Below, one piece after another: positions 1 through 64,000 of a stretch of 64,000 bases of DNA (position 1 is the first letter of the stretch; each line of letters opens with the position of its first letter). The position numbers and the translations under genes were made by a program. The DNA lies in the NCBI GenBank assembly GCA_034432855.1, contig DAOUBA010000058.1, positions 5,483 to 69,482 on the forward strand, written 5' to 3'. Under the pieces are notes generated by a model. The model saw only the letters and a program-made list of their open reading frames with translations, did not search any database and was not told the DNA's origin. This stretch comes from Anaerolineae bacterium (lineage in GTDB: Bacteria > Chloroflexota > Anaerolineae > B4-G1).

Positions 1-868
1 GCGGCAGATAGACGAACCGATCTGTCGGCATCACGCGCACCGTGTCGGTGAGAATGGGCGTGCTGTTTACCATTGCGTTGAGGGTGACGGTGTACCAGAC
101 GTAGTTGGTCAGCCCGGTCAGGGTGTAGGCGCGGGTGGGGTTGAGGATGCCGGTGATGGGCGAGGGCTGGTCGCCTGTTGGCCCCATGTAGCCGATGCGC
201 CAGGTGCTGGTGGGCGGCAAATCGGTGTGGACCTGCCAGGTCAGGTGGATGGCGCGGTCGGCCGGCGCGCCGTGGAGCACAAGCCCTTCGAGTGGGATTT
301 TGTAGATGTGAACGGCGTTGCGGGCAAAGGTGTCGCTGAATGAGCCGCCCACCACGGGCACGCTGCGGCCCTCGTCCACCACTTCGGCCAGACCGCTGAC
401 AGAGGTATCCAGCAGAAAGTTGACGTTGATGGTGGCCGGTTCGGTCACCGTGTAGAGCGCGCCGGGGATCGGGTCCGGCTCGGTCAGGCGGACGGCAAAG
501 ACATAGATGTAGCCGTCGTGGTAACGGACCATCGTGTCCACCCGGTTGGCCTGCGTGTTGGCATTATCGCTGACGTGGATGTTCGGCTCCGGGCCGAGAA
601 TGGCCGGCGCCAGGCGGGTGACCTGGTCGGTGAATTTGGCCATCGCGCCGTACCGGATGGTGTCGTATTCAAAGTAGTGAAACCAATTGATGCCTTTCAT
701 GCCGTGCACGACGTTCAGCCAGGCTTCCATAAACACCTGCTCCTCGGTTGGGGGAGGCGTTTCGTTCGCGCGGACATCGCAGACTTCGACGAAGGAGAAC
801 ATGGGGATCAGGTCATAGTTCCTGGCCACAAGGAGATCCATGGCCGCGGCACAGGTCCATCGGCCCCC
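1..868 (-). CDS. C-terminal portion of a secreted glycosidase-like protein; continues ORF 813..2945 in a different frame (probable frameshift) and runs off the window start; ends in an FN3-like domain with a ...RFVYLP tail
   Basis: Hand translation of the minus strand gives a stop-free frame from about 868 to position 1 reading MDLLVARNYDLIPMF...EQVFMEAWLNVVHGMKGINWFHYFEYD...IHLTWQVHTDLPPTSTWRIGYMGP...YTLTGLTNYVWYTVTLNAMVNSTPILTDTVRVMPTDRFVYLP. It is absent from the ORF track because it has no in-window stop. Confidence 0.45.
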
Positions 869-2945
869 GGTCGGCTTTGTTGAGGTTGACCTGCAGCCGA
901 CGCTCCAGCGGGTAAATGTCAAAGCCCATCACGTCTACGGTAAATTGCCTTTTGCCGCCAAAGATGAAGGCGTTGTTCAAAAAGTCATAGTCTGTCCCGT
1001 AAGAGCCATAGTGGGGCAAATAGGTGCCCGCCAGGTTGATGATGACGGGATGTTGTGGGTCGTGCAGATGGCTGGCATAAGTCCAGGCGCGCAGGACGGC
1101 CGGCGGCACCCGCTGGGAGTGACCGCCCAGGTCGGGCTCGTCCATCCACATCCAGCCGGCCAGCGCCGGCATATCGCGCGTGGCGGTGACATAGTCGGTC
1201 AACACGTTGATGTTGGCGTTGCGCGCAAAGTGCCGACGGCGCTCCGGCTTGAGCGGGAGGGGCAGGCCGACGTCAAACCAGCGTTCCGGGCCAAACGCGT
1301 AGAACCCGTACTTGTGGGCATTGGTCAGGTAGTCGGTCCACGTGGCGACGTTGTGCGTCTGATACCACCCTTCGGCATACAGAGCGTTAATGTAACCGTT
1401 GTTTTTCCACGCGGCCATTTCGCTCGTGTTCAGGATCCAGGGCGTCACGGGGAAGAAGGGTTGGCCGTCCACGCGGAACGCGTTGTTTTCGTCAATGCCC
1501 ACGCGCGGCGCGCCGTTGTAGGGCTTGTCCAGGTACTCGTTGATCTGGTCCAGGACGCCGCCGCCTGAATTGAGCAGTTGGGCCGTGAGGGTATAACTGC
1601 CGGCCGGCAGGTCGGCGTTGCGGAAGAGGAATTTCTCTTCAGCGGCAAGGCCGGTCTTTTCAAACACGATGGCACTGTAGCCATTGTTCCCGGCGATGCT
1701 GACCCTGAGGCGATTGGTCGGGTTGCCGTAGGCCGCGCTGGGAATTTGTGCATAGATGTACTGAGCAATGCGGGCGTGGAACGGCGCATGCCAGAGGTCA
1801 AAGCCGGTAAAAAGGTCGTTGAGGGACAGGGTACGATTGTAGATGCGCACTTCGTCCACATAGCCGTTGAACACCTGGGGATCGGAAGCCGACCGACCGA
1901 TCAGCAGGTTGCTGGTTGAGTTGGCAATCGTCCCGCTGTAGGGCAGCGTGGCCATTTCCTTGCCGTTTATAAAGGTACGCACCGCACTTCCGTCATACGT
2001 GAACGCATAATGATTCCAGTGGGTGTTGTCCACGTCATAGGCCAGGAACCAGTTCGCGCGGGCTGTGCCTCGCGTGGTGATGAGCTGGACATATAATGCG
2101 CGCCCGCTAATTTGCACGTTGAACTGCCCCGGCTTATCCAGCAGGGTCCCATAGGTGCTGGTCAGCGCCTTTTTTGCCCAGAAGGAGACGCTGATCTGGT
2201 TCAGGCCGGAAAAGACGCCGCTGTCGGTGACGCTGATGTAGGCGCCGCCGGTCAGGTTGGCGGCCTGGTTGGCAATACCGGCGACAAAACCGCCGGCGCC
2301 GCCCTGCCACTGTCCCACCAGCCCGCTGGGAGAACTGTCGGTCAGGTTGCCGTCCAGACGCATATCCAGGCGCGTGCCGGCATCAGGCCAGGGCGGGAGC
2401 TGAGGCGGCTGGCCGGTCACGGTGATGAAGGTGGTGGTGCTGGCCACCGCAGTCGGGCTGCCGATGGGGTTATCACCGGAATCAAATTGACTCCACACCG
2501 AGACGGTGAGCGTGACGGTGTAGACGCCGGGGCGCATGTAGAAATGCGAGATGGCGATCCCGCTGTCGCCGGAGTAATAGTAGGGATCGCCGAATTTGGC
2601 GACATAGTCGTCGCCAAAATCCCATTCGTAGCGCCCCTTAAGGAGCATCTGCGTGTCCGTGTAGGTGGTGCCGGTCGCATCGAACAGGACTTCCTCGCCC
2701 ACACGTATCGTGGAAGCAGGCCGCACGACAATGCGGGGTACGAGAGCAGAGGCCATACTTTCAGGGCCGTCCGCGGCCGTTGCCGCGCCGGTTAGCCATA
2801 CGTGGAGCAAGACAATGAAAGCGAGCGGGGCAAGCGTGACTGCCAAAAGCCGGGTGATTTTCATTTTTCCCTCCTTGCACAATGAAATCTGTTGCTTTAT
2901 GCACGGTGGCCGCATTCCTCCAGGTAGAGAAGAGCTACGAGCCAT
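813..2945 (-). CDS. Secreted multi-domain protein (signal peptide, PKD/Ig-like region, laminin-G/concanavalin-like domain, TIM-barrel glycoside-hydrolase-like C-terminal half); 710-aa ORF probably frameshifted into 1..868
   Basis: N-terminal signal peptide MKITRLLAVTLAPLAFIVLLHVWLTGAATAA; LamG-like motif NGYVDEVRIYNRTLSLNDLF; hydrolase-like region WMWMDEPDLGG...VINLAGTYLPHYGSYGTDYDFL. The ORF tail ...RGPMDLCRGHGSPCGQEL looks like out-of-frame read-through. Confidence 0.6.
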   Translation of the reverse strand: MARSSSLPGGMRPPCIKQQISLCKEGKMKITRLLAVTLAPLAFIVLLHVWLTGAATAADGPESMASALVPRIVVRPASTIRVGEEVLFDATGTTYTDTQMLLKGRYEWDFGDDYVAKFGDPYYYSGDSGIAISHFYMRPGVYTVTLTVSVWSQFDSGDNPIGSPTAVASTTTFITVTGQPPQLPPWPDAGTRLDMRLDGNLTDSSPSGLVGQWQGGAGGFVAGIANQAANLTGGAYISVTDSGVFSGLNQISVSFWAKKALTSTYGTLLDKPGQFNVQISGRALYVQLITTRGTARANWFLAYDVDNTHWNHYAFTYDGSAVRTFINGKEMATLPYSGTIANSTSNLLIGRSASDPQVFNGYVDEVRIYNRTLSLNDLFTGFDLWHAPFHARIAQYIYAQIPSAAYGNPTNRLRVSIAGNNGYSAIVFEKTGLAAEEKFLFRNADLPAGSYTLTAQLLNSGGGVLDQINEYLDKPYNGAPRVGIDENNAFRVDGQPFFPVTPWILNTSEMAAWKNNGYINALYAEGWYQTHNVATWTDYLTNAHKYGFYAFGPERWFDVGLPLPLKPERRRHFARNANINVLTDYVTATRDMPALAGWMWMDEPDLGGHSQRVPPAVLRAWTYASHLHDPQHPVIINLAGTYLPHYGSYGTDYDFLNNAFIFGGKRQFTVDVMGFDIYPLERRLQVNLNKADRGPMDLCRGHGSPCGQEL

Positions 2946-5442
2946 TTTTGAGAGCGAGCGGTAGATAAACCCGAAAGATGTCTTTTACGACATAAAACAT
3001 TTTCGGTGGCGTCTCCGTGCCGTTCGGCGGCGGGGCCGGATCGTAAACCGTCACCGGGAAACTGCCCACCGTGCTCACGTCGGCGGCCCTGATGGTGGCC
3101 CTCAAGCGCGTGCTGCTGACAAAAGTGGTCGGACGGTCGCTGCCGTTCCAGCGCACCACGCTATTGGCCGTAAAGCCGGCGCCGTCCACGGTCAGAGTGA
3201 AATCGGCCGCCTCGTCCACGTCGAAAAAGGACGGGTTAATGCTCAACAACGTGAGCGGGGCCGGGCCGTTGTCCACCAGGATTTTGGACGTAAATGGCGC
3301 AAGGGTCAGGCTGCCGATCACGGTGTTTTGATCCAGGTCCAGATATTGCCGGTCGCCCAGGTTGATGACTATTGCCGTCTTGCTGGCGTTGTAAAATATC
3401 TTGCCGCGCGAGGGCTCGCCCTGAGGTTGGGTAAACCAGTTGGTCTTGGAGTGGGCCTCCAGGCCGCTGAACGCCTTCCAGCCGGAGAACGTGTAGCGCG
3501 TCCAGGAGGGGCCATAGGCGATGTGATTGTTCACGTAGGGGTGAAACAGGTAGTTATAGTCCGAGGACACCCAGTTGCTGAGACTGCGCGAGTATATCGT
3601 CCAGGCCTTGCTGTTCAGCCCAAAGAGGATGTTGTTGGCTACGGTCGCGCGGGTCTCGTCGCCACCCAGGCTGATGTGCGCGGCGTACTCGGTGCCGTAG
3701 GAGGCATTGTACACCGTATTGCCGACGATGGTGCCGGTCGAGCGCTGGTAGTTGATGCCGGTGATTGTCGTGCTGATGACGGTGTTGCCACGCGCCTCCA
3801 CATCACGGGAATAGTGGTCTACGTACAGCCCCATCCCAAAGGCCGCGCGCGAGGGATGACAGCCGTCCACGTTGCCGGGGATGTCCACGATGATGTTGTT
3901 GAGCAATCGGACGTTGTACACTTCGGTCGCCGAGAGGTTGTCGGTGCCGAACGTCCTGACGCCGCCGCAGTCGGCTTTGGAATAGCAGGACTGGGTGATG
4001 AAATTCTTTTCCAGCGTCGTGTCGTGGCCGAACACATCTACGCCGTTGTAGCCGATCCGCTCCAGACGATTGTAGCGCAGCGTGTTGCCATAGCCGGAAT
4101 CGCGTGGGTCATATGTCCTGATCCGAATTCCGTCGCCGTTCTCGGTGCACTCGTCGCTGGTCTGGCCGCAGCCCATGCCGGATTTGCCCAGATTCTGGAT
4201 GAGCGCGATGTTGCGGATGACATTATCCTCGAAGGTGGATTCGGCGAAATAGCCGGTGATGCCGAAATGGTTGGCCCCATCAATGAGGTTGTTCGTGAAC
4301 GTCATATGATGTCCACCGCGCAACCCCTTGCGACCGTCGGAGGGCCGCTCCAGCCAACTGCTCAGCCGGACGCCGGCGGAATTCACGTCGCGGATGGTGA
4401 CGTTGCGCACCGTGATGTGATGATAGATATCTCGGCTCATCCCGCCCGGCGTGCCGATGCCGTGATTGAACCAGTTCTTGATCTCGAGATTGTCAATGAT
4501 GATATAGGCGGTTTCCGAGCCGTCGCTGAGCATGATGCCCCCATCCCTGATCCGGTTGGGGTCGGGGTCGGTCGCGAACACCACCGACCCTTCGATGTTG
4601 GCCGGCGTGCCCGAGTCCGAATACAGGTAGACCCGCCGCGTTCCGGCGTCATAGTACCACTCGCCGTCCCGGTCCAGCGTGGCCAGATGGTTGTTGATGA
4701 AATACCCCCAGCCGATACAATCGCCCCAACTGGAGATCAGGCAGGACAATCCTTTGTTCAGCGTCAGCGTGGTGCCGCTGGAGCCGGTGACCTGGCGTTC
4801 GAGCATGGACCAGCGGATGTTCTTGATGTGCACGATGGCGCCGGTCCAGTTTATGCCGGACGGCAGTTCGTTGTCTACAATCTGGTTGCTGCCGGCGCTG
4901 TGGCTGTCCACGAACGAATAGCCGCCGTTGGCCGTGCCCAGGTTGGGCCAGCGGCCCAGCGTCAAGCGTTGACCATTGCGGAACAACTGGTTGATGCCCA
5001 GCGGGAACGCGCTCTCCGGCACGCTGGCCCAGTAGATTTTGCCCGAGTAGACGGCCCAGCCGGTGATCGGCAGCGAACCGGAGAGGATCGGTTTATTGGC
5101 GCATCCCGCCGGGTACGAGCCGAAAGTGATCGGGGCGTCTGCCGTGCCCGCCCATTTGATGACCAGTTGCTCGGCCCGCCAGGTGTCGCCGCACTTGAAC
5201 AGCACCCGGTCGCCGGGCTGGAGGTTCAGCGAGTTGATCTTGGCAATGGTCTTGAACGGCGTTGACTCGGACCGGCCGTTGTTGCTATCGCTGCCGCCCG
5301 AACTGGAGACGTAATAGGTCGTCCCGCCAGCCCGCACAGGCCGGACCGGCATGATGGCGGCGAGCAGGGCCAGCGAGATGACAAACCGGAGGGGAAATCC
5401 CAAAATAGAAAAAACGGTCTTGTTCATAGCCACCTCACGCAT
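2935..5442 (-). CDS. Secreted right-handed parallel beta-helix (pectate-lyase-fold) protein, 835 aa, with a C-terminal Ig/IPT-like domain and a ...FRVYLPLALKNGS tail
   Basis: Signal peptide (true start possibly MNKTVFSIL.. at 5427); N-cap GTTYYVSSSGGSDSNNGRSESTPFKTIAKI..LQPGDRVLF typical of beta-helix carbohydrate-active proteins; repeated NN[IL]I / G-rich beta-helix rungs; the C-terminal region VTVYDPAPPP...YVVKDIFRVYLPLALKNGS. Confidence 0.6.
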   Translation of the reverse strand: MREVAMNKTVFSILGFPLRFVISLALLAAIMPVRPVRAGGTTYYVSSSGGSDSNNGRSESTPFKTIAKINSLNLQPGDRVLFKCGDTWRAEQLVIKWAGTADAPITFGSYPAGCANKPILSGSLPITGWAVYSGKIYWASVPESAFPLGINQLFRNGQRLTLGRWPNLGTANGGYSFVDSHSAGSNQIVDNELPSGINWTGAIVHIKNIRWSMLERQVTGSSGTTLTLNKGLSCLISSWGDCIGWGYFINNHLATLDRDGEWYYDAGTRRVYLYSDSGTPANIEGSVVFATDPDPNRIRDGGIMLSDGSETAYIIIDNLEIKNWFNHGIGTPGGMSRDIYHHITVRNVTIRDVNSAGVRLSSWLERPSDGRKGLRGGHHMTFTNNLIDGANHFGITGYFAESTFEDNVIRNIALIQNLGKSGMGCGQTSDECTENGDGIRIRTYDPRDSGYGNTLRYNRLERIGYNGVDVFGHDTTLEKNFITQSCYSKADCGGVRTFGTDNLSATEVYNVRLLNNIIVDIPGNVDGCHPSRAAFGMGLYVDHYSRDVEARGNTVISTTITGINYQRSTGTIVGNTVYNASYGTEYAAHISLGGDETRATVANNILFGLNSKAWTIYSRSLSNWVSSDYNYLFHPYVNNHIAYGPSWTRYTFSGWKAFSGLEAHSKTNWFTQPQGEPSRGKIFYNASKTAIVINLGDRQYLDLDQNTVIGSLTLAPFTSKILVDNGPAPLTLLSINPSFFDVDEAADFTLTVDGAGFTANSVVRWNGSDRPTTFVSSTRLRATIRAADVSTVGSFPVTVYDPAPPPNGTETPPKMFYVVKDIFRVYLPLALKNGS

Positions 5443-5502
5443 AAGGTCGTGAACTCGATCTGGGATAAGGTTCTCCCCCAGTTTTCGGTCAGCGCCCCCG
5501 CA

Positions 5503-5650
5503 ACACCAGCGGCAGGTACACGAACCGGTCCGTCGGCATCACCCGCACCGTGTCGGTGAGAAACGGCGTGCTGTTCACCATCGCGTTGAGGGTGACGGTG
5601 TACCAGACGTAGTTGCGTAGGAATGGCTGAATAGTTACCTTGTTCCTTCA
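5503..5650 (-). pseudogene. Remnant 3' gene fragment (about 48 codons, no start codon) duplicating the C-terminus of the window-start gene
   Basis: The minus-strand translation ...RNYVWYTVTLNAMVNSTPFLTDTVRVMPTDRFVYLPLVLRGR* is near-identical at DNA level to positions 1..110 (about 90% identity by eye). It lies in the intergenic space between the beta-helix gene start and the iclR stop. Confidence 0.55.
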
Positions 5651-5660
5651 ATATCTCCGA

Positions 5661-6428
5661 TTACTGCAACAAACAGCCCAAACGTTTCGAGATTTCGCAG
5701 GCGTGCCTCATCACCACCTCGCCTAGATGGGGAAGCGTCTCGACGGTCAGCCGGGTTGCCGGCCCCGAAATGCCCAGCGAGGCCAGCACCGTCCCGTCGT
5801 ACCCCCGGATGGGCGCCGCGATGCATCTGACGCCCGGATAGAGTTCCTCGTCGTCCACTGCATACCCCTGGGCGCGAATCTGCTGGCAGTGGGTCCGGAA
5901 CCGGTCGGGATCGGTGATCGTGGCGGGGGTGTAGCGCCGAAAATCCAGCCGCTCGATCACCGCTTCGCACTCCTCATCGGGCAAAAAGGCCACCAACGCC
6001 TTGCCGACCGCCGTACAGTGAATCGGCTCCCGCTGGCCGATCTCCGTGTTGACGCTCACTACTTCCGGACTGATCTCCTGGGCGATATAGACTACCTGGT
6101 TCTCCATCCGCATGGCCAGATGGACCGTCTCCCGAGTCTCTTGCAACAATTTCTTCATAGCCGGGCGTGCCTGAAGATAGACGTCGTTGTTGCCCAGAAT
6201 CCGGCTGCTCAAGGCGATCATTCTCGGACCAACCGTGTATTTTCTGGTCTCCGGGTCCTGCTCTACATACCCCCTGGTCCTCAGAATAGACAGCAGCCGA
6301 TAGACCGTGCCCTTGTCCAGGCCCAGTGCCCTGGACAATTCGGAGACTCCCATCGCCCGACCGGCATCTGCCAGGGCCTCCAGTAACCTTGTTCCTTTTG
6401 CAAGGGAACCGGCACTCACTTTGGTCAT
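5661..6428 (-). CDS. IclR family transcriptional regulator
   Basis: wHTH N-terminus GTRLLEALADAGRAMGVSELSRALGLDKGTVYRLLSILRTRGYVEQD plus an IclR effector domain. The start is refined to MTKVSAG (the ORF-track start at 6536 has an unlikely N-extension). Confidence 0.85.
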   Translation of the reverse strand: MTKVSAGSLAKGTRLLEALADAGRAMGVSELSRALGLDKGTVYRLLSILRTRGYVEQDPETRKYTVGPRMIALSSRILGNNDVYLQARPAMKKLLQETRETVHLAMRMENQVVYIAQEISPEVVSVNTEIGQREPIHCTAVGKALVAFLPDEECEAVIERLDFRRYTPATITDPDRFRTHCQQIRAQGYAVDDEELYPGVRCIAAPIRGYDGTVLASLGISGPATRLTVETLPHLGEVVMRHACEISKRLGCLLQ

Positions 6429-6550
6429 CGTCACGCCCCAGAAGGATTCTTGCTGCCGAGAGGGAGAGGAAAGCGCGATTCTGCAACGGCCACAGATCAT
6501 ACCGCAAGCCTCCTCACCCTCTCCCAGATTATACAAATATGTTGTGCTAT

Positions 6551-6592
6551 TGTCAACGCTTTATTGACATTTGCAACATAAAGTTATATAAT
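6551..6592 (+). promoter_or_regulatory. Consensus sigma70-like promoter TTGACA(6564-6569)-17 bp-TATAAT(6587-6592) overlapped by a perfect inverted repeat TGTCAA-N7-TTGACA (6551-6569), a candidate IclR operator
   Basis: Read directly: tgtcaacgctttattgacatttgcaacataaagttatataat. The region is AT-rich against a high-GC background and sits 58 bp upstream of the TPP-enzyme start, divergent from iclR. Confidence 0.5.
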
Positions 6593-6649
6593 TGTGAAAC
6601 AAGATGCCCCACAATGACGCTGCACGCACATCTCAAGAGAGGTTCCCCC

Positions 6650-8446
6650 ATGATATTGACCGGTGGCGAAATCGTCGTAGAGTTCCTTGTCCGTCATCGC
6701 ATCCCCTATCTGGTGGGTATCCCCGGCCACGGTTGCCTGGGCCTGGTGGATGCGCTGAGAAACTACCCGCAGCAAATCCAACTCCTTCAGGTTCGTCACG
6801 AACAGAGCGCCGTCCATCTGGCCGACGGCTATTACCGGGTCACCGGCACGCCCCTGGCTGTCTTGACTTCCATCGGCCCCGGCGCGATGAACACGGTGAT
6901 CGGCGTGGCCTCTTGCTTTGTGGATTCCATTCCCGTGCTGGTGCTCACCGGCAACGCACACACCCACATGGCCGGACGCGGCGTGCTGCAAGAGATCGAG
7001 CGCCGGCATGATGCCGATAGCCTCAGCGTGTTTGCGCCGATTGCCAAGCGTACATGGCGGCCCTCGCGGGTTGACCGACTGCCGGCCATCCTCCGGCGGG
7101 CCTTTATCGAGATGCTCGGCGGGCGGCGCGGCCCGGTCGTCGTTGACCTGCCGATGGATGTGCAATGCGACAGCGCCGAGGTGCGGGTGGAGGAACTGGC
7201 CAGCGTCCGCCCGCCGGGCTGCCCCATGCCCGACCCGACGTTGATCGAGCAGGCCGGGCGGCTGCTCCTGCAGGCGCAACGCCCCGTCCTGGTCGCCGGA
7301 GGAGGCGTCATCGCCGGCCATGCGTGGGACGAGTTGCGCGCGCTGGCCGAATTCCTCGGCGCGCCGGTGGTGACCACGATGATGGGCAAAGGGGCCTTTC
7401 CCGAAGACCATCCCCTTTCCGGATTTCACGGCGGCTCCAAAGGCACCACCTGCGGCAACGCGCTCACCGCCCGCGCCGACGTGCTCCTGGCCGTCGGCAT
7501 GCGCTTTGCCGACGAGTCCACGTCTTCCTACCGGCATGGCGTGACCTATGCCATTCCCCCCACGCGGTTGATCCACGTTGACCTGGACCCTGCCGAGATC
7601 GGCAAAAATTACCCGGCCGAGGTGGGCATCGTGGCCGATGCCAGGGCCGCGCTGGCGGCGCTGTTGGAGTGGCTGAGAGCCAGTAGCGCCCCACGAGATT
7701 ACCGCCGCAGCGCCTACTTCGCCGAAATTCAGCGCCTGCGGGAGGAATGGCTGGCCCGCGTGCGCGAACTCGCCACCTCCGATCACACCCCGGTCACCAT
7801 CTCCCGCCTGATCGCCGAACTGCGCGCTTTTCTCCGCCGGGATGCCATCGTCCTTACCTCGTCGGGGAACACCCAGGCCCAATGGTTCCAGGAAGCGATG
7901 GTCTATGAACCGCAGACCAACCTGACCACCGGGGGTTTTAGCACGATGGGCTGGACGCTGCCCGCCGCGTTGGGGGCCAAACTGGCTGCGCCGGAACGCC
8001 AGGTGGTCGGGCTGTTGGGCGACGGCGATTTCCTGATGACGGTGCAGGAACTGGCGACGGCGGTGCAGTACGACCTTCCCGTCGTCTATGTGGTGGCCAA
8101 CAACGCCGGCTGGATCGCCATCCGCGACCTGCAGGCGGCCGTCTATGGGCCGGCGCGGGCAGCCGGCGCCGAGTTCCTCAAGGATGGACGCCCTATCTCG
8201 CCCGATCTGGCAGCCATCGCCCGCGGCTTTGGCTGCTACGCCGAACGCATCTCGGCGCCTGAGGAGGTGCGTCCGGCGTTGGAGCGGGCCTTTGCCTCCG
8301 GGCAACCGGCGGTGATCGAGGTGCTGGTCGAGCGGGACTATCCTCTCTCCGGCAGCCCGGCGGTGGGCTGGTGGGATGTGCCGGTGCCCACCTATCTGAC
8401 CCAACAACGGGCCCGCTATGAGCAGGAACGGGCCGAGGAACAATAA
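6650..8446 (+). CDS. Thiamine-pyrophosphate-dependent enzyme of the acetolactate-synthase large-subunit / IolD-like family
   Basis: N-terminal TPP-enzyme fold (GIPGHGCLGLVDAL...VRHEQSAVHLADGYYRVTG...IGPGAMNTVIGVASCFVDSIPVLVLTG) and a C-terminal TPP-binding motif GLLGDGDFLMTVQELATAVQYDLPVVYVVANNAGW; RBS agagagg 7 nt upstream of ATG 6650. Confidence 0.8.
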   Translation: MILTGGEIVVEFLVRHRIPYLVGIPGHGCLGLVDALRNYPQQIQLLQVRHEQSAVHLADGYYRVTGTPLAVLTSIGPGAMNTVIGVASCFVDSIPVLVLTGNAHTHMAGRGVLQEIERRHDADSLSVFAPIAKRTWRPSRVDRLPAILRRAFIEMLGGRRGPVVVDLPMDVQCDSAEVRVEELASVRPPGCPMPDPTLIEQAGRLLLQAQRPVLVAGGGVIAGHAWDELRALAEFLGAPVVTTMMGKGAFPEDHPLSGFHGGSKGTTCGNALTARADVLLAVGMRFADESTSSYRHGVTYAIPPTRLIHVDLDPAEIGKNYPAEVGIVADARAALAALLEWLRASSAPRDYRRSAYFAEIQRLREEWLARVRELATSDHTPVTISRLIAELRAFLRRDAIVLTSSGNTQAQWFQEAMVYEPQTNLTTGGFSTMGWTLPAALGAKLAAPERQVVGLLGDGDFLMTVQELATAVQYDLPVVYVVANNAGWIAIRDLQAAVYGPARAAGAEFLKDGRPISPDLAAIARGFGCYAERISAPEEVRPALERAFASGQPAVIEVLVERDYPLSGSPAVGWWDVPVPTYLTQQRARYEQERAEEQ

Positions 8447-8460
8447 CTTCAGGAGGAGGC

Positions 8461-9531
8461 ATGTCGCCGATTCGCGTGGCCATTGTGGGCTGTGGCCGAA
8501 TTTCCGATTTGCACGCGCTGGGCTACCGTGACGTGGAAGGGGCGCGCATCGTTGCCGTGTGCGACACCAACCGCCGTCGCGCGCAGACGAAGGCCCGCGC
8601 ATGGGGAGCGGAACGGGTCTACACCGATTACCGGCAGGTGCTGGATGACCCGGAGATAGATCTGGTGGAGTTGCTGGTGCCGCACGACCTGCACGCTCCG
8701 ATGACCGTCGCCGCGTGTCGCGCCGGCAAGCACGTCTCGGTGCAAAAGCCGATGGCGCACACCGCTGCGGAGGCCGATCAGATGATCGCGGCGGCCCAAG
8801 AGACGGGGGTGGTGCTGCGGGTGTACGAGAATTTCGTCTTTTATCCACCGCACGTCCGGGCCAAGGAGATGATCGAGGCCGGCGAGATCGGCGAGCCGCA
8901 GATGATCCGCCTCCACGTGAGCACCGGCAGGAGCAAAACCGGCTGGAAGGTGCCGTTGAGCGCGTGGGCCTGGCGATTCGACGAGAAACGCTGTGGCGGC
9001 GGGCCGCTGGTTTTCGACCACGGCTATCATCTGTTCTCGCTGGCCTATCACCTGATGGGGCCGGTGGAGCGAGTGGTGGCCTGGATTGACCGCTCGCCGG
9101 TCATGCCGACCAAATATCTCGACGCGCCGGCGGTGATGATGTTTCAGTTCAAAGCCCCCCGTCGCTATGGGGTGATGGACTTTGCCCACACGCCCGAGAT
9201 GGTGATGGAGTCGCTCTATTACAACGACGACGACCGGGTAGAGGTGATCGGCGAACGCGGCATCATCCTGGTCAACCGCTGCACGGCCAAAACGGTGGAC
9301 CTGCCGCCGTTGATGCTCTTTCGGGACGGCAAAACCACCGCCATCCCCGTGGAACGCTTTGAATGGCACGACAGTTTTGTGGACTGCACCCGGCACCTGA
9401 TCAAGGTGCTGAGCAGCGGCGGGCAGCCGGTGCTGGACGGGCCGACGGGCAAAGCGGTGCTCCAGTTTACCCTTGCTGCCCACATCTCGGCCCGCGAAGG
9501 CCGCGAAGTGCGCCCGGACGAGGTACGTTGA
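8461..9531 (+). CDS. Gfo/Idh/MocA family NAD(P)-dependent oxidoreductase
   Basis: Rossmann N-terminus IRVAIVGCGRISDLHALGY...VVAVCD and the typical GFO_IDH_MocA core ...AGKHVSVQKPMA... Confidence 0.85.
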   Translation: MSPIRVAIVGCGRISDLHALGYRDVEGARIVAVCDTNRRRAQTKARAWGAERVYTDYRQVLDDPEIDLVELLVPHDLHAPMTVAACRAGKHVSVQKPMAHTAAEADQMIAAAQETGVVLRVYENFVFYPPHVRAKEMIEAGEIGEPQMIRLHVSTGRSKTGWKVPLSAWAWRFDEKRCGGGPLVFDHGYHLFSLAYHLMGPVERVVAWIDRSPVMPTKYLDAPAVMMFQFKAPRRYGVMDFAHTPEMVMESLYYNDDDRVEVIGERGIILVNRCTAKTVDLPPLMLFRDGKTTAIPVERFEWHDSFVDCTRHLIKVLSSGGQPVLDGPTGKAVLQFTLAAHISAREGREVRPDEVR

Positions 9532-9547
9532 TGCCGAAAGGAGACGA

Positions 9548-10900
9548 ATGATGAACGAGCAGACGGAAAAACTCTCGGTCAAAACCAAACTGCTCTACGG
9601 CGTGGGCGATGTCGGCAATGCCGTCGTCAACTCGGCCATTCAGTTCTTTCTGCTGGCTTTCTACACGGACGGCGCGCTCATTGCGGCGGGCTTAGCCAGC
9701 ACCGCCCTCTGGGTAGCCAAGTTCTGGGATGCGGTCAACGATCCCTTGTTCGGCTGGATTTCCGACCGCACCACCTCGCGGTTTGGCAAGCGCCGCGTCT
9801 ATATAATCTTTGGCGCCCTGCCACTGGCTATTTCCATCGCCTTGCTCTGGCGCGTGCCCCTCGGCCTATCCGAGTGGGGGTCTTTAATCTGGATTGCCCT
9901 GACCTTTGTGCTCTTCGACACGTTGTGGACGCTGACCAACGTGCCCTACTATGCGCTGACCGCCGAGTTGACCGAGGACTATGACGAGCGTTCCAGCCTG
10001 ACCGCCTTTCGTATGGTGCTCGGCGTGCCGGCGTACATCGTGGGCGCTGCCCTGACCCCCTTCCTGGTCGGCCTGTTCGCGGACAAACGGACGGGATACG
10101 GCGTGGTCGGCGTGGTCTACGGCCTTCTGGCTGCCATTGTGCTGTGGATCGCGGCCGCCGGCATTCGCGAACGCCAACAGATCGCCGCGAGCAAGGCCGA
10201 AACGCCCCCGTTGCGCACGTTTTTAGAAACCTTCCGCAACCGGCCGTTTGTGCGGCTGATTGTGGCCTTTTTGCTCGCCAACGTGGCCTTTGCGCTGATC
10301 AAGACGCTGCTCTACTATTTCCTCACCTACCAACTGGACATGGAAAAGCAGGTGTCGGTGGTGATGTTCATCCTGTTGCTCCTGGTGGTTCTGTTTCTCT
10401 TTCCCTGGAAAAAATTGTCCGAGCGCCTCGACAAGGGGCCGGCTTACGCCCTGGGGCTGCTCATCGGCGGGGTGGCCATGGCGCTGACCTTTTTCCTGCC
10501 GCATCGGCCGACGCCCTGGGTGTACGTCATCGCGGTTTTGGCCGGCATCGGCTTTTCGGCGCAGTGGGTCTTTCCCTGGGCGATGGTGCCCGATGTGGTC
10601 GAGATTGACCGGCTGGACACCGGCGAGCATCGCGGGGGAATGTATTACGGGGTCTGGGGGCTGGCTACCAAACTGTCCGATGCGCTGGGCCTGGTCGCTG
10701 CCGGTTGGGTCTTGCAGCTCTCCGGTTATGTGCCCAACGTGGCGCAGAGCGCCAGCACGCTGTTGGGCATCCGCTTGTTCTTCGGGCCGGTTCCATTGCT
10801 CTTTATCCTCTTCTCGCTGCCGTTGTTGTTCCGGTATCCAATCACCCGCCGGAGTCACGCCGCGCTGTTGGCGAAACTCGAGACGGCCGGGAAGGAGTAA
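9548..10900 (+). CDS. MFS transporter, glycoside-pentoside-hexuronide (GPH):cation symporter family
   Basis: GPH/MelB-like signature KLLYGVGDVGNAVVNSAIQFFLLAFYTDGALIAAG...DAVNDPLFGWISDRTTSRFGKRR; 12 predicted TM segments; RBS aaaggag before ATG 9548. Confidence 0.8.
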   Translation: MMNEQTEKLSVKTKLLYGVGDVGNAVVNSAIQFFLLAFYTDGALIAAGLASTALWVAKFWDAVNDPLFGWISDRTTSRFGKRRVYIIFGALPLAISIALLWRVPLGLSEWGSLIWIALTFVLFDTLWTLTNVPYYALTAELTEDYDERSSLTAFRMVLGVPAYIVGAALTPFLVGLFADKRTGYGVVGVVYGLLAAIVLWIAAAGIRERQQIAASKAETPPLRTFLETFRNRPFVRLIVAFLLANVAFALIKTLLYYFLTYQLDMEKQVSVVMFILLLLVVLFLFPWKKLSERLDKGPAYALGLLIGGVAMALTFFLPHRPTPWVYVIAVLAGIGFSAQWVFPWAMVPDVVEIDRLDTGEHRGGMYYGVWGLATKLSDALGLVAAGWVLQLSGYVPNVAQSASTLLGIRLFFGPVPLLFILFSLPLLFRYPITRRSHAALLAKLETAGKE

Positions 10901-10903
10901 CGG

Positions 10904-12568
10904 ATGAAAGGACGCGGGTTGGTCGGCGCGTATGCGCGTGGGTTGTACCATGCATGTGGGGTGCGACAACCGGAAGGACGGCCGCTCATCGGGATCGCCA
11001 ACTCGTGGAACGAACTGGTCCCCGGCCACATTCATCTCCGCCAGGTGGCACAGGCGGTCAAAAGAGGTGTGCGGGCGGCCGGCGGTATCCCGCTCGAGTT
11101 CAACACGATTGGGCTGTGCGACGGCATCTGCCAGGGTGCGGGGATGCACGCCGTCTTGCCCAGCCGCGAGATCATCGCCGCCTCGGTCGAGTTGACGGCG
11201 CGGGCCTACGGATTCGACGCCATCGTCTGCCTGGCCTCGTGCGACAAGATCGTGCCGGGGATGTTGATGGCGGCGGCACGGCTCGACCTGCCGACCCTCT
11301 TTGTCAGCGGCGGGTTGATGGCCGAGGGGGAATGGGAGGGCAAACGGCTGGTGACCAGCGACATCAAAGAGGCCATCGGCCGCGCCCGCCGGGGTGAGAT
11401 CAACCGCCGCCAGTTGCACCAGATCGAGCGGGCGGCGTGTCCCGGCCCCGGCATCTGCAATATGATGGGCACCGCGAACACGATGTGTATGGCCCTGGAG
11501 GCGGCGGGGCTGAGCATGCCCGGCAATGCGACGATCCAGGCCACCGAACCCGCCTCGCGTCGGGTCAACCCCGCACTGCTGGACATGGCCCGCGCTGCAG
11601 GGCAGCATGCTGTAGCAAACATAGAGCGCGGAATCGCCTTTCGTCAGGTCGTGACCGCCGCGACGCTGCGCAACCTCATTGGCGTGGTGCAGGCAGTCGG
11701 CGGTTCGACCAACGTGGTGTTGCACCTGGCGGCGCTGGCGACGGAGCTGGGCCTGACGCTCGACCTGGACGAATGGGACCGCATTGGACGGCAAACGCCT
11801 TTGCTGGCGCGCTTCAAGCCGTCGTCGCCGCGCCCGGTCTCCGACCTTGGACGGGCGGGTGGTGTGCCGGCCCTGCTTAAACGGCTGGCCCCGCTTCTGG
11901 ACATGGACATCCCCACCGCTTTCGGCGGCACGCTGGCCGAGGTAGCGGCGCAAGCCGAGATCGCCGACCCCGAAATCATCCGCCCGTTGGACGACCCGTT
12001 GTCTCCCCTAGGGGGTATCGCCGTGCTGCGGGGCAACCTGGCGCCCGACGGCGCCGTGGTCAAGATGAGTGGGGTCTCGCCGGCGATGATGCGTCACGTG
12101 GGGCCGGCGCGGGTGTTCGACCGTGAGGAGGACGTGCAGGAATGTCTGCTGGGCGGGCGGGTCCGGCCGGGGGATGTGCTGGTCGTGCGCTACGAGGGGC
12201 CGCGCGGCGGGCCGGGGATGCGCGAACTGTCGCTGCCGGCGGCGATCATGGTCGGCATGGGGCTGGCGGACTCGGTGGCAATGGTCACCGACGGGCGGTT
12301 TTCCGGCGCGACACGCGGGCCGTGTATCGGGCACGTCTGCCCGGAGGCCGCCGTCGGCGGGCCGCTGGCCGCCCTGCGCGACGGCGACATCATAGAAATT
12401 GACATCCCGGCCCGCACGTTGAACGTCCGCCTGAGCGACGAGGAACTGCGGGCGCGTCTGCGCGACTGGGTGCCACCATCGAAAGAAATCCCGCCGGGAT
12501 TCCTGCGCCTCTATGCCCGTCACGTTGGTCCCGCCAGCCATGGAGCGGTACTCGGGCTGGGCGAGTAG
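10904..12568 (+). CDS. IlvD/EDD family dehydratase (dihydroxy-acid / sugar-acid dehydratase)
   Basis: The conserved motifs [17 protein letters not shown], ...[10 protein letters not shown]... (Fe-S ligands) and ...[21 protein letters not shown]... match the IlvD/EDD family. Confidence 0.85.
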
Positions 12569-12688
12569 GGCCGGGGTGTTCGTGTGCGTCCTGTGCCACG
12601 CATGGCAGATTTTGCTTGCGCACACCTATACCCGGCACGAGGGCTGGATAGACTCAGTGGGTCGGGTCACGTCGTAGCGGGGCATCTA

Positions 12689-14821
12689 CTACGCCGTGCG
12701 CGGCAGCGTGAGCGTGACGCGGGTTGAGACGCCGGGGACGCTATCTACCGTGAGAGTGCCCCCGACGACGGCCATCAGCGTGCTGTGGAGCGCCAACCCC
12801 TGGCCGCTTGTTTCGGACGGGCTGAAAGCCTGATCCACGCCTACTCCGTCGTCCTCAACGGTGAGTACAAGTCCGCCTGTCCTGGAATCCACCGCAGGAT
12901 CGCGCCAGGCAGCGGCAATGCGGAGATGGAGCGGTCGCTCCGTGTCCTGGCCGCGTCCGTGACGGGCAGCGTTGCGAATCGCCTCGCGCGCTGCGCAAAA
13001 GAGCACCTCTGCAATGACCGGAGGGAGCAGACGAGCCTCCCGTTCCGCCTGGGGTTCAATATCCCACGCCACCCGGTCGAAGGTCTGCCCGAATTCCTCC
13101 TCCACGGCGCGGCGCAGCGCGTCCACCAATCCCCAACGGGCAACCTCCGGCACGACCGCCGTGGGCATCTCGCGCAAGAGATCGGCAATCTGGCGATGGG
13201 CCTGGGTCAGCAGCGCGGCGACCTCCTCCGGCCGGCCGCTGTCCAACGTGAGCAGCGCGGCGTGCAGGCGCGGGAGGACGTCGTCGTGCAGCGTGCGACG
13301 GGCGCGGTGGTCGAGCACCCAACTGTGGGCCAGCCGCTCGCGCTGCAGGGCCATCAGGCGGCGGGCCATCTCGGCGCCGGCCTGCGCGTCAATCAGCCGC
13401 TCTCCACCGGCGCGGGCGATTTCGATCTCCTCCTGGGTGTACAGGCCACCGTCGCGCTTTTCCCCCAACAGCAACACCCCGATCAGACCCCGTTCGCTCC
13501 ACAGGGGCACGGCCCACACGGCGCCCGCGTACTGCGCCGGATCGAGCGGCACGCACATCGTCTGCGGCGAAGTGAATCGTCCGGCGAGATCGCCGAGCGA
13601 CGGCGGTTCGCCGCCGGGGTAGGCCAGTGGCGCGCCTGCAAGCGGAGCAAGCGGCCCCAGGGCGATGAGGTAGGCCACACGCGCCCCCAGCACATCCGCG
13701 CACAGCGCGCGGAAAGGCGTGGCCGCGTCAGCGTCAGACGACGCCGCTGAAGCGAGCAGGTGTTCGTACAGCCGCTGGCTGCCGATGAAGGGGCGCAGGT
13801 TCTCGATGCTGCGCTCACGCTCGGCAAAGGAGCGCCAGCCGAACAGCGCATAGAAGGCAATGATCAGCAGTGTGCTCAAGAGAAGGCTGTAGGCCGGGCG
13901 CAGGTGGATGGCCAGGCTCCAGCCGGTCAGCGCACTGTAACCGGCAGCGAGAATCACGGCGCTACGCCACTGGCGGAAAAATCCACGCCGTGGCAGCGCC
14001 TTGCCGGTGAAAATCTCATAGGAGACGACGCCCTGTCCCAGCAGGATGACCGCTAGGCCGATCAGCATGGCGGTGACGAGGTCGAACCAGGCGACGGCGA
14101 GGGCAATGTCAGCATAACCGATGCCGGTACGAGAGAGTGAACCGTAGCGGAAAGTCAGTGCGACCCATCCCATCACCAGCGCCACGAGCAGGCTGACGGC
14201 GAGCAGCGCGAGCGAGGAGGCGATCAGCCAGGGGCGGGCGCGGCGGCGGGCGAGATCGCCCATCACGCGGGCCGAGGGCCCCGGACGGCGCAGTGCATCG
14301 AGTGAGAGCGTGATACACAGAACGATGTAGATGGGGTAGACCACGAGCAGGAGCGGGACGCCGCCTACCGCCAGCGTTCCGGGAAGAACCAACGCCGTCA
14401 CCTGCCAGAAAGAGGGAAGCGCCCCCGCAGCAAGCATCCCCAAGAGGCCCAGGCCAAGGAGGAGCACCAGGGGGAGCCAGAACCGGTGCCGGCGACGGGG
14501 CAGGGTCTGTGCGCCATCCCAGAAACCAGCGTACCAGAGCATTGCCACGTACCAGGCCGGCGGTGAGAGGATCACCGGCACCCAGCCCACGCGCCACCAA
14601 AACTCGAGCCCCCTTCCCAGGTAGTCCAGGCCGCGCCCCAGGATGGCGGTGTGGCTGATGAAGAACACGCCGCCCATCAGCAACCCTCCACCCGCAAGCC
14701 AGACGCCCCAGGAACGACGTTCGGCGTTGAGGAGCACCGTCAGCCCCAACCAGAGCAGCAGGAAGGTGTTGAACAGCGAGACGGCCAGCCCAGCCCAGTC
14801 GAGGAAAAAATCGCCGGTCAT
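12689..14821 (-). CDS. Sensor histidine kinase: polytopic membrane N-terminus (about 10 TM), GAF-like domain, HisKA_3 (NarL-type) and HATPase_c
   Basis: H-box HDDVLPRLHAALLTL; ATPase motifs EAIRNAARHG...LVLTVEDDGVGV; extensive hydrophobic N-terminal half. Confidence 0.8.
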   Translation of the reverse strand: MTGDFFLDWAGLAVSLFNTFLLLWLGLTVLLNAERRSWGVWLAGGGLLMGGVFFISHTAILGRGLDYLGRGLEFWWRVGWVPVILSPPAWYVAMLWYAGFWDGAQTLPRRRHRFWLPLVLLLGLGLLGMLAAGALPSFWQVTALVLPGTLAVGGVPLLLVVYPIYIVLCITLSLDALRRPGPSARVMGDLARRRARPWLIASSLALLAVSLLVALVMGWVALTFRYGSLSRTGIGYADIALAVAWFDLVTAMLIGLAVILLGQGVVSYEIFTGKALPRRGFFRQWRSAVILAAGYSALTGWSLAIHLRPAYSLLLSTLLIIAFYALFGWRSFAERERSIENLRPFIGSQRLYEHLLASAASSDADAATPFRALCADVLGARVAYLIALGPLAPLAGAPLAYPGGEPPSLGDLAGRFTSPQTMCVPLDPAQYAGAVWAVPLWSERGLIGVLLLGEKRDGGLYTQEEIEIARAGGERLIDAQAGAEMARRLMALQRERLAHSWVLDHRARRTLHDDVLPRLHAALLTLDSGRPEEVAALLTQAHRQIADLLREMPTAVVPEVARWGLVDALRRAVEEEFGQTFDRVAWDIEPQAEREARLLPPVIAEVLFCAAREAIRNAARHGRGQDTERPLHLRIAAAWRDPAVDSRTGGLVLTVEDDGVGVDQAFSPSETSGQGLALHSTLMAVVGGTLTVDSVPGVSTRVTLTLPRTA

Positions 14822-14825
14822 TCGT

Positions 14826-15224
14826 CTACTTTACTCGCAACTCCTCCCATTCGCCACCCCGGTTGATCTGGCACTCCCACCGGTAACCATCCAGCCCTTC
14901 ATTGATTCTGGCGCAATGGATGGTCACGGTGTGGTTCTGCGCTTGTTCGATGTATTGGTGGCCGATTCTTTCGACGATGGCATCGGCCAGGTCAACGATG
15001 GCAGGTTCGGGGATTTCGGGTTCCGTGACCTTGCAGTGGAGCCATTCGGCCATTTGACAGGAAACCGTCCAGGCATCGGCGTTGGGGTTGCTTGCGTGGA
15101 TATAGTCCATCACGGCGTCGGCGGTGTTCTCCGAGAGATATATCTCCCGTGGCAGCCAACCGCACGCCAGAAGGAGAATCGCGAGCGTCGTACCCAATAT
15201 AAGAATTCTCCAGAAGGATTGCAT
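14826..15224 (-). CDS. Small Cys-rich lipoprotein (hypothetical) encoded between the response regulator and the histidine kinase
   Basis: Lipobox LLLAC-G after a hydrophobic leader; four further Cys; no recognisable family; 5 bp from the histidine-kinase start. Confidence 0.45.
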   Translation of the reverse strand: MQSFWRILILGTTLAILLLACGWLPREIYLSENTADAVMDYIHASNPNADAWTVSCQMAEWLHCKVTEPEIPEPAIVDLADAIVERIGHQYIEQAQNHTVTIHCARINEGLDGYRWECQINRGGEWEELRVK

Positions 15225-15230
15225 GTCTCC

Positions 15231-15968
15231 CTACAAATCCAATTCCACCCACTTGCCCGACGGGTCCGCCACGCGAGGGATACCGTCTTCGTCCCACAGG
15301 ATCAACTGGCGGCGGTGGTAGATGAGCGCCGCTCGCGTGCGCGCCACCTTGTCGTCCGTCGTGCTGCCGGCCAAACCCCAGGCGGCATAGATCTGCCCGT
15401 TGGTGCGGCTGACGGCGCGCGCATCCCGAAAGCCCAGTCGTGCGGCGATTTGCTCGTTGGTCAGCCCCTGCGCCAGCAATGCCACCACCTCGCGTTCGTT
15501 CGGCTCCAACAGCGCCAGCGGGTCATATTCGTCTTTGTAGCGCACCTCCTGCACCCGCGCCTCGATTTCCGGGTCAATGAAGGAGCGTCCGGCGACGGCG
15601 TCGCGCAGCAGGGGCACGATGCTCTCCGGCAGCAGATAGTTGCTCTTGCGGACGTAGGCATAATGGCTCAGGATGCCCGAGCGCAGGAAATCGCGGTAGT
15701 AGGCATCATCGTCCTGGATGGAGTAAAAGACGACCGGCAGGCGCGGATATTCGCGCCGCAAGGCGACGGCGGCCTGGATGCCGTTCATCTCCCCGGCCAG
15801 TTGCACATCCATCAACACCACGTCGGGCGGAACGGAAAGGCAACACGCGAGCGCCTTCTCGCCGTTGGCGGCCTCGCCCACCACCTGCACACTGCCAGTG
15901 GCCTCCAGCCCAATTTTGAGCGCGCGGCGCAGTGCGGCGTTGTCTTCCACCAGGAACGTCTTGAGCAT
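15231..15968 (-). CDS. NarL/LuxR family two-component response regulator with a roughly 60-aa C-terminal extension beyond the HTH
   Basis: Receiver domain MLKTFLVEDNAALRR...VVLMDVQLAGEMNGIQ..; LuxR HTH ...EREVVALLAQGLTNEQIAARLG...; start refined to MLKTF at 15968. Confidence 0.85.
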   Translation of the reverse strand: MLKTFLVEDNAALRRALKIGLEATGSVQVVGEAANGEKALACCLSVPPDVVLMDVQLAGEMNGIQAAVALRREYPRLPVVFYSIQDDDAYYRDFLRSGILSHYAYVRKSNYLLPESIVPLLRDAVAGRSFIDPEIEARVQEVRYKDEYDPLALLEPNEREVVALLAQGLTNEQIAARLGFRDARAVSRTNGQIYAAWGLAGSTTDDKVARTRAALIYHRRQLILWDEDGIPRVADPSGKWVELDL

Positions 15969-16015
15969 TGCGACCTCGGTGCAGCCCATAATTGTAACCG
16001 ATTTGCCCCCGCGCA

Positions 16016-16077
16016 TCAAGCACTCAAGTGCATGCAGGTCGAATTGCCAATTCGAACTGCGTCAAGCACTCAAGTGC
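16016..16077. promoter_or_regulatory. Two copies of a 16-bp direct repeat TCAAGCACTCAAGTGC (16016-16031, 16062-16077) in the divergent region between the response regulator and the small-protein/rSAM operon, a candidate regulator-binding site
   Basis: Read directly; each copy contains a GCAC-N4-GTGC mini-inverted repeat; the copies are 46 bp apart and lie upstream of the putative promoter at 16100-16129. Confidence 0.4.
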
Positions 16078-16099
16078 GCGGAATTGTGACATCGAGGCG

Positions 16100-16129
16100 T
16101 GGACTCAGTCTCGCCTCTTGCGGTAGAAT
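16100..16129 (+). promoter_or_regulatory. Putative promoter TGGACT-18 bp-TAGAAT for the small-membrane-protein/radical-SAM operon
   Basis: tggactcagtctcgcctcttgcggtagaat, 28 bp upstream of ATG 16157. Confidence 0.35.
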
Positions 16130-16156
16130 GGTCGTAGAACGAAGGAGCAAGCGCCT

Positions 16157-16342
16157 ATGATAGACACAATATTCAACCTGTGCATCTGGCTGTTGTACCG
16201 GCTGGCCGGCCTGCTCCACACAACTTACCAGGCGGTCAATGTATGGATTTTTGTGGTGATCTGGCCGTTGATCACCCTCGCCCTGATCGTAGCCGTGGTG
16301 GTGCAGCGGTCGGAGATTCGGCGACTGCGCGCCAGGAGGTGA
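16157..16342 (+). CDS. Small hydrophobic protein (61 aa, two predicted TM helices, basic C-tail), translationally coupled to the downstream radical SAM gene
   Basis: Strong RBS gaaggag 8 nt upstream of ATG; sequence MIDTIFNLCIWLLYRLAGLLHTTYQAVNVWIFVVIWPLITLALIVAVVVQRSEIRRLRARR; its stop lies 5 nt before the rSAM ATG. Confidence 0.5.
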   Translation: MIDTIFNLCIWLLYRLAGLLHTTYQAVNVWIFVVIWPLITLALIVAVVVQRSEIRRLRARR

Positions 16343-16347
16343 GCCCG

Positions 16348-17793
16348 ATGAAAGTCAAGATGATTCTGCCGGCGCTGACCGAGGCCAAAAGCCCGTATTG
16401 GCGCCCCATCAAGTACTCGCTCTTCCCGCCGTTGGGACTGGCGACGCTGGCGGGGTATCTCTCCGCGGACGACGAGGTCGTAATCCAGGATGAGCACGTC
16501 GAGACGCTGGGCCTGGACGACGAGCCGGACCTGGTTGCGATTGAGGTGTACATCACCTCGGCGCGACGCGCCTACGAACTGGCCGACCACTACCGGGCGC
16601 GGGGGGCGCACGTGGCGCTGGGCGGCCTGCACGTGACCGCACTGCCCGAGGAAGCCACCCGCCACGCCGATACGATCTTTCTCGGCCCCGGCGAGGACAC
16701 CTGGCCCGCCTTCCTGGCCGATTTGCGGGCGGGACGGCCGGGGCGGGTCTACCGCTCAACCGTGCGCTGCCTGGCGGGGATGCCACGCCCGCGCCGCGAT
16801 CTCATCAAGCGCCACCTCTATCTTGCGCCCAATTCGCTCGTCGTCTCGCGCGGCTGCCCGCACCACTGCGATTTCTGCTACAAGGATGCCTTCTTCGCGG
16901 GCGGCAAGTCGTTCTACACCCAGCCGCTGGACGAGGCGCTGGCGGAGATCGAATCGCTGCCGGGCCGCCACCTGTTTTTCCTCGATGATAACATCTTGGG
17001 CGACGCGCGTTTCGCAGCGGCTCTATTCGACGCGATGCGTGGGATGGGGCGGGTATGGCAGGCAGCGGGAACGGTGCAGGCTGTTCTCCAACCCGGCCTC
17101 CTGGAAAAGGCCGCGGCGAGCGGCCTGCGCAGCCTGTTCGTCGGCTTCGAGACGCTTCATCCGGGCAATCTGAAGGCGCAGCACAAGATGCATAATCTCA
17201 ACCGTGATTACCGCGTCGCCATCCGCCGTCTGCACGATCACGGGGTCATGGTCAACGCGAGTTTCGTCTTTGGGATGGACGAGGACAACGAGACGGTGTT
17301 CGACCGCACAGTGGAATGGGCGCTCGAGCAGGGCATCGAAACGGCGACGTTCCACATCCTCACCCCCTACCCCGGCACGGCGCTCTTTGCGAGGATGGAG
17401 GCCGAGGGGCGTATCACGACCTACGACTGGGACCTCTATGACACGCGCCACGTGGTCTTCCGTCCGGCCAGGATGTCGGCAGAGGCGCTGGAAGCAGGCT
17501 ACTGGCGCGCCTACGAGCAGTTCTACCGCTGGGGATCCATCTTCCGCGCAGCCTGGGTGCAAGGTACGTGGCGCGAGCGGCTACGCCATCTGGCCTATGC
17601 GGGGGGCTGGAAGAAATTCGAGCCGCTATGGGACGTGATCATCCGCGCCGGTCAGGTCTCGCGGTTTCTGCCGCTGTTGGAGAGGGTGCTGGATGGGGCA
17701 AGTTTGCAAGTAGGCAAGTTTGCAAGTATGCAAGCATGCAAGTATGCAGGTGGGCAGAGGTATGCAGGGTGGCAAACGGGGGTGCGTTTATGA
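16348..17793 (+). CDS. B12-binding radical SAM protein (class B rSAM with a DUF4070-type C-terminal region)
   Basis: N-terminal cobalamin-binding domain (..VVIQDEHVETLGLDDEPDLVAIEVYITSARRAYELA..); CxxxCxxC cluster SRGCPHHCDFCYKD; DUF4070-like C-terminus. RBS aggaggtgag. The last roughly 30 codons read through the 8-bp tandem repeats. Confidence 0.85.
   Translation: MKVKMILPALTEAKSPYWRPIKYSLFPPLGLATLAGYLSADDEVVIQDEHVETLGLDDEPDLVAIEVYITSARRAYELADHYRARGAHVALGGLHVTALPEEATRHADTIFLGPGEDTWPAFLADLRAGRPGRVYRSTVRCLAGMPRPRRDLIKRHLYLAPNSLVVSRGCPHHCDFCYKDAFFAGGKSFYTQPLDEALAEIESLPGRHLFFLDDNILGDARFAAALFDAMRGMGRVWQAAGTVQAVLQPGLLEKAAASGLRSLFVGFETLHPGNLKAQHKMHNLNRDYRVAIRRLHDHGVMVNASFVFGMDEDNETVFDRTVEWALEQGIETATFHILTPYPGTALFARMEAEGRITTYDWDLYDTRHVVFRPARMSAEALEAGYWRAYEQFYRWGSIFRAAWVQGTWRERLRHLAYAGGWKKFEPLWDVIIRAGQVSRFLPLLERVLDGASLQVGKFASMQACKYAGGQRYAGWQTGVRL
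17695..17775. repeat. Tandem 8-bp repeat array, GCAAGTNT x about 9-10, at the extreme 3' end of the rSAM ORF
   Basis: gcaagttt gcaagtag gcaagttt gcaagtat gcaagcat gcaagtat gcaggtgg ... read directly. The period is 8, not a multiple of 3. Confidence 0.6.
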
Positions 17794-17941
17794 AGTGGTC
17801 ATTGGGTAAACAGGCTGGTCTGGTGCAGGAGCCCTTGTGGGCGGAGGCGCAGAGGAGCGGGAGAGCAGGGTAGCCGGGGTGAGAGGGAGACAGGGGAGGG
17901 GTCAATACTCTCGTCGGCCAGAAATCGCAAAGGGGTACCCA

Positions 17942-18190
17942 TCAGGCCGGCTGTAACAGGATAGTTTCGTGAGCCAGTGTATCCGCAGCGTAAGCCAGGG
18001 CTGCTAGGATCTCGGCGTGGGTCGGGCGAGGATAGGCATCCAGCAAGTCGGCTTCGGTGGCCCCTTCACCAAGTTTCTGGATGATGAGTTCGACGGAGAT
18101 GCGCGTGCCGCGAATGACGGGCTTGCCCATCATCACGTCTGGGTTGATCTCGATGCGATCCGCCAGGGATAGCGCGCTGATTAGCGACAT
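17942..18190 (-). CDS. DUF433 domain protein (antitoxin-like small DNA-binding protein), orphan
   Basis: MSLISALSLADRIEINPDVMMGKPVIRGTRISVELIIQKLGEGATEADLLDAYPRPTHAEILAALAYA matches the DUF433 pattern (GKPVI.GTRI.V..I). RBS gagg; no DUF5615/PIN partner downstream. Confidence 0.7.
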   Translation of the reverse strand: MSLISALSLADRIEINPDVMMGKPVIRGTRISVELIIQKLGEGATEADLLDAYPRPTHAEILAALAYAADTLAHETILLQPA

Positions 18191-18233
18191 CTCAACCTCC
18201 CTCGTTATCTGCAGGCGATTGTAACACACTTCG

Positions 18234-18488
18234 CTATAGACTGTCAAGACCGAGGCGGCAGTGGAGTTCATAGCCGTCCCGCTGAGGGGGCAGCCCCAGC
18301 ACCCGGACCGTCCCCCGGTCGGGGCGGCGCAGCCCCTCCACGCACTCAATGGTGGTGGTCTTCCCGGCGCCGTTGGGGCCGACCATGCCGAAAATCTCCC
18401 CCTCCTCCACGGTGAAGGAGACGCCGTCCACAGCGCGCACCGGCCCGTAGGATTTATGCAGGCCGTTGACCTCTATCGCGATGCTCAT
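18234..18488 (-). pseudogene. Truncated ABC transporter ATP-binding protein (N-terminal 84 aa only)
   Basis: Walker A GPNGAGKTT within MSIAIEVNGLHKSYGPVRAVDGVSFTVEEGEIFGMVGPNGAGKTTTIECVEGL.., but the ORF stops after about 80 aa with no Q-loop, signature or Walker B. Confidence 0.6.
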
Positions 18489-18492
18489 TGGC

Positions 18493-18663
18493 TCACTCCT
18501 GTAGAAATGTCAGCGCGAGGGCCAGCAGGCCGATCCCCAGCAGCAGGACCATCGTCCCCACATCCGCCGCGCCCAGGATGTGAAGAATAACCACCGCCAC
18601 ACCCATTGCCAGGGCCAGCGCCCTGAGGATCAGAGTGACCATTTTGTCGATCTTACTGCTCAT
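18493..18663 (-). CDS. Small membrane protein (56 aa, two TM)
   Basis: MSSKIDKMVTLILRALALAMGVAVVILHILGAADVGTMVLLLGIGLLALALTFLQE; RBS agggagg; overlaps the stop of the upstream regulator gene. Confidence 0.45.
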   Translation of the reverse strand: MSSKIDKMVTLILRALALAMGVAVVILHILGAADVGTMVLLLGIGLLALALTFLQE

Positions 18664-18967
18664 GCGTGCCTCCCTGTCTGGGATACAGGATATTTTCCAA
18701 TGCGTCCATATAGGCCGCAAACGCCGCCCGCCCCTCCGGGGTGGCCCACACCCACGTTTTGGGGCGCCGGCCGACGAAGGTCTTTTCCACCCGCACATAG
18801 CCTGCCTCTTCCAGCCGCTGTAGGTGCACGCTGAGGTTGCCGTCGGTCAGGCCCAGCAGGTCCCGCAGAAAGGTAAAGTCAGCCCGGTCGCCTTCATCCA
18901 GGCCGACCAGCGCGGCCATAATGCGCAGCCGGGTTGGCTGATGGATGACAGGGTCCAATTCCGGCAT
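18653..18967 (-). CDS. Winged-helix transcriptional regulator (PadR/ArsR-like)
   Basis: MPELDPVIHQPTRLRIMAALVGL..DFTFLRDLLGLTDGNLSVHLQRLEEAGYVRVEKTFVGRRPKTWVWATPEGRAAF is a wHTH with a wing; RBS gggaggtg; start refined from the ORF track. Confidence 0.6.
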   Translation of the reverse strand: MPELDPVIHQPTRLRIMAALVGLDEGDRADFTFLRDLLGLTDGNLSVHLQRLEEAGYVRVEKTFVGRRPKTWVWATPEGRAAFAAYMDALENILYPRQGGTHEQ

Positions 18968-18968
18968 G

Positions 18969-19307
18969 TCACCTCCCATACCGGAGGGCCCGGAGGCCGC
19001 CGCCGATGAGGGCCCCGCCGCCCAGGAGCGCGACACCCAGGTTGAAATACCCTGGCAACCACGTCGCCAGCGCCACGGCCAGCAGGCCGATGAAGAGCCC
19101 GATGATGCTGATGCTCCAGTGGGTGAAGAGGCCGAATTGGACGTAGCCCAGCGCGATGGTCAGGACGATGAGCAGGGCAAGGTGGAGCCCGCTGGTGTAG
19201 AGTTGTAACTTCCAGATGAGCACGCCGTCAAAGGCCGCCAGGGCCAGCCAGTAGAGGAGAAGAGACGACCAGAGGCTGGAGGATTTCGTCCGCGCCCGCT
19301 GGGCCAT
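18969..19307 (-). CDS. Membrane protein (112 aa, 3-4 TM), first gene of the regulator operon
   Basis: Hydrophobic sequence with a Gly-rich C-terminus; its stop is 1 nt from the regulator start. Confidence 0.45.
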   Translation of the reverse strand: MAQRARTKSSSLWSSLLLYWLALAAFDGVLIWKLQLYTSGLHLALLIVLTIALGYVQFGLFTHWSISIIGLFIGLLAVALATWLPGYFNLGVALLGGGALIGGGLRALRYGR

Positions 19308-19563
19308 CCGAATGCCCAGATAGATGCTGCCCAGGATGCCGAGGGTGTTGAGGGGCGCCCAGAGCCAGTTGATGGTCTGCTACCGCGTTTCTGCACGATT
19401 TGCGGCTGGGCGGGGTGGGGAGGCATTGCACTGCTGCTGGTGATTGCCCACATTTGCGGCACTTCTACCCGAGGGAGGGACTTTCGGAGGGGCGAGCGCT
19501 TCGCGCCCGCCCCTCCGATTTCTTCTTTCTCTGGACATGTGGGTAATCCCAGTGCGTTTGACC

Positions 19564-19606
19564 TTGACAAATCAAAGGGATCGGTGTATAATGTTGTTAT
19601 AACAAG
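19564..19606 (+). promoter_or_regulatory. Consensus sigma70-like promoter TTGACA(19564-19569)-17-TATAAT(19587-19592), immediately followed by the palindrome TTGTTATAACAA (19595-19606), a GntR/HutC-type operator candidate
   Basis: ccttgacaaatcaaagggatcggtgtataatgttgttataacaagac read directly; the palindrome GT-TATA-AC fits the GntR-family GT-N-AC operator architecture; 46 bp upstream of the gntR-like gene. Confidence 0.55.
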
Positions 19607-19651
19607 ACTACAGGATTACAGGATATTGACATATCAGGCGCGAGGAGCATT

Positions 19652-20419
19652 ATGGTTGATCGCGTTGAGATTGCTAACGTCGGAGCCATAAGCAAAGACA
19701 GCCCTATTCCCCTCTATTTTCAGCTCAAGGAACTCTTGCGGCAGGAGATGGAAAGTGGACGCTGGCTGCCAGGACAGCAAATTCCTTCCGAACCGGAGTT
19801 GTGCGAAGCCTTCGGCGTGAGCCGTACGGTTGTGCGTCAGGCGCTAAGAGAGTTGGAGTATCAGGGGCTGCTATATCGTGAGCAAGGCAAGGGCACTTTT
19901 GTAGCACAGCCCAAGATCAGCGAGAGCCTGATGCAAGACCTGTCTGGCTTCTACGAGGATACGGTGTCCAAAGGACTCGCGCCGGTCACGCAGGTGTTAA
20001 GGCAAGAGGTTCAACCAGCCTCTAAGAAAATCGCCGACTATCTCCAGATCGAGCCCGGTGACAAAGTTATTGTGATCGAGCGTCTGCGCTCTGTGGGCAG
20101 CGAGCCTATTGTGTTGGTGACGACCTACCTTCCTTATGACTTGTGTCCCGATCTCGTCAACGAGGACCTGAGCACTCAATCCCTTTATGCTCTGTTGGAG
20201 GGCAAATATGGCCTGTTGCTTTCTCACGGTCGGCGGACAATCGAGGCTGTGGCAGCAAATCAGTACGAGGCTGAGCACTTGCACATCAAGGTAGGATCGC
20301 CACTTGTTCTGCTGAACAGCGTTAGCTATCTGAAGGATGGTCGCCCTATTGAGTACTTCCATGCAGTACACCGTGGCGACCGAAGCCGATTTGAGGTGGA
20401 GGTCGTCCGCAAACGGTAG
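19652..20419 (+). CDS. GntR family (HutC/UTRA subfamily) transcriptional regulator
   Basis: N-terminal HTH PLYFQLKELLRQEMESGRWLPGQQIPSEPELCEAFGVSRTVVRQALRELEYQGLLYREQGKGTFV plus a C-terminal UTRA effector domain. Confidence 0.85.
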   Translation: MVDRVEIANVGAISKDSPIPLYFQLKELLRQEMESGRWLPGQQIPSEPELCEAFGVSRTVVRQALRELEYQGLLYREQGKGTFVAQPKISESLMQDLSGFYEDTVSKGLAPVTQVLRQEVQPASKKIADYLQIEPGDKVIVIERLRSVGSEPIVLVTTYLPYDLCPDLVNEDLSTQSLYALLEGKYGLLLSHGRRTIEAVAANQYEAEHLHIKVGSPLVLLNSVSYLKDGRPIEYFHAVHRGDRSRFEVEVVRKR

Positions 20420-20814
20420 AGGGAGTCTCCTTCGACCAAATGACAGAACCTGGTAGCGATTAGAGGTTCGCATCAACAGTGAAAAGGTCCGTCCCAGGCG
20501 ACCATTCGTATCCTCAACAGCATCACCGGCGTCGAACTCCTGGCCGTGGTGCCATCCTACTTTCCTCGGTCACCGGCACGGCAATTCAAGCCCGTAGTAG
20601 GGGATGACCTCTACCAGGCCCAGGTCTACCGGCGGCTGGCGACTCCGATGCAACGGCATACCGACCGTGTTAGGACTAGCAGATAGGGTATAACAGCAAA
20701 GGAGGAAATATGAGAGTGAAGATTTGACCCATTTTCCAGAACTCGGCTGACGAGCGTCCCCGTCCTCCGGCACATCTGACGGGGAAACTAGCAAGATAGA
20801 AAAAAGGAGGAAAA

Positions 20815-22269
20815 ATGGATACAAAGGGGTTAACCCGCCGTGAGTTCATTCGCGGCGCAGCATTGACCGGCGTTGGACTGGCAGCAGCAGCATGCGCCCC
20901 CAAACCCACACCGACTGCAGCGCCTGCTGTGGCTCCTGCCCCTGCACTCCCTGCTGAAGAGAAGGAGAGGGAAAGACTGGCCCAGCAATACAAGAACGCC
21001 GAGCCCGGGCAAAAGTTCATGATTGGCCACATCACTTGGGGGCTGGCGCAAGAATATCTGATGATGTGCTACCAGGCTTGTGAACAGGCGTGTAGACAAC
21101 TCAATCTGGATTTTGCCGGTGCGGTGGCCGAGACCGATGCGGCGTGGCTCGAGACAACCGAGAGCATGATCGCTGCTGGTGCAAAGGCAATAGTCTACAA
21201 CTGCCCATCCGCGGCTATCCTGGCCGAGCTGGCAAGGATCTGCAACGAGAACAACGTGTTCATGGCCACACACTTCGGATATACCGGGGATATGTTCCCA
21301 GGAGACCTTGGGCCGCGATGGGTCGTAGACAACACGCCGCTGTCGGACGAGCAGACTTTTCTCCCATTGATGCTGCTCTTCGAGAAGATGAGGCAAAATG
21401 GGAAGACCAAGTTACTGCACCACCAGGCGCACAAAACGGCCGCTACCTGCTCCACCGTCTACATCAACCTTGGAGTCTTCCAGGCCTGGAAGTTCTATCC
21501 CGAGATGCAGGTGTTAGGCCACCAGTACGGCAACTGGAACTTTGAAGGTGGGAGAGCAGCAGCCGAGGCCTCGCTGGCAGTTCGGACGGACTATGAGGCT
21601 CTATGGGGCGCCAACGACTCGCAAACTACGGGCGCCTTGAGGGCATGCGAAGACCGTGGCTTGAGGATCGGCCCCTACACGGCCTCGAGAGACATGGAGA
21701 TGACTACGGCGGAAGAGATCCTGAAAGGGAATTTCCTCGTGACCGCTGGATTCGCCATTCCCTACTTTGGCGGAAGAATGGTCCCCATGCTCTACGATAT
21801 GTGCGTTGGCGCCTGGTATCCGCTGAAGGACGAGATGGTTCAGGCCGGCAGGATAGATTGTTACGGCCGGCCTGGTGAAGTCGAGCAACTGGCCGAGGCT
21901 GCCCGTATCACTTACCATCCGAGTTTCAAGCTGGGCCCAACCCAGGACAATCTGAATCAGGTATTGAAGCAAATGAAAGCGTCGCCGCCGGAGTATCCGT
22001 ACGACTTCAGGCTAATCTCTGTCTCAAAGTGTAGGGAACTCGGTCTGACGTATGACCGCCATGCCGGTGGCGGAACCTATCTGGGCCAGCATGACTATTA
22101 TTTCCCAGCGAAACTCAAAAAGTTCGGCAGCATCGAGGCCCTCAAGGCCCACGTCGCCGCTCTCCATGAGCACTTTCTCGACTTCAGCTGGGCCGACACG
22201 TGGGAGCAGGCAGAAGAGTATGCGAAAAAGTTTCCGCCGGAACTGAAGACGGAGCCTATCTGGCTGTAA
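20815..22269 (+). CDS. Periplasmic sugar-binding protein (PBP type I fold) with a Tat-type signal and lipobox; substrate-binding component of the adjacent ABC transporter
   Basis: Twin-arginine leader MDTKGLTRREFIRGAALTGVGLAAAAC; type-I PBP core FMIGHITWGLAQEY...AKAIVYNCPSAAILAELARICNENNVFMATHF; strong RBS aaaaaggagg. Confidence 0.7.
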   Translation: MDTKGLTRREFIRGAALTGVGLAAAACAPKPTPTAAPAVAPAPALPAEEKERERLAQQYKNAEPGQKFMIGHITWGLAQEYLMMCYQACEQACRQLNLDFAGAVAETDAAWLETTESMIAAGAKAIVYNCPSAAILAELARICNENNVFMATHFGYTGDMFPGDLGPRWVVDNTPLSDEQTFLPLMLLFEKMRQNGKTKLLHHQAHKTAATCSTVYINLGVFQAWKFYPEMQVLGHQYGNWNFEGGRAAAEASLAVRTDYEALWGANDSQTTGALRACEDRGLRIGPYTASRDMEMTTAEEILKGNFLVTAGFAIPYFGGRMVPMLYDMCVGAWYPLKDEMVQAGRIDCYGRPGEVEQLAEAARITYHPSFKLGPTQDNLNQVLKQMKASPPEYPYDFRLISVSKCRELGLTYDRHAGGGTYLGQHDYYFPAKLKKFGSIEALKAHVAALHEHFLDFSWADTWEQAEEYAKKFPPELKTEPIWL

Positions 22270-22361
22270 TGGCGGATTGGCGATTCCCTTTTCCACCCTA
22301 TCTGCTAGTTCTAACACGGTTGGTATGCGAGTAGCAAGAGTCGTGATTGGAAGAGGCTAGT

Positions 22362-23894
22362 ATGGCAATGCCGATGGATGTCCCATTGTTGGAAGTCAAG
22401 AGCGTTTCCAAGACCTTCGACGGAGTCGTGCGCGCCTTAGACGATGTGAGTATAGCCGTCTACCCCAATGAAATAGTGGGCGTTGTGGGAGAAAACGGGG
22501 CCGGCAAATCTACGCTCATGAAGATTCTGGTAGGTGTTTATTCGCCAGATAAGGGGGAATTGTATTATCGGGGAAGAAAAGTCCCATTTCCCAAGAATCC
22601 CAAAGAGGCGGCTCAAAGGGGAATCTCGATTGTCTATCAGGAAAAAGGGGTCATCCCCCTCTTGAGGGTATACCAATTCCTCCTCTTGGGGCACGAGGAT
22701 AAGTATGTCAGATTCTCGGGGCTGCAGATAGACAAAATGAAGGGGCTTGCAAGCGAGATATTGGAGGAGTTTCATGTAAAGTGCGATGTCGAGAGTTTTA
22801 TGTATGAACTGCCGCTTTCCACCCAGAAGATGGTTGAAATCGTGAGGGCGATTCTGAGTGTAAGGTTGGAGCATGGGGATGACGACGTTACGTCGGTCAT
22901 CATACTCGACGAGCCAACCGCACCGTTAACCATCGAGGAACGTCGGGAGTTGTTCAGTGACATACTGAACATGAAGAAGAATGCCTCGTTCGTCTTTGTC
23001 TCACACATCATACCCGAAGTGATGGAATTCACAGACAGAGTACACGTGCTGCGGGATGGTCGGCTGGTGGCTCACTACGACCTATCCAGGGAGAAAGTAA
23101 CAGAGGAGGATCTGTTCAGGGCGATAGTCGGTAGAGAATCTTCCGAGTACGTCTACAGACCGGAAACTAGGGTGGTAGGCGAGGAGATCGTTTTAGCGGT
23201 CAGGAATTTGACTAAGAGTGGCTGCTATTATGATGTCTCGTTCGAACTGCAGAAGGGCGAATGCATAGGAATCTTTGGGCCGGCGGGATCAGGCAAGAGC
23301 GAGATCATACAGACAATCGCCGGCCTCGTAAGTTTTGACAAGGGGGGCCTGAGCGTCAAAGGCCAAGAAGTGATGGCCGACGAGCCCCCTCACGCTAGAT
23401 TAGAGAGGGGTATTGGATATTTCTCGGGAGAGACCGGAAAAGAACTGTTTCTGAACTGGCCGATCACGAAGAACATCTCTATAGTCAATATTGAGAAGAT
23501 ATCAGGAAGGTCCATCCCGGTGATCAGTTTCAAAGCCGAGAGGAAGATGGCAGAAGAGATCGTAAGGAGGCTGAGAATCAAAGCCCCAAGCGTTAGCGCA
23601 GATTGCTATTCTCTGAGTGGCGGCAACAAGCAGAAGGTCTCTGTGGGGAAATGGATTGAGCGGAACCCCGACATACTTTTGCTAGAGGATCCGACGATAG
23701 GAATAGATGTGGGAGCCAGAAGCGATATCTTTGAAACCATCTTGGAGATGAAGATGCGCGGCACCTCGATGATCCTTGTGAGCGACGACCCTAAAGAATA
23801 CTCCATACTGTGCGATAGGATCATGTTCATCAAGAACGGGATCGTTCAAAGAGTCCTCAGTCCGGAACAGTTCGGGGAGATGATGGTGGCATGA
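22362..23894 (+). CDS. Sugar ABC transporter ATP-binding protein with duplicated NBDs (CUT2/RbsA-MglA type)
   Basis: Two Walker A motifs (GENGAGKST ; GPAGSGKSE), two signature motifs (LSTQKMVEI ; LSGGNKQKV) and a D-loop. Confidence 0.9.
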   Translation: MAMPMDVPLLEVKSVSKTFDGVVRALDDVSIAVYPNEIVGVVGENGAGKSTLMKILVGVYSPDKGELYYRGRKVPFPKNPKEAAQRGISIVYQEKGVIPLLRVYQFLLLGHEDKYVRFSGLQIDKMKGLASEILEEFHVKCDVESFMYELPLSTQKMVEIVRAILSVRLEHGDDDVTSVIILDEPTAPLTIEERRELFSDILNMKKNASFVFVSHIIPEVMEFTDRVHVLRDGRLVAHYDLSREKVTEEDLFRAIVGRESSEYVYRPETRVVGEEIVLAVRNLTKSGCYYDVSFELQKGECIGIFGPAGSGKSEIIQTIAGLVSFDKGGLSVKGQEVMADEPPHARLERGIGYFSGETGKELFLNWPITKNISIVNIEKISGRSIPVISFKAERKMAEEIVRRLRIKAPSVSADCYSLSGGNKQKVSVGKWIERNPDILLLEDPTIGIDVGARSDIFETILEMKMRGTSMILVSDDPKEYSILCDRIMFIKNGIVQRVLSPEQFGEMMVA

Positions 23895-24859
23895 AGATGG
23901 AGAGAAATCGGCTGATCGCGGTCATGATGCAGACCGTGAAGGCTCACCCTGTCATTGTCGTGCTAATCGCTCTCGTTGCGATGTTTTCAGGTTTATATCC
24001 GGAAAGATTTCTATCACCCTTGAATTTCTCGACAATTCTGAAACAGTTTGTAACGCTTACATTATTTGCGCTTGGCCCTTCAATGATCGTGGTGACCGGC
24101 TCGCTAGACCTGTCGTTCGTGGGGATCTGGATGCTGGGAGGTATCCTGGTGTGGCTTTTCACGCCGATCCTGGGGACATTCTCAATTCTTGTCATTCCCT
24201 TATTGGGGTTAGTCACGGGGTTCTTCGTCGGCGTCGTACAAGTCAAGGCAAAAATACCCTCTTTCATCCTGACGTTGAGTTTATTGGTCACATACTGGGG
24301 ATTGACGGCCACGCTCTCAGGGGGATACCCGAGGCCCGTTCGTGGATACGAGTTTATCACTGCGCCGTTGATACCCTATCTGCCCACGGCCTTTCTATGG
24401 TCTATCCCAATCATAGCCGCTGCCGTGTTCATCATGAAACGCACCAAGGTAGGCACGTATCTATACGCCATCGGGTCAAACGAAGAAGGGGCCCGGTTAG
24501 CCGGAATCAACGTTGATAGGTACAAGATACTGGCTTTCTCGTTAAGCGGACTGTTTACGGGCATAGGGTCAATTATCCTGTTCCAACACCTCGGAGGCGC
24601 GGCGCCGGTGGAACTCAATCTAAATAACATGGTGTGGCCGCTCGTTGCCATCGTTCTGGGTGGAACGCCGCTCGTTGGGGGGAGCGGCGGGCCCCAAAGA
24701 ACGATACTTGGCGCGTTGACCTTTGCCGTGGTGAATCGCGGATTGGTCCTGTCGCTATTGCACCCCGAGGCGATACAACTCCTTTTGGGGTTATTGCTCA
24801 TCATCTCCATTGTAGTGGGGAGTAGGGGGTTGAAGTTGAAAGGGGTAACGATCACATGA
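23891..24859 (+). CDS. ABC transporter permease (RbsC/branched-chain-type BPD_transp_2)
   Basis: Polytopic; ..GSNEEGARLAGINVDRYKILAFSLSGLFTGIGSII.. conserved permease loop; 4-nt overlap with the ATPase gene. Confidence 0.85.
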   Translation: MKMERNRLIAVMMQTVKAHPVIVVLIALVAMFSGLYPERFLSPLNFSTILKQFVTLTLFALGPSMIVVTGSLDLSFVGIWMLGGILVWLFTPILGTFSILVIPLLGLVTGFFVGVVQVKAKIPSFILTLSLLVTYWGLTATLSGGYPRPVRGYEFITAPLIPYLPTAFLWSIPIIAAAVFIMKRTKVGTYLYAIGSNEEGARLAGINVDRYKILAFSLSGLFTGIGSIILFQHLGGAAPVELNLNNMVWPLVAIVLGGTPLVGGSGGPQRTILGALTFAVVNRGLVLSLLHPEAIQLLLGLLLIISIVVGSRGLKLKGVTIT

Positions 24860-25833
24860 AGGGCGAGAAAACGATGGTCAGACCACCGCTTGCCCAGGAA
24901 TGGCTTCGAAGCAATAGGACTACAGTCGGGCTGATTGTCGCTGCGCTGGTGATTATCGCCGGATTTCAGGTGGTGAACCCTTTCTTTCTCAGTTATGATG
25001 GAATACTCACGTTGGTCTACGCTATGTCATACTTCCTGATAGCCGCCTGCGGATTGACTTTCGTCATCATGATGGGCTCTTTCGACTTCTCGGTGGTCAG
25101 CGTATTGAAACTCGCTGCGCTCCTATGCGTCCTGTACATTGACCGGCTCGGACTCTGGGTAATTCCCCTGGCTTTACTGATCAGCGTGGGGTTTGGCTTC
25201 ATCAACGGGCTATTCTTCGCCAGATTCAACGTCCCCTCGTTCATGGCGACGCTCGGCGTTTCCGTCGTGGTCGAGGGAATCGCGTTGTATCTCTCGAAAG
25301 GCTTTCTCCACATCATGGGCAATGCGACCTTCAGAGCCCTGGCAACGACCTTTATAGCCGGCTTGCCCTCGATATTCTATTGGGCGATGGGCATCTGGCT
25401 CATCAGCACTTTCGTGGCTCTGTGCACGCCCTTCGGAAGGCGCATCTACGCGGTCGGAGGCAACCCGATAGGCGCCGGACTCTCGGGCATAGACGTGGAG
25501 AGGCACAGAATTTATGGCTTCATGCTCAGCAGTTTCTTTGCCGGTCTGGCAGGAGTTTTGTACATGGCGCAGTTGGGGGGCGGCTCTATGGAAATCGGTG
25601 CAGACCTGGCCATACCGCTTTTCGCGAGCGTGGTCGCAGGCGGCACAGCCCTCACGGGAGGCATAGGGGGGCCGCATAGGACTCTGCTTGGAGTGGTCAT
25701 CCTTACCTGGCTGCGAGCCGGGATGTTAATGCTTGCAATCGGTCGTGATGTGCAGATGATCACGTTTGGCCTGATCGCCCTGGCCGTGGCTATCGCCACA
25801 ATAGATAGGAAACGGATAAAGTTTGTCAAGTGA
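24856..25833 (+). CDS. ABC transporter permease (second BPD_transp_2 subunit)
   Basis: ..AVGGNPIGAGLSGIDVERHRIYGFMLSSFFAGLAGVL..; overlaps the upstream permease by 4 nt. Confidence 0.85.
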   Translation: MKGEKTMVRPPLAQEWLRSNRTTVGLIVAALVIIAGFQVVNPFFLSYDGILTLVYAMSYFLIAACGLTFVIMMGSFDFSVVSVLKLAALLCVLYIDRLGLWVIPLALLISVGFGFINGLFFARFNVPSFMATLGVSVVVEGIALYLSKGFLHIMGNATFRALATTFIAGLPSIFYWAMGIWLISTFVALCTPFGRRIYAVGGNPIGAGLSGIDVERHRIYGFMLSSFFAGLAGVLYMAQLGGGSMEIGADLAIPLFASVVAGGTALTGGIGGPHRTLLGVVILTWLRAGMLMLAIGRDVQMITFGLIALAVAIATIDRKRIKFVK

Positions 25834-25875
25834 GTTCGCCGATTACCTCCGATAACAGCATCTTTCCGTCCGTAG

Positions 25876-26640
25876 ATGGCAGGCGCGTACATGCAGGCCT
25901 TGAAGAATAAAGTGGCTATCGTCACGGGTTCGTCGAGGGGCATTGGCAGAGCAATTGCCATTGCTTTTGCCAAAGAAGGCTGCAAGGTGGTGGTGAACTA
26001 TTGCCATTCCAGAGAGCATGCCGTCGCAGTTTCAGGGGAGATCGAAAAAGTTAACCCGAAAGGAAGTATCGTTGTCCAGGCTGATGTATCGGTGGAAGAC
26101 GACGTGGAAAGAATGGTGAACGAAACCATTGCCGCATTTGGAACACTGCACATCCTGGTGAATAACGCCAGTATTGCTCATAGATGCGCGTTCCTCGATA
26201 TGTCACTTGGCGAATGGGAACGCATGATCCGCAACGACCTCACGAGCGTCTTTCTGTGTACCCGCATCGCTATTCCACATATTCTGAAAAACGGCTGGGG
26301 CAGGATCATCAACATTGCTTCGACGTCTGGAATAACAGGCGGAACCTCCGGTGCCCATTACGCGGCTGCGAAGGGCGGCGTGATTGCGTTGACAAAGGCC
26401 CTCAGCAGCGAGTTCGCACCGTATGGAATAACGGTTAACGCCATCGTGCCAAGTAAAATAGAGACGGATATGCTGTGGGAATCTCTTGATGAGAAAGGCA
26501 GGGAGGCGACACTCAAAAAGATTCCTGTAGGAAGGTTCGGCAGGCCGGAGGAAATCGCAAACCTCGCTCTTTTTCTCGCTTCTGACGACGCCGGATACAT
26601 TACGGGCGAAACGATTGTAGCGTCAGGAGGATACCGATAA
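25876..26640 (+). CDS. SDR family oxidoreductase (short-chain dehydrogenase/reductase)
   Basis: TGSSRGIGRAIA cofactor motif; NNAS..; catalytic YAAAKGG (YxxxK). Confidence 0.85.
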   Translation: MAGAYMQALKNKVAIVTGSSRGIGRAIAIAFAKEGCKVVVNYCHSREHAVAVSGEIEKVNPKGSIVVQADVSVEDDVERMVNETIAAFGTLHILVNNASIAHRCAFLDMSLGEWERMIRNDLTSVFLCTRIAIPHILKNGWGRIINIASTSGITGGTSGAHYAAAKGGVIALTKALSSEFAPYGITVNAIVPSKIETDMLWESLDEKGREATLKKIPVGRFGRPEEIANLALFLASDDAGYITGETIVASGGYR

Positions 26641-26911
26641 GGGTGGGGCACTCTCCCCGGTTTTCTGCGCCTCTGATGGAGTCGGCGCGGAGGCGATCCG
26701 CCGGATCGCCCCCACTGGCGCGAGCACCCCATGCAAGGGAAGGAGGTGCTGCCAAGAGTCGGATTCAGCAATCGCTCTATGTAGACCCAAGAATGCCGAA
26801 ACGTGGAGAAGGGAGGTGAAATGAAGGTCAGATTTCAGAACAGTTAGGTTGAGGATCGTAGTAACCAAAGCCGGAACGTCTAATTTTCAGAAACTTGAGG
26901 AGGAAGGAAAA

Positions 26912-28174
26912 ATGAAAAGGTCTGTGTATCTGTTGATCGCTGTTGCTCTGCTGTTGAGCCTGGTAGTGAGCGCCTGTGCTCCCCAGCCTGGTCCGACGGC
27001 CGTCGCGACAGCAGTTGTCACTAAGGTGGTCGAGGTGCCGGTTGAAGTCGTGGCCACGCCGACGCCGCTGCCGGAAAAAGTGGGGTGCCCCGATAATATC
27101 GTCATCTGCTGGACCCCGCCCGATATCACGGGCGTCTTCAGGACGGCGACCGACTTTTTCATGAAGTCGGCTTTGGATGCCCGAAGGGCCGGGATCAACG
27201 TCTCGCTCGTCTCTCAGGCGCCTACCAGCCACTTGGCCTTCGGAGATCAGGTGGCCATCATCGAGGACTTTGTGGCCCGGAAGTGTGATGTCATCGCCAT
27301 CTCCCCCATCGAGGTCGAGGTGGTCATCCCGGCCATCAAGAAGGCCAATGAGGCGGGCATTCCGGTGATCATCGTCAACCTGCTGGAACCCATCGCCGGC
27401 GTGGAGGTGGCTTCCTACATCGGCTTCGACAACACCGAAGCCGCGAGGATCACCGCCTTTGCCCTGGTGGACTACTTCGGAGGGCCGGGTATTCTGGGTA
27501 CAGGTCGTAAGGTGGACGTAGAACTGGACACGTATCTCGACCTGGCCTGGTGGGAGGCTCTCTACGAGACCATCACCGAGGAGGAGAGGGCAGCGGTCAA
27601 GGCCAAGGTGGCCATCATCGAGGGCGTCGCCGGGGGCTTCTTCTCCCAGGCGCGGCTGAATGGCTTCCATAGCGTCGTGGACGAGTTCCCGGGTATCGAG
27701 ATCGTGGGAGCGCCCTGCGCTGCGGACTGGAACCGCGAGAAGGGAATCAAGTGTGCCGAGGACTTTCTGACCGCCTATCCCGATCTGGACGGCATCTGGG
27801 CTGCTTCCAACGAGATGGGTCTGGGGGCCATGCTCGCTGCCGCGGGTGCTGGTCGGCTGGAGTTGGCCGGGGAAGGCCCGGTGCTGGGTGATGGTAAGGT
27901 GGCCATCTTCACCAACGACGTCACGCCCGAGTCTGCCGACCGGGTAGCCGAGGGGAAGATGATCGCCGAGACCACTCATGGCTTCCCAGACTGGGGGTGG
28001 TATGGAACCGAGTTTGGGGTGACTATGGCCTGCGGCGGGCAGGTGCCCAAGATCTTTGACATCCGGCCCCGCATCATGTATCAGGCAAACGCGCGTCTGT
28101 TCTATCCCGAACCGGCGCTGGAGCCCATTGACTGGGAGACCATTAGCCAGGGCGGGTCGCCGCGCATGCCATAG
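26912..28174 (+). CDS. Periplasmic sugar-binding lipoprotein (PBP type I), substrate-binding protein of the second ABC system
   Basis: Lipoprotein signal MKRSVYLLIAVALLLSLVVSAC; PT-rich linker; type-I PBP core ..ISPIEVEVVIPAIKKANEAGIPVIIVN..; RBS gaggaggaagg. Confidence 0.75.
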   Translation: MKRSVYLLIAVALLLSLVVSACAPQPGPTAVATAVVTKVVEVPVEVVATPTPLPEKVGCPDNIVICWTPPDITGVFRTATDFFMKSALDARRAGINVSLVSQAPTSHLAFGDQVAIIEDFVARKCDVIAISPIEVEVVIPAIKKANEAGIPVIIVNLLEPIAGVEVASYIGFDNTEAARITAFALVDYFGGPGILGTGRKVDVELDTYLDLAWWEALYETITEEERAAVKAKVAIIEGVAGGFFSQARLNGFHSVVDEFPGIEIVGAPCAADWNREKGIKCAEDFLTAYPDLDGIWAASNEMGLGAMLAAAGAGRLELAGEGPVLGDGKVAIFTNDVTPESADRVAEGKMIAETTHGFPDWGWYGTEFGVTMACGGQVPKIFDIRPRIMYQANARLFYPEPALEPIDWETISQGGSPRMP

Positions 28175-28371
28175 CCATAAGTGTGCAACTCGGCAAGGGA
28201 GGGTCGCATCCTTCTGCTGGAGGGGCGACCCTCCCCTCCGAATGGAAACTGAGGCTGTCCCTAGTACTCTGTCAACCATGATTGGGTGGTAGAAATCGGC
28301 GTCAGAGACTCCTACCGTAGTTTTGTACCGGAAACTAGCCCCTCGTGGGCTTGTGAGGAAGGAGACGCAAG

Positions 28372-29133
28372 ATGAGGCTGGTTGATAAAGTTGCAATCAT
28401 CACAGGTGCAGGCGCAGGGATCGGTCGTTCTACTGCGCTCCTCTTTGCCCGGGAGGGTGCCAGGGTCGTGGTTGCCGACCGCGATCCGCAAGAGGGAGCA
28501 AAGACCGTGAGCCTGATCGAGGAGAACGGCGGCGCGGCAATATTCGTTCAGGTGGATGTGTCTAAAGCGGCCGACGTGAGGAAGATGGTCGAGACAGCCA
28601 TCGAGACGTACGGTAAACTCGATATCCTGGTAAACAATGCCGGGATTTACGTGCAGGCCGACGTGGTGGAAACCACGGAAGAAGAATGGGATCGGATTTT
28701 GAACGTCAACCTGAAAGGGGCTTTTCTGTGTTCCAAGTACTGTATTCCTGAGATGATTAAGAATGGAGGCGGGTCTATTGTCAACGTCGGGTCTGAGGCG
28801 GGCATCGCGGGCATCAAGAACCAGGTGGCTTACAATGTATCCAAGAGCGGGATGATAGCTCTGACCAAGAGTACGGCCATAGATTTTGCGGCCCACAATA
28901 TCAGGGTCAATTGTGTCTGCCCCGGCACCACGGAAACACCCTTGGTCAAGATGGCACTGGAGAGAGCGCCAGACCCGGCAGCGGCGCGCCGCGCCCTGGA
29001 ACAAGTTCGTCCCGCCAACAGGCTGGGGCGGCCGGAGGAGATAGCCGCCGGTATTCTCTATCTGGCCTCTGATGAATCCCCGTACGCCACGGGTTCAATA
29101 CTCTCTATAGACGGCGGGTACACAGCTCAATAA
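28372..29133 (+). CDS. SDR family oxidoreductase
   Basis: TGAGAGIGRSTA; NNAGI; YNVSKSG (YxxxK). Confidence 0.85.
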   Translation: MRLVDKVAIITGAGAGIGRSTALLFAREGARVVVADRDPQEGAKTVSLIEENGGAAIFVQVDVSKAADVRKMVETAIETYGKLDILVNNAGIYVQADVVETTEEEWDRILNVNLKGAFLCSKYCIPEMIKNGGGSIVNVGSEAGIAGIKNQVAYNVSKSGMIALTKSTAIDFAAHNIRVNCVCPGTTETPLVKMALERAPDPAAARRALEQVRPANRLGRPEEIAAGILYLASDESPYATGSILSIDGGYTAQ

Positions 29134-29140
29134 GGAGGCC

Positions 29141-30637
29141 GTGCAAACCATGTCTTCGCTTATCTTGCGTACTGAGGCGATTGACAAGCGCTACCCGGGC
29201 GTTCACGCGCTGAATCACTTTGATTTCGATCTCTGCGAGGGAGAAGTCCATATTCTCCTGGGCGAGAACGGGGCGGGCAAGTCAACCTTCATGAAGATTC
29301 TCAGCGGCTCTGTGCCGCCGGATAGTGGCCGGATTTTCCTGCGCGGCCGGCAGGTTCACATCGTAAGCCCGCATCATGCACGAGAATTGGGAATAGGCAT
29401 GGTTTATCAAGAACTAAGCCTCATTCCCCGTCTTAGTGTAGCCGAGAATATTTTCCTGGGCAGACTCCCCAAGCGCAGACCATTCGGGACCGTTGATTGG
29501 CCCGCAGCCATGTCGCAGGCCAGGAGAATCTTGGATGATCTGGGCGTTGACATTGACCCCGGGGAACGCGTCGGCAACCTCAGTATGGGCGAGCAGCAAT
29601 TGATCGAGATCGCCAAGGCTTTGTCTATGAATGCGCAAATCCTGCTGCTGGATGAGCCTACCTCGGCCCTATCCGATGAGGAGCGCGAGCGACTCTTCAG
29701 CATCTTGCGAGGGTTTCAGGAGAGGGGGGTGGCGATCATCTATGTCTCCCACCGCCTGGCCGAGGTTCCTCGGATCGGGCATCGAGTGACCGTCCTGCGC
29801 GACGGCGCGAAGGTAGACACCCTTCCGGTAGACCAGGCTGATGAAGCCACCTTGATTCGGATGATGGTGGGCCGCGAGTTGGGAGAACAATTCCCCAAAG
29901 AGAAAGTGAAGCGTGGCCGGGAACTGTTGAGGGTTGAAGGTTTGACGGTAAAAGGGGTGCTGAACAACCTCAGCCTGAGCGTTCACGAAGGTGAGATTGT
30001 GGGCATTTCTGGCCTGTTGGGGGCGGGCCGCACAGAGTTTGCTCGCGCCCTCTTTGGGCTTGATCCGATTGACGGGGGTGAGATCTTTGTAGATGGAAGG
30101 AAGGTCAAAATCACTTCCTCCTCGGAGGCTATTGCGTTAGGCCTCGGTTATCTCACCGAAAGCAGGAGGGATGGACTCGTGCCGCGATTGCCCATCCCGC
30201 CCAACATCACTTTGGCCAACCTGAAAAGGATGTGTCAACTGGGCTTTCTCAAACGCAATGAAGAAAGAACGTTGGCAGAGACATACGTCAAAGAATTGAA
30301 CATCCATACATCCAGGTTGAGTCAAATGGTCGAGTTTCTCAGCGGCGGCAATCAGCAAAAGGTCGCCCTGGCCAAGTGGTTGTGTACTCAGGCAAAAGTC
30401 CTGATTTTCGATGAGCCTACCAGAGGGATCGACGTGGGAGCCAAGGCGGAGGTCTTCCGTCTGATGAACGACCTGGCGAAAAAAGGGGTGGGGATCATCT
30501 TGATTTCCTCCGAGATGCCGGAGATTCTAGCCATGTCCGACCGTATTCTGGTAATGGCCAGGGGTTCCTTCGTGGCCGAATATGCGGCCGGGCAGGCATC
30601 TCAGGAAGATCTCTTGAGAGACGCCGTAGCAAAATGA
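29141..30637 (+). CDS. Sugar ABC transporter ATP-binding protein with duplicated NBDs
   Basis: Walker A GENGAGKST and a second NBD (GLLGAGRTE); signature LSMGEQQLIEI / LSGGNQQKVAL. Confidence 0.9.
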   Translation: MQTMSSLILRTEAIDKRYPGVHALNHFDFDLCEGEVHILLGENGAGKSTFMKILSGSVPPDSGRIFLRGRQVHIVSPHHARELGIGMVYQELSLIPRLSVAENIFLGRLPKRRPFGTVDWPAAMSQARRILDDLGVDIDPGERVGNLSMGEQQLIEIAKALSMNAQILLLDEPTSALSDEERERLFSILRGFQERGVAIIYVSHRLAEVPRIGHRVTVLRDGAKVDTLPVDQADEATLIRMMVGRELGEQFPKEKVKRGRELLRVEGLTVKGVLNNLSLSVHEGEIVGISGLLGAGRTEFARALFGLDPIDGGEIFVDGRKVKITSSSEAIALGLGYLTESRRDGLVPRLPIPPNITLANLKRMCQLGFLKRNEERTLAETYVKELNIHTSRLSQMVEFLSGGNQQKVALAKWLCTQAKVLIFDEPTRGIDVGAKAEVFRLMNDLAKKGVGIILISSEMPEILAMSDRILVMARGSFVAEYAAGQASQEDLLRDAVAK

Positions 30638-30653
30638 GAAAGGAGCACACATA

Positions 30654-31688
30654 ATGATCAAGAATCTTTCGGGATCGAGCGTTTCGGACTTGGGACGGGT
30701 CAAGACGTGGGTGGCTACGCCTCAACTGCGGGTACGGCTGGTGATCCGAGCCGTACTGGTGTTGGCCGTGATGCTATTCATCTACTATGTTGCGACGGCG
30801 CCCCGCTTCTTCAGTGTTGCCAACGCAGCCAACGTGGCCGCGCGAACGGCGCCGGGCATCATCTTGGCCGTGGCGCAGACGATGGTTATCATCTCGGCGG
30901 GCATTGACTTGTCCGTAGGGGCCATCCTCGCCTTTTCAGGCTCGTTGGCTTCGATAGCCTATTGCTATTGGGGCGTCCCCGTCTGGCCGGCTATGCTGCT
31001 CGCCCTTGCAGCAGGCGCCCTGTTGGGCTGTATCAACGGCCTGATTATCATGAAGGGCAAGATTCCCGATTTTATCGCTACACTGGGGATGATGGGCACA
31101 GCCCGTGGCATAGCCCTCATCCTGACCGGTGGGTTGCCTGTCCCTTCTCACCTGACCGCCGTTACTCTCAAGGCTTATCTGCCCAATGAGATCATTTGGA
31201 TGGGGAGCGGGAACATCCTTGGCTTCCCGGCAGGTGCCCTTATCGCCTTGCTGGTCGTCGTTGCCGGTTGGGTGATCCTGAGGCACACCGGTTTTGGACG
31301 CGCTATCTATGCCGTCGGTGGGAATAGAGAGGCGGCCAGGGTCTCGGGCATTGATGTTGACCGTACCAAGATCATGGTCTACACCCTCTCGGGATTGCTG
31401 GCGGGGCTGGCCAGCCTAGTGCTAGTAGGGCGCATGAACTCTGCCAACGCTCTGATGGCAGAACCGGCGAATCTGGAAAGCATCTCGGCTGCGGTCATCG
31501 GGGGCACCAACCTCTTCGGGGGCGAGGGTGGCGTGATCGGCTCCTTGATCGGTGCTCTCATCATGGGCATCCTGGGCAACGTTCTGAACCTGCATAATGT
31601 GCAGGATTTTGCGCAGCGGGTCTTTATGGGGTTGCTGATTATCGGCGTCGTACTGTTCGATCAGTTACGGAGAAGGTACGGCGCCTGA
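30654..31688 (+). CDS. ABC transporter permease (BPD_transp_2)
   Basis: ..AVGGNREAARVSGIDVDRTKIMVYTLSGLLAGLASLV.. polytopic. Confidence 0.85.
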   Translation: MIKNLSGSSVSDLGRVKTWVATPQLRVRLVIRAVLVLAVMLFIYYVATAPRFFSVANAANVAARTAPGIILAVAQTMVIISAGIDLSVGAILAFSGSLASIAYCYWGVPVWPAMLLALAAGALLGCINGLIIMKGKIPDFIATLGMMGTARGIALILTGGLPVPSHLTAVTLKAYLPNEIIWMGSGNILGFPAGALIALLVVVAGWVILRHTGFGRAIYAVGGNREAARVSGIDVDRTKIMVYTLSGLLAGLASLVLVGRMNSANALMAEPANLESISAAVIGGTNLFGGEGGVIGSLIGALIMGILGNVLNLHNVQDFAQRVFMGLLIIGVVLFDQLRRRYGA

Positions 31689-31712
31689 AACTGGTGAAAG
31701 GTGAGGGAGGCT

Positions 31713-32576
31713 ATGAAGTATTCTATAAGCAACTGGATATATGCCGACGAGCCCTTGCGGATCACTTTCCAACGCCTGCAGAAGTACGGTTACGACGGTG
31801 TAGAACTGGTAGGCGAGCCTCAGCGTTACAACGTCCAGGAGATCAACGGGCTTTGCCAGGAGTTCGGGCTTTCCGTCCTCTCCGTCCTCGGCTGGGCCAT
31901 CTGGCCCCTGGAGAGAGACCTGGCTCACCCGGACCCTCAGATGCGCCGGAAAGCCCTCAAGTACGCCGCCGAATGCGTGGACCTGGCCGTGGCCGTAGGG
32001 GCCCCCCTGGTGGTGGTTATCCCCGCCTCGGCAGGGAGAACCAGCCCGATTGGCCGGCTGGATAGCGGGGAAGCCTGGAAGGAGGCGGTGGCGAGGGAAT
32101 GGGACTATGCTGTGGAATCCGTCAAGGCCGCAGCAGCCTGTGCTGAGGAATACGGCGTGCTGATCGCCGTAGAGCCCATTAATCGGTACGAGAGCTTTCT
32201 CGTCAACAACGTGGATCAGGGCCTTCGCTTCGTCCAGGAGGTGAACTCTACAGTGGCAAGGCTGCATCTCGATGCGTTCCATATGAACATCGAAGAGAAG
32301 GATGTGGCCGAGGCTGTCCGCAAGGCCGGTGATCTCCTGGTCAACATGCACATTTCCGATTCCAACCGGGCGGCAGTGGGCCACGGCCACACCGACTTTA
32401 GGGCCATCATGCAGGCTTTGCAAGAGATCAACTACCAGGGTATACTTACCATGGAGCCTGTGCCGCCGGTGCCCGATGCCTTCATGGCTATCTCGATGGA
32501 AGAGTTCCTGCCCCTCAGGGATGTTTACGCTGAGGAGTGCATCACGCGCCTTCGCCAATACGAACGAGAGGTCTGA
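31713..32576 (+). CDS. Sugar phosphate isomerase/epimerase (xylose-isomerase-like TIM barrel)
   Basis: AP_endonuc_2 / XylA-like fold: ..LIAVEPINRYESFLVNNVDQGLRFVQEV..LHLDAFHMNIEEKD..; RBS gagggagg before ATG 31713. Confidence 0.75.
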   Translation: MKYSISNWIYADEPLRITFQRLQKYGYDGVELVGEPQRYNVQEINGLCQEFGLSVLSVLGWAIWPLERDLAHPDPQMRRKALKYAAECVDLAVAVGAPLVVVIPASAGRTSPIGRLDSGEAWKEAVAREWDYAVESVKAAAACAEEYGVLIAVEPINRYESFLVNNVDQGLRFVQEVNSTVARLHLDAFHMNIEEKDVAEAVRKAGDLLVNMHISDSNRAAVGHGHTDFRAIMQALQEINYQGILTMEPVPPVPDAFMAISMEEFLPLRDVYAEECITRLRQYEREV

Positions 32577-32622
32577 ACGCATCAGCCTGCTTGTGTGCGG
32601 ATTGTAGGGATAAAGGTTAAGA

Positions 32623-33486
32623 ATGAACAAGATCGGCATATACTATGCCTATTGGACGCACGATTGGGACGCGGACTTTCACCCTCTCATTGACAAGGTC
32701 GCTGAACTGGGATTTGATGTTCTGGAGGTCAATGCGGGTACCATAGCCGGCATGACATTTGAAGAACGCCAAAGCCTGAAAGCACACGCCGACGATAGGA
32801 ACATCATCCTGTCGCATTGCATTGGTCTTCCCCACCAATACGATATCGCCTCTGTAGACAAAGCCATCCGGGAGAATGGCATTGCCTACCTCAAGAAAAT
32901 CGCCAGGGCGATAGGCGAAATGGGTGGAGGGAATCTGGGTGGGATCATCTATGGTTCCTGGCCCGCAACGATGCCCGCAGGCGAGACGGATAAACGACCC
33001 TATGTCGAGCGCAGCGTTGTCAGCATGAAAGAAGCGATCAAGGCTGCAGAAGACAACAACGTCATTTTCAACGTGGAGGTGGTCAACCGTTTTGAGCAGT
33101 TCCTCATAAATACGTGTGAAGAAGCAATTGCTTACGTGGAAGCGGTTGCTAGCCCTAATGTCAAGATTCTGCTAGATACCTTTCATATGAACATCGAGGA
33201 GAATTTCATTGGCGAAGCGATCCAGAAAGCCGGTGACAAGTTGGGGCATCTCCATGTTGGGGAGAACAACAGGATGCCGCCCGGCTATGGCCATATCCCT
33301 TGGACAGAGGTCGGCGCTGCGTTGCGGAAGGTTGATTACCAGGGATACGTCGTTATGGAGCCCTTCCTGATGCCTGGCGGGGAAGTAGGACGCGACATCA
33401 AGGTTTTTCGAGACATGAGCGCCGATCTGGAGTTGGATGATGAAGCGCGAAAGGCTTTGATGTTCATTCGCGGTGTTTTGAAATAG
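32623..33486 (+). CDS. Ketose 3-epimerase (D-psicose/D-tagatose 3-epimerase family)
   Basis: Near-motif-by-motif match, from memory, to characterised D-psicose 3-epimerase: GIYYAYW..W.AD....I.KVA.LGFD.LE ; EV[VL]NRFE.[FY]LINT ; [ML]LDTFHMNIEE..IG.AI..AG..LGHLH.GE.NR.PG.G.IPW ; VVMEPF...GG.VG..IKV[FW]RD. Confidence 0.75.
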   Translation: MNKIGIYYAYWTHDWDADFHPLIDKVAELGFDVLEVNAGTIAGMTFEERQSLKAHADDRNIILSHCIGLPHQYDIASVDKAIRENGIAYLKKIARAIGEMGGGNLGGIIYGSWPATMPAGETDKRPYVERSVVSMKEAIKAAEDNNVIFNVEVVNRFEQFLINTCEEAIAYVEAVASPNVKILLDTFHMNIEENFIGEAIQKAGDKLGHLHVGENNRMPPGYGHIPWTEVGAALRKVDYQGYVVMEPFLMPGGEVGRDIKVFRDMSADLELDDEARKALMFIRGVLK

Positions 33487-33579
33487 GTGAAGTGAGGTGG
33501 GGCGCATGTAAATCTTGCGGGGGGACGAACGTCGGTTGAGCGCCGCCGTGTGCTCAAAGCACACGGCTGAGCCCACCGA

Positions 33580-33600
33580 AAGCCCTGCCGGGCTTATTTT
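33580..33600 (+). terminator. Putative intrinsic terminator (AAGCCC-tgcc-GGGCTT + TATTTT) after the epimerase gene, within a hairpin-rich 220-bp intergenic region
   Basis: Read directly; a further perfect 10-bp-stem hairpin sits at 33545-33567 (gccgtgtgct-caa-agcacacggc). Confidence 0.4.
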
Positions 33601-33706
33601 CAGCCCCTTAAGGAGGCTTTTGCCTGTTCAGCCCGGTGCTTTAGCGCCGGGCACGAGACAGTCAGCACTTCCCCCCCAAGTGCTACATGCGCCCAGTGAG
33701 GTGCAC

Positions 33707-34753
33707 ATGGAACACATGGAATCAGTCCGCATCTGTCTGGTAGGGGCCGGGCGTGCCGGTATGGTGCACGCCTTCAATTTCCGTCATCGCATCGCTGCGG
33801 CCCAACTGGCGGCCATCGTGGATGCCGACCAGACGCTGGCCCGCAGGCAGGCTGACGAACTGGACGTCCCGCACGTTTTCGAGAGCATCGAGGCGGCGCT
33901 TTCGGGGGTGGACTTTGACGCCGTCTGCATTGCCACACCGACGTTCACCCACGCCCCCATCGCGGTGGCAGCGGCGCGGGCCGGGAAACACGTCCTGTGC
34001 GAGAAGCCGATGGCGCTGACGCTGGACGAGGCGGACGCGATGATCGTCGCGGCCCAGGAGGCGGGGGTGATCCTGCAGATGGCCTTTATGCGCCGCTTTG
34101 ACCCGGCCTTTCGCGTGGCCAAGGAGCAGATCGAGGCCGGCGCTATCGGCGAGCCGATCATGATCCGCACGCTCACTCGGGGGCCGGGCCTGCCGCCGCG
34201 CTGGGCGTGTGATCCGGCTACCAGTATCGGCATGCTGGCCGAGGTGAACAGCCACGATTTCGATACCGTCCGTTGGCTGACAGGCAGCGAATTCGCCCGC
34301 GTCTACACGGAGGCGGCCACCTTCAAGGTTCCGCAACTGAGAGAAGAGTTCCCCAACTTTTACGATACCGCCGTGGTGAACATCCGTCTGGACAGCGGGG
34401 CGCTGGGCGTCATTGACGGTTGCTGTCCGGCAGAGTACGGCTACGATGCGCGGGCCGAAGTCCTCGGCACCAGAGGGGTGCTCTTCATCGGCGAACTGCG
34501 GGAGCGTGCGCTGGTGCGCTGCACGCGGGAGGGCGGTGTGGTAACGAAACAGTTCACCTCCTGGCCCACGCGGTTCGAGGCGGGCTATCTGGCGGAGGAC
34601 GAGCACTTTGTCAACTGCGTCCGTACCGGCGAACCGCCGGCGGTGACCGGCGAGGACGGGAAGCGGGCGCTGGAAGGGGTGTTGGCGGCGACCCGCTCGA
34701 TTCAGACGGGTGCCTCGGTGGCCCTTCCCCTTGGCGAAGGCGCGGGGGAGTAG
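33707..34753 (+). CDS. Gfo/Idh/MocA family oxidoreductase
   Basis: VRICLVGAGRAGMVHAFNF..; ..AGKHVLCEKPMA..; start refined to MEHMESVRI (RBS gtgagg). Confidence 0.8.
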   Translation: MEHMESVRICLVGAGRAGMVHAFNFRHRIAAAQLAAIVDADQTLARRQADELDVPHVFESIEAALSGVDFDAVCIATPTFTHAPIAVAAARAGKHVLCEKPMALTLDEADAMIVAAQEAGVILQMAFMRRFDPAFRVAKEQIEAGAIGEPIMIRTLTRGPGLPPRWACDPATSIGMLAEVNSHDFDTVRWLTGSEFARVYTEAATFKVPQLREEFPNFYDTAVVNIRLDSGALGVIDGCCPAEYGYDARAEVLGTRGVLFIGELRERALVRCTREGGVVTKQFTSWPTRFEAGYLAEDEHFVNCVRTGEPPAVTGEDGKRALEGVLAATRSIQTGASVALPLGEGAGE

Positions 34754-34757
34754 CCTG

Positions 34758-35810
34758 ATGGAGACTATGCTGGCTGCCGTGTATCATGGCCCCCATGATG
34801 TCCGATTGGAGGAAGTGGCGCGTCCACAGCCGGGCCCGGGAGAGGCCATGATGCGCGTTCGCGCAGCGTCCATCTGCGCGACCGACCTGCGTATCTTCAA
34901 CCACGGCCACTTCAAGATTCCGCCAGACACGGCTCGCATCCTGGGCCACGAATTGGCCGGAGAGATCGTGGCCGTGGGCGAAGGAGTCATCGGCCTGACA
35001 CCCGGCATGCGCGTCGCGGTGGCCCCGAACGTCGGTTGCGGCAGTTGTTGGGAGTGCATCCAGGGGTACAACAACCTCTGTCCCGACTACGACGCCTTGG
35101 GGATCACACTCGATGGCGGCTTTGCGGAAACCATGCGCATCACCGCGCCGGCGGTGCGGCAGGGGAACGTGGTCGCGATACCGGAGGGCCTCTCGTTCGA
35201 GGAGGCCGCTCTTGCCGAACCCCTGTCCTGTTGTTTCAACGCGCAAGAGGTCTGCCACCTATCGCCTGGTGAGACACTGCTCATCATCGGCGCGGGTCCC
35301 CTGGGCCTGATGCACCTGCTCCTGGGCCGCTACAGCGGGGCGGGCCAGGTCATTGTGAGCGAGGTGCAGGAAAAGCGCGCGCAGCAGGCCGCTGCGTTGG
35401 GCGCGGACCTGGTTGTGAATCCCAAAGAACAGGACTTGAAGAGTGCAGTCCTGGAAGCGACCGGTGGACACGGTGCGGATGTGGTCATGGTCGCCGTCGG
35501 ATCAGCAGAGTTGCAGGAACAGGCGGTGGAACTGGCTGCAAGGCGCGGCCGGGCGTGCTTCTTCGCCGGGCTGGCTGCCGGGCGCGACCGCGTCGGCATC
35601 AACGCCAACCACATCCACTACGGGCAGGTGACGGTCGTCGGCACCACCGGGTCGAACCTTCGCCAGTATCGCCAGACCATGCAGATACTCGGATCGGGCC
35701 GGCTCTCGCTTGCATCGCTGGTGACGGCCAGGCGACCGCTGCAGGAGATCGCGCAGGCACTTGCCGACGCGGCATCGGGTGAGCAATTCAAGGTGGTCGT
35801 CGTCCCGTGA
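34758..35810 (+). CDS. Zinc-dependent alcohol dehydrogenase (MDR family; sorbitol/threonine-dehydrogenase-like)
   Basis: Catalytic Zn ligands C..H..E (ICATDL..GHELAGEIV); structural Zn GCGSCWECIQGYNNLC; Rossmann IIGAGPLGL. Confidence 0.8.
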   Translation: METMLAAVYHGPHDVRLEEVARPQPGPGEAMMRVRAASICATDLRIFNHGHFKIPPDTARILGHELAGEIVAVGEGVIGLTPGMRVAVAPNVGCGSCWECIQGYNNLCPDYDALGITLDGGFAETMRITAPAVRQGNVVAIPEGLSFEEAALAEPLSCCFNAQEVCHLSPGETLLIIGAGPLGLMHLLLGRYSGAGQVIVSEVQEKRAQQAAALGADLVVNPKEQDLKSAVLEATGGHGADVVMVAVGSAELQEQAVELAARRGRACFFAGLAAGRDRVGINANHIHYGQVTVVGTTGSNLRQYRQTMQILGSGRLSLASLVTARRPLQEIAQALADAASGEQFKVVVVP

Positions 35811-35829
35811 ACGGCAAAAGAGAGGCGCT

Positions 35830-36402
35830 ATGGAAGTCATGAAACCATTTGCAACGACGTTGTCCTTCGCTGAACGGACCATCACACCGTACAGCCAGAG
35901 GATCGTGCGGCGGCTGAGCAACATGCGCGGGATGTACCAGGACGCAGCCGCGACTGAGGCGATCCTGGCGCAGCACGACCCCCTCATCTATGAGGTCTAC
36001 ACGGTGGATGTCCCGGAAAGTGAGGGGCATTTGCTACACTGTCTCACCGTGCTCTATCCGGGCCGGGTGGGGGATGAATACTATATGACCAAAGGCCACT
36101 TTCACGTTGCGATGGGCACGGCCGAGATCTACCTGGGGCTGGAAGGCGAGGGTTATCTGCTGATGCAGACCAAAGAGGGCGATGTGCAGGCGTTGAAGAT
36201 GGAGCGCGGGACGATAGCCTACGTGCCCCCCGATTATGCCCATCGCACCGTGAACACGGGGCAAGGCCCCTTTGTCTTCTTTGCCGTCTGGCCCGGTCAC
36301 GCCGGCCACGATTACGGCACGATCGAGGAGTGCGGTTTCATGCGGCTCATGGTGGAGCGGGACGGCCAACCCGTGCTGATCCCCAGCCCCCGTTACACCT
36401 AA
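35830..36402 (+). CDS. Cupin-type glucose-6-phosphate isomerase (cPGI, archaeal-type)
   Basis: Strong motif-level resemblance, from memory, to Thermococcales cPGI: VRRLS.M.G.[FY]..E..DP.[IV]YEVY.V......G.L...T.VLYPG.VG.E...TKGHFH...AE.Y..L.G.G..L.QT.EGD.....ME.GT..YVPP..AHRTVN.G..PF.F.A..P..AGHDYGTI.E.GF. Confidence 0.75.
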   Translation: MEVMKPFATTLSFAERTITPYSQRIVRRLSNMRGMYQDAAATEAILAQHDPLIYEVYTVDVPESEGHLLHCLTVLYPGRVGDEYYMTKGHFHVAMGTAEIYLGLEGEGYLLMQTKEGDVQALKMERGTIAYVPPDYAHRTVNTGQGPFVFFAVWPGHAGHDYGTIEECGFMRLMVERDGQPVLIPSPRYT

Positions 36403-36429
36403 AAGTGGCGCAAGAGAGGAGGACGTCGG

Positions 36430-37992
36430 ATGAACCCCTGTCTGATCGGCGTAGACCTGGGTACGATGGGCACCAAGGCGGCGATTTTCGACGCCGAGGG
36501 GCAATTGCTGGCCAGCGCCTACGAAGAGTCACGGCTGCACTACCCGCAGCCCGGCTGGGTGGAACAGGATCCAGAGGACTTTTACGGCGCCGCAGTGCGC
36601 ACGATCCGCCAGTGCGTGGAGTCGAGCGGCATTGACCCGGCGCAGGTAGCCGCTATCGCCTTCGACGGGCAGATGGCCGGCATCGGTACGGTGGATAAGG
36701 ACTGGGGCACTCCCACAGTCTACGATTCCTGGCTGGATACCCGCTGCAAGCCGGCCATCGAGCAGATGCGGCCCTTCGAGGAGACCATCATCCAGCGCGC
36801 AGGCGGCCCGCCGACCTACTCTCACGGCCCCAAGATGCTGTGGTGGAAGCAAGAACGGCCCGAGGTCTTTCGCAAGATTCACAAGTTCGTCGTCCCCGGC
36901 GGTTACGTCGCTGGGCGTATGGCCGGACTCAAGGGGGAAGACGCCTTCATGGATTATACCTACATTCACTTCTCATGTCTCAGCGACACGGTGAAGGCGA
37001 CCTGGGACGAAGACCTGTGCCGCGAGTTCGGCATCCCGCTGGAGAAACTGCCCCGCATCGTGTCCCCCTGGGAGGTGATCGGCAAGTTGACGCCAGCGGC
37101 GGCCAGGGACTGCGGGCTGAAGGCCGGGACGCCCATCGCCGCCGGGGCAGGCGACCAGGCGGCGGGAATGTTAGGCGCTGCGATGGTCGAGCCGGGCCTG
37201 GTGTTCGACGTGGCGGGCACTGCTTCCGTCTTTGCGATCTGCGTGGACCGCTTCGTGCCGGACGTGACGCACAAGACGCTGTTCACCGCCCGGCTGGTGC
37301 CGCGGGACCTGTGGTACGCGCTGGCCTACATCAACGGGGGTGGGCTGAACCTGCGCTGGTTCCGCGACGAGTGGGCGAACGAGGTCAAGGAAGAAGCCAG
37401 GGCGCGAGGCGAGAGCGAGTACGTGATCCTCGACCGGCTGGCGGCAGAGGTGCCGCCTGGTTCAGATGGCCTGCTCTTCCTGCCTCACCTGCAAGGGCGG
37501 GTCTGCCCCAGCGACGCCGACGTGCGCGGCTTGTGGATGGGCTTCACCTGGGCGCACCGCAAGCCCCACTTCTACCGGGCGATGCTGGAGGCGGTGGCAT
37601 ACGAGTACGCTTACTATCTGGGCATCGAGAAGGCGCTCCTGCCGGAGGCTGAGTTCAGGGAGGCGCGCGTCATCGGTGGTGGCGCCCGCAGCCGGCTGTG
37701 GAACCAGATCAAAGCGGATGTGCTGGGACTGCCTTACGTGCGCTTGAACCGGGAAGAGTTTTCGGTACTGGGCTCTGCCATCGTCGCAGGGTATGCGGTG
37801 GGAGTGTTCGACGACCTCAAGGCCACTGCCCGCCGCTTCGTGGCGGCCACCGAGCGGATCGAGCCGCAGTCGGAACACCATCGGTTCTATCAACCCTACG
37901 TCGAGCAGTACGTTGCCCTTCTGGCCGAGACCGCGCCATTTTATCGGCGGCTGGCGACCCTGCCAGAACCGCCTGATGGCGGGGCGTCGTGA
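36430..37992 (+). CDS. FGGY family carbohydrate kinase (xylulokinase/glycerol-kinase-like)
   Basis: N-terminal LIGVDLGTMGTKAAIFD; FGGY_N and FGGY_C conserved blocks (..GGGARSRLWNQIKADVLGLP..). Confidence 0.85.
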   Translation: MNPCLIGVDLGTMGTKAAIFDAEGQLLASAYEESRLHYPQPGWVEQDPEDFYGAAVRTIRQCVESSGIDPAQVAAIAFDGQMAGIGTVDKDWGTPTVYDSWLDTRCKPAIEQMRPFEETIIQRAGGPPTYSHGPKMLWWKQERPEVFRKIHKFVVPGGYVAGRMAGLKGEDAFMDYTYIHFSCLSDTVKATWDEDLCREFGIPLEKLPRIVSPWEVIGKLTPAAARDCGLKAGTPIAAGAGDQAAGMLGAAMVEPGLVFDVAGTASVFAICVDRFVPDVTHKTLFTARLVPRDLWYALAYINGGGLNLRWFRDEWANEVKEEARARGESEYVILDRLAAEVPPGSDGLLFLPHLQGRVCPSDADVRGLWMGFTWAHRKPHFYRAMLEAVAYEYAYYLGIEKALLPEAEFREARVIGGGARSRLWNQIKADVLGLPYVRLNREEFSVLGSAIVAGYAVGVFDDLKATARRFVAATERIEPQSEHHRFYQPYVEQYVALLAETAPFYRRLATLPEPPDGGAS

Positions 37993-38016
37993 AATGATGA
38001 GAGGTGGAGGTGAAGG

Positions 38017-38769
38017 ATGAGATTCCAGGGGAAAATTGCTATCGTGACCGGAGGGGGCCGAGGGATGGGGCAGGCAATTGCCCGCGCCCTGGCAAAGGAA
38101 GGCGCGACCGTCGCCATCTTCGAGAAGGACGTGGAGGCCGGACGCGAGACGGCGGCGCAGATCGAGGCCGAAGGGGGAAAAGCGTTCTCTCTCCAGGTGG
38201 ACGTCAGCGACAAAGAGCAGGTGCTACGTGCCGTCGGCGAGACGGTTGAGCACATGGGGCGAATTGACATCCTGGTCAACAACGCGGGCATCCATACAGC
38301 GGCGCCTTTCGAGCAAGAAACCCGCTCCGATTGGCTACGGCTCTTCGAGGTGAACGTGCTGGGGACGGTCTTCCCCTCCCAGGCGGTTGCGCCCTATATG
38401 ATCAAGCAGGGCAGCGGGCGCATCGTCCACATCTCGTCCAAGGCGGCCGTAGTGGGGGAGCGCGGACACGTGGCCTACAGCGCATCCAAGGGGGCGGTGC
38501 TCTCCATGACGCGGGCCATGGCGGTGGACCTGGCGCCCCACAACATCACCGTAAACGCCGTGTGCCCAGGGCCCGTCGTCACCGACATGTTGCTGACCGC
38601 CATGCCGGACGCTGCCGACCGCCAGGCGTTGGCGCAGAAAGCCCCGCTGGGACGGCTGGGGCAACCTGAGGACATAGCCGCGGCAGTGCTCTACCTGGCG
38701 TCGGACGAGGCCGGCTGGTGCACCGGACAGGCGATTTCAGTGGATGGCGGTTTTTCGATCCTGTTATAA
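38017..38769 (+). CDS. SDR family oxidoreductase
   Basis: TGGGRGMGQAIA; NNAGI; YSASKGA (YxxxK). Confidence 0.85.
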   Translation: MRFQGKIAIVTGGGRGMGQAIARALAKEGATVAIFEKDVEAGRETAAQIEAEGGKAFSLQVDVSDKEQVLRAVGETVEHMGRIDILVNNAGIHTAAPFEQETRSDWLRLFEVNVLGTVFPSQAVAPYMIKQGSGRIVHISSKAAVVGERGHVAYSASKGAVLSMTRAMAVDLAPHNITVNAVCPGPVVTDMLLTAMPDAADRQALAQKAPLGRLGQPEDIAAAVLYLASDEAGWCTGQAISVDGGFSILL

Positions 38770-38782
38770 CTGGGAAGAAAAA

Positions 38783-39706
38783 GTGAACAAAGTATTGGTC
38801 ACCCCGAGGTCGTTGACCAAAAAGGGACATCCTGCGCTCGACGCGCTCCGGGATGCCGGTTACGAGGTGATATTCTCCACACCGGGCGTGCAGCCGGATG
38901 AGGAGGAATTGTTGCGGCTACTCCCCGGTTGTGTAGCATACCTGGCCGGCGTAGAGAAGATTTCGGCGAGAGTGCTGGAGGCGGCACACGACCTGCGTGT
39001 GATCAGCCGTAACGGGACAGGAATAGACAACATTGACCTGGAGGCAGCCAGGCGGTTAAACATCACAATTTGCGTTGCTAGGGGCGCCAATGCCAACGGT
39101 GTGGCCGAACTGACGATCGCGCTGATGTTCGCGTTGGCGCGCGCCATTCCGTTCAGCGACGCAAGTATGAAGAGCGAGCAGTGGGCAAGACGCGAAGGAA
39201 TTGAACTTACGGGTCGTACCCTCGGGCTGATCGGCTGCGGCATGATCGGGAAAAAAGTCGCCGTACTCGGCTCCGCCATCGGGATGCAGGTCGTGGCGTT
39301 CGACCCTTACCCCGATCCCTCCTTCGCACCGGCCAACTTCTGCTGGGGTTCTCTGGACGAGGTGTATAAGCATTCGGACATCGTCAGCCTGCATTGTCCG
39401 GCGCCAGCAGACGGAAAGCCGCTCATTGACCGGGACGCCATCGCAAAGATGAAGCCCGGCGTTTACCTGATCAACACAGCCAGAGCCGCTTTACTCGACG
39501 AGGAGGCCGTGCTCGAAGGGCTGGCGAGCGGGCAGATCGCGGGCGCGGCGGTTGACGTGTTTGCGAAAGAGCCGCCGGAAGACTACCGGCTGGTGAAACA
39601 TGACCGCGTGATTGCGACGCCTCACATCGGAGGCTACACCGCCGAGAGCGTCCAGAGGGCGACCCAAGAAGCGGTGGATAACATCCTCAAGAATCTGGGA
39701 GGCTAG
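38783..39706 (+). CDS. D-isomer-specific 2-hydroxyacid dehydrogenase (phosphoglycerate/glyoxylate-reductase-like)
   Basis: NAD-binding GLIGCGMIGKKVA; catalytic ..ATPHIGGYTAES..; start placed at GTG 38783, just after the SDR stop (the ORF-track ATG at 38744 would overlap the SDR). Confidence 0.75.
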   Translation: MNKVLVTPRSLTKKGHPALDALRDAGYEVIFSTPGVQPDEEELLRLLPGCVAYLAGVEKISARVLEAAHDLRVISRNGTGIDNIDLEAARRLNITICVARGANANGVAELTIALMFALARAIPFSDASMKSEQWARREGIELTGRTLGLIGCGMIGKKVAVLGSAIGMQVVAFDPYPDPSFAPANFCWGSLDEVYKHSDIVSLHCPAPADGKPLIDRDAIAKMKPGVYLINTARAALLDEEAVLEGLASGQIAGAAVDVFAKEPPEDYRLVKHDRVIATPHIGGYTAESVQRATQEAVDNILKNLGG

Positions 39707-39711
39707 CCTAA

Positions 39712-40377
39712 ATGGGGTACACCGAGTTATTCGAGACGTTACGCCAGTATGGGGTCGTGCCGGTCATCGCCATCGAGTCCCCTGAATCCGCCCTACCCCT
39801 GGCCGACGCTTTGATCGCCGGGGGCTTGCCCGTAGCGGAGATCACGTTCCGCACAGCGGCTGCCGGAGAGGTCATCGCCACGCTCAAGAAGGAGCGGCCC
39901 GAACTGATTCTGGGGGCAGGGACGATCCTGTCGCTGGAGAACCTGAGGCTGGCGCATGAGCACGGCGCGCAGTTCGGCGTGGCGCCGGGGTTGAATCCGG
40001 AGATCGTCAAAGAGGCGCAGCGGCTGGGCCTGCCCTTCATCCCGGGAGTGCTCACCCCAAGCGAGATCGAGCATGCGATGGGATTGGGCGCAAGAGTGCT
40101 CAAGTTCTTCCCGGCGGAAGAGAGCGGCGGCGTGGCCATGCTCAAGGCCTTGGCTGCGCCCTATCGGCACACGGGCGTCAGGTTCGTGCCCACGGGGGGC
40201 GTCACAGCCGCCAACCTCGAGAGTTATCTGGCACAGGACGTGGTCCTGGTCGTGGGTGGCACGTGGGTGGCGAAGAAGGAGGTCATCGCCACACAGGGTT
40301 GGGACGCGATTCAGACAAACTGCCGGCAAATACGTGAGATCGTCGCGCGCGTCCGGGGCCAGAAACACAAGTCATAG
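39712..40377 (+). CDS. 2-dehydro-3-deoxy-(phospho)gluconate aldolase (KDPG/KHG aldolase family)
   Basis: Family pattern ..VVPVIAIESPE.ALPLADALIAGGLPVAEITFRT..GAGTILS..GAQF.V.PG; Schiff-base Lys context ..RVLKFFPAE.. Confidence 0.8.
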   Translation: MGYTELFETLRQYGVVPVIAIESPESALPLADALIAGGLPVAEITFRTAAAGEVIATLKKERPELILGAGTILSLENLRLAHEHGAQFGVAPGLNPEIVKEAQRLGLPFIPGVLTPSEIEHAMGLGARVLKFFPAEESGGVAMLKALAAPYRHTGVRFVPTGGVTAANLESYLAQDVVLVVGGTWVAKKEVIATQGWDAIQTNCRQIREIVARVRGQKHKS

Positions 40378-40388
40378 GAGGTTCGTAA

Positions 40389-42215
40389 ATGTTCCAAGGC
40401 GGATACCTGGGCAAAATTCTTCGGGTCAACCTCTCCGCGCGGGAACACCGCGTCGAGCGGCTGGAGGAGAGCGAGGCGCTCAAACTGCTGGGTGGACGCG
40501 GCCTGGCAGCCAAGAGGTACTATGACGAGATCGGCCCCGAGGTGGAGCCGTTCGACCCGGCCAACGAGGTCATTCTGATGACCGGCCCGCTGACGGGAGT
40601 GGACCTGCCATCCACAACCAAGATCGGGTTCAGCACCAAATCGCCGGAGACTGGCATCTATCTGTGCGCTAATAGCGGCGGCGATTTTGGCCCCCAACTC
40701 AAGTGCTGTGGCTTCGACGGGCTAATCATCGAGGGACAGGCCAACGATTGGACGTACCTGCTTATCAGGGACGGTGAAGTGACTTTTGGCGACGCCCGCC
40801 CCTGGCAAGGCCTGACCACGAGTGAGACGCAGGAGGCGCTGAAAGAAGCCATGGGCGATCGGCGGGCCACGGCGCTCTCTATCGGCCCGGCCGCCGAGCG
40901 ATTGGTGTGCTTTGCCTACATCAACGTGGACTCGCGTGCCGCCGGACGGGGAGGAGCCGGGGCCGTGCTTGCCTCGAAACGGCTGAAGGGTATCGCTATT
41001 CTGGGCAGCGGCAGGATTCCCGTGGCCGATCCGGACAGGGTCAAGGAGATTCGGCGAGCCGCCATCGCGGACCTACGCCAGTCGCGGGCCAATCACACCA
41101 AGTACGGCACCCCGCAATATATCGAGGTCATCAACGAATTGGGCTGCATGCCCACGCGCAACTTCCAGACCGCCTATTTCGAGGGCGCGGACAAGATAGA
41201 CGCCCACGTGATGCGCGCGAAATACTGGACGAAAAACTATGGCTGCTATCACTGTCCGGTCGCCTGCGGCAAGGTGTGCGAGGTGAAGGATGGCCCCTTC
41301 GCCGGAGCGCGCGCGCGGACCGAGTTCGAGACGGTCGCGCTCCTGGGCCCCAACTGCGGCGTGGACGATTACGGCGCCATCGTCGCAGCCAATCAGGCCT
41401 GCGACGAGATCGGCATAGACACCATCTCGGCGGGCAACGCCGTCGCCCTGGCAATGGAACTGTACGAGCGCGGGCTGATCACCAACGCGGATACGGAAGG
41501 CATCGAGGCCCGCTTTGGCAACGGGCAGGCGCTCGTGGACCTGATCCGGCTGATCGGGGAGCGGCGCGGGATCGGCGACCTGCTGGCCGAGGGGATGCGG
41601 CACGTGGCGCGCGCGCGACCGGAATGGCGTCGCTACATCCTGGCGGTCAAGGGGCTGCCCTTCGCGGGCTACGATCCGCGCGGCTTTCACGGCAACGGCC
41701 TGACCTACGGCACCTCCAGCCGTGGGGCCTGCCACAACGTGGGTGGTTGGACGATCCGCGCCGAATTGCAGAGCGGGCAGTACGACCGCTTTGCCCTGAA
41801 AGGCAAAGGGGTGCTGGTCCAAACCCTACAGGACAACCGGGCCTACGTGGACAGCCTGGGCCTGTGCACCGTGGTCAGGGGTGCGCTGGGCTTTGGCGAC
41901 ACGCCCGCAGGCGACGTGCTCGCCGCCGTGACCGGCCACGATTTTACCCCCCAGTTGATGGAGATCGGCGCCCGCATCTATACCCTGGAGCGGTTAATCC
42001 TCAACCGTGAAGGCATACGGAGAAAGGACGACCTGCTGCCCGAACGCATCACCCAAGAGGCCATTCCGTCCGGCCCGACCCAGGGACGCATCCTGACAGA
42101 GGAGATGTATGCCGTTATGCTGGACGAGTACTACGCGGTGCGCGGCTGGGACGAGGACGGCGTGCCCACGCCGGAGACGATTCACAGACTGGGCCTGGAT
42201 GAACTGCTTGCCTGA
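40389..42215 (+). CDS. Aldehyde:ferredoxin oxidoreductase (AOR family, tungstopterin enzyme)
   Basis: AFOR_N: GKILRVNLS...RGLAAK...GPLTG...KSPETG...GGDFGP.LK..G.D.L...G; Fe-S Cys cluster ..YHCPVACGKVC..; AFOR_C tail ..DEYYAVRGWDEDGVPTPETIHRLGLDELL. Confidence 0.9.
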   Translation: MFQGGYLGKILRVNLSAREHRVERLEESEALKLLGGRGLAAKRYYDEIGPEVEPFDPANEVILMTGPLTGVDLPSTTKIGFSTKSPETGIYLCANSGGDFGPQLKCCGFDGLIIEGQANDWTYLLIRDGEVTFGDARPWQGLTTSETQEALKEAMGDRRATALSIGPAAERLVCFAYINVDSRAAGRGGAGAVLASKRLKGIAILGSGRIPVADPDRVKEIRRAAIADLRQSRANHTKYGTPQYIEVINELGCMPTRNFQTAYFEGADKIDAHVMRAKYWTKNYGCYHCPVACGKVCEVKDGPFAGARARTEFETVALLGPNCGVDDYGAIVAANQACDEIGIDTISAGNAVALAMELYERGLITNADTEGIEARFGNGQALVDLIRLIGERRGIGDLLAEGMRHVARARPEWRRYILAVKGLPFAGYDPRGFHGNGLTYGTSSRGACHNVGGWTIRAELQSGQYDRFALKGKGVLVQTLQDNRAYVDSLGLCTVVRGALGFGDTPAGDVLAAVTGHDFTPQLMEIGARIYTLERLILNREGIRRKDDLLPERITQEAIPSGPTQGRILTEEMYAVMLDEYYAVRGWDEDGVPTPETIHRLGLDELLA

Positions 42216-42483
42216 GAAAGCCAGCATCACGGTGCAGATCAAGTATCTATCCACTCTGCGAGACCGGACGGGACGCCGGCAAGAGACGGTCGGTTTCCCG
42301 CTGGGCGCTACTTTGCAGGACGTGGCCGACTGGCTGAATCAGCGTTATGCCCTCTCGCTGCCTGACCCCCAGGTGATGGCGACCCTCAATGGGAAGGGGT
42401 GGGAGCAGTTCCCGGCGAAACTGTCTACCGAGATCAGGGAAGGAGACGTCATCTATCTGTTTCCCCCTATCGCCGGTGGGTAG
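42199..42483 (+). CDS. MoaD/ThiS-like beta-grasp protein ending in Gly-Gly; overlaps the 3' end of the AOR gene
   Basis: ..ITVQIKYLSTLRDRTGRRQETVGFPLGATLQDVADWL...EGDVIYLFPPIAGG* (MoaD pattern, C-terminal GG). The start is ambiguous (ATG 42199 or GTG 42232). Confidence 0.55.
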   Translation: MNCLPEKASITVQIKYLSTLRDRTGRRQETVGFPLGATLQDVADWLNQRYALSLPDPQVMATLNGKGWEQFPAKLSTEIREGDVIYLFPPIAGG

Positions 42484-42515
42484 TACCCGCTGTTCTTCAG
42501 AGACCGCGTTTCCCC

Positions 42516-42553
42516 AACCACGCTGCTGTGAATGGACGGCGTGGTTGTTTTTT
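42516..42553 (+). terminator. Rho-independent terminator after the AOR/MoaD-like genes
   Basis: aaccacgc-(15 nt loop)-gcgtggtt followed by gtttttt, read directly. Confidence 0.6.
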
Positions 42554-42599
42554 CATAAGAGGCCCCACCAACGCCGGTCCTTTCCAGGCCGTTCGGGGC

Positions 42600-43268
42600 T
42601 TATGGATGTGGGCCTGATTTGCCGGAGTAGGCGGGCCGGTAGAGCCCGGCGGGGTTGGCGCCGAGAAAGCCGGCCTCGTAGGTGCGCGCATCCACCGGCG
42701 AGAGCGCGGCGGCCATCTGCGGTGTGATGACGGGAAAGCGCCGCAGTTCCCCCAGGCGGCGGATGATCGGCTCCAGGCCATTGTCGCTGCACGTCCAGTC
42801 CAGGGGGTCGAAGGATTTCAGGTTTAGCGGCACCGTGTACTCGCGTAGCGTCTTTTCCCCCTCGACGTTGAAGTAGAACTCGAAGTACGACATCACCAGT
42901 TCGCGCAGGCTGCGATAGATCGGCTCGCGGAAGCGCAATCCGACGCAGTTCGACTTGGCGACAGCGCCGAGAAATCCGTCGCGCCGGTAGATGGCGATGG
43001 TGTGGTCGTCGTCGGTTCCGGGCGCAGCGAGCAGGTCCACGATCACCGGTGGGTGGCCCAGGCGGCGCAGGGCAGCGGCGGCGAACATGGCGCCGTCGAA
43101 GCAATTGCCCCGCCCATCCTGCAACACCCGCAGCGGGCAGCGGTTGAATTTCTCGTCGGTGTATGGCAGCGCATCCAGGAAGGCTTGAATTCGATAGGGG
43201 CTGTCCAGGCTGGTGAGAATCCGACGCTGATCGGGGGTCAGGTGCTCTTCGAAGGTTTCGCTCATCAA
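42600..43268 (-). CDS. Transglutaminase-like (cysteine-protease fold) domain protein
   Basis: Core-like motif RGNCFDGAMFAAAALRRLG (G-x-C-x-x-x-A..R) with downstream His/Asp candidates; family assignment is tentative. Confidence 0.4.
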   Translation of the reverse strand: MMSETFEEHLTPDQRRILTSLDSPYRIQAFLDALPYTDEKFNRCPLRVLQDGRGNCFDGAMFAAAALRRLGHPPVIVDLLAAPGTDDDHTIAIYRRDGFLGAVAKSNCVGLRFREPIYRSLRELVMSYFEFYFNVEGEKTLREYTVPLNLKSFDPLDWTCSDNGLEPIIRRLGELRRFPVITPQMAAALSPVDARTYEAGFLGANPAGLYRPAYSGKSGPHP

Positions 43269-43286
43269 ACGTGCTCTCTCCGGCCG

Positions 43287-44726
43287 TCACTTCTCCCAAT
43301 GTGGTTGGGGCACAATACGCAGGGCGTGTGCCGGCCAAGGGGATAGCCGCTCAGGGAGTGTGATCATCAGCCGACCGTCGTCCTGTGTCCAGGGCAGCGG
43401 CCCCTCGTGGCCCAACAGGTGTACACGCGTGGCAGGTGCGGCCACGAGCGATTCAATGGCAATCTGGGGGCCGTGCGGTGTGCCGAGCAAGATGGCATAC
43501 AGCGCTTCGCCCTTCTGGGTGAAGCGGATCGCCGTACCGTCCGTCGTGCGTCCTTCGGCCCGAAGCCACGGGTACGTATCGAATACTGCGTCGCCGTTCA
43601 CGGCCAGCCAGGCGCCCAACCCCAGCAACCGCTCCTGCTGCACCTGCGGGATGGTCCCGTCGGCAGTCGGCCCGACGTTCAGGAGCAGGTTGCCGTTCTT
43701 GCTGACAATGTCCACGAAAAGGTGCACAAGTTCCTCGACCGAGAGCATGTGCTCTGGCTGCTCCTGTTGGTTGTAGCCGAACGAGTAGCCCAAACCGCGT
43801 GTGGCCTCCCATTTCCCGCGCACGATCCTCTTGTACGATGTGTATTCAGGTGTTCTGAAGTCGAAGTGGATGCCGCTGGACGTCCCGCCGCCGGTTTTCA
43901 ATGCCAGCCGGGCCGCTAGGCGAAAGAGGGCTTTAACAAACCGGTGGTCAGGGATGCGGAGTTGGACGAAGCGGTCGTTGATCACGCCATCGGGCACGGC
44001 GTTGTAATAGTCGGCGAAGAGGCGTTTGACGTTTGCCGCTGCCGGATAGCCGATGTCGTTCCATATCACCGCCGGCTGATAGCGGGCGATCAACTCGCGC
44101 CAGTGACTGTCGGCATAACGGACGTACTCGTTGCTCTGCGGGATGGTGGTGAAGAGTTCGGCCACGTCGCGGATGGGGCCGGGGTTGAAGGTCCAATCCA
44201 GCCCGCCGGAGTAGTACAACCCCATACGCAGGCCGCGCGCTTGCACTGCCTGGGCCACTTCCCCCACCAGATCGCGCGTGGCGTGATAATCCGGTCTGTG
44301 TGGGTTGGGGTGCACACTTGGCCACAGGAGAAAACCGTCGTGGTGTTTGGCTGTCAGCACGACGTAGCGGGCGCCGGCGTGTGCGAACAGGTCGGCCCAG
44401 GCGGCGGGATCCATCCGCGCGGCAGCCTGGTCGAAGAGCGGAGCAAACTGCTCGTAGGTGAAATCGGCGCCGTAGGTGGCAACATGGTGCCGGTGTGTGG
44501 GGCTGCCCTCGATCCTGATCGAGTTGCCGTACCACTCGGCGTAGGGATTATGGGCGAACCAATAGGCCCAACCCTTACGGGCGACGATTTCCTGAAAGTT
44601 GCCGACCACCGGTGCCCAGGCGGGGACGGAGTATAGCCCCCAGTGGACAAAGATGCCCAGTTTGGCCCCGGCGAGCCAGGGGGGCAGGGGATGCCGGCGC
44701 AATGAGCGAAGGGTGGGGTGGTACAT
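43287..44726 (-). CDS. Alpha-L-fucosidase, glycoside hydrolase family 29 (no signal peptide)
   Basis: GH29 N-terminal block W..AKLGIFVHWGLYSVPAW..., ..AGARYVVLTAKHHDGF.LW.S..., ..MGLYYSGGLDW... Confidence 0.85.
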   Translation of the reverse strand: MYHPTLRSLRRHPLPPWLAGAKLGIFVHWGLYSVPAWAPVVGNFQEIVARKGWAYWFAHNPYAEWYGNSIRIEGSPTHRHHVATYGADFTYEQFAPLFDQAAARMDPAAWADLFAHAGARYVVLTAKHHDGFLLWPSVHPNPHRPDYHATRDLVGEVAQAVQARGLRMGLYYSGGLDWTFNPGPIRDVAELFTTIPQSNEYVRYADSHWRELIARYQPAVIWNDIGYPAAANVKRLFADYYNAVPDGVINDRFVQLRIPDHRFVKALFRLAARLALKTGGGTSSGIHFDFRTPEYTSYKRIVRGKWEATRGLGYSFGYNQQEQPEHMLSVEELVHLFVDIVSKNGNLLLNVGPTADGTIPQVQQERLLGLGAWLAVNGDAVFDTYPWLRAEGRTTDGTAIRFTQKGEALYAILLGTPHGPQIAIESLVAAPATRVHLLGHEGPLPWTQDDGRLMITLPERLSPWPAHALRIVPQPHWEK

Positions 44727-44740
44727 TCTCTGACCGGGGG

Positions 44741-45814
44741 CTATTGGCCGGTGGCTGGGTTCCTGACAGGCAGGCGCACAGTGAACGTCGTCCCCTTACC
44801 GACCTGGCTCTCGACGGCGATCTCGCCGCCCAGCAACCGGCAGTACCGTTGACTGACCATCAGCCCAATGTCGCCATATTTCAGCGTGTCAGAATTGCCG
44901 GCCTCGGCAAGCCGCTGCACCTGTTCGGGCGTCATGCCGAGACCGGTATCGGCAATCTGTAGGATGACCCATTCGGCCCCGTCAACTATGTCGCGGGAAA
45001 TGGTCAGTGAGACGTTGCCCTTTCGGGTGAACCTGGCTGAGTAGCCGAGCAGGTTCATCAGCACCTGCTTGAGCAGGTTGGGATCAGAATGCATATACGC
45101 CGGGGTGTCCAGGTAATGAACTTCCAGGGTGTTGCCGGACTCGTCAAACAGGGGTTGGAGTTCAGCGGCCACGGCGCCGACCAGGGTTGCCAGGTCGAGT
45201 TCCTTTGCTTCCACGTCCAGCACGTCTGCCTCGATTTTTTCGATGTTGAATACGTCGTTGATAAAGTTGAGCAGTTTTTGGCCGCCCTCGTAGATGGCCG
45301 TCAGGTCCTGTGTCTGCAAATCGGTAAGCGGCCCGTCAACCCCCTTCAGAATGACGCGGGAAAAGCCGATGATCGCGTTGAGCGGAGCGCGCATGTCGTG
45401 ACTGGTGGTGGAGAGAAACTGGCGGCGCACCGTTTTGACGTATCTGGCATTCTCGCGGACGAAACCGATCGCCAATTCGCTCAGAATCCCGGCGACGAGG
45501 GGGTGAAGCGCCGTGACCTGTTCTGCGGAAAGCCCTTCGACGAATTGCCGGGCCAGCACGTCCTGGGTGACTCCCAGGATCGGCGCTTCTGGGGAGATGT
45601 CATGCGCCAGCGCCTCTCCGATGGCCTGGGCCTTCTCGCGTTCGAGGGGTTCGGCGAGGAGGTTGATGGCCTGCTGCGTCCATTCGGCAAGACGCGCCCG
45701 CGCCTCGGCCACGTTCAGTCCGGGGACGAGCGGCACGATGGCCTTATACCAGCGGTCGGCAATGGTTGCCTGGTGGCCACGTAGGATTTCCCGATAGTCC
45801 TGGTTCTCACTCAT
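44741..45814 (-). CDS. Cytoplasmic sensor histidine kinase (HisKA + HATPase_c)
   Basis: H-box TTSHDMRAPLNAIIGFS; N/G boxes ..NLLGYSARFT.. GLGMTPEQ.. GKGTTFTVRLP. Confidence 0.8.
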   Translation of the reverse strand: MSENQDYREILRGHQATIADRWYKAIVPLVPGLNVAEARARLAEWTQQAINLLAEPLEREKAQAIGEALAHDISPEAPILGVTQDVLARQFVEGLSAEQVTALHPLVAGILSELAIGFVRENARYVKTVRRQFLSTTSHDMRAPLNAIIGFSRVILKGVDGPLTDLQTQDLTAIYEGGQKLLNFINDVFNIEKIEADVLDVEAKELDLATLVGAVAAELQPLFDESGNTLEVHYLDTPAYMHSDPNLLKQVLMNLLGYSARFTRKGNVSLTISRDIVDGAEWVILQIADTGLGMTPEQVQRLAEAGNSDTLKYGDIGLMVSQRYCRLLGGEIAVESQVGKGTTFTVRLPVRNPATGQ

Positions 45815-45854
45815 GCCACCCCTCCGCGCGGATGGACGCCGTGTAGCGCAGGCT

Positions 45855-46619
45855 TCACCGGGGCTGGCGTTTTCCCTGGAGGAACATGCCCACGAACAGC
45901 ATCGCGGCTGCCACCCCCGCCATCACCCAGGCGGTCATAGCGACCGGTGGAGTACCGGCGTGCTTGACAGCGATGCCTGTGAAGGCCCAGATGATGACCA
46001 GCGTGTAGGGGACATCGGCCCGTGTGAGGCTTACCGCCGAGGCGACGCCCGCTCCTACGATCAGCATAATGATCGCCCATACTTCCGGGCTGATCCCCCA
46101 ACCACTCCAGCGCAGGTAGTCCAGCACGGCCGTCACGTTGGCGATGGTCGCCACAGTGATCCAACCCAGATAGAGGCTGAAGGGGATGTGGATGCACCAC
46201 TTGTCGGCCAGAGACACCCGTGCGCGGCCAATGCCCACGCGCAGGTAGATGGCGATCAGGAGCAGCAGAAGCGCGAACATTGCGACCAGGGTGAGCACAA
46301 AGACCTCATAGTGCCAGAGGAACAGCCAGGCAATGTTCGCCACGCACGAGAGGGCAAACAGGTAGCCGATGCGGCGCAAGAGCGGGTTCTCTCGTTGGGC
46401 CGGCAGCGCCTGATAGACCGCGAAGGCGATCAGGCCCAGGTAGATGAGCCCCCAGATGGAGAAAACGTAACCCGCCGGCACAAAGTAGACCTGGAAGCGA
46501 TCCGAGATCTCGCCGGTGGTCTGGCCATTGAGCGGGAGCGCGTTTGCCAGCCCGTTGACCACGATGGTGGCGAGCACGGCCAGCACATTGATCGTCTGTC
46601 GCACGATGTCTTTCTTCAT
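45855..46619 (-). CDS. TspO/MBR-like tryptophan-rich multi-pass membrane protein
   Basis: TspO-like blocks F.VYF.PAGYVFSIWGLIYL, ANIAWLFLW, IPFSLYLGWITVATIAN; longer than canonical TspO (about 255 aa). Confidence 0.5.
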   Translation of the reverse strand: MKKDIVRQTINVLAVLATIVVNGLANALPLNGQTTGEISDRFQVYFVPAGYVFSIWGLIYLGLIAFAVYQALPAQRENPLLRRIGYLFALSCVANIAWLFLWHYEVFVLTLVAMFALLLLLIAIYLRVGIGRARVSLADKWCIHIPFSLYLGWITVATIANVTAVLDYLRWSGWGISPEVWAIIMLIVGAGVASAVSLTRADVPYTLVIIWAFTGIAVKHAGTPPVAMTAWVMAGVAAAMLFVGMFLQGKRQPR

Positions 46620-46657
46620 TCCGCGCCTCCTTTTGTGTGGATGGCCTTTTGGCACAA

Positions 46658-47761
46658 CTAAAAGTACGCTTCGTAACCGGTCAGGCCCAACTCGTCGCGC
46701 ATCACCTGGAACTCGTGGCGCAGGTTGGGGTTGGTGGGGATACCCTGCGCGCGCACGTGCTGCTCGCTCTCGTATTCCTTCTCGCCCGCCACGTAAATGC
46801 GTTCTGCGCCAGGGGCCTTGCGCGCCGCCTGCAACGCGCGCATAATCTCGCCGGTGATGTGGCGCGATTCCTCCAGCGGGATGAAATGCGCGATGTCAAT
46901 CGCCAAGAAAAAGTGGCCCAGCATAAAGGGGCGGCGGGAGCCATCGGGAGCGCGCCCCAGCAGGTCCTTCATGAACATCCCGCCACAGAGTGAAGCGCAG
47001 AGGATTTCGACCATCGTGGCCAGGCCGTACCCCTTGTACCCGGCAAATTCTTCTCCTGCGCCGCCGAGTGGCAAGAGCGCCGCTGCCCCCTTGTCCAGGT
47101 CCACCAGGATACGGCCGGGGTCGGTCAACGGGTTGCCCGTGCCGTCAATCACGACGCCTTCAGGCAGCGGCTTTTCGGCGCGCGCGGCGACTTCGACCTT
47201 GCCACGCTGGATGATCGAGGTGGCCGCGTCGAAGCAAAAGGGGTGTGGTCCGTCGGAGGGTGCAGCGAAAGCGATAGGGTTGGTGCCCAGCATTGGTTCG
47301 ACGCCGAATGTGGGCGCGATGGAAGGGCGGGCATTGGTCACGGTAAAGCCCATCATGCCCTCCCGGGCCGCCATCAGCGCGTAGTAACCGGCGATGCCAT
47401 AGTGGGTCGAGTTGCGCACGGCAACCGCTCCCAGCCCATAGCGGCGGGCTTTGTCTATCGCCATCTGCATCGCACGGTGGGCGATGACGTGGCCCATGCC
47501 GTGATGGCCGTCTATCAGCGCGGTGGTCTCGGTCTCCTTTGTGACTTCGATCTCGGTCCTGGTAGACTGAACGCCGGCCTTGATGCGGTCGTAGTAGTAC
47601 TTGAGACGGGCCACGCCGTGCGACTCGATGCCGCGCAGGTCGGCGGCGATGAGCACATCGGTGCAGATGCGGGCGTCCTCGGGGGGGACGCCCAAACCCA
47701 CGAAAACGTCGTACATAAAGGCTTCGATGATGGGGACGGGGATGTAAGTTACTTCTGTCAT
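46658..47761 (-). CDS. Ldh_2 family (malate / L-lactate / L-sulfolactate type-2) dehydrogenase
   Basis: ..DLRGIESHGVARLKYY.., ..HHGMGHVIA.., ..NSTHYGIAGYYA.., ..GTNPIAFAAP.. family blocks. Confidence 0.85.
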   Translation of the reverse strand: MTEVTYIPVPIIEAFMYDVFVGLGVPPEDARICTDVLIAADLRGIESHGVARLKYYYDRIKAGVQSTRTEIEVTKETETTALIDGHHGMGHVIAHRAMQMAIDKARRYGLGAVAVRNSTHYGIAGYYALMAAREGMMGFTVTNARPSIAPTFGVEPMLGTNPIAFAAPSDGPHPFCFDAATSIIQRGKVEVAARAEKPLPEGVVIDGTGNPLTDPGRILVDLDKGAAALLPLGGAGEEFAGYKGYGLATMVEILCASLCGGMFMKDLLGRAPDGSRRPFMLGHFFLAIDIAHFIPLEESRHITGEIMRALQAARKAPGAERIYVAGEKEYESEQHVRAQGIPTNPNLRHEFQVMRDELGLTGYEAYF

Positions 47762-47786
47762 AGGTCTCCTTCCAGGTTAGTGGGTT

Positions 47787-47824
47787 ATTCGTTCATTCGT
47801 GCATTCGTGCGATTCGCGTGATTC
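47787..47824. repeat. Tandem 8-bp repeats (ATTCGTKC x about 4) in the 5' leader of the Ldh_2 gene
   Basis: attcgttc attcgtgc attcgtgc gattcgcgtg attc, read directly, 26 bp upstream of the Ldh_2 start codon. Confidence 0.5.
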
Positions 47825-48455
47825 AAAGATGTCGGGTGATGAATCCTCTCTCGTGCACCCTGTTCTTATCGGGCCACCTGTTTAGGGCGGCCCGGCGAGA
47901 TTCGATTCTTGAGGACCTGGTGTGATGTGGTAACCCAACTACGGGTGCCTATGGACAAGTTGATACATTTTACACCTGACCGTGTATCCTGGCAAGAACC
48001 GCGGCTTGGTGATATCGGCTTGCGCAAAACCGCTTGTAAGCCTGCTCTGGATTCTGGCCTGATCTAGAGTATTGCTCGCGAAAAACATCACAACCGCGAA
48101 GATTTTTGGAGCGTAGATTCGCGCAGATTTTCGCAGAATGAAGAAAAAAACCAGCGTTCATCTGCGTTTATCTGCGTCCGCGCTTTTTAGGTTGCGGACG
48201 GAGGCCGCGTTATGCAATAGCCTTGTCTCTTCCCACGGATCTGGTCTTGAGCGTAGCGCAAAACTAACCCTGTGGGCGTGGCGCTAATGCTCCGCTCACA
48301 TTGCCTGCGTCGGGTCTGCAAGTGGTGGCAGGCTTTCAGCCTGCCTGCACGGGCTGGAAAGCCCGTGCCACTCCCGCTGTCACGAGACTTTGCCGTGCCG
48401 GCCGGACCTGCCGGGTTGTGACCCGGCAAGCACAGCCGGCGCGCGATGCAGTGGT

Positions 48456-48483
48456 TTGACTAGCGTGAGAGGCGGGGTATAAT
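48456..48483 (+). promoter_or_regulatory. Near-consensus sigma70-like promoter TTGACT(48456-48461)-16-TATAAT(48478-48483) driving the DNA methyltransferase gene
   Basis: ggtttgactagcgtgagaggcggggtataatcgagg, read directly, 9 bp upstream of the ORF start. Confidence 0.55.
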
Positions 48484-48491
48484 CGAGGACG

Positions 48492-49565
48492 ATGCAGAGG
48501 GTCGTTACCTACCAACAACCGCTCTTCCCTTGCCTGGTCGCCGGCTTTCCCTCCACGCGCTACCAGGGCAGCAAGGCGAAATTGGTAGACTGGATATGGG
48601 AGCAAATTGCTGTCCTGGATTTCGACACCTGCCTGGATGCTTTCGGCGGCACCGGTGCCGTCGCCTACCGCCTGAAACAAGAGGGCAGGGCAGTGACGTA
48701 TAACGACCTGCTCCGGTTCAACTACACCTTCGGCTTGGCGCTCATTGAAAACGCGAGAGTGCGGCTCGACTCCAGCGACCTGGATTGGCTCCTTCAGTGG
48801 CATCCTGACGTCACCTACCCCCGCTTTGTGCAGGATACTTTCCCCAACATCTATTTCACCGATGAGGAAAACGCCTGGATTGACCGGACCATCACCAACA
48901 TTCGCCGACTCGCCGATCCATACAAGTTTGCCCTGGCTTTCTTTGCATTGTGTCAGGCGTGTCTCGTGAAACGGCCCTTCAACTTGTTCCATCGCAAGAA
49001 TCTCTACCTTCGCTTTGCTGACGTGGAGCGCTCTTTTGGGAACAAGGCCTCTTGGGACAGGCCATTCGAGGAATGGTTCTGTACCTTTGTCGAGGAGGCG
49101 AACAAGGCTGTTTTCGATAACGGTCGGACGAATCGCGCGCTGAACTATGACGCAGTGGGCGTGCCAGGGGAATATGACCTGGTGTATGTAGACCCGCCTT
49201 ACATCTCGGCGCGTGGCGTTGCAGTGGACTATCGAGACTTTTACCATTTCCTGGAAGGGCTGACGATGTACGATGATTGGGAGCGATATATTGACCGTCA
49301 CTCCAAACATCGCCGCCTGAAACCGCAGCCGAACGGGCGGACGGATAGGCGATGTATCTATGAAGCATTCGACCGGCTGTTTCGGCGCTTCCGCAAGAGT
49401 ATTCTGGTCGTCTCCTACCGTAGCGATGGCATTCCGTCCGAACCAGAACTGGTTTCTCTTCTCAGACAGTACAAACGCAACGTGCGTGTCGAGCACTATG
49501 GTCAGTACAAGTACGTATTGTCCACTAACTCGGAGTCAAAAGAAATCCTCTTGATCGGAGTGTAA
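48492..49565 (+). CDS. DNA adenine methyltransferase, D12 class (Dam family), orphan (no restriction partner in window)
   Basis: Family motifs ..TRYQGSKAKLVDWI.., ..LDAFGGTGAVA.. (FxGxG AdoMet motif), ..DLVYVDPPY.. (DPPY catalytic motif); coding GC lower than the neighbours. Confidence 0.8.
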   Translation: MQRVVTYQQPLFPCLVAGFPSTRYQGSKAKLVDWIWEQIAVLDFDTCLDAFGGTGAVAYRLKQEGRAVTYNDLLRFNYTFGLALIENARVRLDSSDLDWLLQWHPDVTYPRFVQDTFPNIYFTDEENAWIDRTITNIRRLADPYKFALAFFALCQACLVKRPFNLFHRKNLYLRFADVERSFGNKASWDRPFEEWFCTFVEEANKAVFDNGRTNRALNYDAVGVPGEYDLVYVDPPYISARGVAVDYRDFYHFLEGLTMYDDWERYIDRHSKHRRLKPQPNGRTDRRCIYEAFDRLFRRFRKSILVVSYRSDGIPSEPELVSLLRQYKRNVRVEHYGQYKYVLSTNSESKEILLIGV

Positions 49566-49624
49566 GGCATGGGTGTAGACGATTTCCGGAAAAAGTGAGA
49601 GCCCGCCTCCTGGAAGGAGTACCA

Positions 49625-50353
49625 ATGGACTATACCTACGAACAAATTGCCAAGATGATTGACCATTCGCTGCTGAACCCCACTCTGACGGCGGACGATC
49701 TGGAACGGGGCTGCCAGATTGCGCGGCAATACGACGTGGCGAGCGTGTGCATTATGCCCTATTACCTGAGACGCTGCGCCGAGATCCTGGCCGGGAGTTC
49801 GGTCAAGCCGACTACGACGATTGGCTTCCCGCATGGCGGGCACACCACCGCCGTCAAGATTGCCGAGGCAAAGCAGGCGCTGGCCGACGGCGGCCAGGAA
49901 CTGGACATGGTGGTCAACATCAGCAAGGTGCTCAGCGGCGACTGGGCCTATGTGCGCGCCGACATCCAGGCCGTCGTGGATACTGCTCACGCGGAAGGAA
50001 AGAAGGTCAAGGTCATCTTTGAGAACTGCTACCTGCAGGACGAGCACAAGATCAGGCTGTGCGAGATCTGCGGCGAAGTGGGCGCCGATTGGGTCAAGAC
50101 CTCGACCGGATACGGGACGGGTGGCGCGACCGACGGGGACGTCCAATTGATGCGCCGGTACAGCCCGCCGCACGTGCAGGTCAAGGCCGCGGGTGGCATC
50201 CGCACGCTGGACCGATTGCTGGAAATGCGGGCGTTGGGGGTTACCCGTGTGGGGGCTTCTGCAACGGCGGCGATTCTCGACGAATGTCGCAGACGGCTGG
50301 GACTTCCGGCCATTGCAGGCATCGGTGGAGAGCATAACGCACAGGGATATTGA
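49625..50353 (+). CDS. deoC: Deoxyribose-phosphate aldolase
   Basis: ..IDHSLLNPTLT.., ..ASVCIMPYY.., ..LDMVVNIS.., Schiff-base region ..ADWVKTSTGY.. match DeoC. Confidence 0.85.
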   Translation: MDYTYEQIAKMIDHSLLNPTLTADDLERGCQIARQYDVASVCIMPYYLRRCAEILAGSSVKPTTTIGFPHGGHTTAVKIAEAKQALADGGQELDMVVNISKVLSGDWAYVRADIQAVVDTAHAEGKKVKVIFENCYLQDEHKIRLCEICGEVGADWVKTSTGYGTGGATDGDVQLMRRYSPPHVQVKAAGGIRTLDRLLEMRALGVTRVGASATAAILDECRRRLGLPAIAGIGGEHNAQGY

Positions 50354-50368
50354 AGCCAAGGAGGAGCG

Positions 50369-51247
50369 ATGGAACCGATCTGGGAATGGGGGTTGGAGGT
50401 CATTCGTACCATCCAGCAGGTACACGGACCGGCGCTGGATGCGTTCTTCAAGGCCATCACCTTTATGGGCGAGGCTGAATTCTTTCTTCTGCTGTTACCG
50501 GCGGTCTTTTGGAGCGTGGACCTGGCGGTGGGTGTGCGGATGATTTTCGCCTTCCTGCTCTCCACCTACGTGAACAGCGGGCTCAAGTACCTGTTTGCCC
50601 ACCCGCGCCCGCCCGATCTTGATCCCGCCGTGCGGCTTGCCAGCGCAGAGGGCTATGGATTGCCCAGCGGTCACGCCCAATCGGCGGTGATCGTGTGGGG
50701 CTATCTTGCCTCCGCTTTCCGCAAGACCTGGCTGTGGATCGTCGCGCTCCTGCTGATCCTGCTGATCGGCTTTTCCCGTATCTACCTGGGGGTGCATTTT
50801 CCTACCGACGTACTGGGCGGCTGGATCGTCGGCGTCATCTTCCTGCTGGCGTATCTGGCGCTCGAGTTCCGGGTGGAGACCTGGCTGAAGCGCCTCAGCC
50901 TGGCTGCACAACTGGCGCTGGCCGTATTCGTGCCGCTGGTCTTGTTGCTGCTCTTCCATTCCGGGGATGCGCCCAAGGTGATGGGCGCCATGCTGGGGGG
51001 CGGCGTGGGGTTGGTGTGGCTTGTGCGCACGGTGCCCTTCCGCACTGCCGGCCCGCTGTGGCAGCGCGTTGTGCGCTTCCTGGTCGGTGTCGTCGTCCTG
51101 TTCGTCATCTATTTCGGCCTGAAGGCAATCTTTCCTGCCGAGGGGGAACCGCTCTACCTGTCCTTTAGCATTGTGCGTTATGCGCTTTTGGGGCTGTGGA
51201 TGAGCCTGGGCGCGCCGTGGCTGTTCCTGCGGCTGCGGCTGGCGTAG
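50369..51247 (+). CDS. PAP2 superfamily membrane phosphatase
   Basis: Acid-phosphatase motifs KYLFAHPRPP ; LPSGHAQSA ; ..GVHFPTDVLGG..; 6-7 TM; RBS aaggagg. Confidence 0.8.
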   Translation: MEPIWEWGLEVIRTIQQVHGPALDAFFKAITFMGEAEFFLLLLPAVFWSVDLAVGVRMIFAFLLSTYVNSGLKYLFAHPRPPDLDPAVRLASAEGYGLPSGHAQSAVIVWGYLASAFRKTWLWIVALLLILLIGFSRIYLGVHFPTDVLGGWIVGVIFLLAYLALEFRVETWLKRLSLAAQLALAVFVPLVLLLLFHSGDAPKVMGAMLGGGVGLVWLVRTVPFRTAGPLWQRVVRFLVGVVVLFVIYFGLKAIFPAEGEPLYLSFSIVRYALLGLWMSLGAPWLFLRLRLA

Positions 51248-51381
51248 CGCGCTGCGTAGACGGATTGCCAGGATCGGCTTCAAAGACGCCTCCTGCTCGC
51301 ATTTTGTACCGGAAACCAGCGGCGATGATGGTGCCCGCCAGACATCGCAGTACACACCAGGCAACCGGGATTTCTGCGTCT

Positions 51382-53145
51382 CTATACCGTGTCGTCAGCC
51401 TGACGCTTGAATGCCGTACCGATGAAGACGGCCAGGATCAGAAGGATCGCCAACCCCAGCAGGATCGGCCAGGCGGGCTCGGCGGACGTCGTGGGAGCAG
51501 GTGACATCGGTGTGGGCGGGGCGGTGGGTGGGGCCAGCGTGGCGGTGGGGGATGGTGTATCGGTAGGCAGCGGGGTGGGAGACGGTGTCTCGGTTGGGAG
51601 TGGGGTGGAGGTCGGCGTTTCGGTGGGGGTCGCCGTCGCTGTCGGTGTGGGCACGGGAGTGGGAGATGGCGTCACAGTCTCCCCGGCCACGGCGGGCGTC
51701 CCGGTAAGCACAGGCGTGGCCGTCGGGGTTGGAAGTGGTGTGCCGCCAACCTCTTCGACGAGCAGGTACGTCTTGCCGCCGATGATGCAGGGAGGGTGTG
51801 GGATATCCGCATTGGGGGATACCGGCGGGCAGCGGGCCCCGGAAAGGTTCAGCATATATTTCCCGCTCACCGGCGCGATGATCTGCTCCACCCCGGCCTG
51901 ATCAACCAGCCGGGCGTGGGCTGCGATGGCAGGTAATGAGACTGTGACGTCCCTCTGCTTGCGCGCCCACACGACGCGCGTCGTGCGATCGCCCCGATTG
52001 AGCGTGACCACGCTGTAGAGCGCATGGCGCTCCTCACGGGCCGAGATGGTGCCGGCGTAGTGGGTTGTGATCAGCCGGTAGGCGTCGAATGCCGGGCGGC
52101 GGCTATGGTCTAGGCGGATGATGCCGAACGGCTCCTCTCCCACCCGTGGTGCGTTGTCCACCCACCTGTAGACCGCGATGCGCTCCACCCCCTGGCTGAG
52201 CGCCAGCGCGAATGCCTGGAGCAGAAAACCGGCCTGTTCTTCCAGCGTGATGTCGAAATTCGCCCCCGGCAGGCTCCAGTAGGGCGGGTCGGCGTTGGAT
52301 GGCGCGTTGGTCTCGTTGATCCAGATGGGTTTGGTCAGCCCGTGGGCGGAGAGCGTCGCGCGGGTCTCGCCGACAATCGCAGGGATCGTTTCGGTCTGGA
52401 AGTAAATGTGCAGCGTGACGACGTCGAAATAGTAGCCGTGTTCCGGTCCGCTGGGGTCCTGTTTGGCGACCGCCAGAAAGCGAGCCAGGTAGGTCTTGTC
52501 GTGATGGAAGGTCAGGCCGGCCAGGTGGATGACGACGTTGGGGTTGGCCTGGTGGGCAGCAAGGTAGGCGACCTTGAGCAGTTGGTAGTATTCCTCTACC
52601 GAGCCGCACCACTCGGCGCCAAACGTGGCGGGCGGAATATTCGGCTCGTTCCAGATGATCCAGCGATTGATGCGCCCGGCGTACCTGCCGACGACGCGAC
52701 GCACGACCGCTGCCCACGCGTTGCCGGGATCGTCTAGCGGCAAATCCAGGCCGCGAGGGACGCCGCAATCAGGCAACCCATCGGTGGCCCAGGCCGGGGT
52801 GTTGATCAGGAGACCGACCACCTCGCGTCCGGCGGCCTCGTCCCGCGCCAGCCATACGTCTCGCTCCTGCAGGTGCGTTTCGTTCCAGTCCTGGGCGCTA
52901 TGAGGTTGCAGTTGCGACCAGTCGAACAGGATGCGTTCCCAGCCCACGCCGGCTTCGGTTGCAGCAGCCACATCCCAGAATGCCTCGACCGCGCCGAAGC
53001 GCCGGTCAGGAGGCGGGGTCTGGGCGAGAGCCGGCACGGTCAATAATGAGCACAGGACAGATGAGCAAATGACAAATGAGCGAAAGGCGAAAGGCGAAAG
53101 GCGATAGGCGATATGTGATTGGGGCTTGGTGTGAGGTTCGATCAA
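51382..53145 (-). CDS. Cell-anchored glycoside hydrolase (GH5-like TIM barrel, WNEPN motif) with Pro/Thr-rich linker and C-terminal TM anchor
   Basis: Signal peptide; ..RWIIWNEPNIP.. (NEP catalytic acid/base context) and ..IWINETNAPS..; linker PTPTATPVLTGTP...TPSPTPLPTDTPSPT; C-terminal WPILLGLAILLILAVFIGTAFKRQ. Confidence 0.6.
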   Translation of the reverse strand: MIEPHTKPQSHIAYRLSPFAFRSFVICSSVLCSLLTVPALAQTPPPDRRFGAVEAFWDVAAATEAGVGWERILFDWSQLQPHSAQDWNETHLQERDVWLARDEAAGREVVGLLINTPAWATDGLPDCGVPRGLDLPLDDPGNAWAAVVRRVVGRYAGRINRWIIWNEPNIPPATFGAEWCGSVEEYYQLLKVAYLAAHQANPNVVIHLAGLTFHHDKTYLARFLAVAKQDPSGPEHGYYFDVVTLHIYFQTETIPAIVGETRATLSAHGLTKPIWINETNAPSNADPPYWSLPGANFDITLEEQAGFLLQAFALALSQGVERIAVYRWVDNAPRVGEEPFGIIRLDHSRRPAFDAYRLITTHYAGTISAREERHALYSVVTLNRGDRTTRVVWARKQRDVTVSLPAIAAHARLVDQAGVEQIIAPVSGKYMLNLSGARCPPVSPNADIPHPPCIIGGKTYLLVEEVGGTPLPTPTATPVLTGTPAVAGETVTPSPTPVPTPTATATPTETPTSTPLPTETPSPTPLPTDTPSPTATLAPPTAPPTPMSPAPTTSAEPAWPILLGLAILLILAVFIGTAFKRQADDTV

Positions 53146-53148
53146 CGG

Positions 53149-53544
53149 CTACTCCGGTAAGCCCAATTTGTCGCGCACGAAGTGGCGTACAGTTTTCATT
53201 GCTTTTACCGCCTCGCGGGCTTCTTCATCGGTTGCCCCTTCGCCAGGGTAGCGAAACTCGACAGCATAGGGATTCAAAAGCAGCAGCAGGTCGGTGATCA
53301 GATCGAAGGCAGGGTCAACCGCCAGCGCCAGGCGGCGTAGTTCGCGCAAGTCGTGAGTTTTGGGGAATGTTGCTCCTCGCTGTACGAGGAAAGCCTTGAG
53401 ATATTTCTCGGCACATTGCTGGCAGTGGAAACAAACGGTATTCGGTGTTGGCCGTTTCCGTTTGCGGATCAATGTGACGGCGGTGTCATAGTCCTCTTCC
53501 GCTTTACGCACCCACTCTGCCAGGTGTTCATCGGTCCCGTTCAT
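53149..53544 (-). CDS. HEPN domain protein (toxin-like partner of the nucleotidyltransferase)
   Basis: ..DYDTAVTLIRKRKRPTPNTVCFHCQQCAEKYLKAFLVQRGATFPKTHDLREL.. is a HEPN fold with an R-x(4-6)-H-like motif; start placed at MNGTDEH, overlapping the nucleotidyltransferase stop by 17 nt. Confidence 0.65.
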   Translation of the reverse strand: MNGTDEHLAEWVRKAEEDYDTAVTLIRKRKRPTPNTVCFHCQQCAEKYLKAFLVQRGATFPKTHDLRELRRLALAVDPAFDLITDLLLLLNPYAVEFRYPGEGATDEEAREAVKAMKTVRHFVRDKLGLPE

Positions 53545-53848
53545 AGAGTACCTGTCCCCGTTGAATGATTTCTTGAATAAAGCAGTCGCCAATGCGCAAG
53601 CGGTGCTGGATTTCTTCTGGCGTGCGTACCAGGATGTCCATAGGGAAGGGGATATCCAGCAGGGCGCGAGCGATGCGAGCGCTGCGCCGGGCAGGCCGAT
53701 CGCTATCTTCCATTACGACCAGCAGGTCTATGTCGCTGTCTGGCGTGGGCTGGCCCCAGGCGTAGGAGCCGAACAGGATGACTTGTTCTGGTTTGAACGT
53801 TTGCGCGATGCGTTGCGCCACTTCCGCGATCTGTTGCTCTGTGATCAT
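53528..53848 (-). CDS. Minimal nucleotidyltransferase (MNT, Pol-beta-like), antitoxin-like partner of HEPN
   Basis: MITEQQIAEVAQRIAQTFKPEQVILFGSYAWGQPTPDSDIDLLVVM.. (GS..x..DxD NTase motif); RBS ggagggagg; the ATG overlaps the recJ stop (ATGA). Confidence 0.75.
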   Translation of the reverse strand: MITEQQIAEVAQRIAQTFKPEQVILFGSYAWGQPTPDSDIDLLVVMEDSDRPARRSARIARALLDIPFPMDILVRTPEEIQHRLRIGDCFIQEIIQRGQVLYERDR

Positions 53849-55608
53849 TTTGCGCCTTCCTCCCTCCGGTTGAGCCAGAGGCGAGCAACGGCGTCGTCCA
53901 GTACAGCAGGTCGCAGGTCCTGTACGTTCAGTTGCAGCCGCTGCTGACCGTTCCACTCGTTGGCTTCGAGGTGGTAGACGATGTCCACCCGGTCGGGCAG
54001 TTTGCCGGCCCATTCTCCCTGCCGGAAAGCGATGCCGTCCCAGACCACCCGGCCGTCGGAGAACGTGAGCCGAAGATGCCTGCCGTCACCACCGATAGCC
54101 CGCTGGCCCAGCAGGCGGACGCTCCGGCTGAGGAAGAGGGGCTGGGGATTGGCGTAGCCACAGGGCTCCAGCCTGACCAACTCGCGGTACAATTCCCCCG
54201 ACATCTGTGCGAGTTCTACCTCGGCATCTACCGCCAAGACGGGGGTCAATTCCAGACCGGCCAGTTGCTCGGCGGCCAGTCTATGCAATCGCTCCGCCAA
54301 TTCATCGAGGTGTTCGTTCGAGACGGTAAAACCGGCGGCGGCAGCGTGCCCGCCGTGGCGTACCAGCAGGTCGGCGCATGCGTCGAGCGCGGCGGTGATG
54401 TGGAATTCGGGGATAGAGCGGGCGGAGCCTTTGCTGTACTTTTTGTCCACTTCGACGATGACCGCCGGGCGGTAGAACTCGTCCACCAGTCGGCTGGCGA
54501 CCAGCCCGACGATGCCGGCCAGGAAATCGGGCGCGGCGGCGAAGAGCAGCGGCGTGTCCTCACCTGCCTTTAATACCATTTCACGGGCGCGCTCGTGCGT
54601 TTCGAGCGTGAGTTGCTGGCGCTCGCGATTCAGCCGATCCAGTTGCCCGGCCAACTGCTCTGCCTCGGCAGGGTACTCGGTCTCCAGCAGCCGGTAGGCC
54701 TCCTGCGCGTGGGTCAGTCGCCCGGCGGCATTGAGCCGCGGCCCCAACGCAAAGCCGATAGCGGTGGCGTCCACCTGCCCGGCCTTGAGCCCGGCCTGCC
54801 GGCAGAGCGCCTCGACGCCTGGGCGCTCCATCCGATTGATGGATGCCAGCCCGCGCCGTACCAGGGCGCGGTTCTCGCCTAACAGGGGGGCCAGATCGGC
54901 CACCGTGCCCAGCGCGACCAGGTCGAGCAGGTCGTCTTCCTGTAATCGCACCCCATGGCTGGTCACCGGTGTCTGAGAGTGGCTGCGTAGCAGGGCCTGG
55001 GCCAGTTTATAGGCCACGCCTACGCCGGCCAGTTCGCACGGGTATGGGCAGTCGGTGCGCTTGGGATCAATTACGGCTACGGCGTCGGGGAGTCGCGGGC
55101 CAACGGAGTGATGGTCGGTGACGATGACCTCGAGGCCCAGCCGTCTGGCGTAGGCGACCTCGTCCACCGAGCGGACGCCGCAATCCACGGTGACGACGAC
55201 ACGCACCCCCTCGCGCGCCAGTTGCGCCAGCGCCGGCTTGTGCAGGCCATAGCCTTCGTCCACGCGATGGGGGATGTAGTGGCATACGTTGCCACCGAGC
55301 GCCCGTAAAATCTGTACCAGGAGCACTGTAGCGGTGACCCCATCAGCGTCGAAATCCCCGTACACGGCGATCTGCTCGCCCTGGCGCAGGGCGCGGCGCA
55401 GACGGGTGACGGCGGCGGGTACTCCCTCGACGGCAAAAGGATTGGCCTCGCCGCCTTCGCCGCTGAGGAAAGCCGCCACGTCGGCCGGGTCGGTGACGCC
55501 ACGGTTGTAAAGCACCTGCACGATGAGCGGGTGCAGGTGGGGAAAACGAGCGATGTGGCTGGGCGGGGCAGGTGGTGCGATCTGCCAGCGTTTGGGGCGT
55601 AGAGCCAT
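53845..55608 (-). CDS. recJ: Single-stranded-DNA-specific exonuclease RecJ
   Basis: DHH motifs ..IAVYGDFDADGVTA.., ..VVTVDCG.., ..VIVTDHH..; DHHA1 region ..GGHAAAAGF..; OB-fold C-terminal region. Confidence 0.9.
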   Translation of the reverse strand: MALRPKRWQIAPPAPPSHIARFPHLHPLIVQVLYNRGVTDPADVAAFLSGEGGEANPFAVEGVPAAVTRLRRALRQGEQIAVYGDFDADGVTATVLLVQILRALGGNVCHYIPHRVDEGYGLHKPALAQLAREGVRVVVTVDCGVRSVDEVAYARRLGLEVIVTDHHSVGPRLPDAVAVIDPKRTDCPYPCELAGVGVAYKLAQALLRSHSQTPVTSHGVRLQEDDLLDLVALGTVADLAPLLGENRALVRRGLASINRMERPGVEALCRQAGLKAGQVDATAIGFALGPRLNAAGRLTHAQEAYRLLETEYPAEAEQLAGQLDRLNRERQQLTLETHERAREMVLKAGEDTPLLFAAAPDFLAGIVGLVASRLVDEFYRPAVIVEVDKKYSKGSARSIPEFHITAALDACADLLVRHGGHAAAAGFTVSNEHLDELAERLHRLAAEQLAGLELTPVLAVDAEVELAQMSGELYRELVRLEPCGYANPQPLFLSRSVRLLGQRAIGGDGRHLRLTFSDGRVVWDGIAFRQGEWAGKLPDRVDIVYHLEANEWNGQQRLQLNVQDLRPAVLDDAVARLWLNRREEGAK

Positions 55609-55720
55609 CTGGACTGACCTTCGTGCGTTTTTATGACGCTAATCTTACCACAACGCGCACAAAAGGAAAAGCCCTTCTCCGCTACGGAAGAGGGCTTTCC
55701 TGTCGGTGCAGGGCGCGAGT

Positions 55721-56050
55721 TTAGCCCTTGGTGGCCCAACCCTGCTTCTGGACCAGGTCGGTGATCACCGGCACGTTCACCCACTCGCCTTTGTAGGCTT
55801 TGATTCCCAGGACAACGGCGTAGATCCACGCGATCAGGCCGATGCATGCCCAGCCCAGGAGAACGACGATAACGCCCAGCCAGATGGATACCCAGGCATT
55901 GTACTTGATGAATGGGCGCTTCTTCTTGTCCTCGATCAGCAGCATGATGATGCCGATCACAGGGCAGAAGATGTAACTCAAGAGTGCCCATAACTTGTCG
56001 TCCTGAGTGATCTCGCCGCCGCCCATTGGTGCTCCAACCATTTCTGCCAT
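55721..56050 (-). CDS. DUF4870-type small membrane protein
   Basis: ..DDKLWALLSYIFCPVIGIIMLLIEDKKKRPFIKYNAWVSIWLGVIVVLLG.. pattern; RBS gaaaggtgg; a hairpin with flanking A/T tracts downstream. Confidence 0.5.
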   Translation of the reverse strand: MAEMVGAPMGGGEITQDDKLWALLSYIFCPVIGIIMLLIEDKKKRPFIKYNAWVSIWLGVIVVLLGWACIGLIAWIYAVVLGIKAYKGEWVNVPVITDLVQKQGWATKG

Positions 56051-56158
56051 GCGTTTCACCACCTTTCCGCCCGGCACGCGTGGGATTTGGTGAAGCACCC
56101 ACGTGTCGTGCTCCACCGCCGGAACTGGGTGTTATTTTAGCAAATCCCGATGTAGATG

Positions 56159-56989
56159 TCAAATCCGTCGTGTTTCCAGCAACCCATCCCCTACCAGGTT
56201 CGCTGCCAGCACGGTCAGCGTCAGCGCCAGGCCGGGGAAGAGGCTGACCCAGGGCGCGTCGCGCAGGTAGCCGCGGCCTTCGGCCAACATGGCGCCCCAC
56301 TCCGGGATACCAGGGGGCACACCCAATCCCAGAAAGTGGAGGGCGGCGCCGTTCAGCAGCACCCAGCCTAACTGCGCAGCGGCGAACGCCACCAGAGGTG
56401 CTGTTGCGTTAGGCAGGATGTGATATCTCAAAATGTACCACTCGCTGCACCCTACCGCTCGCGCAGCCTCGACATAGGGCTGCATGCGCACCTCCAGTGT
56501 GGCGCTGCGGGCCACACGCGCGTATGCGGGCGCTGCCGCCAGCCCCACCGCCACGGCCACCGCGCCCGCGCCCGGCCCCAGCACGGCTACTGTCGCCATC
56601 GCCAGCAACAGGCCGGGGAAGGCCAGACACGCATCGGTCAGACGCATCAGCAGGGCCTCGATCCAGCCGCCGAAAAAGCCGGCCAGCAGCCCGACCGGCA
56701 AACCCAGCCCCACGGCGAGCGCCAGCGCGGTCAGGCCCATCCCCAGCGTCCAACGTCCACCCCACAGCAGCCGCGCCAGCACGTCCCGGCCCAGGGGATC
56801 CGTCCCCAGTGGCCTGCCGGGGGCCGGTGGCAGGAGCGCACGGGCCGGGTCAGCAGCCCAAGGCCCTGCGGGAGCCAACAGCGGCGCAGTGAACGCCCCG
56901 AGGGCGATCAGCACCAGCCAGGCCAGCGCGGCCAATGTGACGGCCTGACGCCGTAGAGGACGGCGGGGTGGGGCGGCCCAGCGGATCAC
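56159..56989 (-). CDS. ABC transporter permease, DppC/OppC-like (BPD_transp_1)
   Basis: EAA-like loop ..YVEAARAVGCSEWYILRYHILPNA..; start at GTG 56989 overlapping the upstream permease stop (GTGA); RBS gaggagg. Confidence 0.8.
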   Translation of the reverse strand: MIRWAAPPRRPLRRQAVTLAALAWLVLIALGAFTAPLLAPAGPWAADPARALLPPAPGRPLGTDPLGRDVLARLLWGGRWTLGMGLTALALAVGLGLPVGLLAGFFGGWIEALLMRLTDACLAFPGLLLAMATVAVLGPGAGAVAVAVGLAAAPAYARVARSATLEVRMQPYVEAARAVGCSEWYILRYHILPNATAPLVAFAAAQLGWVLLNGAALHFLGLGVPPGIPEWGAMLAEGRGYLRDAPWVSLFPGLALTLTVLAANLVGDGLLETRRI

Positions 56990-57918
56990 ACGGCCTCCTC
57001 GCGCAAGCGTGGATCCAGCCACAGTTGTGCCAGGTCTGCGAGCAGGTTGACCAGCACGTAGACGAGTGCTGTGAACATGACCACCCCGCGCACCACCGGC
57101 AAATCGCGCCATAGGATCGCCTGCACGGCCAGTTTTCCCAGCCCGGCGCGGGCAAAGACCGATTCGGTGATCACGGCTCCGCTCAGGAGAAAACCGAATT
57201 GCAGGGCGACGACGGTGAGGGCCGGAGCGAGAGCGGCCCGCAGCACGTGACCGAGGAGCACCCGCCAGGCTGGCAGGCCGCGCGCTCGCGCGGCCAGTAC
57301 GAAAGGCTGCACCATCACCTCTGCCACGCGAGCGCGCACCAGCCGGGCGATGGGGCCGGAGAGGGCAAAGCCCAACACGAGCGCGGGCAACACAAGGTGG
57401 CGCAGGTCGCCTGAACCGGTGGCGGGCAGCCAGCGCAGGTGCAGCGAGAACAGCAAGATTGCCAGGAGACCCGACCAGTAGGTGGGGGTGGAGAGGCTCA
57501 CGACCGAGATGGCCGTGACCGCCGTGTCCAGCCAGGTACCACGCCGGATCGCCGCCAGGGTTCCCAGCGTCAACCCCAATGCGGCGGCGACGATGATCGC
57601 GGCGACGGCAAGTTCCGCCGTCGGCGGGAGTTGTTCGAGGATCATCTGACCTACCGGCCGGCCGTGTAGCCAGGATTGGCCCAGGTCACCGCGCGCGAGG
57701 TCCGCCAGAAAGCGGATGTACTGCCCAGGCAATGGGTCGTCCAGGCCCAGTTGGGCGCGGCGCTCGGCGACCTGCGCAGGGGTGGCGCCGGAGGCGGCCA
57801 GGAGCGCCTGGGCCGGATCGCCCGGCGCCAGTTGCAGGGCGGCAAAGGCCAGCGTCGCGGCCAGCCAGAGGACGAGGATTGCCTGTGCGAGTCGCTGCCC
57901 TACGTGTGTGAGCGCCAT
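56986..57918 (-). CDS. ABC transporter permease, DppB/OppB-like (BPD_transp_1)
   Basis: ..ILVLWLAATLAFAALQLAPGDPA.. N-terminus and the conserved ..FVLAARARGLPAWRVLLGHVLR.. loop. Confidence 0.8.
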   Translation of the reverse strand: MALTHVGQRLAQAILVLWLAATLAFAALQLAPGDPAQALLAASGATPAQVAERRAQLGLDDPLPGQYIRFLADLARGDLGQSWLHGRPVGQMILEQLPPTAELAVAAIIVAAALGLTLGTLAAIRRGTWLDTAVTAISVVSLSTPTYWSGLLAILLFSLHLRWLPATGSGDLRHLVLPALVLGFALSGPIARLVRARVAEVMVQPFVLAARARGLPAWRVLLGHVLRAALAPALTVVALQFGFLLSGAVITESVFARAGLGKLAVQAILWRDLPVVRGVVMFTALVYVLVNLLADLAQLWLDPRLREEAV

Positions 57919-57930
57919 TCCGCGGTCATT

Positions 57931-59013
57931 TTACCACAGGGGAAGGGAACGGCAACTCATAGCACGGACTTTGATTCCGGGCGGCAATCTGCGTTTCAGC
58001 TGATCCCATAGACGCACAAGGCGATCCGTCAGTGCAACGACTCCAACCGTCAGAAGTATGAGCACCGGGATGCTGTGCCGGGTGTGGCCGATGAGGCCGA
58101 TGCCCCAACCGAGCAGGAGCCAGTGAACGAAGTAGAAGGCGGTGATGCGCGCACCCCAGTAAGAGAGCAACCGCAAGGGCGCGTTCTCGCGGAACCGTTT
58201 GACCAGCCAATGGCACACCGAGAGCCACGCGAGTACGAAGCCGGTGCAGGCGATCACCATGCCGGGGCCGCTGCGAAAATAGTCGCCGATGTGAAAGGCA
58301 GGTCGGTACAGGATCAACAGGGTGCCGGCGAGAAACAACGTCACACCCATACCCGCCGCGCATTGGTATACTGCGTCCCGGTCGGTGCTGGCGGCCAGCC
58401 ACGCTCCGAACGTCATCCCGGCGAGCGGGTAACTGATCCACGGTAGTACGGGGAATTGCACCATCTCACCGGTTCCCCACAGCGGAACGAGCCATCGGTC
58501 GAGGGGAGGCCAGCCGCTCATCCGTCCCCACAGCGCCGGCGCCCCCATCGCCACTGCCGCTGCCAGCACAACCCATATCCATGGCCTGGGCAGGAAACGC
58601 TGTACAGCGATGAGGATCATCAGCGAGAGTCCAGCACAGTGGAGGATATCCACGATCCAGAACAGGTCGGCCGGCGTGTGGAACATCAGGTCGCGGGGCG
58701 CGATGATACCCAACCGCAAGCCCAGGAAAGCGGGCAGAGTTCCACGCAGCAGGTTCAGCAGGTAAGCCAGTGCGATCAGGAAGAGGCTGCGGCGCAGGGT
58801 GGGGCGTCTCGAGAACGCCAGCGACGTGCCCATCAGGAACAGGAAGAGCGGTGCGGCGGGCGGCCCGCCCAGAAGCCGGACGGCGGCGCCGTAGATGGAG
58901 TGATTGGCCGCGCTATCCCCATACAGGAGCAGGACATGCACGGCGACCATGCCCAGTGCCCCCACACCCCGCGCTACATCGAAGGAGAGCACGCGTTCCC
59001 GGTTTCCGCTCAT
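57931..59013 (-). CDS. Polytopic acyltransferase-family / DUF1624-like membrane protein
   Basis: N-terminal RVLSFDVARGVGALGMVAVH.. typical of acyltransferase_3/DUF1624 proteins; about 10 TM. Confidence 0.5.
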   Translation of the reverse strand: MSGNRERVLSFDVARGVGALGMVAVHVLLLYGDSAANHSIYGAAVRLLGGPPAAPLFLFLMGTSLAFSRRPTLRRSLFLIALAYLLNLLRGTLPAFLGLRLGIIAPRDLMFHTPADLFWIVDILHCAGLSLMILIAVQRFLPRPWIWVVLAAAVAMGAPALWGRMSGWPPLDRWLVPLWGTGEMVQFPVLPWISYPLAGMTFGAWLAASTDRDAVYQCAAGMGVTLFLAGTLLILYRPAFHIGDYFRSGPGMVIACTGFVLAWLSVCHWLVKRFRENAPLRLLSYWGARITAFYFVHWLLLGWGIGLIGHTRHSIPVLILLTVGVVALTDRLVRLWDQLKRRLPPGIKVRAMSCRSLPLW

Positions 59014-59171
59014 CCTGACGATTGACGACCGACCACTGTGGTTGTGCTGCCTTCGCTCAGGGTCCGCCCGGGATGCTCACCCTCCCGCAGATCCAGGAAT
59101 CGGGAGATACAGCCCGCCTTGGGCGCTTGCTCGCGGGGTTAGTGCGGGAGGGTGAGCGGTTTCCCTCGGTG

Positions 59172-60581
59172 CTATTCCAGGGCGCATGCGAAGTACAGCC
59201 ACGGCGACTGCGGGCCGTGATTGCCGGCGTTGTCAATCGCCCATACGGCCCAACGGAGAGTGTGAAGGTACTCATGCGGCCTCGTCCACTGGGTCACATC
59301 CGCCGAAGTGCCGTAGATGATGAAGTACGGCTCGCTACTCTGCCACTGGTTGCCATCGTACCACTGCAGGTTGACCCGGTAGCCCTGGATGCCGCTGGGA
59401 TCGGAGACGCTGTTCCAGCGCAACACAGTGGTGCCACACTGCTGGGTCGGATCGTTCGGATTGTTGCTGCCTGGGCCGATGGGGACAGGAGCGGGTGGCG
59501 GGGTCTTGTCCTCAGGTGGCGGCTGAGTGGACGGCGGCTGTGTGGGTTGTGGTGCGCTGAGGCAGATGGTCAGGGTGCGGATGTCGTGGGAGCCGTCTCG
59601 CAATACAACATCCAGGGTGTAGGTCTCGCAGGTGGTACTGGGACAGGCCCGGTAGGTTCCCACACCGGCGACGCCCTGCCCGTTGAAGTAGACCGCCTGG
59701 ACGTTAGCCGTCTCCCAGTGGATGGTGGTGCAGGAGCCGGCAGGGACGGTGGTCGCCTCGGCCCAGAAGTTGATCAGGGCCTGAGGTGTGGAAGTGGGAA
59801 GGGGGGTGTTGGTGGGCCGTGGAGTGGGAACCGGTGTTCTGGTAGGCTGTGGGGTGGACGTCGCACAGGAACCGGTGACGTTGATGGTCACGCTCTGCAC
59901 GTATTTATCTTCTGCCAGGACAATCAGGTTATAGGTCGTGGTCTGGCAGGGGCAGACCTGGAGCGAACCTTCTGAGGCTACCGGTTGCCCGTCCAGATCG
60001 ATGCTCTGGGGCTGGACGTTGGAGACTCTCCAGCGCAGGAAGGTGCAACTGCCGGCAGCGAGTGAAGTGGCGTCGGCCGTGAGTTCGAGCACGGGACCCA
60101 GAGGTATGGCTGTCATCTCGAGAGGAGTGACCATCAGCCCCGGCGTTCCCGTGGGTGCTGCAAGGAGCGGAGCAGGGGTCGGTTGTGCGACCACGTGGAT
60201 CTCGATGGACTCTGAGGTGGCCTCCCCGTCTTCTGCCTGTGCGCGGACGCTCAGGGAGTGGTCTCCGGGGATGCCCGGTGTCCACATTGCCATCCCCTGC
60301 CACAGGTCTGCGCCGGCCCCGCTCACCGAGAGAGGTATCGTATCGTGTCCATCTACCCGCAGCCACATATCCACCGCGGCGCTGCTTGCAGCCCGTGCTT
60401 GTACGGCAACCGGCTGATTGACGGCCACTGCTGCGCCATCTGCCGGAGCGTCAATCCAGACACCGTTGATCGGACCGGTTTCATCGTCTTTGTTGCTATA
60501 GTACAGGCTACATCCCGAGGCGAGCGGAACCGCGACCAGCAATAGTAGGACGATGAGCCTGTAGATTCTGTTCTTATCCAT
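59172..60581 (-). CDS. Secreted lipoprotein with internally duplicated Cys-framed Ig-like domains, PT-rich linkers and a C-terminal fibronectin-III-like domain
   Basis: Lipobox LASGC; duplicated modules CTFLRWRVSNVQPQSIDLDGQPV..VCPC vs CTTIHWETANVQAVYFNGQGV..ACP; ..GYRVNLQWYDGNQW..WAVWAIDNAGNHG (FN3-like). Confidence 0.6.
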   Translation of the reverse strand: MDKNRIYRLIVLLLLVAVPLASGCSLYYSNKDDETGPINGVWIDAPADGAAVAVNQPVAVQARAASSAAVDMWLRVDGHDTIPLSVSGAGADLWQGMAMWTPGIPGDHSLSVRAQAEDGEATSESIEIHVVAQPTPAPLLAAPTGTPGLMVTPLEMTAIPLGPVLELTADATSLAAGSCTFLRWRVSNVQPQSIDLDGQPVASEGSLQVCPCQTTTYNLIVLAEDKYVQSVTINVTGSCATSTPQPTRTPVPTPRPTNTPLPTSTPQALINFWAEATTVPAGSCTTIHWETANVQAVYFNGQGVAGVGTYRACPSTTCETYTLDVVLRDGSHDIRTLTICLSAPQPTQPPSTQPPPEDKTPPPAPVPIGPGSNNPNDPTQQCGTTVLRWNSVSDPSGIQGYRVNLQWYDGNQWQSSEPYFIIYGTSADVTQWTRPHEYLHTLRWAVWAIDNAGNHGPQSPWLYFACALE

Positions 60582-60612
60582 CGCTTTCCTCCCATTTCAC
60601 GAGTGCGTTCCA

Positions 60613-62358
60613 TCAAGGGCAAGAGTCTCGACAGATTTGATAGTAGAGCGTGAACGTGTGATTGGCTCCTTCACTGGTTGCCTCCAGGGCCGTGCCGCTC
60701 CAGTCGTCGCGGGGGTGATGACGCGTTATGCGTCCAAGGCTGACCGGTGGGCCGACCAGGTCCGGCATCCCATAACATTCTATGGAAAGGCTCAAGACCA
60801 TCTCCTCTGTTGTCAAGTGGAGGCTTCGATGCTGGCGGTCGCCCAGTTTCCAGACCGAGGAGGCCTCCCTGTCCAGATACTGGTCATCCACAGGCAACCG
60901 CGCGGACGGCACGCCTTCCACCTCTGCATAACAGTAGACCCCGTGCCAGTCCCGATTGGTGTACAGCCGTTCGCCCAGGCGGATTTCCACGTCTACCGGC
61001 AGTCCGACCGCCACTCCCCCAGGCTCCAGGGAGCCCCGGCAGCCCAGTATGTCGCCCGGACTATCGGGACAGCCGTCCTCATTGTCCATGAACCCGTCGT
61101 TGTCAGAGTCGGTGCAGGCCGCCGGGGCGATAGAGCACCAAAGCGGCGAAAGCCCGCCGTTGATGATGGCGATGCCCTGTCCAGCCGGCGAGGAACAGCC
61201 CCCCCAGATGGCCGGGCCCGCTTCCTGGGGACAGCGATCGTCGGCATCCGTCAGCCCGTCGTCATCAGAGTCGTTGCAGAAGGGCGGCAGTTCTCCCCCT
61301 CCCAAGCGGGCCAGCGCGCAAAACAGGCCATCCGCCCAGTCGGGCACAGGGAATTGTGGGTCATTTCCTGCAACCGGGCAGCCGTCGTCTTCACCCCCGG
61401 GCCAGAGGGGACAATCGTCCTGGTCGTCCACGTTCCCGTCGCCGTCCTGATCGTCGGCGTCCACCAGCGGACAGCCCGCATTTTCCTCCGGCCCGGCCAC
61501 GTCGCCGCACTGGTCCTGGTCATTGAGCACACCGTCGTTGTCCCGGTCGTCGCTCTGGCCGGGGCATCCCAGGCTGCCGCCGGCACCGGGTTGATCGTCG
61601 CACTGGTCCTGGTCGTCGGGCACGCTGTCGCCGTCCTGGTCGCCTGCCCCCGGGTCGGGAGAACCCTGGGATTCGAGTGGGCCGGCCTGGTCGGGGGAGG
61701 CGTCCACATTGTTCGGCAGCCCGTCTCCATCTCCGTCGGCAGGCTGCGGACACCCCTGATGTTCACCCAGGCCAAACTGGTCGGGACAGCGGTCCTGGGA
61801 ATCGGCGATGCCATCCCCGTCCCTGTCGGTTGCGCTTGCCGTTGGACAGCCCTGGGCGGGGATGAGACCTGCTTCGTCGGGGCAGGCATCCTGTTCATCC
61901 GGGACCCCATCTCCATCTCGATCGGGGGCCTGGAGGGCCTGGACGCGGATGGAGGTGTTGGCCGAGCCGCCGGGGCGGGTGTAGGCCCAGGCGGTTAGCG
62001 TGTGGTCGCCGGGCGTGCGGGAGACCCAGAACCAGACGGCCTGCGCGCTGGTAGACATGGCCGGCATATCGCCGATCAGTTGCCCATCGGCCCAGAGTTG
62101 CAATCGGACGAGAGGCTCGTCGGCAGAGGTTGCCTGGACATGTACCGGCACTGCGGCGCCGAGTCCGATTTGCGCGCCGTGTGCCGGGCTCAGGAAGGAG
62201 ACAATAGGTGGGGTGGCTTCCCGGCGTGCGATCGCTTTGGCGCCGGCCCGTTGCAGGGCCAGTAACCCCGACGCCGCTATAAGCAGAAACACGCAAAGGC
62301 ATGCTGCCGTGATCCATACGAGGATCGTCAGTACGCGAAGGTTTTTAGTTCTACTCAT
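60613..62358 (-). CDS. Secreted/anchored protein with about 8 thrombospondin type-3 (TSP3) calcium-binding repeats
   Basis: N-terminal TM/signal; repeated D-x-D-x-D-G-x-x-D-x-x-D modules: DRDGDGVPDEQDACPD, DRDGDGIADSQDRCPD, DGDGDGLPNNVD, DQDGDSVPDDQDQCDD, DDRDNDGVLNDQDQCGD, DDQDGDGNVDDQDDCP, DSDDDGLTDADDRCP, DSDNDGFMDNEDGCPD. Confidence 0.75.
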   Translation of the reverse strand: MSRTKNLRVLTILVWITAACLCVFLLIAASGLLALQRAGAKAIARREATPPIVSFLSPAHGAQIGLGAAVPVHVQATSADEPLVRLQLWADGQLIGDMPAMSTSAQAVWFWVSRTPGDHTLTAWAYTRPGGSANTSIRVQALQAPDRDGDGVPDEQDACPDEAGLIPAQGCPTASATDRDGDGIADSQDRCPDQFGLGEHQGCPQPADGDGDGLPNNVDASPDQAGPLESQGSPDPGAGDQDGDSVPDDQDQCDDQPGAGGSLGCPGQSDDRDNDGVLNDQDQCGDVAGPEENAGCPLVDADDQDGDGNVDDQDDCPLWPGGEDDGCPVAGNDPQFPVPDWADGLFCALARLGGGELPPFCNDSDDDGLTDADDRCPQEAGPAIWGGCSSPAGQGIAIINGGLSPLWCSIAPAACTDSDNDGFMDNEDGCPDSPGDILGCRGSLEPGGVAVGLPVDVEIRLGERLYTNRDWHGVYCYAEVEGVPSARLPVDDQYLDREASSVWKLGDRQHRSLHLTTEEMVLSLSIECYGMPDLVGPPVSLGRITRHHPRDDWSGTALEATSEGANHTFTLYYQICRDSCP

Positions 62359-62517
62359 TTCTGTCCTCCTACAAGTTTATTATTTTCCGGGCGAGGTGCA
62401 GAATCCCATTCTTCCCTGCTTCCCTGATTCCCTTCCTGGCCTTTCCCAGAAGCGGAGGTCTTTCCCCTCCTCCTGCCGGGTGGCGGCGCAGCCGCCGGGG
62501 TGGGGCGAGGATGTATA

Positions 62518-62597
62518 CCCCCTTTCCCCACCCCCATCCCCCTCCCCTTTCCCCCGCTGCGGGGGAAAGGGGAGGGGGTAGGGGAGGGGTTAGGGGG
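62518..62597. repeat. Long G/C-tract palindrome; the core is a perfect 19-bp inverted repeat CCCCCTCCCCTTTCCCCCG-ctg-CGGGGGAAAGGGGAGGGGG (62538-62578) with imperfect extension
   Basis: Read directly; immediately 3' of the stop of the minus-strand gene 62598..62864; six runs of four or more G on one strand. Confidence 0.7.
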
Positions 62598-62864
62598 TCA
62601 ATAACCCCTCATCACCAGCGGCAGGTAGACCAGGTACTGTGCCGTGCCGCACCAGAAGCCGGCGCAGAGTTCATAATTCCCTTGCGAGACCGTGCCTACG
62701 ATCGGCTGGCCGATGGTGCCGTCCAGGGAGATGCCCCCGGCCTCCGTGTGCCCGCCCCCGCCGCCGAGGACGGACCAGGGGATGGCTGTTGTGCCCTGCG
62801 CCAACGCTGTGCCGGCCAGCATAAGGAGAGCCAGCGCCGTTGCGAAAAGTGCCATCCGTTTCAC
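62598..62864 (-). CDS. Small secreted protein (88 aa) ending in the ...YLVYLPLVMRGY tail motif
   Basis: Signal peptide MKRMALFATALALLMLAGTALA; mature part GTTAIPWSVLGGGGGHTEAGGISLDGTIGQPIVGTVSQGNYELCAGFWCGTAQYLVYLPLVMRGY. Confidence 0.5.
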   Translation of the reverse strand: MKRMALFATALALLMLAGTALAQGTTAIPWSVLGGGGGHTEAGGISLDGTIGQPIVGTVSQGNYELCAGFWCGTAQYLVYLPLVMRGY

Positions 62865-62879
62865 GGTTCACCTCCGGCG

Positions 62880-64000
62880 CTATGGGCAGGTGTAGGCGTT
62901 GTAACTGCCGTCGTACACCTGAAAGCAGGTGCGCGTGCCGCCGGTGCGGTTGAGGCCGCCGTCCAGTTGGCTGACGGCAAGGTAGAGGACTCCGCTGTTC
63001 TCTCTCACTGCTGCGGTGCTGCCTCTGAAGCGGCAGGAGTCGGCCCGCACTGTACCATATGACGTGTAGAGGCCGTAATTGGATGTGCCGTTCTCCCCCA
63101 GCGCGAAGGCGCCCTGAACGGTCAGGTCGCCGACGTTGTGCATCCCGGCTGCCAGGTTGCCGCCCTGGGCGATGAAGGAGCCGCTGTAGACCCGGGCCAC
63201 AGAAGTGCCCACTTCGTTTCTCAGCCCCTGGTTATTGGTGGTTCCTCCCCACGCTCGCGCCGTCACGTCGTGGGCCTCCAGGACGGCGCCGTTGGTATTG
63301 TGAATCGCCCAGGCGTAGGTTTCCCCCGCCGCATTGGCAGTGAAAGAGCCGCCCCGCAGGATGGCGTTTCCATCTGCCTTGTTGTTGCAGAAGGCAGTCG
63401 CTGAATATGTTGCATTTTCTCCCTGCGCCGTCACTCCCTCGGCTTCCAGGTGGGCATCAGAGTTGTAGATGCCGTAGGCAGAATGTCCCCCGCTGCCCAG
63501 GAAGAAGCCACCCTGTAGGAGAACGGTGGGATAGGTGTCGCTCTCCAGGCCGACGTTGGTGGTGCTGGCACCTGTGCCGCTGGCGCGCACATCTGCTGCA
63601 CCCAAGAAGGTGCCCAAGCCGCCGTACACCCGGATGCCATAGGCGTTGGTGCCTCCGGTGCCGGTGAACGTCCCGCCGTGCAGTGTGACTTCCGGTCCAC
63701 CATCCGTATCGGCTTCAACGCGCAGGCCGACGTTGTCGGTGCCGGTCTTGCCTGCAAAGGCCGTGACATTCTCCAGCGTAATTTGGGTGTCGCCCGTTAG
63801 GTAGATAGCGATGTTGGAGGTGCCGGTCCCTCCGGCCTCCACGTACACATTGGACACCCGCACGTTGGTGACGTCCGCGCCGTATATTCCATAGTTCGTC
63901 GCGCCGGTGCCGACGTTGGAGATGCTCAGGTCGCGCACGGTGGTATCACTGGCCAGTTCCAGTGTCCGCCCGCCGTCAAACGAAGGCGCCGCCTGGATGA
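62880..64000 (-). CDS. Secreted repetitive beta-helix-like protein (partial; N-terminus lies beyond the window end)
   Basis: About 20-residue Gly/Thr/Asn-rich rungs (..TNYGIYGADVTNVRVSNVYVEAGGTGTSNIAIYL.. ; ..NAYGIRVYGGLGTF.. ; ..SAYGIYNSDAHLEA..); Cys-containing C-terminus ..CFQVYDGSYNAYTCP. Confidence 0.55.
   Translation of the reverse strand, partial: IQAAPSFDGGRTLELASDTTVRDLSISNVGTGATNYGIYGADVTNVRVSNVYVEAGGTGTSNIAIYLTGDTQITLENVTAFAGKTGTDNVGLRVEADTDGGPEVTLHGGTFTGTGGTNAYGIRVYGGLGTFLGAADVRASGTGASTTNVGLESDTYPTVLLQGGFFLGSGGHSAYGIYNSDAHLEAEGVTAQGENATYSATAFCNNKADGNAILRGGSFTANAAGETYAWAIHNTNGAVLEAHDVTARAWGGTTNNQGLRNEVGTSVARVYSGSFIAQGGNLAAGMHNVGDLTVQGAFALGENGTSNYGLYTSYGTVRADSCRFRGSTAAVRENSGVLYLAVSQLDGGLNRTGGTRTCFQVYDGSYNAYTCP

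Follow-up and report, generated by a model that had tools for sequence, protein, structure and literature searches.

Many unrelated exported proteins of filamentous Chloroflexota (Anaerolineae, including Thermoflexales and Caldilineales, as well as Chloroflexia) bear a short appended peptide, the YLP box, and we infer that this box is probably a linear tag by which a dedicated envelope component retains or sorts these Sec-exported products. The box follows the consensus aromatic-x-[VIL]-Y-L-P-[LVI]-[VIT]-x-[RK], then 0-5 arbitrary residues, giving a tag of 8-11 residues that lacks a TM helix. It had been singled out in a 64-kb stretch of DNA (the window, meaning the whole stretch analysed) as a candidate lineage-specific sorting or attachment signal at the C-terminus, a putative role that agrees with the view of the NCBIfam curators, whose models NF050076 (‘sort_motif_YLP’, curated cut-off 15 bits) and NF053834 (‘ultrashort_CTERM’, 10 bits) are both named ‘YLP-box putative sorting motif’. 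The accompanying suggestion that it might be a new kind of C-terminal element does not hold, because the motif is already catalogued: the window tails are instances of the Chloroflexota YLP box, with the same motif, the same extreme C-terminal position and the same phylum as the two models, and with no essential difference from them. The window therefore adds instances and not a discovery. What is added here is a quantification of C-terminal enrichment, restricted to Chloroflexota, structural evidence (from a model) that the box is a free tail, and cases of single internal boxes, which constrain the mechanism. We found no publication on the YLP-box motif, its mechanism or its partner, papers on the Chloroflexi cell envelope and sortases included.

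The recurrence of a C-terminal YLP tail on secreted proteins was confirmed in the window, where all instances lie on the minus strand (Table 1). Three secreted proteins, each with a visible signal peptide, end in [VIL]-Y-L-P-[LV]-[VA]-x-[RK], with the stop 2-3 residues past the R/K in all window copies: a GH141-like beta-helix protein (carrier 1), a frameshifted PKD/LamG protein (carrier 2) and an 88-aa protein (carrier 3). YLP[LIVM] occurs five times across the six reading frames of the 64 kb; in three of the five a stop follows within 10 codons (9-10 codons, counted from the Y), as it does for a sixth YLP, which is cut by the window start. Just beyond the window, the same contig carries four further boxed genes (one degenerate), which brings the 80-kb contig to seven boxed genes (one degenerate) and an orphan copy.

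Table 1. Positions of boxed genes, boxes and the orphan fragment within the window.
Feature	Position	Strand	Remarks
Carrier 2, secreted PKD + Laminin_G_3 + FN3-like protein	1..2945	-	Cut by window start
Carrier 2 YLP box start, V-Y-L-P	1..13	-	Truncated by window edge
Carrier 1, secreted right-handed beta-helix protein	2935..5442	-	835 aa (830 aa from ATG at 5427)
Carrier 1 YLP box, V-Y-L-P-L-A-L-K-N-G-S + stop	2935..2970	-	aa 825-835, V825 to stop
Orphan 3′ gene fragment	5489..5615	-	Ends ...VRVMPTDRFVYLPLVLRGR*
Carrier 3, 88-aa secreted protein	62598..62864	-	Signal peptide + Gly-rich repeat core ending CAGFWCG + box
Carrier 3 YLP box, V-Y-L-P-L-V-M-R-G-Y + stop	62598..62630	-	Amino-acid tail

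Of the four unrelated proteins originally proposed, three stand as independent instances. The fourth, the orphan fragment, is a direct repeat of window positions 1-107 (92% identity over 107 nt), that is, of the 3′ end of carrier 2, and so the independent instances number three. The fragment takes in the final ~42 codons of an FN3-like module together with the box, and terminates in DRFVYLPLVLRGR*, its stop at 5489-5491 following only 43 open codons; its tail scores 13.2 bits on NF053834, which it passes, and 14.9 bits on NF050076, which it fails. Carrier 2 itself is split by a frameshift near 813-886 and is called as two overlapping genes of 683 and 286 aa. Window bases 2-13 close its reading ...MPTDRFVYLP, and the contig shows the full tail to be FVYLPLIQRGD* (L123:14587-15447), with Q at the x position, and not the LVLRG ending that had been guessed for the gene at the window start. 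The claim that the upstream domains differ is borne out among the beta-helix, PKD/LamG and 88-aa carriers; carrier 2 and the orphan fragment, on the other hand, share their last module, which is FN3-like, recurs in a 760-aa gene beyond the window and ends ...VRVMPTDRF before the box.

Carrier 3 ends in YLVYLPLVMRGY* and reaches both cut-offs, with 15.0 bits for the whole protein and 17.2 for the tail on NF050076, and 12.6 and 15.0 bits, respectively, on NF053834. The box terminates all 11 of its 11 homologues (87-110 aa), and its synteny is conserved; the AlphaFold2 model (pLDDT 56) is too low in confidence for use.

Carrier 1, which begins with the signal peptide MNKTVFSILGFPLRFVISLALLAAIMPVRPVRA and ends in FRVYLPLALKNGS*, gave a good AlphaFold2 model (pLDDT 87.6). 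It is glycoside-hydrolase-like, the best Foldseek match being GH141 BT_1002 (5mqp, E 3.8e-18), followed by GH120 and GH136, and its last domain is an Ig-like ‘choice-of-anchor Z’ (CoaZ) domain at aa 731-811 (NF058597, 3.2e-25). Its isolated tail scores 13.3 bits on NF050076, under the cut-off, with A and K where the model has V and R. The Leu-Pro core is nevertheless kept in all carrier 1 orthologues among the matches listed (119-120; L 94%, P 99%). In 94% of those listed an R/K stands four residues on, then 0-3 more residues; 98 of 119 end exactly at the R/K, and the flanks are variable. The best orthologue, 95% identical, is labelled Anaerolineae.

The carrier 1 model bears directly on whether the tail amounts to no more than the terminal beta-strand of an ordinary FN3/Ig domain conserved among these proteins, a possibility that the original prediction had itself raised. 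The module shared by carrier 2, the orphan fragment and the 760-aa neighbour is what such an origin would look like. However, in the model the final strand of carrier 1 is aa 814-819, and the box, at 825-832, lies outside the fold; the ~16 residues after the CoaZ domain (aa 820-835) have no secondary structure, with a pLDDT of 67 and then 38. In addition, sequence upstream of box position -5 is not conserved, and the box follows many unrelated domains: CoaZ Ig-like, FN3-like, PKD, CBM60, cohesin and DUF11 domains, the beta-helix end motif ‘DIGAYE’ and a 60-aa Gly-rich core, with a gap of 3-10 residues between the last folded domain and the box. A shared terminal strand is thus very improbable.

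In 185,579 species genomes, a pattern scan picked up 120 loci, of which 85 come from Chloroflexota, mostly from Anaerolineae and Chloroflexia, the taxon labels of the metagenome-assembled genomes in the scan being coarse. Within Chloroflexota, 63 of 87 matches fall 0-4 codons ahead of a stop (65 of 87 within 0-5) and close frames of hundreds of codons. In contrast, only 6 of 35 matches in other phyla are near a stop, all after short frames of 8-43 codons. C-terminal enrichment is therefore strong, in Chloroflexota only. That the box might be a chance or DNA-level feature (a terminator or repeat element) without protein function, as the one window copy that is a DNA repeat could suggest, has a negligible probability when set against this fixed frame and position. 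Furthermore, the DNA pattern for VYLPLVx[R/S] was observed twice in the window against 0.00 expected from 100 shuffles, the carrier 1 box is conserved across orthologues of 65-95% identity, and copies of the box differ in synonymous codons (TAT CTA CCG CTC versus TAC CTG CCG CTG), which indicates conservation at the protein level.

The carriers are diverse, and most bear a signal for export: a crude hydrophobicity test detects an N-terminal hydrophobic signal in 39 of 50 complete carriers. Among 76 sampled carriers, 30 match NF050076 at E <= 0.1, and 64 Pfam families are represented, including beta-helix, DUF11, PKD and the peptidases M14, C25 and M28. Choice-of-anchor Q is found in 17 of the 76 and choice-of-anchor T in 5; judging from their family names, we assume that in other lineages different sorting signals follow these domains.

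The YLP box is not strictly C-terminal. About 90% of sampled boxes are at the C-terminus and ~10% are internal, at domain borders, where they stand 5-10 residues past a CBM60, cohesin or PKD module, or immediately downstream of the signal peptide. Proteins with an internal box have no second one; each protein carries a single box (L030, L056, L008 and L020 are loci with single internal or N-proximal boxes).

Known sorting systems offer partial parallels. LPXTG and PEP-CTERM are tripartite, cleaved sorting signals with a TM segment (PMC1569441). The YLP box resembles them as a short, lineage-specific, Pro-containing signature at the C-terminus of unrelated signal-peptide proteins, with cargo that likewise includes choice-of-anchor domains. 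As had been noted from the window, however, neither a TM helix nor a basic tail follows the motif: there are 2-3 hydrophobic residues and one R/K only, in place of a TM helix of ~20 residues and a basic cluster, and, unlike those signals, some boxes are internal. The box also lacks the Thr-Gly signature that defines LPXTG (PMC1569441), and it differs from PEP-CTERM/exosortase signals in having no Pro-Glu-Pro signature, TM helix or Arg cluster; no PEP-CTERM tails were seen among the 603 ORFs of the sampled loci. The T9SS C-terminal domain likewise tags the C-termini of secreted glycosidases, peptidases and adhesins, and C25 peptidases are among the YLP-box cargo. The T9SS C-terminal domain is a folded beta-sandwich of ~80-100 residues, found in diderm Bacteroidota and cleaved by the C25-family sortase PorU, whereas the AlphaFold2 model shows the YLP box as a peptide of ~8 residues without structure, and no T9SS C-terminal-domain model is among the NCBIfam matches listed for carriers 1 and 3. 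By analogy only, the box is also like a TonB box or PDZ ligand: short, exposed and beta-prone, tolerant of some positional freedom, and possibly able to bind a partner by strand addition. It is unlike PDZ-type or tail-specific protease ligands in that 0-5 residues separate it from the carboxylate, with no fixed register, and in that internal boxes exist.

In the explanation we propose, Sec export would leave the YLP-box peptide exposed, a dedicated, putative envelope component would recognize it, and this component would retain or sort the boxed protein at the cell surface. If such a component reads the box, the YLP box would fill the role played elsewhere by LPXTG, PEP-CTERM or the T9SS C-terminal domain. 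For the recognition step we tentatively favour docking, in which the uncleaved box would bind a receptor much as a TonB box does, because the box also appears to work from internal and N-proximal positions and without a membrane-retention segment. Docking has no close precedent, however, since the prokaryotic C-terminal sorting signals characterised so far all undergo cleavage (PMC1569441), and position-independent docking does not need the strong C-terminal preference.

Nearly as likely as docking is a sortase-like step, in which a dedicated peptidase or transpeptidase would cut in or just after the box, for example by trimming past the R/K, so that the new C-terminus is linked to an envelope polymer or a uniform ...YLPxxxR-COOH end is made for recognition. 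The lineage-specific C-terminal tags that have been characterised on diverse surface proteins (LPXTG, PEP-CTERM) are all processed in this way (PMC1569441). The box itself resembles a miniature tripartite signal (YLP, 2-3 hydrophobic residues, one basic residue), and the frequent ending of carrier 1 orthologues exactly at the R/K, with unconstrained extensions otherwise, would fit such a cut. C25 gingipain-like and M14 peptidases have specificity for Arg/Lys or C-terminal residues, and both are themselves boxed cargo. Cleavage is harder to reconcile with the lack of a TM segment to hold the substrate at the membrane and of a long wall-spanning linker ahead of the box, or with the single internal and N-proximal boxes, at which a cut would release, not anchor, the main domain; nor did the locus neighbourhoods yield a candidate enzyme.

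The search for a partner covered several scales. All-versus-all clustering of the 603 ORFs from Chloroflexota loci found no recurrent box-less neighbour gene, the sole exception being the locus of an unrelated conserved protein, and no sortase or exosortase was found near boxed genes. The remaining window genes, which encode sugar ABC transporters, sugar catabolism and regulators, include no peptidase or sortase, and the 80-kb contig holds no sortase; a ‘class F sortase’ match on a 581-aa TSP3 protein is noise (12.6 bits against a cut-off of 166). A boxed C25 peptidase was considered as a PorU-like dedicated sortase and rejected, as it has a gingipain-type propeptide and looks like cargo. A phmmer search for homologues with swapped anchors, in which the CoaZ domain and tail were compared with 1.84 billion representatives, yielded 13,323 matches; the best 150 of these are giant repeat proteins in which hardly any anchor can be recognised. 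That no partner gene recurs beside boxed genes or appears in the window counts against the proposed explanation, as does the sub-cut-off score of the carrier 1 tail.

A tether that needs no receptor would account for the missing partner gene. The 6-7 hydrophobic residues would then enter the outer leaflet or stall in the SecY lateral gate, with the terminal R/K acting as a one-residue ‘positive-inside’ stop; the hydrophobic run closed by an invariant basic residue at the carboxyl end or close to it, the absence of a TM helix and the short linker to the last domain all suit this mechanism. Yet a hydrophobic anchor would not call for conservation as specific as that of Y-L-P, above all of the near-invariant Pro, hundreds of exported residues follow internal boxes, and the confinement of the box to certain classes of Chloroflexota points to a specific partner. 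We therefore consider a membrane-interface anchor improbable and retain the dedicated envelope component. A bolder extension, which we rate as somewhat unlikely, is a TM-free sorting pathway whose machinery is unrelated to sortase, exosortase, rhombosortase or PorU. Its one-per-protein tag would be recognised at any exposed site, whether the C-terminus, a junction of modules or the stretch right behind the signal peptide, and would serve to dock or process surface enzymes of filamentous Chloroflexota, with internal boxes as cleavage or hand-over points in multi-module proteins such as RHS toxins.

Chloroflexota abound in sludge, sediments and hot springs, and the many enzymes that they secrete for the degradation of polysaccharides and proteins have to be held on an unusual envelope. 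If the proposed role is true, the 8-residue, TM-free YLP tag would be the shortest prokaryotic surface-sorting signal, and the component that reads it would add something new to envelope biology and could perhaps serve as a display tool.

The short C-terminal tail of the approximate form [VIL]-Y-L-P-[LV]-[VA]-x-[RK] (the YLP box) is an already catalogued motif, and the proteins of the window are ordinary members. Exactly this tail is modelled twice in NCBIfam: NF050076 (sort_motif_YLP) covers 11 positions with a cut-off of 15 bits, and NF053834 (ultrashort_CTERM) 10 positions with a cut-off of 10 bits. Both models carry the description 'YLP-box putative sorting motif-containing protein', which matches the sorting-signal interpretation of the original prediction. 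The 88-aa protein scores above both cut-offs and the orphan fragment (a gene 3' end) above that of the second model; the tail of the glycoside-hydrolase-like beta-helix protein, at 13.3 bits, lies under the cut-off of NF050076. A literature search found no paper mentioning the YLP-box motif.

All YLP-box instances of the window are on the minus strand. Such tails had been proposed on four unrelated secreted proteins or remnants; the motif is real, but the independent instances are three, because the orphan fragment is a direct repeat (107 nt, 92% identity; window 1-107 versus 5509-5615) of the gene end at the window start: it has the FN3-like module's final strand, the YLP box and the stop. 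On either side of the fragment are the gene of an IclR regulator and that of the beta-helix protein, and the repeat suggests past duplication or insertion of a two-gene block of about 5.5 kb. The LVLRG ending proposed for the gene at the window start is replaced by that read from the contig.

YLP-box tails and neighbouring features (window positions unless a locus, L, is named)
Feature	Position	Strand	Tail or remark
Beta-helix protein	ORF 2935-5442; V825 through stop, 2935-2970	-	835 aa, ends ...DIFRVYLPLALKNGS
Orphan fragment	stop 5489-5491	-	43-codon open frame, ends ...MPTDRFVYLPLVLRGR
88-aa protein	ORF 62598-62864	-	ends ...QYLVYLPLVMRGY
PKD/LamG gene	cut at base 1	-	visible ...MPTDRFVYLP; true end in contig YLPLIQRGD
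760-aa beta-helix protein	beyond base 1		ends ...FVYLPLVMRGAKAQ
647-aa FG-GAP/DUF11 protein	beyond base 1		ends ...YPVYLPVVTK
93-aa paralogue of 88-aa protein	beyond base 64000		ends ...QYRVYLPLVLRNF
527-aa beta-helix protein	beyond base 64000		degenerate box ...WLYLPLVGHF... plus 12 residues
Single internal or N-proximal boxes	L030, L056, L008, L020, L031, L051, L108, L113		at domain borders
Small-protein operon	62598-64000; L121:5185-10267	- (window)	also in L125-L127
Frameshifted gene parts	813-2945; 2-886	-	frameshift near 813-886
587-aa protein	51382-53145	-	no Pfam match
B12-binding radical SAM gene	~16157-17793 (L130:5343-6979)	+	61-aa ORF immediately upstream

In reverse complement, the window corresponds to most of contig CAZSEQ010000001.1 (79,975 bp; GCA_964605935.1), and the closest listed orthologues are labelled Anaerolineae or Thermoflexales. 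YLP-boxed genes are grouped at both contig ends, and all boxed carriers of the contig have N-terminal signal peptides. The remaining window genes serve sugar transport, sugar catabolism and regulation; GC is 0.51-0.54 at 22001-26000 (sugar ABC transporter genes) versus 0.60-0.69 elsewhere. The PKD/Laminin_G_3/FN3-like secreted protein is annotated in the assembly as overlapping 683-aa and 286-aa genes, and an independent Logan contig agrees with it exactly in sequence; the frameshift may mark a pseudogene or a read-level error common to both assemblies. The 61-aa ORF and the radical SAM gene may form a peptide precursor and maturase pair.

Synonymous codons differ between the copies in the window, indicating that constraint acts on the peptide. 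Six-frame translation of the 64 kb contains only five YLP[LIVM] strings, three of which have a stop no more than 10 codons away (9-10 counted from Y), and VYLPLVx[R/S], searched as a nucleotide pattern, gives two matches versus 0.00 expected from shuffles. A genome scan with the pattern GTNTAYCTNCCNCTNGTNNTNMGN (one genome per species, 185,579 species) returned at least 120 loci, 85 of them from Chloroflexota among the matches listed. Among these matches, the stop follows R by 0-4 codons in 63/87 Chloroflexota cases (0-5 in 65/87), preceded by open frames hundreds of codons long, versus 6/35 in other phyla, where all six preceding frames span only 8-43 codons and are therefore taken as non-coding. 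Among these matches the box is thus enriched at C-termini in Chloroflexota; together with the codon differences and shuffles, this contradicts an origin of the box by chance or as a DNA-level feature. Loci with a C-terminal box were labelled Anaerolineae, Thermoflexia, Caldilineales or Chloroflexia (including Roseiflexus and Herpetosiphonaceae), and no Dehalococcoidia- or Ktedonobacteria-labelled locus had one, among the matches listed. The octapeptide VYLPLV[IVM]R also occurs inside a conserved protein of ~800-990 aa (..DEERR-VYLPLVIR-AP..ALG.VD.IWYVR; L016, L017, L037, L042, L064, L079, L085, L019) with a weak DNA-methylase match, found in Chloroflexia, Limnocylindria (both of its two matches) and one Steroidobacteraceae MAG; this internal occurrence is unrelated to the tag.

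In all 120 listed beta-helix orthologues (65-95% identity) the tail has the Leu-Pro core, nearly always with R/K four residues on (Pro-anchored: Y(-2) 76%, L(-1) 94%, P 99%, R/K(+4) 94%); flanks vary, and 98/119 proteins end exactly at R/K. The AlphaFold2 model (62-sequence alignment; pLDDT 87.6, pTM 0.86) shows a beta-helix, with GH141, GH120 and GH136 enzymes as its closest structural matches, and then an Ig-like domain; aa 731-811, directly ahead of the tail, match the 'choice-of-anchor Z' Ig-like domain. The original prediction had allowed for a terminal strand of a common domain, which the model contradicts: the last Ig-like strand is aa 814-819, and no secondary structure is assigned to aa 820-835, the stretch that contains the box (pLDDT 67 then 38), so that the box is, as modelled, a free tail.

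An N-terminal hydrophobic signal was present in 39 of 50 complete boxed ORFs of the scan loci. The 76 carriers scanned matched 64 Pfam families, including Beta_helix, DUF11, PKD, CarboxypepD_reg, peptidases M14/C25/M28 and FG-GAP; 17 have choice-of-anchor Q and five choice-of-anchor T. In the small YLP proteins, a signal peptide is followed by 2-3 'GGGY.L...GQ...G' repeats, then GFW and the box; no Pfam or NCBIfam family was found in them except the box itself, which is C-terminal in 11/11 homologues of the 88-aa protein. Their conserved operon encodes a ~300-aa secreted protein, a small YLP protein (92-100 aa), a secreted protein of 594-598 aa that lacks the box and ends Y(S/T)CP, and a second small YLP protein (87-88 aa); the small proteins might serve the large ones, which have no tag, as tagged adaptor subunits.

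Internal positions account for about 10% of the Chloroflexota boxes sampled in long ORFs; each of these proteins has that one box and no C-terminal one. Some follow a CBM60, cohesin or PKD module (all beta-sandwiches) by 5-10 residues; others come right after a signal peptide or signal anchor, before GHL10, TolB-like/GH88, beta-helix or RHS repeats. Two of the proteins contain RHS repeats, and in one GHL10 enzyme the box comes straight after the signal anchor. Chance matches in the Chloroflexota sample are roughly estimated at 1-3, so most internal boxes are read as real.

LPXTG and PEP-CTERM sorting signals (PMC1569441) served as comparison systems. As originally stated, YLP tails have neither a TM helix nor a basic cluster, and the folded C-terminal domain of T9SS substrates was likewise found absent; membership in all three classes was rejected. 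The 587-aa protein of the same organism ends in a conventional membrane anchor (Pro/Thr-rich linker, one TM helix, KRQADDTV). Docking of the uncleaved peptide is quite possible, if short of probable, given the lack of a membrane-retention segment and the fit of single internal or N-proximal boxes. Processing in the manner of a sortase, or trimming after R/K, a possibility we regard with some doubt, has precedent; it would suit the layout of the box as a miniature motif-hydrophobic-basic signal and the lack of constraint on the 0-5 residues that extend it. In a Thermoflexales MAG (L009:1-7489), three boxed genes stand in a row, among them those for a gingipain-like C25 peptidase with its propeptide and for an M14 carboxypeptidase. 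Peptidases of these families cleave at Arg/Lys or at C-termini, chemistry that could be relevant if the box is trimmed after R/K. A receptor-free membrane-interface anchor would fit the hydrophobicity of the box, but accounts for neither the near-invariant Pro nor the internal boxes, and is improbable. No recurrent partner gene was found in the neighbourhoods of boxed genes, as is usual for dispersed sorting systems.

The YLP box is a lineage-restricted protein-level tag, exposed and present once per protein, on Sec-exported proteins of unrelated folds. By analogy with LPXTG and PEP-CTERM, and from its position after 'choice-of-anchor' domains, we infer that a dedicated envelope component would read the box and thereby retain or sort the protein.

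Follow-up and report, generated by a model that had tools for sequence, protein, structure and literature searches.

Comparative analysis of a 64-kb stretch of Anaerolineae DNA (the window) and related loci suggests that a membrane-embedded sensor kinase and its response regulator probably control a divergently transcribed radical-SAM enzyme as a conserved Chloroflexota regulon, with gene context pointing tentatively to a membrane or lipid substrate. An orphan radical-SAM family thereby gains a conserved regulatory handle, consisting of a sensor, a regulator and a predicted DNA site, and the recurrence of this arrangement and predicted site across the Chloroflexota makes the family experimentally testable. 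Five genes, two repeats and a promoter were found where the original prediction had placed them and are given here with a second promoter-like site:

12689-14821, minus strand: sensor histidine kinase, 710 aa (ORF call, domains)
14826-15224, minus strand: 132-aa ORF (ORF call, spacing)
15231-15968, minus strand: NarL/LuxR-type response regulator, 245 aa (ORF call, domains)
15991-16019, minus strand: promoter-like site of the regulator operon, TTGATG-17-TACAAT (consensus scan)
16016-16031, no strand assigned: distal copy of the putative operator, TCAAGCACTCAAGTGC, containing GCACT-N2-AGTGC (repeat search)
16062-16077, no strand assigned: proximal copy of the putative operator, TCAAGCACTCAAGTGC, ending 22 nt ahead of the -35 hexamer
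16100-16129, plus strand: promoter of the small-protein/radical-SAM operon, TGGACT-18-TAGAAT (consensus scan)
16157-16342, plus strand: 61-aa two-helix membrane protein (ORF call)
16348-17793, plus strand: class-B-type radical-SAM enzyme, 481 aa (ORF call, domains)

Regulator (65-82% identity) and kinase genes lie divergently beside the radical-SAM gene in 33 of the 88 related loci, all 33 of the Chloroflexota type. Among 80 species-representative loci, 28 have orthologs of both immediately beside the enzyme gene in divergent orientation, as do four metagenome loci (L081, L082, L086 and L088). The two-component pair is thus a dedicated, conserved neighbour of the enzyme, in keeping with the private sensory system originally proposed. 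The kinase has a HATPase_c domain (Pfam, 38.2 bits, residues 611-709), a HisKA_3-type H-box (RTLHDDVLPRLH, residues ~510-521) and a GAF-like cytoplasmic region (residues ~367-480; AF2 pLDDT ~80) that scores below the Pfam GAF cut-off (19.3 versus 22.4 bits) and matches GAF structures weakly (Foldseek). Its N-terminus is polytopic, with ~8-10 hydrophobic helices within residues 1-330, and the sensor is almost entirely membrane-embedded (hydropathy, AF2). This sensor half is 60-84% identical among the best 120 of 2479 matching proteins, and kinase orthologs adjoin the enzyme in ~27 loci. In the regulator, Response_reg scored 57.3 bits and GerE 20.7 bits, below its 23.5 cut-off (Pfam), and residues 3-182 align to NarL-type models (NCBIfam); the linker is atypical and conserved. 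Most of what had been described as a ~60-aa extension belongs to a divergent LuxR/GerE domain, as its poorly matching second half; it is followed by a C-terminal tail of ~25 aa (LI-WDE-G...W) that is conserved in an alignment of 29 sequences.

The 132-aa ORF (123 aa in a public gene call) is tightly packed between these two genes, 6 nt from the regulator and 4 nt from the kinase. It had been taken for a Cys-rich lipoprotein of the system, and it does show a lipobox-like LLAC and a single hydrophobic segment near its N-terminus, its Cys-richness amounting to just five Cys, one of them in that motif. However, it had no Pfam or NCBIfam match and no homolog in any related locus (tblastn), and unrelated proteins fill the kinase-regulator slot elsewhere, so that it is lineage-specific and lies outside the conserved system.

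The window holds exactly two copies of CAAGCACTCAAGTGC, at 16017 and 16063 in the intergenic region (0.09 chance matches expected; two copies in 0 of 100 shuffles); a T precedes each copy, completing the 16-mer previously read as a direct repeat (46 bp start to start), and each copy holds the inverted repeat GCACT-N2-AGTGC. The reading of these repeats as a regulatory element was borne out by related loci: 31 of the 33 regulator-bearing loci have the palindrome GTCAAGCAC-N4-GTGC in the stretch that separates the regulator gene from the leading gene of the enzyme operon, and 46 of the 73 exact GCACNNNNGTGC matches in the 1.18 Mb searched fall within these short upstream zones. In the closest relatives of the window (L081 and L082), 22 bp separate the palindrome from a conserved -35/-10 downstream, and the predicted TGGACT-18-TAGAAT promoter was recovered, with counterparts (GAGGCGTGGAC...TAGAAT/TAAAAT) conserved in L081, L082, L002 and L084. 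In loci with additional genes ahead of the enzyme (L004, L021 and L088), the palindrome is found before the foremost of these instead, and a stand-alone small-protein gene (L083) has no copy upstream. Together, these patterns make it very likely that the palindrome, which the regulator is predicted from co-conservation to bind, mediates control of the enzyme operon by the two-component system.

Whether such control is positive is a separate matter. Of the original proposal of activation by the NarL-type regulator, the operator part is upheld by a conserved putative site, and the choice between activation and repression is read from site position, which leads us to favour activation. The phosphorylated regulator would bind the palindrome as a dimer, centred near -64 by our estimate, consistent with a class I activator. 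In most loci the palindrome precedes the start of the regulator gene by 37-70 nt, one site serving both promoters; its GTCAAG flank coincides with the regulator-promoter -35 on the opposite strand, which would give autoregulation, and this overlap would also permit repression. The flank and an ATTGTA / TGTAGC element are conserved in L081, L082 and L002. With the palindrome also kept ahead of the enzyme in loci that lack an adjacent regulator (L006, L012, L048 and L084), the site could serve mainly for negative autoregulation or repression, or be bound by another factor, the enzyme operon being constitutive or controlled elsewhere. We consider this unlikely: the fixed 22-nt distance places the site upstream of, not overlapping, the enzyme -35, as suits activation; the -35 hexamers of the enzyme operon (TGGACT, TGGACG) are poor matches to the consensus, a typical trait of activator-dependent promoters; and the site keeps its place before the leading gene of the operon when others are inserted. 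In the window, where the left flank of the distal copy shares bases with the regulator-promoter -35, the operator is duplicated and each promoter therefore owns a copy.

The enzyme combines an N-terminal B12-binding-like domain (B12-binding, 43.8 bits versus a cut-off of 32.1), a CxxxCxxC core (Radical_SAM, 45.1 bits; CPHHCDFC at residues 170-177) and a helical C-terminal domain (weak DUF4070 match, 22.2 bits versus a cut-off of 22; all Pfam). Its start, MKVKMILP, is fixed because homologs align from residue 1, and conservation stops near residue 450; the structural model is of moderate confidence (pLDDT 76). The proposed HMM assignment gave no characterised clade: the top NCBIfam scores (HpnJ, BchE and HpnR, 65-71 bits) are so far below the respective cut-offs (480-650) that the enzyme falls outside the well-characterised families; no curated family cut-off was reached, and a literature search on the group found nothing. 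Its best HMM similarities are to enzymes of hopanoids, a tetrapyrrole and ladderane lipids, and the three-part class B architecture is shared with HpnP/HpnR (the hopanoid C-2/C-3 methylases), HpnJ, BchE, GrsA/B and ladderane-type lipid radical-SAM enzymes. Unlike these families, against whose cut-offs (360-650) it scores 38-71 bits, the enzyme lacks a hopanoid, chlorophyll or ladderane gene context and forms its own tight orthogroup. Its members, from at least seven phyla, share 62-95% pairwise identity (74% on average), with one full-length representative at 50% clustering, and the nearest outside relatives are 35-50% identical and likewise lack a family assignment; the enzyme evolves very slowly.

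Closest by both sequence and fold among solved structures were AprD4 (PDB 6FD2, E 7e-09; fold match TM 0.64-0.67) and MgmA (PDB 9CCB, E 4e-07; TM 0.55-0.62), proteins of similar length (~450 aa) but only 17-20% identical to the enzyme, whose locus has no aminoglycoside or methanogenesis context. As AprD4 (a 1,2-diol dehydratase) and MgmA (an MCR glutamine C-methyltransferase) differ in reaction, the match does not predict chemistry; and since AprD4 is not known to use cobalamin, neither methyl transfer nor cobalamin use by the enzyme is assured.

For the substrate, we tentatively suggest that the enzyme would modify a membrane-embedded or lipid-like molecule by radical chemistry, most likely C-methylation, under conditions that require it. 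The HMM similarities noted above and the largely membrane-embedded kinase sensor fit this reading. The accessory genes of Anaerolineae enzyme operons all encode integral membrane proteins, namely the 61-aa two-helix (2-TM) protein, the TM230 family (8 loci), the TM254/285 family (8 loci) and a DUF2809/VanZ-like protein (found in L004). In other phyla, orthologs lie beside MacB-type permeases (Blastocatellia) and CreD (on a Chondrinema plasmid), and a paralog of 38% identity, whose cluster also encodes a PAP2 phosphatase, overlaps the stop codon of a gene for a fatty acid desaturase. Alternatively, the enzyme may act on a soluble small molecule, cofactor or macromolecule (protein or RNA), the two-component system still regulating it and the neighbouring membrane proteins being passengers, or transporters for substrate or product. 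This is a possibility to which we give some weight, though well short of an even chance: the high identity across phyla could equally reflect a constrained, perhaps macromolecular, substrate; no hydrophobic segment was found in the enzyme; its top structural neighbours include proteins acting on a sugar (AprD4), protein glutamine (MgmA), tryptophan (TsrM) and tRNA (MiaB); soluble UPF0047/YjbQ adjoins it in 10 Acidobacteriota loci; and it stands without a membrane-protein neighbour in many Chloroflexota loci and in cyanobacteria, where no conserved neighbours were found. Recurrence of four unrelated integral-membrane families in Anaerolineae operons, the MacB-type and CreD neighbours and the desaturase overlap argue against it, and no conserved candidate soluble-pathway genes were found near the enzyme.

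The 61-aa protein thus belongs to a set of integral membrane proteins that can stand in for one another in Anaerolineae enzyme operons. Its TGA lies 5 nt before the enzyme ATG, as first described, with AAGGAG 9 nt ahead of its own ATG and AGGAGG 8 nt ahead of that of the enzyme; it is positioned for translational coupling to the enzyme. The protein has two hydrophobic segments, and its family comprises 278 protein clusters at E <= 0.01, with 24 columns invariant among four copies. It adjoins the enzyme, upstream or downstream, in 7 of 10 contexts examined (the window, L002, L081, L082, L084/85, L086/87 and L088), stands alone beside housekeeping genes in L083 and L090, and in L089 sits inside a MacB-type ABC operon, between ATPase and permease. 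The expected linkage holds in the sub-lineage of the window, but 79 of the 80 species-representative loci have no homolog of it, and the protein is a lineage-restricted accessory, neither substrate nor the general, dedicated partner once envisaged. A RiPP-like system, with this protein as the precursor peptide, is highly improbable. The coupled gene order with a B12-binding-domain radical-SAM enzyme, weak NCBIfam similarity of the enzyme to the RiPP enzymes ApyD and rSAM_ocin_1, and the family member within the ABC operon are what such a system might show; yet the enzyme is 62-95% identical in the 79 loci that lack the small protein, which also occurs alone, neither a protease nor a RiPP-recognition element was seen, and the domain search found no SPASM domain. 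Conservation concentrated in the two helices (W30, F32, W36-P37, TLAL) and a variable basic tail are the opposite of a conserved leader and variable core, supporting the earlier assignment as a two-helix membrane protein. Overall, the regulatory part of the original prediction stood, and its partner genes (small protein and lipoprotein) did so only in part.

The proposed logic, in which a membrane-embedded kinase would adjust a lipid-modifying enzyme, resembles that of DesK/DesR-des of Bacillus subtilis, a membrane-state-sensing two-component system controlling a lipid desaturase. Both have a HisKA_3-type kinase with an essentially transmembrane sensor and a NarL/LuxR-type regulator whose inverted repeat closely precedes the -35 of a single adjacent target gene for a modifying enzyme. 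Here, however, a radical-SAM enzyme with a B12-binding domain takes the place of the desaturase, ~8-10 helices and a GAF-like domain make up part of the kinase, and sequence relationship is detectable only at family level. To the LiaSR/VraSR-type systems of cell-envelope stress, which have VanZ or Bce/MacB-type ABC neighbours and whose LiaF and LiaI have no homologs here, the system is similar in theme only, through its NarL-family regulator, membrane-embedded kinase and VanZ-like (L004), MacB/FtsX permease (Blastocatellia, L089) and CreD neighbours.

The gene arrangement described in the original prediction was borne out by the ORF list and the sequence, with a minus-strand operon divergent from two plus-strand genes:

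12689-14821, minus strand, sensor histidine kinase
14826-15224, minus strand, 132-aa ORF
15231-15968, minus strand, response regulator, probably of NarL/LuxR type
16157-16342, plus strand, 61-aa ORF (the small protein)
16348-17793, plus strand, 481-aa radical-SAM enzyme

Intergenic gaps in the minus-strand operon are 6 nt (regulator to 132-aa ORF) and 4 nt (132-aa ORF to kinase). The small ORF and the enzyme gene lie 5 nt apart, and strong ribosome-binding sites precede both plus-strand genes, that of the enzyme (AGGAGG) being embedded in the final codons of the small ORF. Comparison with related loci strengthened the regulatory part of the earlier interpretation, whereas the tiny membrane protein, previously regarded as dedicated, and the lipoprotein now appear as lineage-specific accessories.

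In 28 of the 80 species-representative loci, all of Chloroflexota type, tblastn located regulator orthologs (65-82% identity) and kinase orthologs (36-64%) next to the enzyme gene in divergent orientation, and the same pair adjoins the enzyme in four metagenome loci (L081, L082, L086 and L088). The regulator has a clear receiver domain (57.3 bits; phosphoacceptor-type Asp present in DVQLA), followed by a sub-threshold GerE match (20.7 bits against a cut-off of 23.5, covering 24 residues); NCBIfam NarL-type models align to residues 3-182 with scores under their cut-offs. The second half of the LuxR-type domain is divergent, yet conserved inside the orthogroup, which also retains an atypical linker and a C-terminal tail of ~25 aa (LI-WDE-G...W). 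Thus, of the 60-aa extension originally proposed for the regulator, the tail stands as a conserved feature, and the remainder is mostly this divergent half-domain. The kinase combines about 8-10 hydrophobic helices within residues 1-330 with a sub-threshold GAF match, a nearly invariant, HisKA_3-like H-box (LHDDVLPRLH; no Pfam HisKA_3 match at E <= 0.01) and a HATPase_c domain (38.2 bits). Its sensor region (membrane part plus GAF-like part) is 60-84% identical in the best-scoring 120 of 2,479 matching proteins, and no Pfam family spans it. An AF2 model of the kinase was poor (pLDDT 64, pTM 0.48), and Foldseek returned weak GAF matches and generic 7-TM noise, with no clue to the signal.

The regulator-enzyme intergenic region carries a palindromic operator, GTCAAGCAC-N4-GTGC, and two promoter-like sites:

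16016-16031, first operator copy
16062-16077, second operator copy
16100-16129, plus strand, promoter-like site of the enzyme operon (TGGACT-18-TAGAAT)
16019-15991, minus strand (divergent), promoter-like site of the regulator operon (TTGATG-17-TACAAT)

Within the 64 kb, the 15-mer CAAGCACTCAAGTGC occurs exactly twice (16017 and 16063; 0.09 copies expected by chance). In 31 of the 33 regulator-bearing loci, the stretch that separates the regulator gene from the first gene of the enzyme operon contains the operator, and 46 of the 73 exact matches to GCACNNNNGTGC in the 1.18 Mb scanned fall within short regulator-enzyme operon zones. It is oriented, with GTCAAG toward the regulator gene, usually 37-70 nt ahead of the regulator start, and on the opposite strand GTCAAG reads as TTGAC, the -35 element of the regulator promoter. 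In the closest relatives of the window, 22 nt separate the end of the operator from a conserved GAGGCGTGGAC...TAGAAT promoter downstream. Most loci have one operator, common to both promoters, but in the window and L081 each promoter has its own copy. Where extra genes stand ahead of the enzyme (L004, L021 and L088), the operator is still at the head of the operon, and it is kept upstream of the enzyme in four loci (L006, L012, L048 and L084) with no adjacent regulator; a stand-alone small-protein gene (L083) has no operator upstream.

From this comparative evidence, the two-component system and its operator appear to be a conserved, dedicated control unit of the enzyme, in agreement with the control originally proposed for the operon. 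A regulator dimer would bind the operator, activating the enzyme operon from approximately -64 (our own estimate) and probably also regulating its own gene through the same site. A riboswitch or other RNA in the leader of the enzyme operon was considered and rejected: an Rfam search of 12000-20000 (E <= 0.1) gave no match, and the inferred leader is only ~20 nt long. Outside the Chloroflexota, a perfect GCACTCAAGTGC was observed ~160 nt upstream of the enzyme in an Abditibacteriaceae metagenome-assembled genome (L020), with genes downstream resembling TM254, a membrane protein family of Anaerolineae enzyme operons; either the regulated operon was transferred horizontally or the contig is mis-binned.

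The enzyme itself has B12-binding, Radical_SAM and borderline DUF4070 domains. Its radical-SAM motif is CPHHCDFC at residues 170-177 (PF04055, 45.1 bits against a cut-off of 29.5), with C170, C174 and C177 invariant in 23 homologs, and residues 26-122 match the B12-binding domain of class B enzymes (PF02310, 43.8 bits against 32.1), consistent with an AF2 model in which residues 1-136 form an alpha/beta domain with high pLDDT. The model of the whole enzyme (pLDDT 76) has AprD4, MgmA, TsrM, CysS, TokK and MiaB as its closest folds, and these predicted structural neighbours confirm the fold class of the enzyme, not its chemistry. AprD4, the nearest solved structure, which acts on a sugar substrate, has the same B12-binding-type domain and is not known to depend on cobalamin, so the domain alone is no proof of cobalamin use. 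A PDB sequence search returned only AprD4 and MgmA, both as weak matches.

HMM assignment placed the enzyme outside characterised clades, as would be expected if the original prediction of an undescribed system were correct. All 16 matches to curated B12-binding radical-SAM equivalogs (HpnP, HpnR, HpnJ, BchE and others) scored far under the NCBIfam cut-offs (at best, HpnJ 71.3 against 577.6, BchE 70.8 against 481 and HpnR 65.1 against 650), as did ten relatives at 36-66% identity under every cut-off; a PADLOC match was weak and uninformative, and assignment to a characterised clade was rejected. Literature searches on B12-binding radical-SAM enzymes with Chloroflexi or Acidobacteria, DUF4070, brGDGT and Solibacter found no paper on the family. 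Among the candidates and leads set aside were a B12-binding protein linked to pre-PcyA (not a radical-SAM enzyme), Mss (a different taxonomic distribution), SwfC (585 aa and a PKS context), a 2026 review of lipid radical-SAM enzymes and heliorhodopsin-linked kinases.

Relatives of the enzyme are numerous. A protein search gave at least 8,000 matches, the best 120 of them at 74-88% identity and, where named, all from Anaerolineae or Chloroflexota. A one-genome-per-species scan gave >586 relatives, and the best 80 (67-81% identity) derive from Chloroflexota, Blastocatellia and other Acidobacteriota, Cyanobacteria, Gemmatimonadota, Actinomycetota and Abditibacteriaceae. With a copy at 62% identity on a plasmid of the Bacteroidota species Chondrinema litorale, the orthogroup spans Chloroflexota, Acidobacteriota, Cyanobacteria, Gemmatimonadota, Actinomycetota, Abditibacteriota and Bacteroidota. 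Pairwise identity is 63-95% (mean 74% over 450 columns), and clustering at 50% gave one full-length representative for the whole orthogroup, the next relatives being 35-50% identical. A distance tree built on the columns of the window enzyme is star-like, with cyanobacteria, Blastocatellia, Gemmatimonadota and Ktedonobacterales each clustering together, a pattern better matched by slow evolution than by recent large-scale transfer.

The two remaining genes of the locus are far less widespread. The 132-aa ORF, originally proposed as a lipoprotein component of the system, has LLAC with Cys21 after a hydrophobic segment (residues 7-25), as read against a lipobox defined as a signal peptide ending in [LVI][ASTVI][GAS]C, and its start codon is uncertain (132 or 123 aa). 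It has no homolog in any related locus and now counts as a lineage-specific accessory. The slot between regulator and kinase is elsewhere empty or occupied by unrelated genes (p168, DUF1361, p174 and p400-type membrane proteins); p168 and p174, considered as counterparts, showed no relationship to the window ORF on comparison.

The small ORF is supported as a real gene by 278 protein clusters (57-89 aa) that match a profile built from four of its copies. It lies upstream of the enzyme, with a 5-nt gap or a 4-nt overlap, in the window, L002, L081 and L084/85, and downstream, overlapping or shortly past the enzyme stop, in L082, L086/87 and L088. Persistence of the linkage in both gene orders speaks for a functional tie within the sub-lineage of the window. 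As to the proposed conservation of this neighbour, 7 of the 10 contexts of the small-protein family adjoin the enzyme, and of the 80 species-representative enzyme loci, an HMM search found the small protein in a single one. In L083 and L090, it stands without the enzyme, near TGT/FmrO/ThrRS genes. A precursor/maturase relationship of the RiPP type fits poorly with its absence from the other 79 loci and with conservation centred on two hydrophobic helices, which counts against the leader/core pattern of a RiPP precursor. The small protein is thus neither the substrate nor a defining partner of the enzyme, but a small membrane subunit, lineage-restricted and somewhat promiscuous. Separately, a member of its family at ~60% identity (L089, 5001-5210) overlaps both an ABC ATPase gene and an FtsX/MacB permease gene, between which it lies with no radical-SAM gene nearby, an arrangement that suggests a general membrane-complex subunit.

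Membrane proteins recur around the enzyme more widely. In the regulated operons of Anaerolineae, the recurrent genes all encode integral membrane proteins without Pfam families, namely the small protein, a 220-236-aa family (8 loci) and a 254-285-aa family (8 loci); the larger ones do not occur in the window, and a DUF2809/VanZ-like protein was seen once. The enzyme ortholog is preceded in Blastocatellia by a membrane protein, an HTH_34 regulator, a UPF0047/YjbQ protein and often two MacB-type permeases, and in Chondrinema by a membrane protein, an HTH_34 regulator and CreD; in Actinomycetota, the protein encoded directly upstream appears TetR-like by sequence. That the local regulator differs by phylum (two-component system, HTH_34 regulator or TetR-like regulator) suggests that conditional expression is part of the biology of the enzyme. 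UPF0047/YjbQ genes lie directly or within a few kilobases upstream of the enzyme in ten loci, all of Acidobacteriota type (L007, L013, L017-L019, L043, L071, L075, L076 and L078), with the stop overlapping the enzyme start in L043, L071 and L078; the pairing could shed light on both protein families. A Ldi-like gene in L088 was dropped as functional evidence because it occurred in a single locus only.

On a Citrobacter plasmid, a 38%-identical paralog of the enzyme overlaps the stop of a fatty acid desaturase gene. The plasmid, a mobilizable IncF plasmid of Citrobacter portucalensis, has in this region (L092; NZ_CP134684.1, 11072-22458) a cluster in which five such paralogs, radical-SAM enzymes with domains of the B12-binding type and ~38% identity to the window enzyme, are encoded alongside the desaturase, a PAP2 phosphatase, an N-acetyltransferase and a GH3-family enzyme. 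The cluster resembles an uncharacterised pathway for a lipid or natural product.

The membrane-protein neighbours, the contexts in other phyla, the desaturase-overlapping paralog and the membrane-embedded kinase point to a conditionally expressed envelope- or lipid-linked function, a reading that we regard as possible rather than probable: the enzyme has no detected membrane segment, many of its loci are without membrane-protein or lipid-type neighbours, and its nearest solved structure is sugar-acting. The logic of kinase, regulator and enzyme is analogous to that of DesK/DesR-des. The more specific proposal, that the enzyme is a mid-chain C-methylase or other radical modifier of membrane lipid alkyl chains, its expression set by a kinase sensing membrane state, seems very unlikely. 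If true, the enzyme would be a candidate for the missing methylase of iso-diabolic-acid and brGDGT lipids, since it occurs in Blastocatellia, Bryobacterales, Vicinamibacterales and Anaerolineae, a link suggested by lipid distributions. The extra methyl groups of these lipids are the basis of soil palaeothermometers in wide use.

B12-binding radical-SAM enzymes perform difficult chemistry on unactivated carbons, and of the thousands of members of the family, most have no assigned function. Divergent operons under two-component control and class-B-type radical-SAM enzymes are both standard; new are this particular combination and the orphan, pan-phylum enzyme orthogroup. A single tight orthogroup across so many phyla makes the enzyme an unusually attractive target, and the Chloroflexota version, with a defined sensor, regulator, operator and promoter, offers a direct experimental handle on it.

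Several features of the window lie at or beyond the end of the enzyme gene. An 8-nt tandem repeat (GCAAGTAT, 6.4 copies, 17698-17748) encodes the non-conserved C-terminal tail of the ORF (residues ~451-481), homolog alignments ending at approximately residue 450; at this point in related loci, genes for 220-285-aa membrane proteins come after the enzyme, so a deletion or rearrangement junction may lie at the repeat. Further on, 17942-18488 (minus strand) encodes a DUF433 protein and an 84-aa fragment, probably a gene remnant, that matches only the N terminus of an ABC-transporter ATPase. Converging on the enzyme from ~0.9 kb downstream, 18493-19307 (minus strand) encodes a 112-aa membrane protein, an HTH_34 winged-helix regulator (18653-19036, 97.8 bits) and a 101-aa membrane protein. 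Regulators of this family, each with a membrane protein ahead, also stand directly before enzyme orthologs on the Chondrinema plasmid and in six loci of Acidobacteriota type; the window cluster could be a chance neighbour or a remnant of an older regulatory arrangement.

Follow-up and report, generated by a model that had tools for sequence, protein, structure and literature searches.

The 64,000-nucleotide stretch of Anaerolineae DNA analysed here (hereafter the window) contains a block of roughly 14 kb that is poorer in GC than its surroundings and encodes sugar transporters and sugar-converting enzymes. A preliminary description had proposed that this block is a self-contained, horizontally acquired island, and the question is whether it is one, or a compositionally odd part of something larger.

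The dip itself is readily measured. Positions 19600-33500 exhibited a GC content of 55.3%, against 63.2% for the remainder of the window (63.1% to the left and 63.3% to the right), the host baseline being the 50 kb of flanks in the window and not the genome-wide GC of the MAG; the flanks, previously put at 65-70%, measure about 63%. In a scan of the window, the lowest-GC 13.9-kb interval begins at 19501, and a maximum-likelihood two-change-point fit placed the bounds of the segment at 19518-33516 (55.3% versus 63.3% GC; log-likelihood gain of 145). Further small low-GC spots occur elsewhere in the window, for example at a D12 DNA methyltransferase gene (48492-49565).

Per-gene comparison of the 12 genes of the segment with 36 flank genes gave GC contents of 0.554 and 0.633 (Mann-Whitney p = 3e-6) and GC3 values of 0.667 and 0.785 (p = 9e-6), with GC1 and GC2 likewise lower in the segment. 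Synonymous codon usage differed as well (chi-square 514, 41 df); the AAA, AGA and ATA codons, earlier described as frequent, are all enriched (per 1000 codons, segment versus flank: ATA 13.0 versus 2.7, AGA 8.7 versus 2.9, AAA 15.6 versus 9.1). Amino-acid usage is shifted towards Lys and Ile and away from Arg, Pro and Ala, and composition-normalised tetranucleotide signatures correlated less well with the flank pool in windows from the segment (r = 0.69-0.81) than in windows from the flanks (0.84-0.94). These results indicate that the 14-kb GC dip is real and the composition shift significant: both GC content and codon usage of 19.6-33.5 kb differ from those of the rest.

The segment and its edges carry the following features, the left change point (19518) coinciding with the end of the hairpin listed first.

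19484-19518, plus strand: GC-rich hairpin with 16-nt arms, then a T-rich run (inverted-repeat search, sequence reading)
19564-19592, plus strand: sigma-70-type promoter match TTGACA-17-TATAAT, 12/12, upstream of gntR
19594-19605: 12-bp palindrome TTGTTATAACAA, 3' of the promoter match
19652-20419, plus strand: gntR, GntR/HutC-family regulator (GntR HTH plus UTRA; Pfam), GC 0.54, GC3 0.62
20656-20696, plus strand: IS982-family end remnant within a 395-bp intergenic region, arm 1 of the 41-nt inverted repeat around SBP1
20815-22269, plus strand: SBP1, CUT2-type solute-binding lipoprotein of 484 aa with a twin-arginine-like signal and lipobox, first cassette-1 gene
22288-22328, minus strand: IS982-family end remnant, arm 2, on the far side of SBP1 and oriented towards arm 1
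22362-23894, plus strand: cassette-1 ABC ATPase with two nucleotide-binding domains (Pfam ABC_tran twice; gene call in L090), GC 0.50
23891-24859, plus strand: cassette-1 permease a (BPD_transp_2; Pfam)
24856-25833, plus strand: cassette-1 permease b (BPD_transp_2; Pfam)
25891-26640, plus strand: SDR1, short-chain dehydrogenase (Pfam)
26912-28174, plus strand: SBP2, CUT2-type solute-binding lipoprotein of the core transporter (Pfam Peripla_BP_4, 145 bits)
28372-29133, plus strand: SDR2, core-cluster short-chain dehydrogenase (Pfam; NF004791 at 319 bits, cut-off 312, a model with a generic SDR name)
29150-30637, plus strand: core ABC ATPase with two nucleotide-binding domains (Pfam; gene call in L088)
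30654-31688, plus strand: core permease, a single BPD_transp_2 gene (Pfam)
31713-32576, plus strand: XI1, xylose-isomerase-like TIM-barrel enzyme (Pfam, NCBIfam, PDB search)
32623-33486, plus strand: predicted ketose 3-epimerase, D-psicose/D-tagatose 3-epimerase family (NCBIfam NF051856, PDB), last low-GC gene
33491-33703, no strand: MITE-like insertion including direct repeats, the element itself being 195 bp (33500-33694)

Pfam searches of the segment revealed a GntR/UTRA regulator, two Peripla_BP_4 binding proteins, two double-NBD ATPases, three BPD_transp_2 permeases, two SDRs and two xylose-isomerase-like TIM barrels. The two complete CUT2-type importers anticipated from the sequence are present, set 1 with two permeases and set 2 with one, as are two xylose-isomerase-fold enzymes, one of them assigned by NF051856 to the D-psicose/D-tagatose 3-epimerase family; of the three SDRs expected, the third (38017-38769) lies in the high-GC part. 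The regulator carries an N-terminal GntR winged helix (PF00392, 77 bits) and a C-terminal UTRA domain (PF07702, 152 bits), placing it in the GntR/HutC subfamily, and its NCBIfam matches all fall under the equivalog cut-offs. The palindrome TTGTTATAACAA, which occurs once in the window and is by itself not significant, is a possible GntR-type operator and a hint at most. SBP2 is closest in the PDB to ribose/allose-binding proteins (about 1e-20), and its gene is host-like in GC (0.62; GC3 0.79); it is the GC-richest core gene in relatives as well. XI1 is closest to T. maritima TM0416/IolO-type epimerases and scores under every equivalog cut-off.

The product of 32623-33486 is a predicted ketose 3-epimerase, scoring 379.8 bits against NF051856, a curated equivalog with a cut-off of 300. 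Homologues 77-91% identical occur in Anaerolineae MAGs. Residues E152, D185, H211 and E246, which we take to be the metal/catalytic Glu-Asp-His-Glu residues of the family, are invariant in 28 homologues and align with the conserved motifs of the solved D-tagatose 3-epimerase 8xiv. With a GC content of 0.52 and GC3 of 0.61, this gene is immediately followed, beyond the MITE-like insertion, by genes of native composition.

33707-34753, plus strand: Gfo/Idh/MocA oxidoreductase, IolG-like below cut-off (Pfam, NCBIfam), first native-GC gene, GC3 0.81
34758-35810, plus strand: Zn-dependent alcohol/polyol dehydrogenase, IolM-like below cut-off (Pfam, NCBIfam)
35830-36402, plus strand: cupin-type sugar-phosphate isomerase (Pfam GPI)
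36430-37992, plus strand: FGGY-family sugar kinase (Pfam)
38017-38769, plus strand: SDR3, outside the low-GC segment (Pfam)
38783-39706, plus strand: D-2-hydroxyacid dehydrogenase family protein (Pfam)
39712-40377, plus strand: KDPG/KHG aldolase (Pfam)
40389-42215, plus strand: aldehyde:ferredoxin oxidoreductase (AOR; Pfam), conserved 3' end of the cluster
42199-42483, plus strand: ThiS-family small protein, with AOR at the conserved 3' end

Related genomes carry these genes in one order across both halves: GntR, CUT2 importer, SDR, two epimerase-fold enzymes, Gfo/Idh/MocA, Zn-ADH, cupin isomerase, FGGY kinase, then SDR, 2-hydroxyacid dehydrogenase, KDPG aldolase and AOR-ThiS. We found this cluster in an Anaerolineales MAG (L003/L004, GCA_030589485.1) and in further MAGs and metagenome contigs (L092/L125, L094, L006, L008). 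The gntR orthologues stand at its head in L003, L094, L006, L008 and L125, and the AOR-ThiS end is syntenic in L003, L092, L094, L006 and L008; the XI1 gene is deleted in L003, leaving a 180-nt remnant. Judged by this synteny, the low-GC segment is the 5' half of a sugar/polyol cluster of about 23 kb in Anaerolineales that ends at 42.5 kb, its 3' half having native GC. This stretch does not by itself make up an island: the conserved cluster goes on at native GC to about 42.5 kb, and the proposed self-contained 14-kb unit is contradicted by the synteny. The rare-sugar or polyol island earlier envisaged survives as a set of genes for sugar/polyol uptake and conversion, though one that runs on beyond the dip.

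The right boundary has a local explanation. The hairpin-dense spacer at 33487-33706, initially read as the island border, contains the MITE-like insertion, with 24-nt imperfect terminal inverted repeats (83% complementary) and the 9-bp direct repeat AGTGAGGTG abutting both ends (33491-33499 and 33695-33703), a target duplication; the region folds with z = -6.7. The element is absent from L003, which offers an empty site with a 25-bp spacer between epimerase and Gfo. Once the 204-bp insertion is removed, the junction in the window is orthologous to this spacer, indicating that the epimerase-Gfo junction is ancestral and common to relatives. Like MITEs, the element is short (195 bp) and non-coding, with terminal inverted repeats and a 9-bp target-site duplication, but a single copy was found: there was no second one in the window nor in 147 loci, and the terminal inverted repeat pattern was not found in JGI metagenomes. 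We call it MITE-like, membership of a repeat family being unproven on one copy.

Cassette 1 (20.6-26.7 kb, about 6 kb) comprises SBP1, an ATPase, two permeases and SDR1, the gene with the lowest GC3 in the segment (0.57), which accompanies the cassette in L092/L125 and L113. SBP1 matches Pfam Peripla_BP_4 weakly (41 bits, cut-off 35), has no NCBIfam family and gave weak matches only in the PDB search. The position of the cassette varies: it lies between gntR and SBP2 in the window, between permease and epimerase in L092/L125, where it adjoins an ISL3 fragment, and between SBP2 and SDR2 in L005, and it is absent from L003, L094, L006 and L008. Contigs that carry homologues at 79-90% identity span 36-68% GC and come from Anaerolineae, Armatimonadota and Ca. 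Caldatribacterium (about 2 Mb long in the last of these), and the window cassette resembles the copy on the low-GC contig L098 (84-88%) more closely than that of the cluster relative L092 (73-84%). In L092/L125 the corresponding arms are 221 nt long, and their translation matches the C-terminal end of a transposase (NF033520 IS982, E = 6e-9 and 4e-8, model positions 191-242 of 243; also DDE_Tnp_1), as fragments below full-length cut-offs; the 41-nt arms of the window align with the final ~35 nt of these longer ones. On this alignment, SBP1 is bracketed by inward-facing IS982-family end remnants. Taken together, the IS982 remnants, the shifting insertion points and the close homologues (79-90% identity) spread over three phyla and over contigs of 36-68% GC clearly indicate that the cassette was horizontally acquired and moves between phyla.

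The core genes behave differently: they are present and syntenic in relatives, whereas cassette 1 is variable in position or absent. Their GC3 in the window (GntR.62, SDR2.65, ATPase.66, permease.72, epimerase.61) falls in the range of the same genes in relatives of 57-58% GC (L003, L092, L094;.56-.74), and the 3' half of the cluster has the GC3 of the non-cluster genes of the window (both.80). Throughout the epimerase gene GC3 stays at.50-.70, and less than about 90 nt from the Gfo start it has risen to at least.83. Identity to L003 at four-fold degenerate sites is 0.64 in the 5' half and 0.53 in the 3' half. Homology searches place the closest relatives of the segment genes outside the cassette in Anaerolineae, as for the flank genes, so a core donor, if any, would be a relative and not a distant taxon. 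No near-identical core donor was present in the databases (best non-self epimerase, 91%), no relative shared left-flank synteny or the left-hand homology for a simple homologous replacement, and no empty-site relative lacking the segment was found. In L094, L008 and L092 the GC content of the core 5' genes likewise lies 1-5% below that of the 3' half, and in L003, L005 and L094 it lies below that of the small number of local genes outside the cluster; because these genes are GC-poor in relatives too, part of the dip would be gene-intrinsic or recurrent. The GC3 match with the 57-58% GC relatives suggests that the core genes came from a lower-GC relative, with part of the GC deficit possibly intrinsic. 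Of the horizontal acquisition proposed for the whole block, the 6-kb cassette has insertion points, cross-phylum homologues and IS982 remnants in its favour; for the core genes the evidence is compositional, and distances are congruent.

We therefore weighed whether only the 6-kb cassette is foreign, the core 5' genes being vertical and their low GC gene-specific (amino-acid content, weak codon selection or recurrent gene conversion). Three-taxon distances fit this reading, giving ((L003,L092),window) with similar ratios for both halves, as does the conserved GC pattern in which epimerase, ATPase and GntR are the lowest-GC cluster genes in nearly every relative and SBP2 the highest, and so does the low GC of the core genes relative to local genes noted above for L003, L005 and L094. 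In the higher-GC hosts L008 and L005, however, GC3 of the core genes is.72-.81 (at most.85), so that they follow host composition; the contrast of the window with its own 3' half (GC3 -0.11) is the largest seen (relatives, +0.04 to -0.07), the switch is abrupt and falls at an intergenic spacer, and amino-acid usage is shifted too. We regard a wholly vertical core as possible but rather unlikely.

An assembly chimera, joining a 63% GC genome to a stretch of a co-occurring relative of about 57% GC with the same cluster, has in its favour that the source is a metagenome-assembled contig and that the right junction lies in a repeat-like element, inside which two short Logan contigs, L002 (ending at 33553) and L089 (starting at 33666), break. 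It would require two joins, yet the left junction has no shared sequence for a mis-join and is crossed by the independent Logan contig L091 (window 18351-27334), and epimerase and Gfo occur with the same neighbours on three NCBI/Logan contigs in the size class of 50-200 kb (79,975 bp for the one from NCBI, 81,065 bp for the longest recorded). We judge from these contigs that the segment is not an assembly artefact, a chimera being highly improbable. Least credible of all is a classical integrative island, one self-contained unit from a distant lower-GC phylum integrated site-specifically. Sharp edges, uniformly lower composition and a cassette with cross-phylum relatives would suit it, but synteny already contradicts it, epimerase and Gfo being neighbours in at least five related genomes, and the best relatives of the core genes are Anaerolineae, as for the flank gene. 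The atypical composition of a genomic island is observed; no tRNA, no integrase or transposase among the called genes and no segment-flanking att-like direct repeat was found in the window, and the mobile traces at the segment are the 41-nt IS982 end remnants and one MITE-like element.

The segment is thus probably a composite of horizontally exchanged DNA, in which a cross-phylum cassette accompanies core genes from a lower-GC Anaerolineales relative. The 6-kb second importer cassette would have landed between gntR and SBP2. The core genes (gntR, SBP2, SDR2, ATPase, permease, XI1, epimerase) have the base, codon and amino-acid composition of an Anaerolineales genome of roughly 57% GC, and we infer that they most likely entered the 63% GC genome from such a relative, possibly together with the cassette. 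The incoming DNA would have replaced the resident 5' half and left the 3' half native, crossing over on the right at or beside the ancestral 25-bp epimerase-Gfo spacer. Going by family membership, the HutC-type repressor may control two lipoprotein-SBP ABC importers, and the SDRs and ketose 3-epimerase may turn a polyol or ketose, once taken up, into a compound on which the dehydrogenase, isomerase, kinase and aldolase encoded downstream can act. A bolder version is doubtful: an operon half swapped, along with the cassette, for a lower-GC congener allele by homology-facilitated recombination at epimerase-Gfo, the cluster being an undescribed anaerobic rare-sugar/cyclitol pathway of Anaerolineales and SBP1 having a new ligand.

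This locus shows sugar-uptake modules shuffled among uncultured Anaerolineales and across Chloroflexota, Atribacterota and Armatimonadota. A further lesson is that half an operon, and not a discrete island, can underlie a GC dip, which matters for automatic island annotation. For the discovery of substrates, such as rare sugars, polyols or cyclitols in anaerobic digesters and sediments, the conserved 23-kb cluster and the atypical SBP1 family make sensible starting points.

Both transporter sets resemble CUT2-family (ribose/xylose-type) ABC importers in their Peripla_BP_4 binding proteins, fused double-NBD ATPases and BPD_transp_2 permeases, although SBP1, at 484 aa, departs from typical CUT2 binding proteins in its weak domain match, lack of a close solved structure and twin-arginine-like lipoprotein signal. 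The epimerase is akin to the ketose 3-epimerases, among them the D-tagatose enzyme of P. cichorii and the D-psicose enzymes of A. tumefaciens and C. cellulolyticum, and aligns end to end with solved enzymes (E about 1e-86 to 1e-71; about 1e-86 for PDB D-tagatose 3-epimerases), but its gene shares a catabolic cluster with AOR and a cupin isomerase, a setting that, to our knowledge, has not been described for characterised ketose 3-epimerases. The nearest pathway is that for myo-inositol in Thermotoga maritima, whose genes we take to be IolG, IolM, IolO/TM0416, then KDPG aldolase: the best NCBIfam or PDB neighbour of Gfo is IolG, that of the Zn-ADH is IolM and that of XI1 is IolO/TM0416, and the cluster includes a KDPG aldolase. 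Scores are all well below the Iol equivalog cut-offs (289 versus 355, 204 versus 450, 158 versus 300), and no IolN-type hydrolase was identified; the likeness is one of chemistry only.

The inverted, inward-facing IS982-family ends around SBP1 recall composite-transposon-like IS-flanked genes, except that the copies are cut down to 41 nt and hence inactive. The segment differs from an integrative island, with its integrase, tRNA and att site, in being half of a conserved operon-like cluster, and from classic island transfer in that the likely core donor belongs to the same order. Its closest parallels are compositionally atypical transferred DNA and mosaic operons, with which it shares a sharp shift in GC, GC3, codons and tetranucleotides, IS/MITE debris, and the sporadic distribution and cross-phylum near-identity of the cassette. 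The transfer seen here is of this ordinary kind and leaves current understanding unchallenged.

The segment at 19600-33500 has a GC content of 55.3%, whereas the remainder of the window has 63.2% (63.1% on its left, 63.3% on its right). The lowest-GC 13.9-kb stretch of the window starts at 19501, and a maximum-likelihood two-change-point fit placed the limits at 19518 and 33516 (log-likelihood gain of 145). Per-gene comparison of 12 segment genes with 36 flank genes revealed lower GC (0.554 vs 0.633, p = 3e-6) and GC3 (0.667 vs 0.785, p = 9e-6) in the segment, with GC1 and GC2 lower too. The codons ATA (13.0 vs 2.7 per 1000 codons), AGA (8.7 vs 2.9) and AAA (15.6 vs 9.1) were all commoner in segment genes, synonymous codon usage differed from the flanks (chi-square 514, 41 df), and the encoded proteins had more Lys and Ile and less Arg, Pro and Ala. 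Composition-normalised tetranucleotide signatures correlated with the flank pool at r = 0.69-0.81 for segment windows and 0.84-0.94 for flank windows. These results bear out the low GC and the frequent AAA/AGA/ATA codons reported in the preliminary description, the segment deviating from the rest of the window in GC, codon usage and tetranucleotides alike; the flanks, which had been put at 65-70% GC, measured 63%. Elsewhere, a low-GC gene by itself (48492-49565, + strand; GC 0.54, GC3 0.68) encodes a D12-class N6-adenine DNA methyltransferase, and is probably another small acquired gene.

Genes of the segment, identified with Pfam.
19652-20419: GntR/UTRA regulator
20815-22269: solute-binding protein SBP1
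22362-23894: double-NBD ATPase of the cassette described below
23891-25833: two permeases of the same cassette
25891-26640: SDR1
26912-28174: solute-binding protein SBP2
28372-29133: SDR2
29150-30637: second double-NBD ATPase
30654-31688: one permease (core)
31713-32576 and 32623-33486: two xylose-isomerase-like TIM barrels

The two importers, the regulator and the two TIM barrels agree with the earlier account, but the segment holds two SDRs rather than three; the third (SDR3, 38017-38769) lies outside, in the high-GC part. The second TIM barrel (32623-33486) scores 380 bits with the NCBIfam equivalog model of D-psicose 3-epimerase, above its cut-off of 300, and gives full-length alignments to solved D-tagatose 3-epimerases (E ~1e-86). 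The first, XI1, is nearest to T. maritima TM0416/IolO-type enzymes, with a score under the cut-off. Direct reading of the translations revealed lipoprotein-type signals in SBP1 and SBP2; SBP1 is atypical, with a domain match of just 41 bits, no NCBIfam family matched and no close solved structure found. Among the specific equivalog scores the epimerase alone exceeds its cut-off, so the substrate cannot be named.

To the right of the segment, sugar genes continue at native GC to 42483.

Cluster genes right of the segment.
33707-34753: Gfo/Idh/MocA oxidoreductase (Gfo)
between Gfo and AOR, in order: Zn-ADH, cupin isomerase, FGGY kinase, SDR3, 2-hydroxyacid dehydrogenase, KDPG aldolase
40389-42215: aldehyde:ferredoxin oxidoreductase (AOR)
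ending at 42483: ThiS-family protein

The order GntR, SBP2, SDR2, ATPase, permease, (XI1), epimerase, Gfo, Zn-ADH, isomerase, FGGY, SDR3 ... AOR, ThiS is conserved in contigs of relatives, namely L003/L004 (Anaerolineales MAG GCA_030589485.1), L092/L125, L094, L006 and L008. The epimerase and Gfo, the last gene of the proposed island and the first of its flank, are therefore old neighbours, and this synteny overturns the proposal of a self-contained island: the segment is half of a conserved cluster that crosses the right border. Among the matches listed, many epimerase homologues, 77-91% identical, come from Anaerolineae/Anaerolineales MAGs, and the radical-SAM gene of the left flank has homologues of 75-88% identity in Anaerolineae/Chloroflexi. 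Since both match Anaerolineae, segment and flanks share taxonomic affinity; the epimerase thus does not differ from the flank, whereas matches to the cassette SBP1 reach other phyla. The AOR and the overlapping ThiS-family small protein (40389-42483) form the terminal pair of the cluster, kept in all relatives, and are unusual company for ketose/polyol genes. Within the 5' half, SBP2 has the highest GC of all genes, both in the window and in L003, L005, L008 and L125 (GC 0.60-0.64, GC3 0.72-0.85), while the lowest is usually that of the epimerase, a per-gene pattern kept across hosts.

We then examined the right border. GC3 stays at 0.50-0.70 over the entire epimerase gene and is at least 0.83 from ~90 nt into Gfo; the switch is therefore abrupt, and located at the spacer between them. 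This spacer is 25 bp long in L003, relative to which the window carries a 204-bp insertion: a 195-bp element (33500-33694) lying exactly between the two genes, with 24-nt imperfect terminal inverted repeats, a strong fold (z = -6.7), and, on either side, one copy of the 9-bp direct repeat AGTGAGGTG (33491-33499, 33695-33703). The interval 33491-33703 looks like a MITE with its target-site duplication, a likeness of anatomy in a single copy that is at most a putative member of a repeat family. No further copies were found in the window or the fetched loci, nor was the terminal inverted repeat pattern found in JGI metagenomes (a collection that does not include the source organism, so the absence is weak evidence). 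The hairpin-dense spacer previously taken as the right bound is thus present and folds strongly, but its hairpin density is due to the MITE-like insertion. Rfam searches, run on the whole window at gathering thresholds and on 19-34 kb at E<=1, matched nothing in the hairpin regions. The 219-bp epimerase-Gfo spacer of L092 (10865-11082; also L093) appears, from a translation read by eye, to hold an N-terminal fragment of an FGGY kinase, and an FGGY gene occupies this position in L008, which indicates repeated cluster rearrangement at the junction.

Short Logan contigs break within the 195-bp element (L002 ends at 33553, L089 starts at 33666), as might happen if the segment had been joined to its surroundings by chimeric assembly. 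However, Logan contig L091 (SRR11582151) crosses the left junction without a break, covering 18351-27334, and the epimerase and Gfo occur together, with the same neighbours, on three NCBI/Logan contigs that fall in the 50-200 kb size class (79,975 bp for the NCBI contig, with a recorded maximum of 81,065 bp), making a chimera unlikely.

The left change-point, 19518, is the end of a GC-rich hairpin (19484-19518, 16-bp stem) followed by a T-run. This hairpin is terminator-like on the + strand, yet no + strand gene lies upstream; it may be left over from such a gene, since lost. A perfect TTGACA-17-TATAAT promoter match (19564-19592) is followed by a 12-bp palindrome, TTGTTATAACAA, at 19594-19605, plausibly a candidate GntR-type operator. 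It occurs once, at the gntR promoter, and is not significant alone, so no regulon can be proposed. Further left lie genes with native GC3, encoding a small membrane protein, an HTH protein, a truncated ABC ATPase remnant, DUF433 and radical SAM. The remnant (~18234-18488, - strand; 84-aa product, Pfam ABC_tran), between DUF433 and the small HTH/membrane genes, points to earlier rearrangement at this border. The left flank has no synteny with any relative examined: in L097, which carries the closest relative of the radical-SAM gene (88% identity), upstream synteny is kept and divergence begins immediately downstream, with none of the downstream genes present in the window. We found no classical island markers (tRNA, integrase, flanking direct repeats).

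Within the segment, the transporter cassette (SBP1, ATPase, two permeases and SDR1; 20.6-26.7 kb) changes position among relatives. In the window it follows gntR and precedes SBP2; in L092/L125 it separates the core permease from the epimerase and adjoins an ISL3 transposase fragment; and in L005 it is placed between SBP2 and SDR2. L003, L094, L006 and L008 lack it. We found it on 50 metagenomic loci in unrelated contexts (contig GC 36-68%), and named SBP1 homologues, 78-90% identical, belong to Anaerolineae, Armatimonadota and Ca. Caldatribacterium; mis-binning is of no concern for the last, whose contigs are ~2 Mb. The window cassette is nearer to that of L098, a 49% GC contig (84-88%), than to that of the cluster relative L092 (73-84%). 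In the window, L005 and L092 the cassette has less GC than its host, and on L111 (38% GC contig) it has more than its neighbours, a pattern that a circulating module at different stages of partial amelioration would show. On high-GC contigs such as L103 (68% GC) the cassette, at ~80-86% protein identity, is GC-poorer than its neighbours. For this part of the segment the proposed horizontal acquisition is very likely, given the variable positions, the cross-phylum homologues and the affinity to L098.

SBP1 is bracketed by a 41-nt inverted repeat (20656-20696 and 22288-22328), which is also found on both sides of SBP1 in L005 (12432-12458, 14147-14173) and L092 (1884-2104, 3680-3900), hence in three lineages. 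In L092/L125 each arm extends over 221 nt and codes for the C-terminal part of an IS982-family transposase (NF033520, E = 6e-9 and 4e-8), so the window arms are decayed inward-facing ends of two IS copies. SBP1 therefore once lay between two such copies, in a composite-transposon-like arrangement. The transposase-coding arms led us to drop three other readings of the repeat: a GntR operator pair, mRNA 5'/3' pairing, and an inverton.

Import of the core 5' genes as well is less certain.

GC3 of core 5' genes in the window; in L003, L092 and L094 (57-58% GC); and in the higher-GC L008 and L005.
GntR:.62;.56-.65;.75-.77
SDR2:.65;.61-.62;.72-.73
ATPase:.66;.61-.66;.73-.77
permease:.72;.64-.74;.75-.78
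epimerase:.61;.60-.62;.77-.81

GC3 of the 3' half in the window (.80) equals that of the non-cluster genes (.80). At four-fold degenerate sites the 5' half resembles L003 more closely (identity 0.64) than the 3' half does (0.53), indicating that the 5' half skipped the GC-raising substitutions of the rest of the genome. Amino-acid distances count against import, giving ((L003,L092),window) in both halves with similar ratios, and no donor nearer than 91% is known for the epimerase among the matches listed. Moreover, in L094, L008 and L092 too the core 5' genes have 1-5% less GC than the 3' half, and in L003, L005 and L094 they fall below the few non-cluster genes nearby, so part of the dip is gene-intrinsic or recurrent. 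Overall, we rate import from a lower-GC relative somewhat better than even. It could have proceeded by homology-facilitated recombination, with the conserved epimerase/Gfo region as the anchor and an illegitimate join at the left end.

Functionally, a HutC-type repressor would gate expression, and two CUT2 importers with lipid-anchored binding proteins would bring related sugars or polyols into the cell. SDR1 and SDR2 may oxidise or reduce the imported compound, and the ketose 3-epimerase and the TM0416-like enzyme may epimerise keto-sugars. The native 3' half is predicted to lead into central metabolism via IolG/IolM-like dehydrogenases, cupin isomerase, FGGY kinase, KDPG aldolase and AOR. 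We found no usable literature on this cluster in Anaerolineae, or on the Thermotoga inositol pathway.

The segment is thus one half of a sugar cluster conserved in Anaerolineales, foreign in composition and composite in structure: it contains an importer cassette found in several phyla and remnants of IS982 elements, and has a MITE-like insertion at its edge. The compositional observation of the preliminary description stands; acquisition as an island stands in part, firmly for the cassette, by a small margin for the core genes, and not as a self-contained unit.
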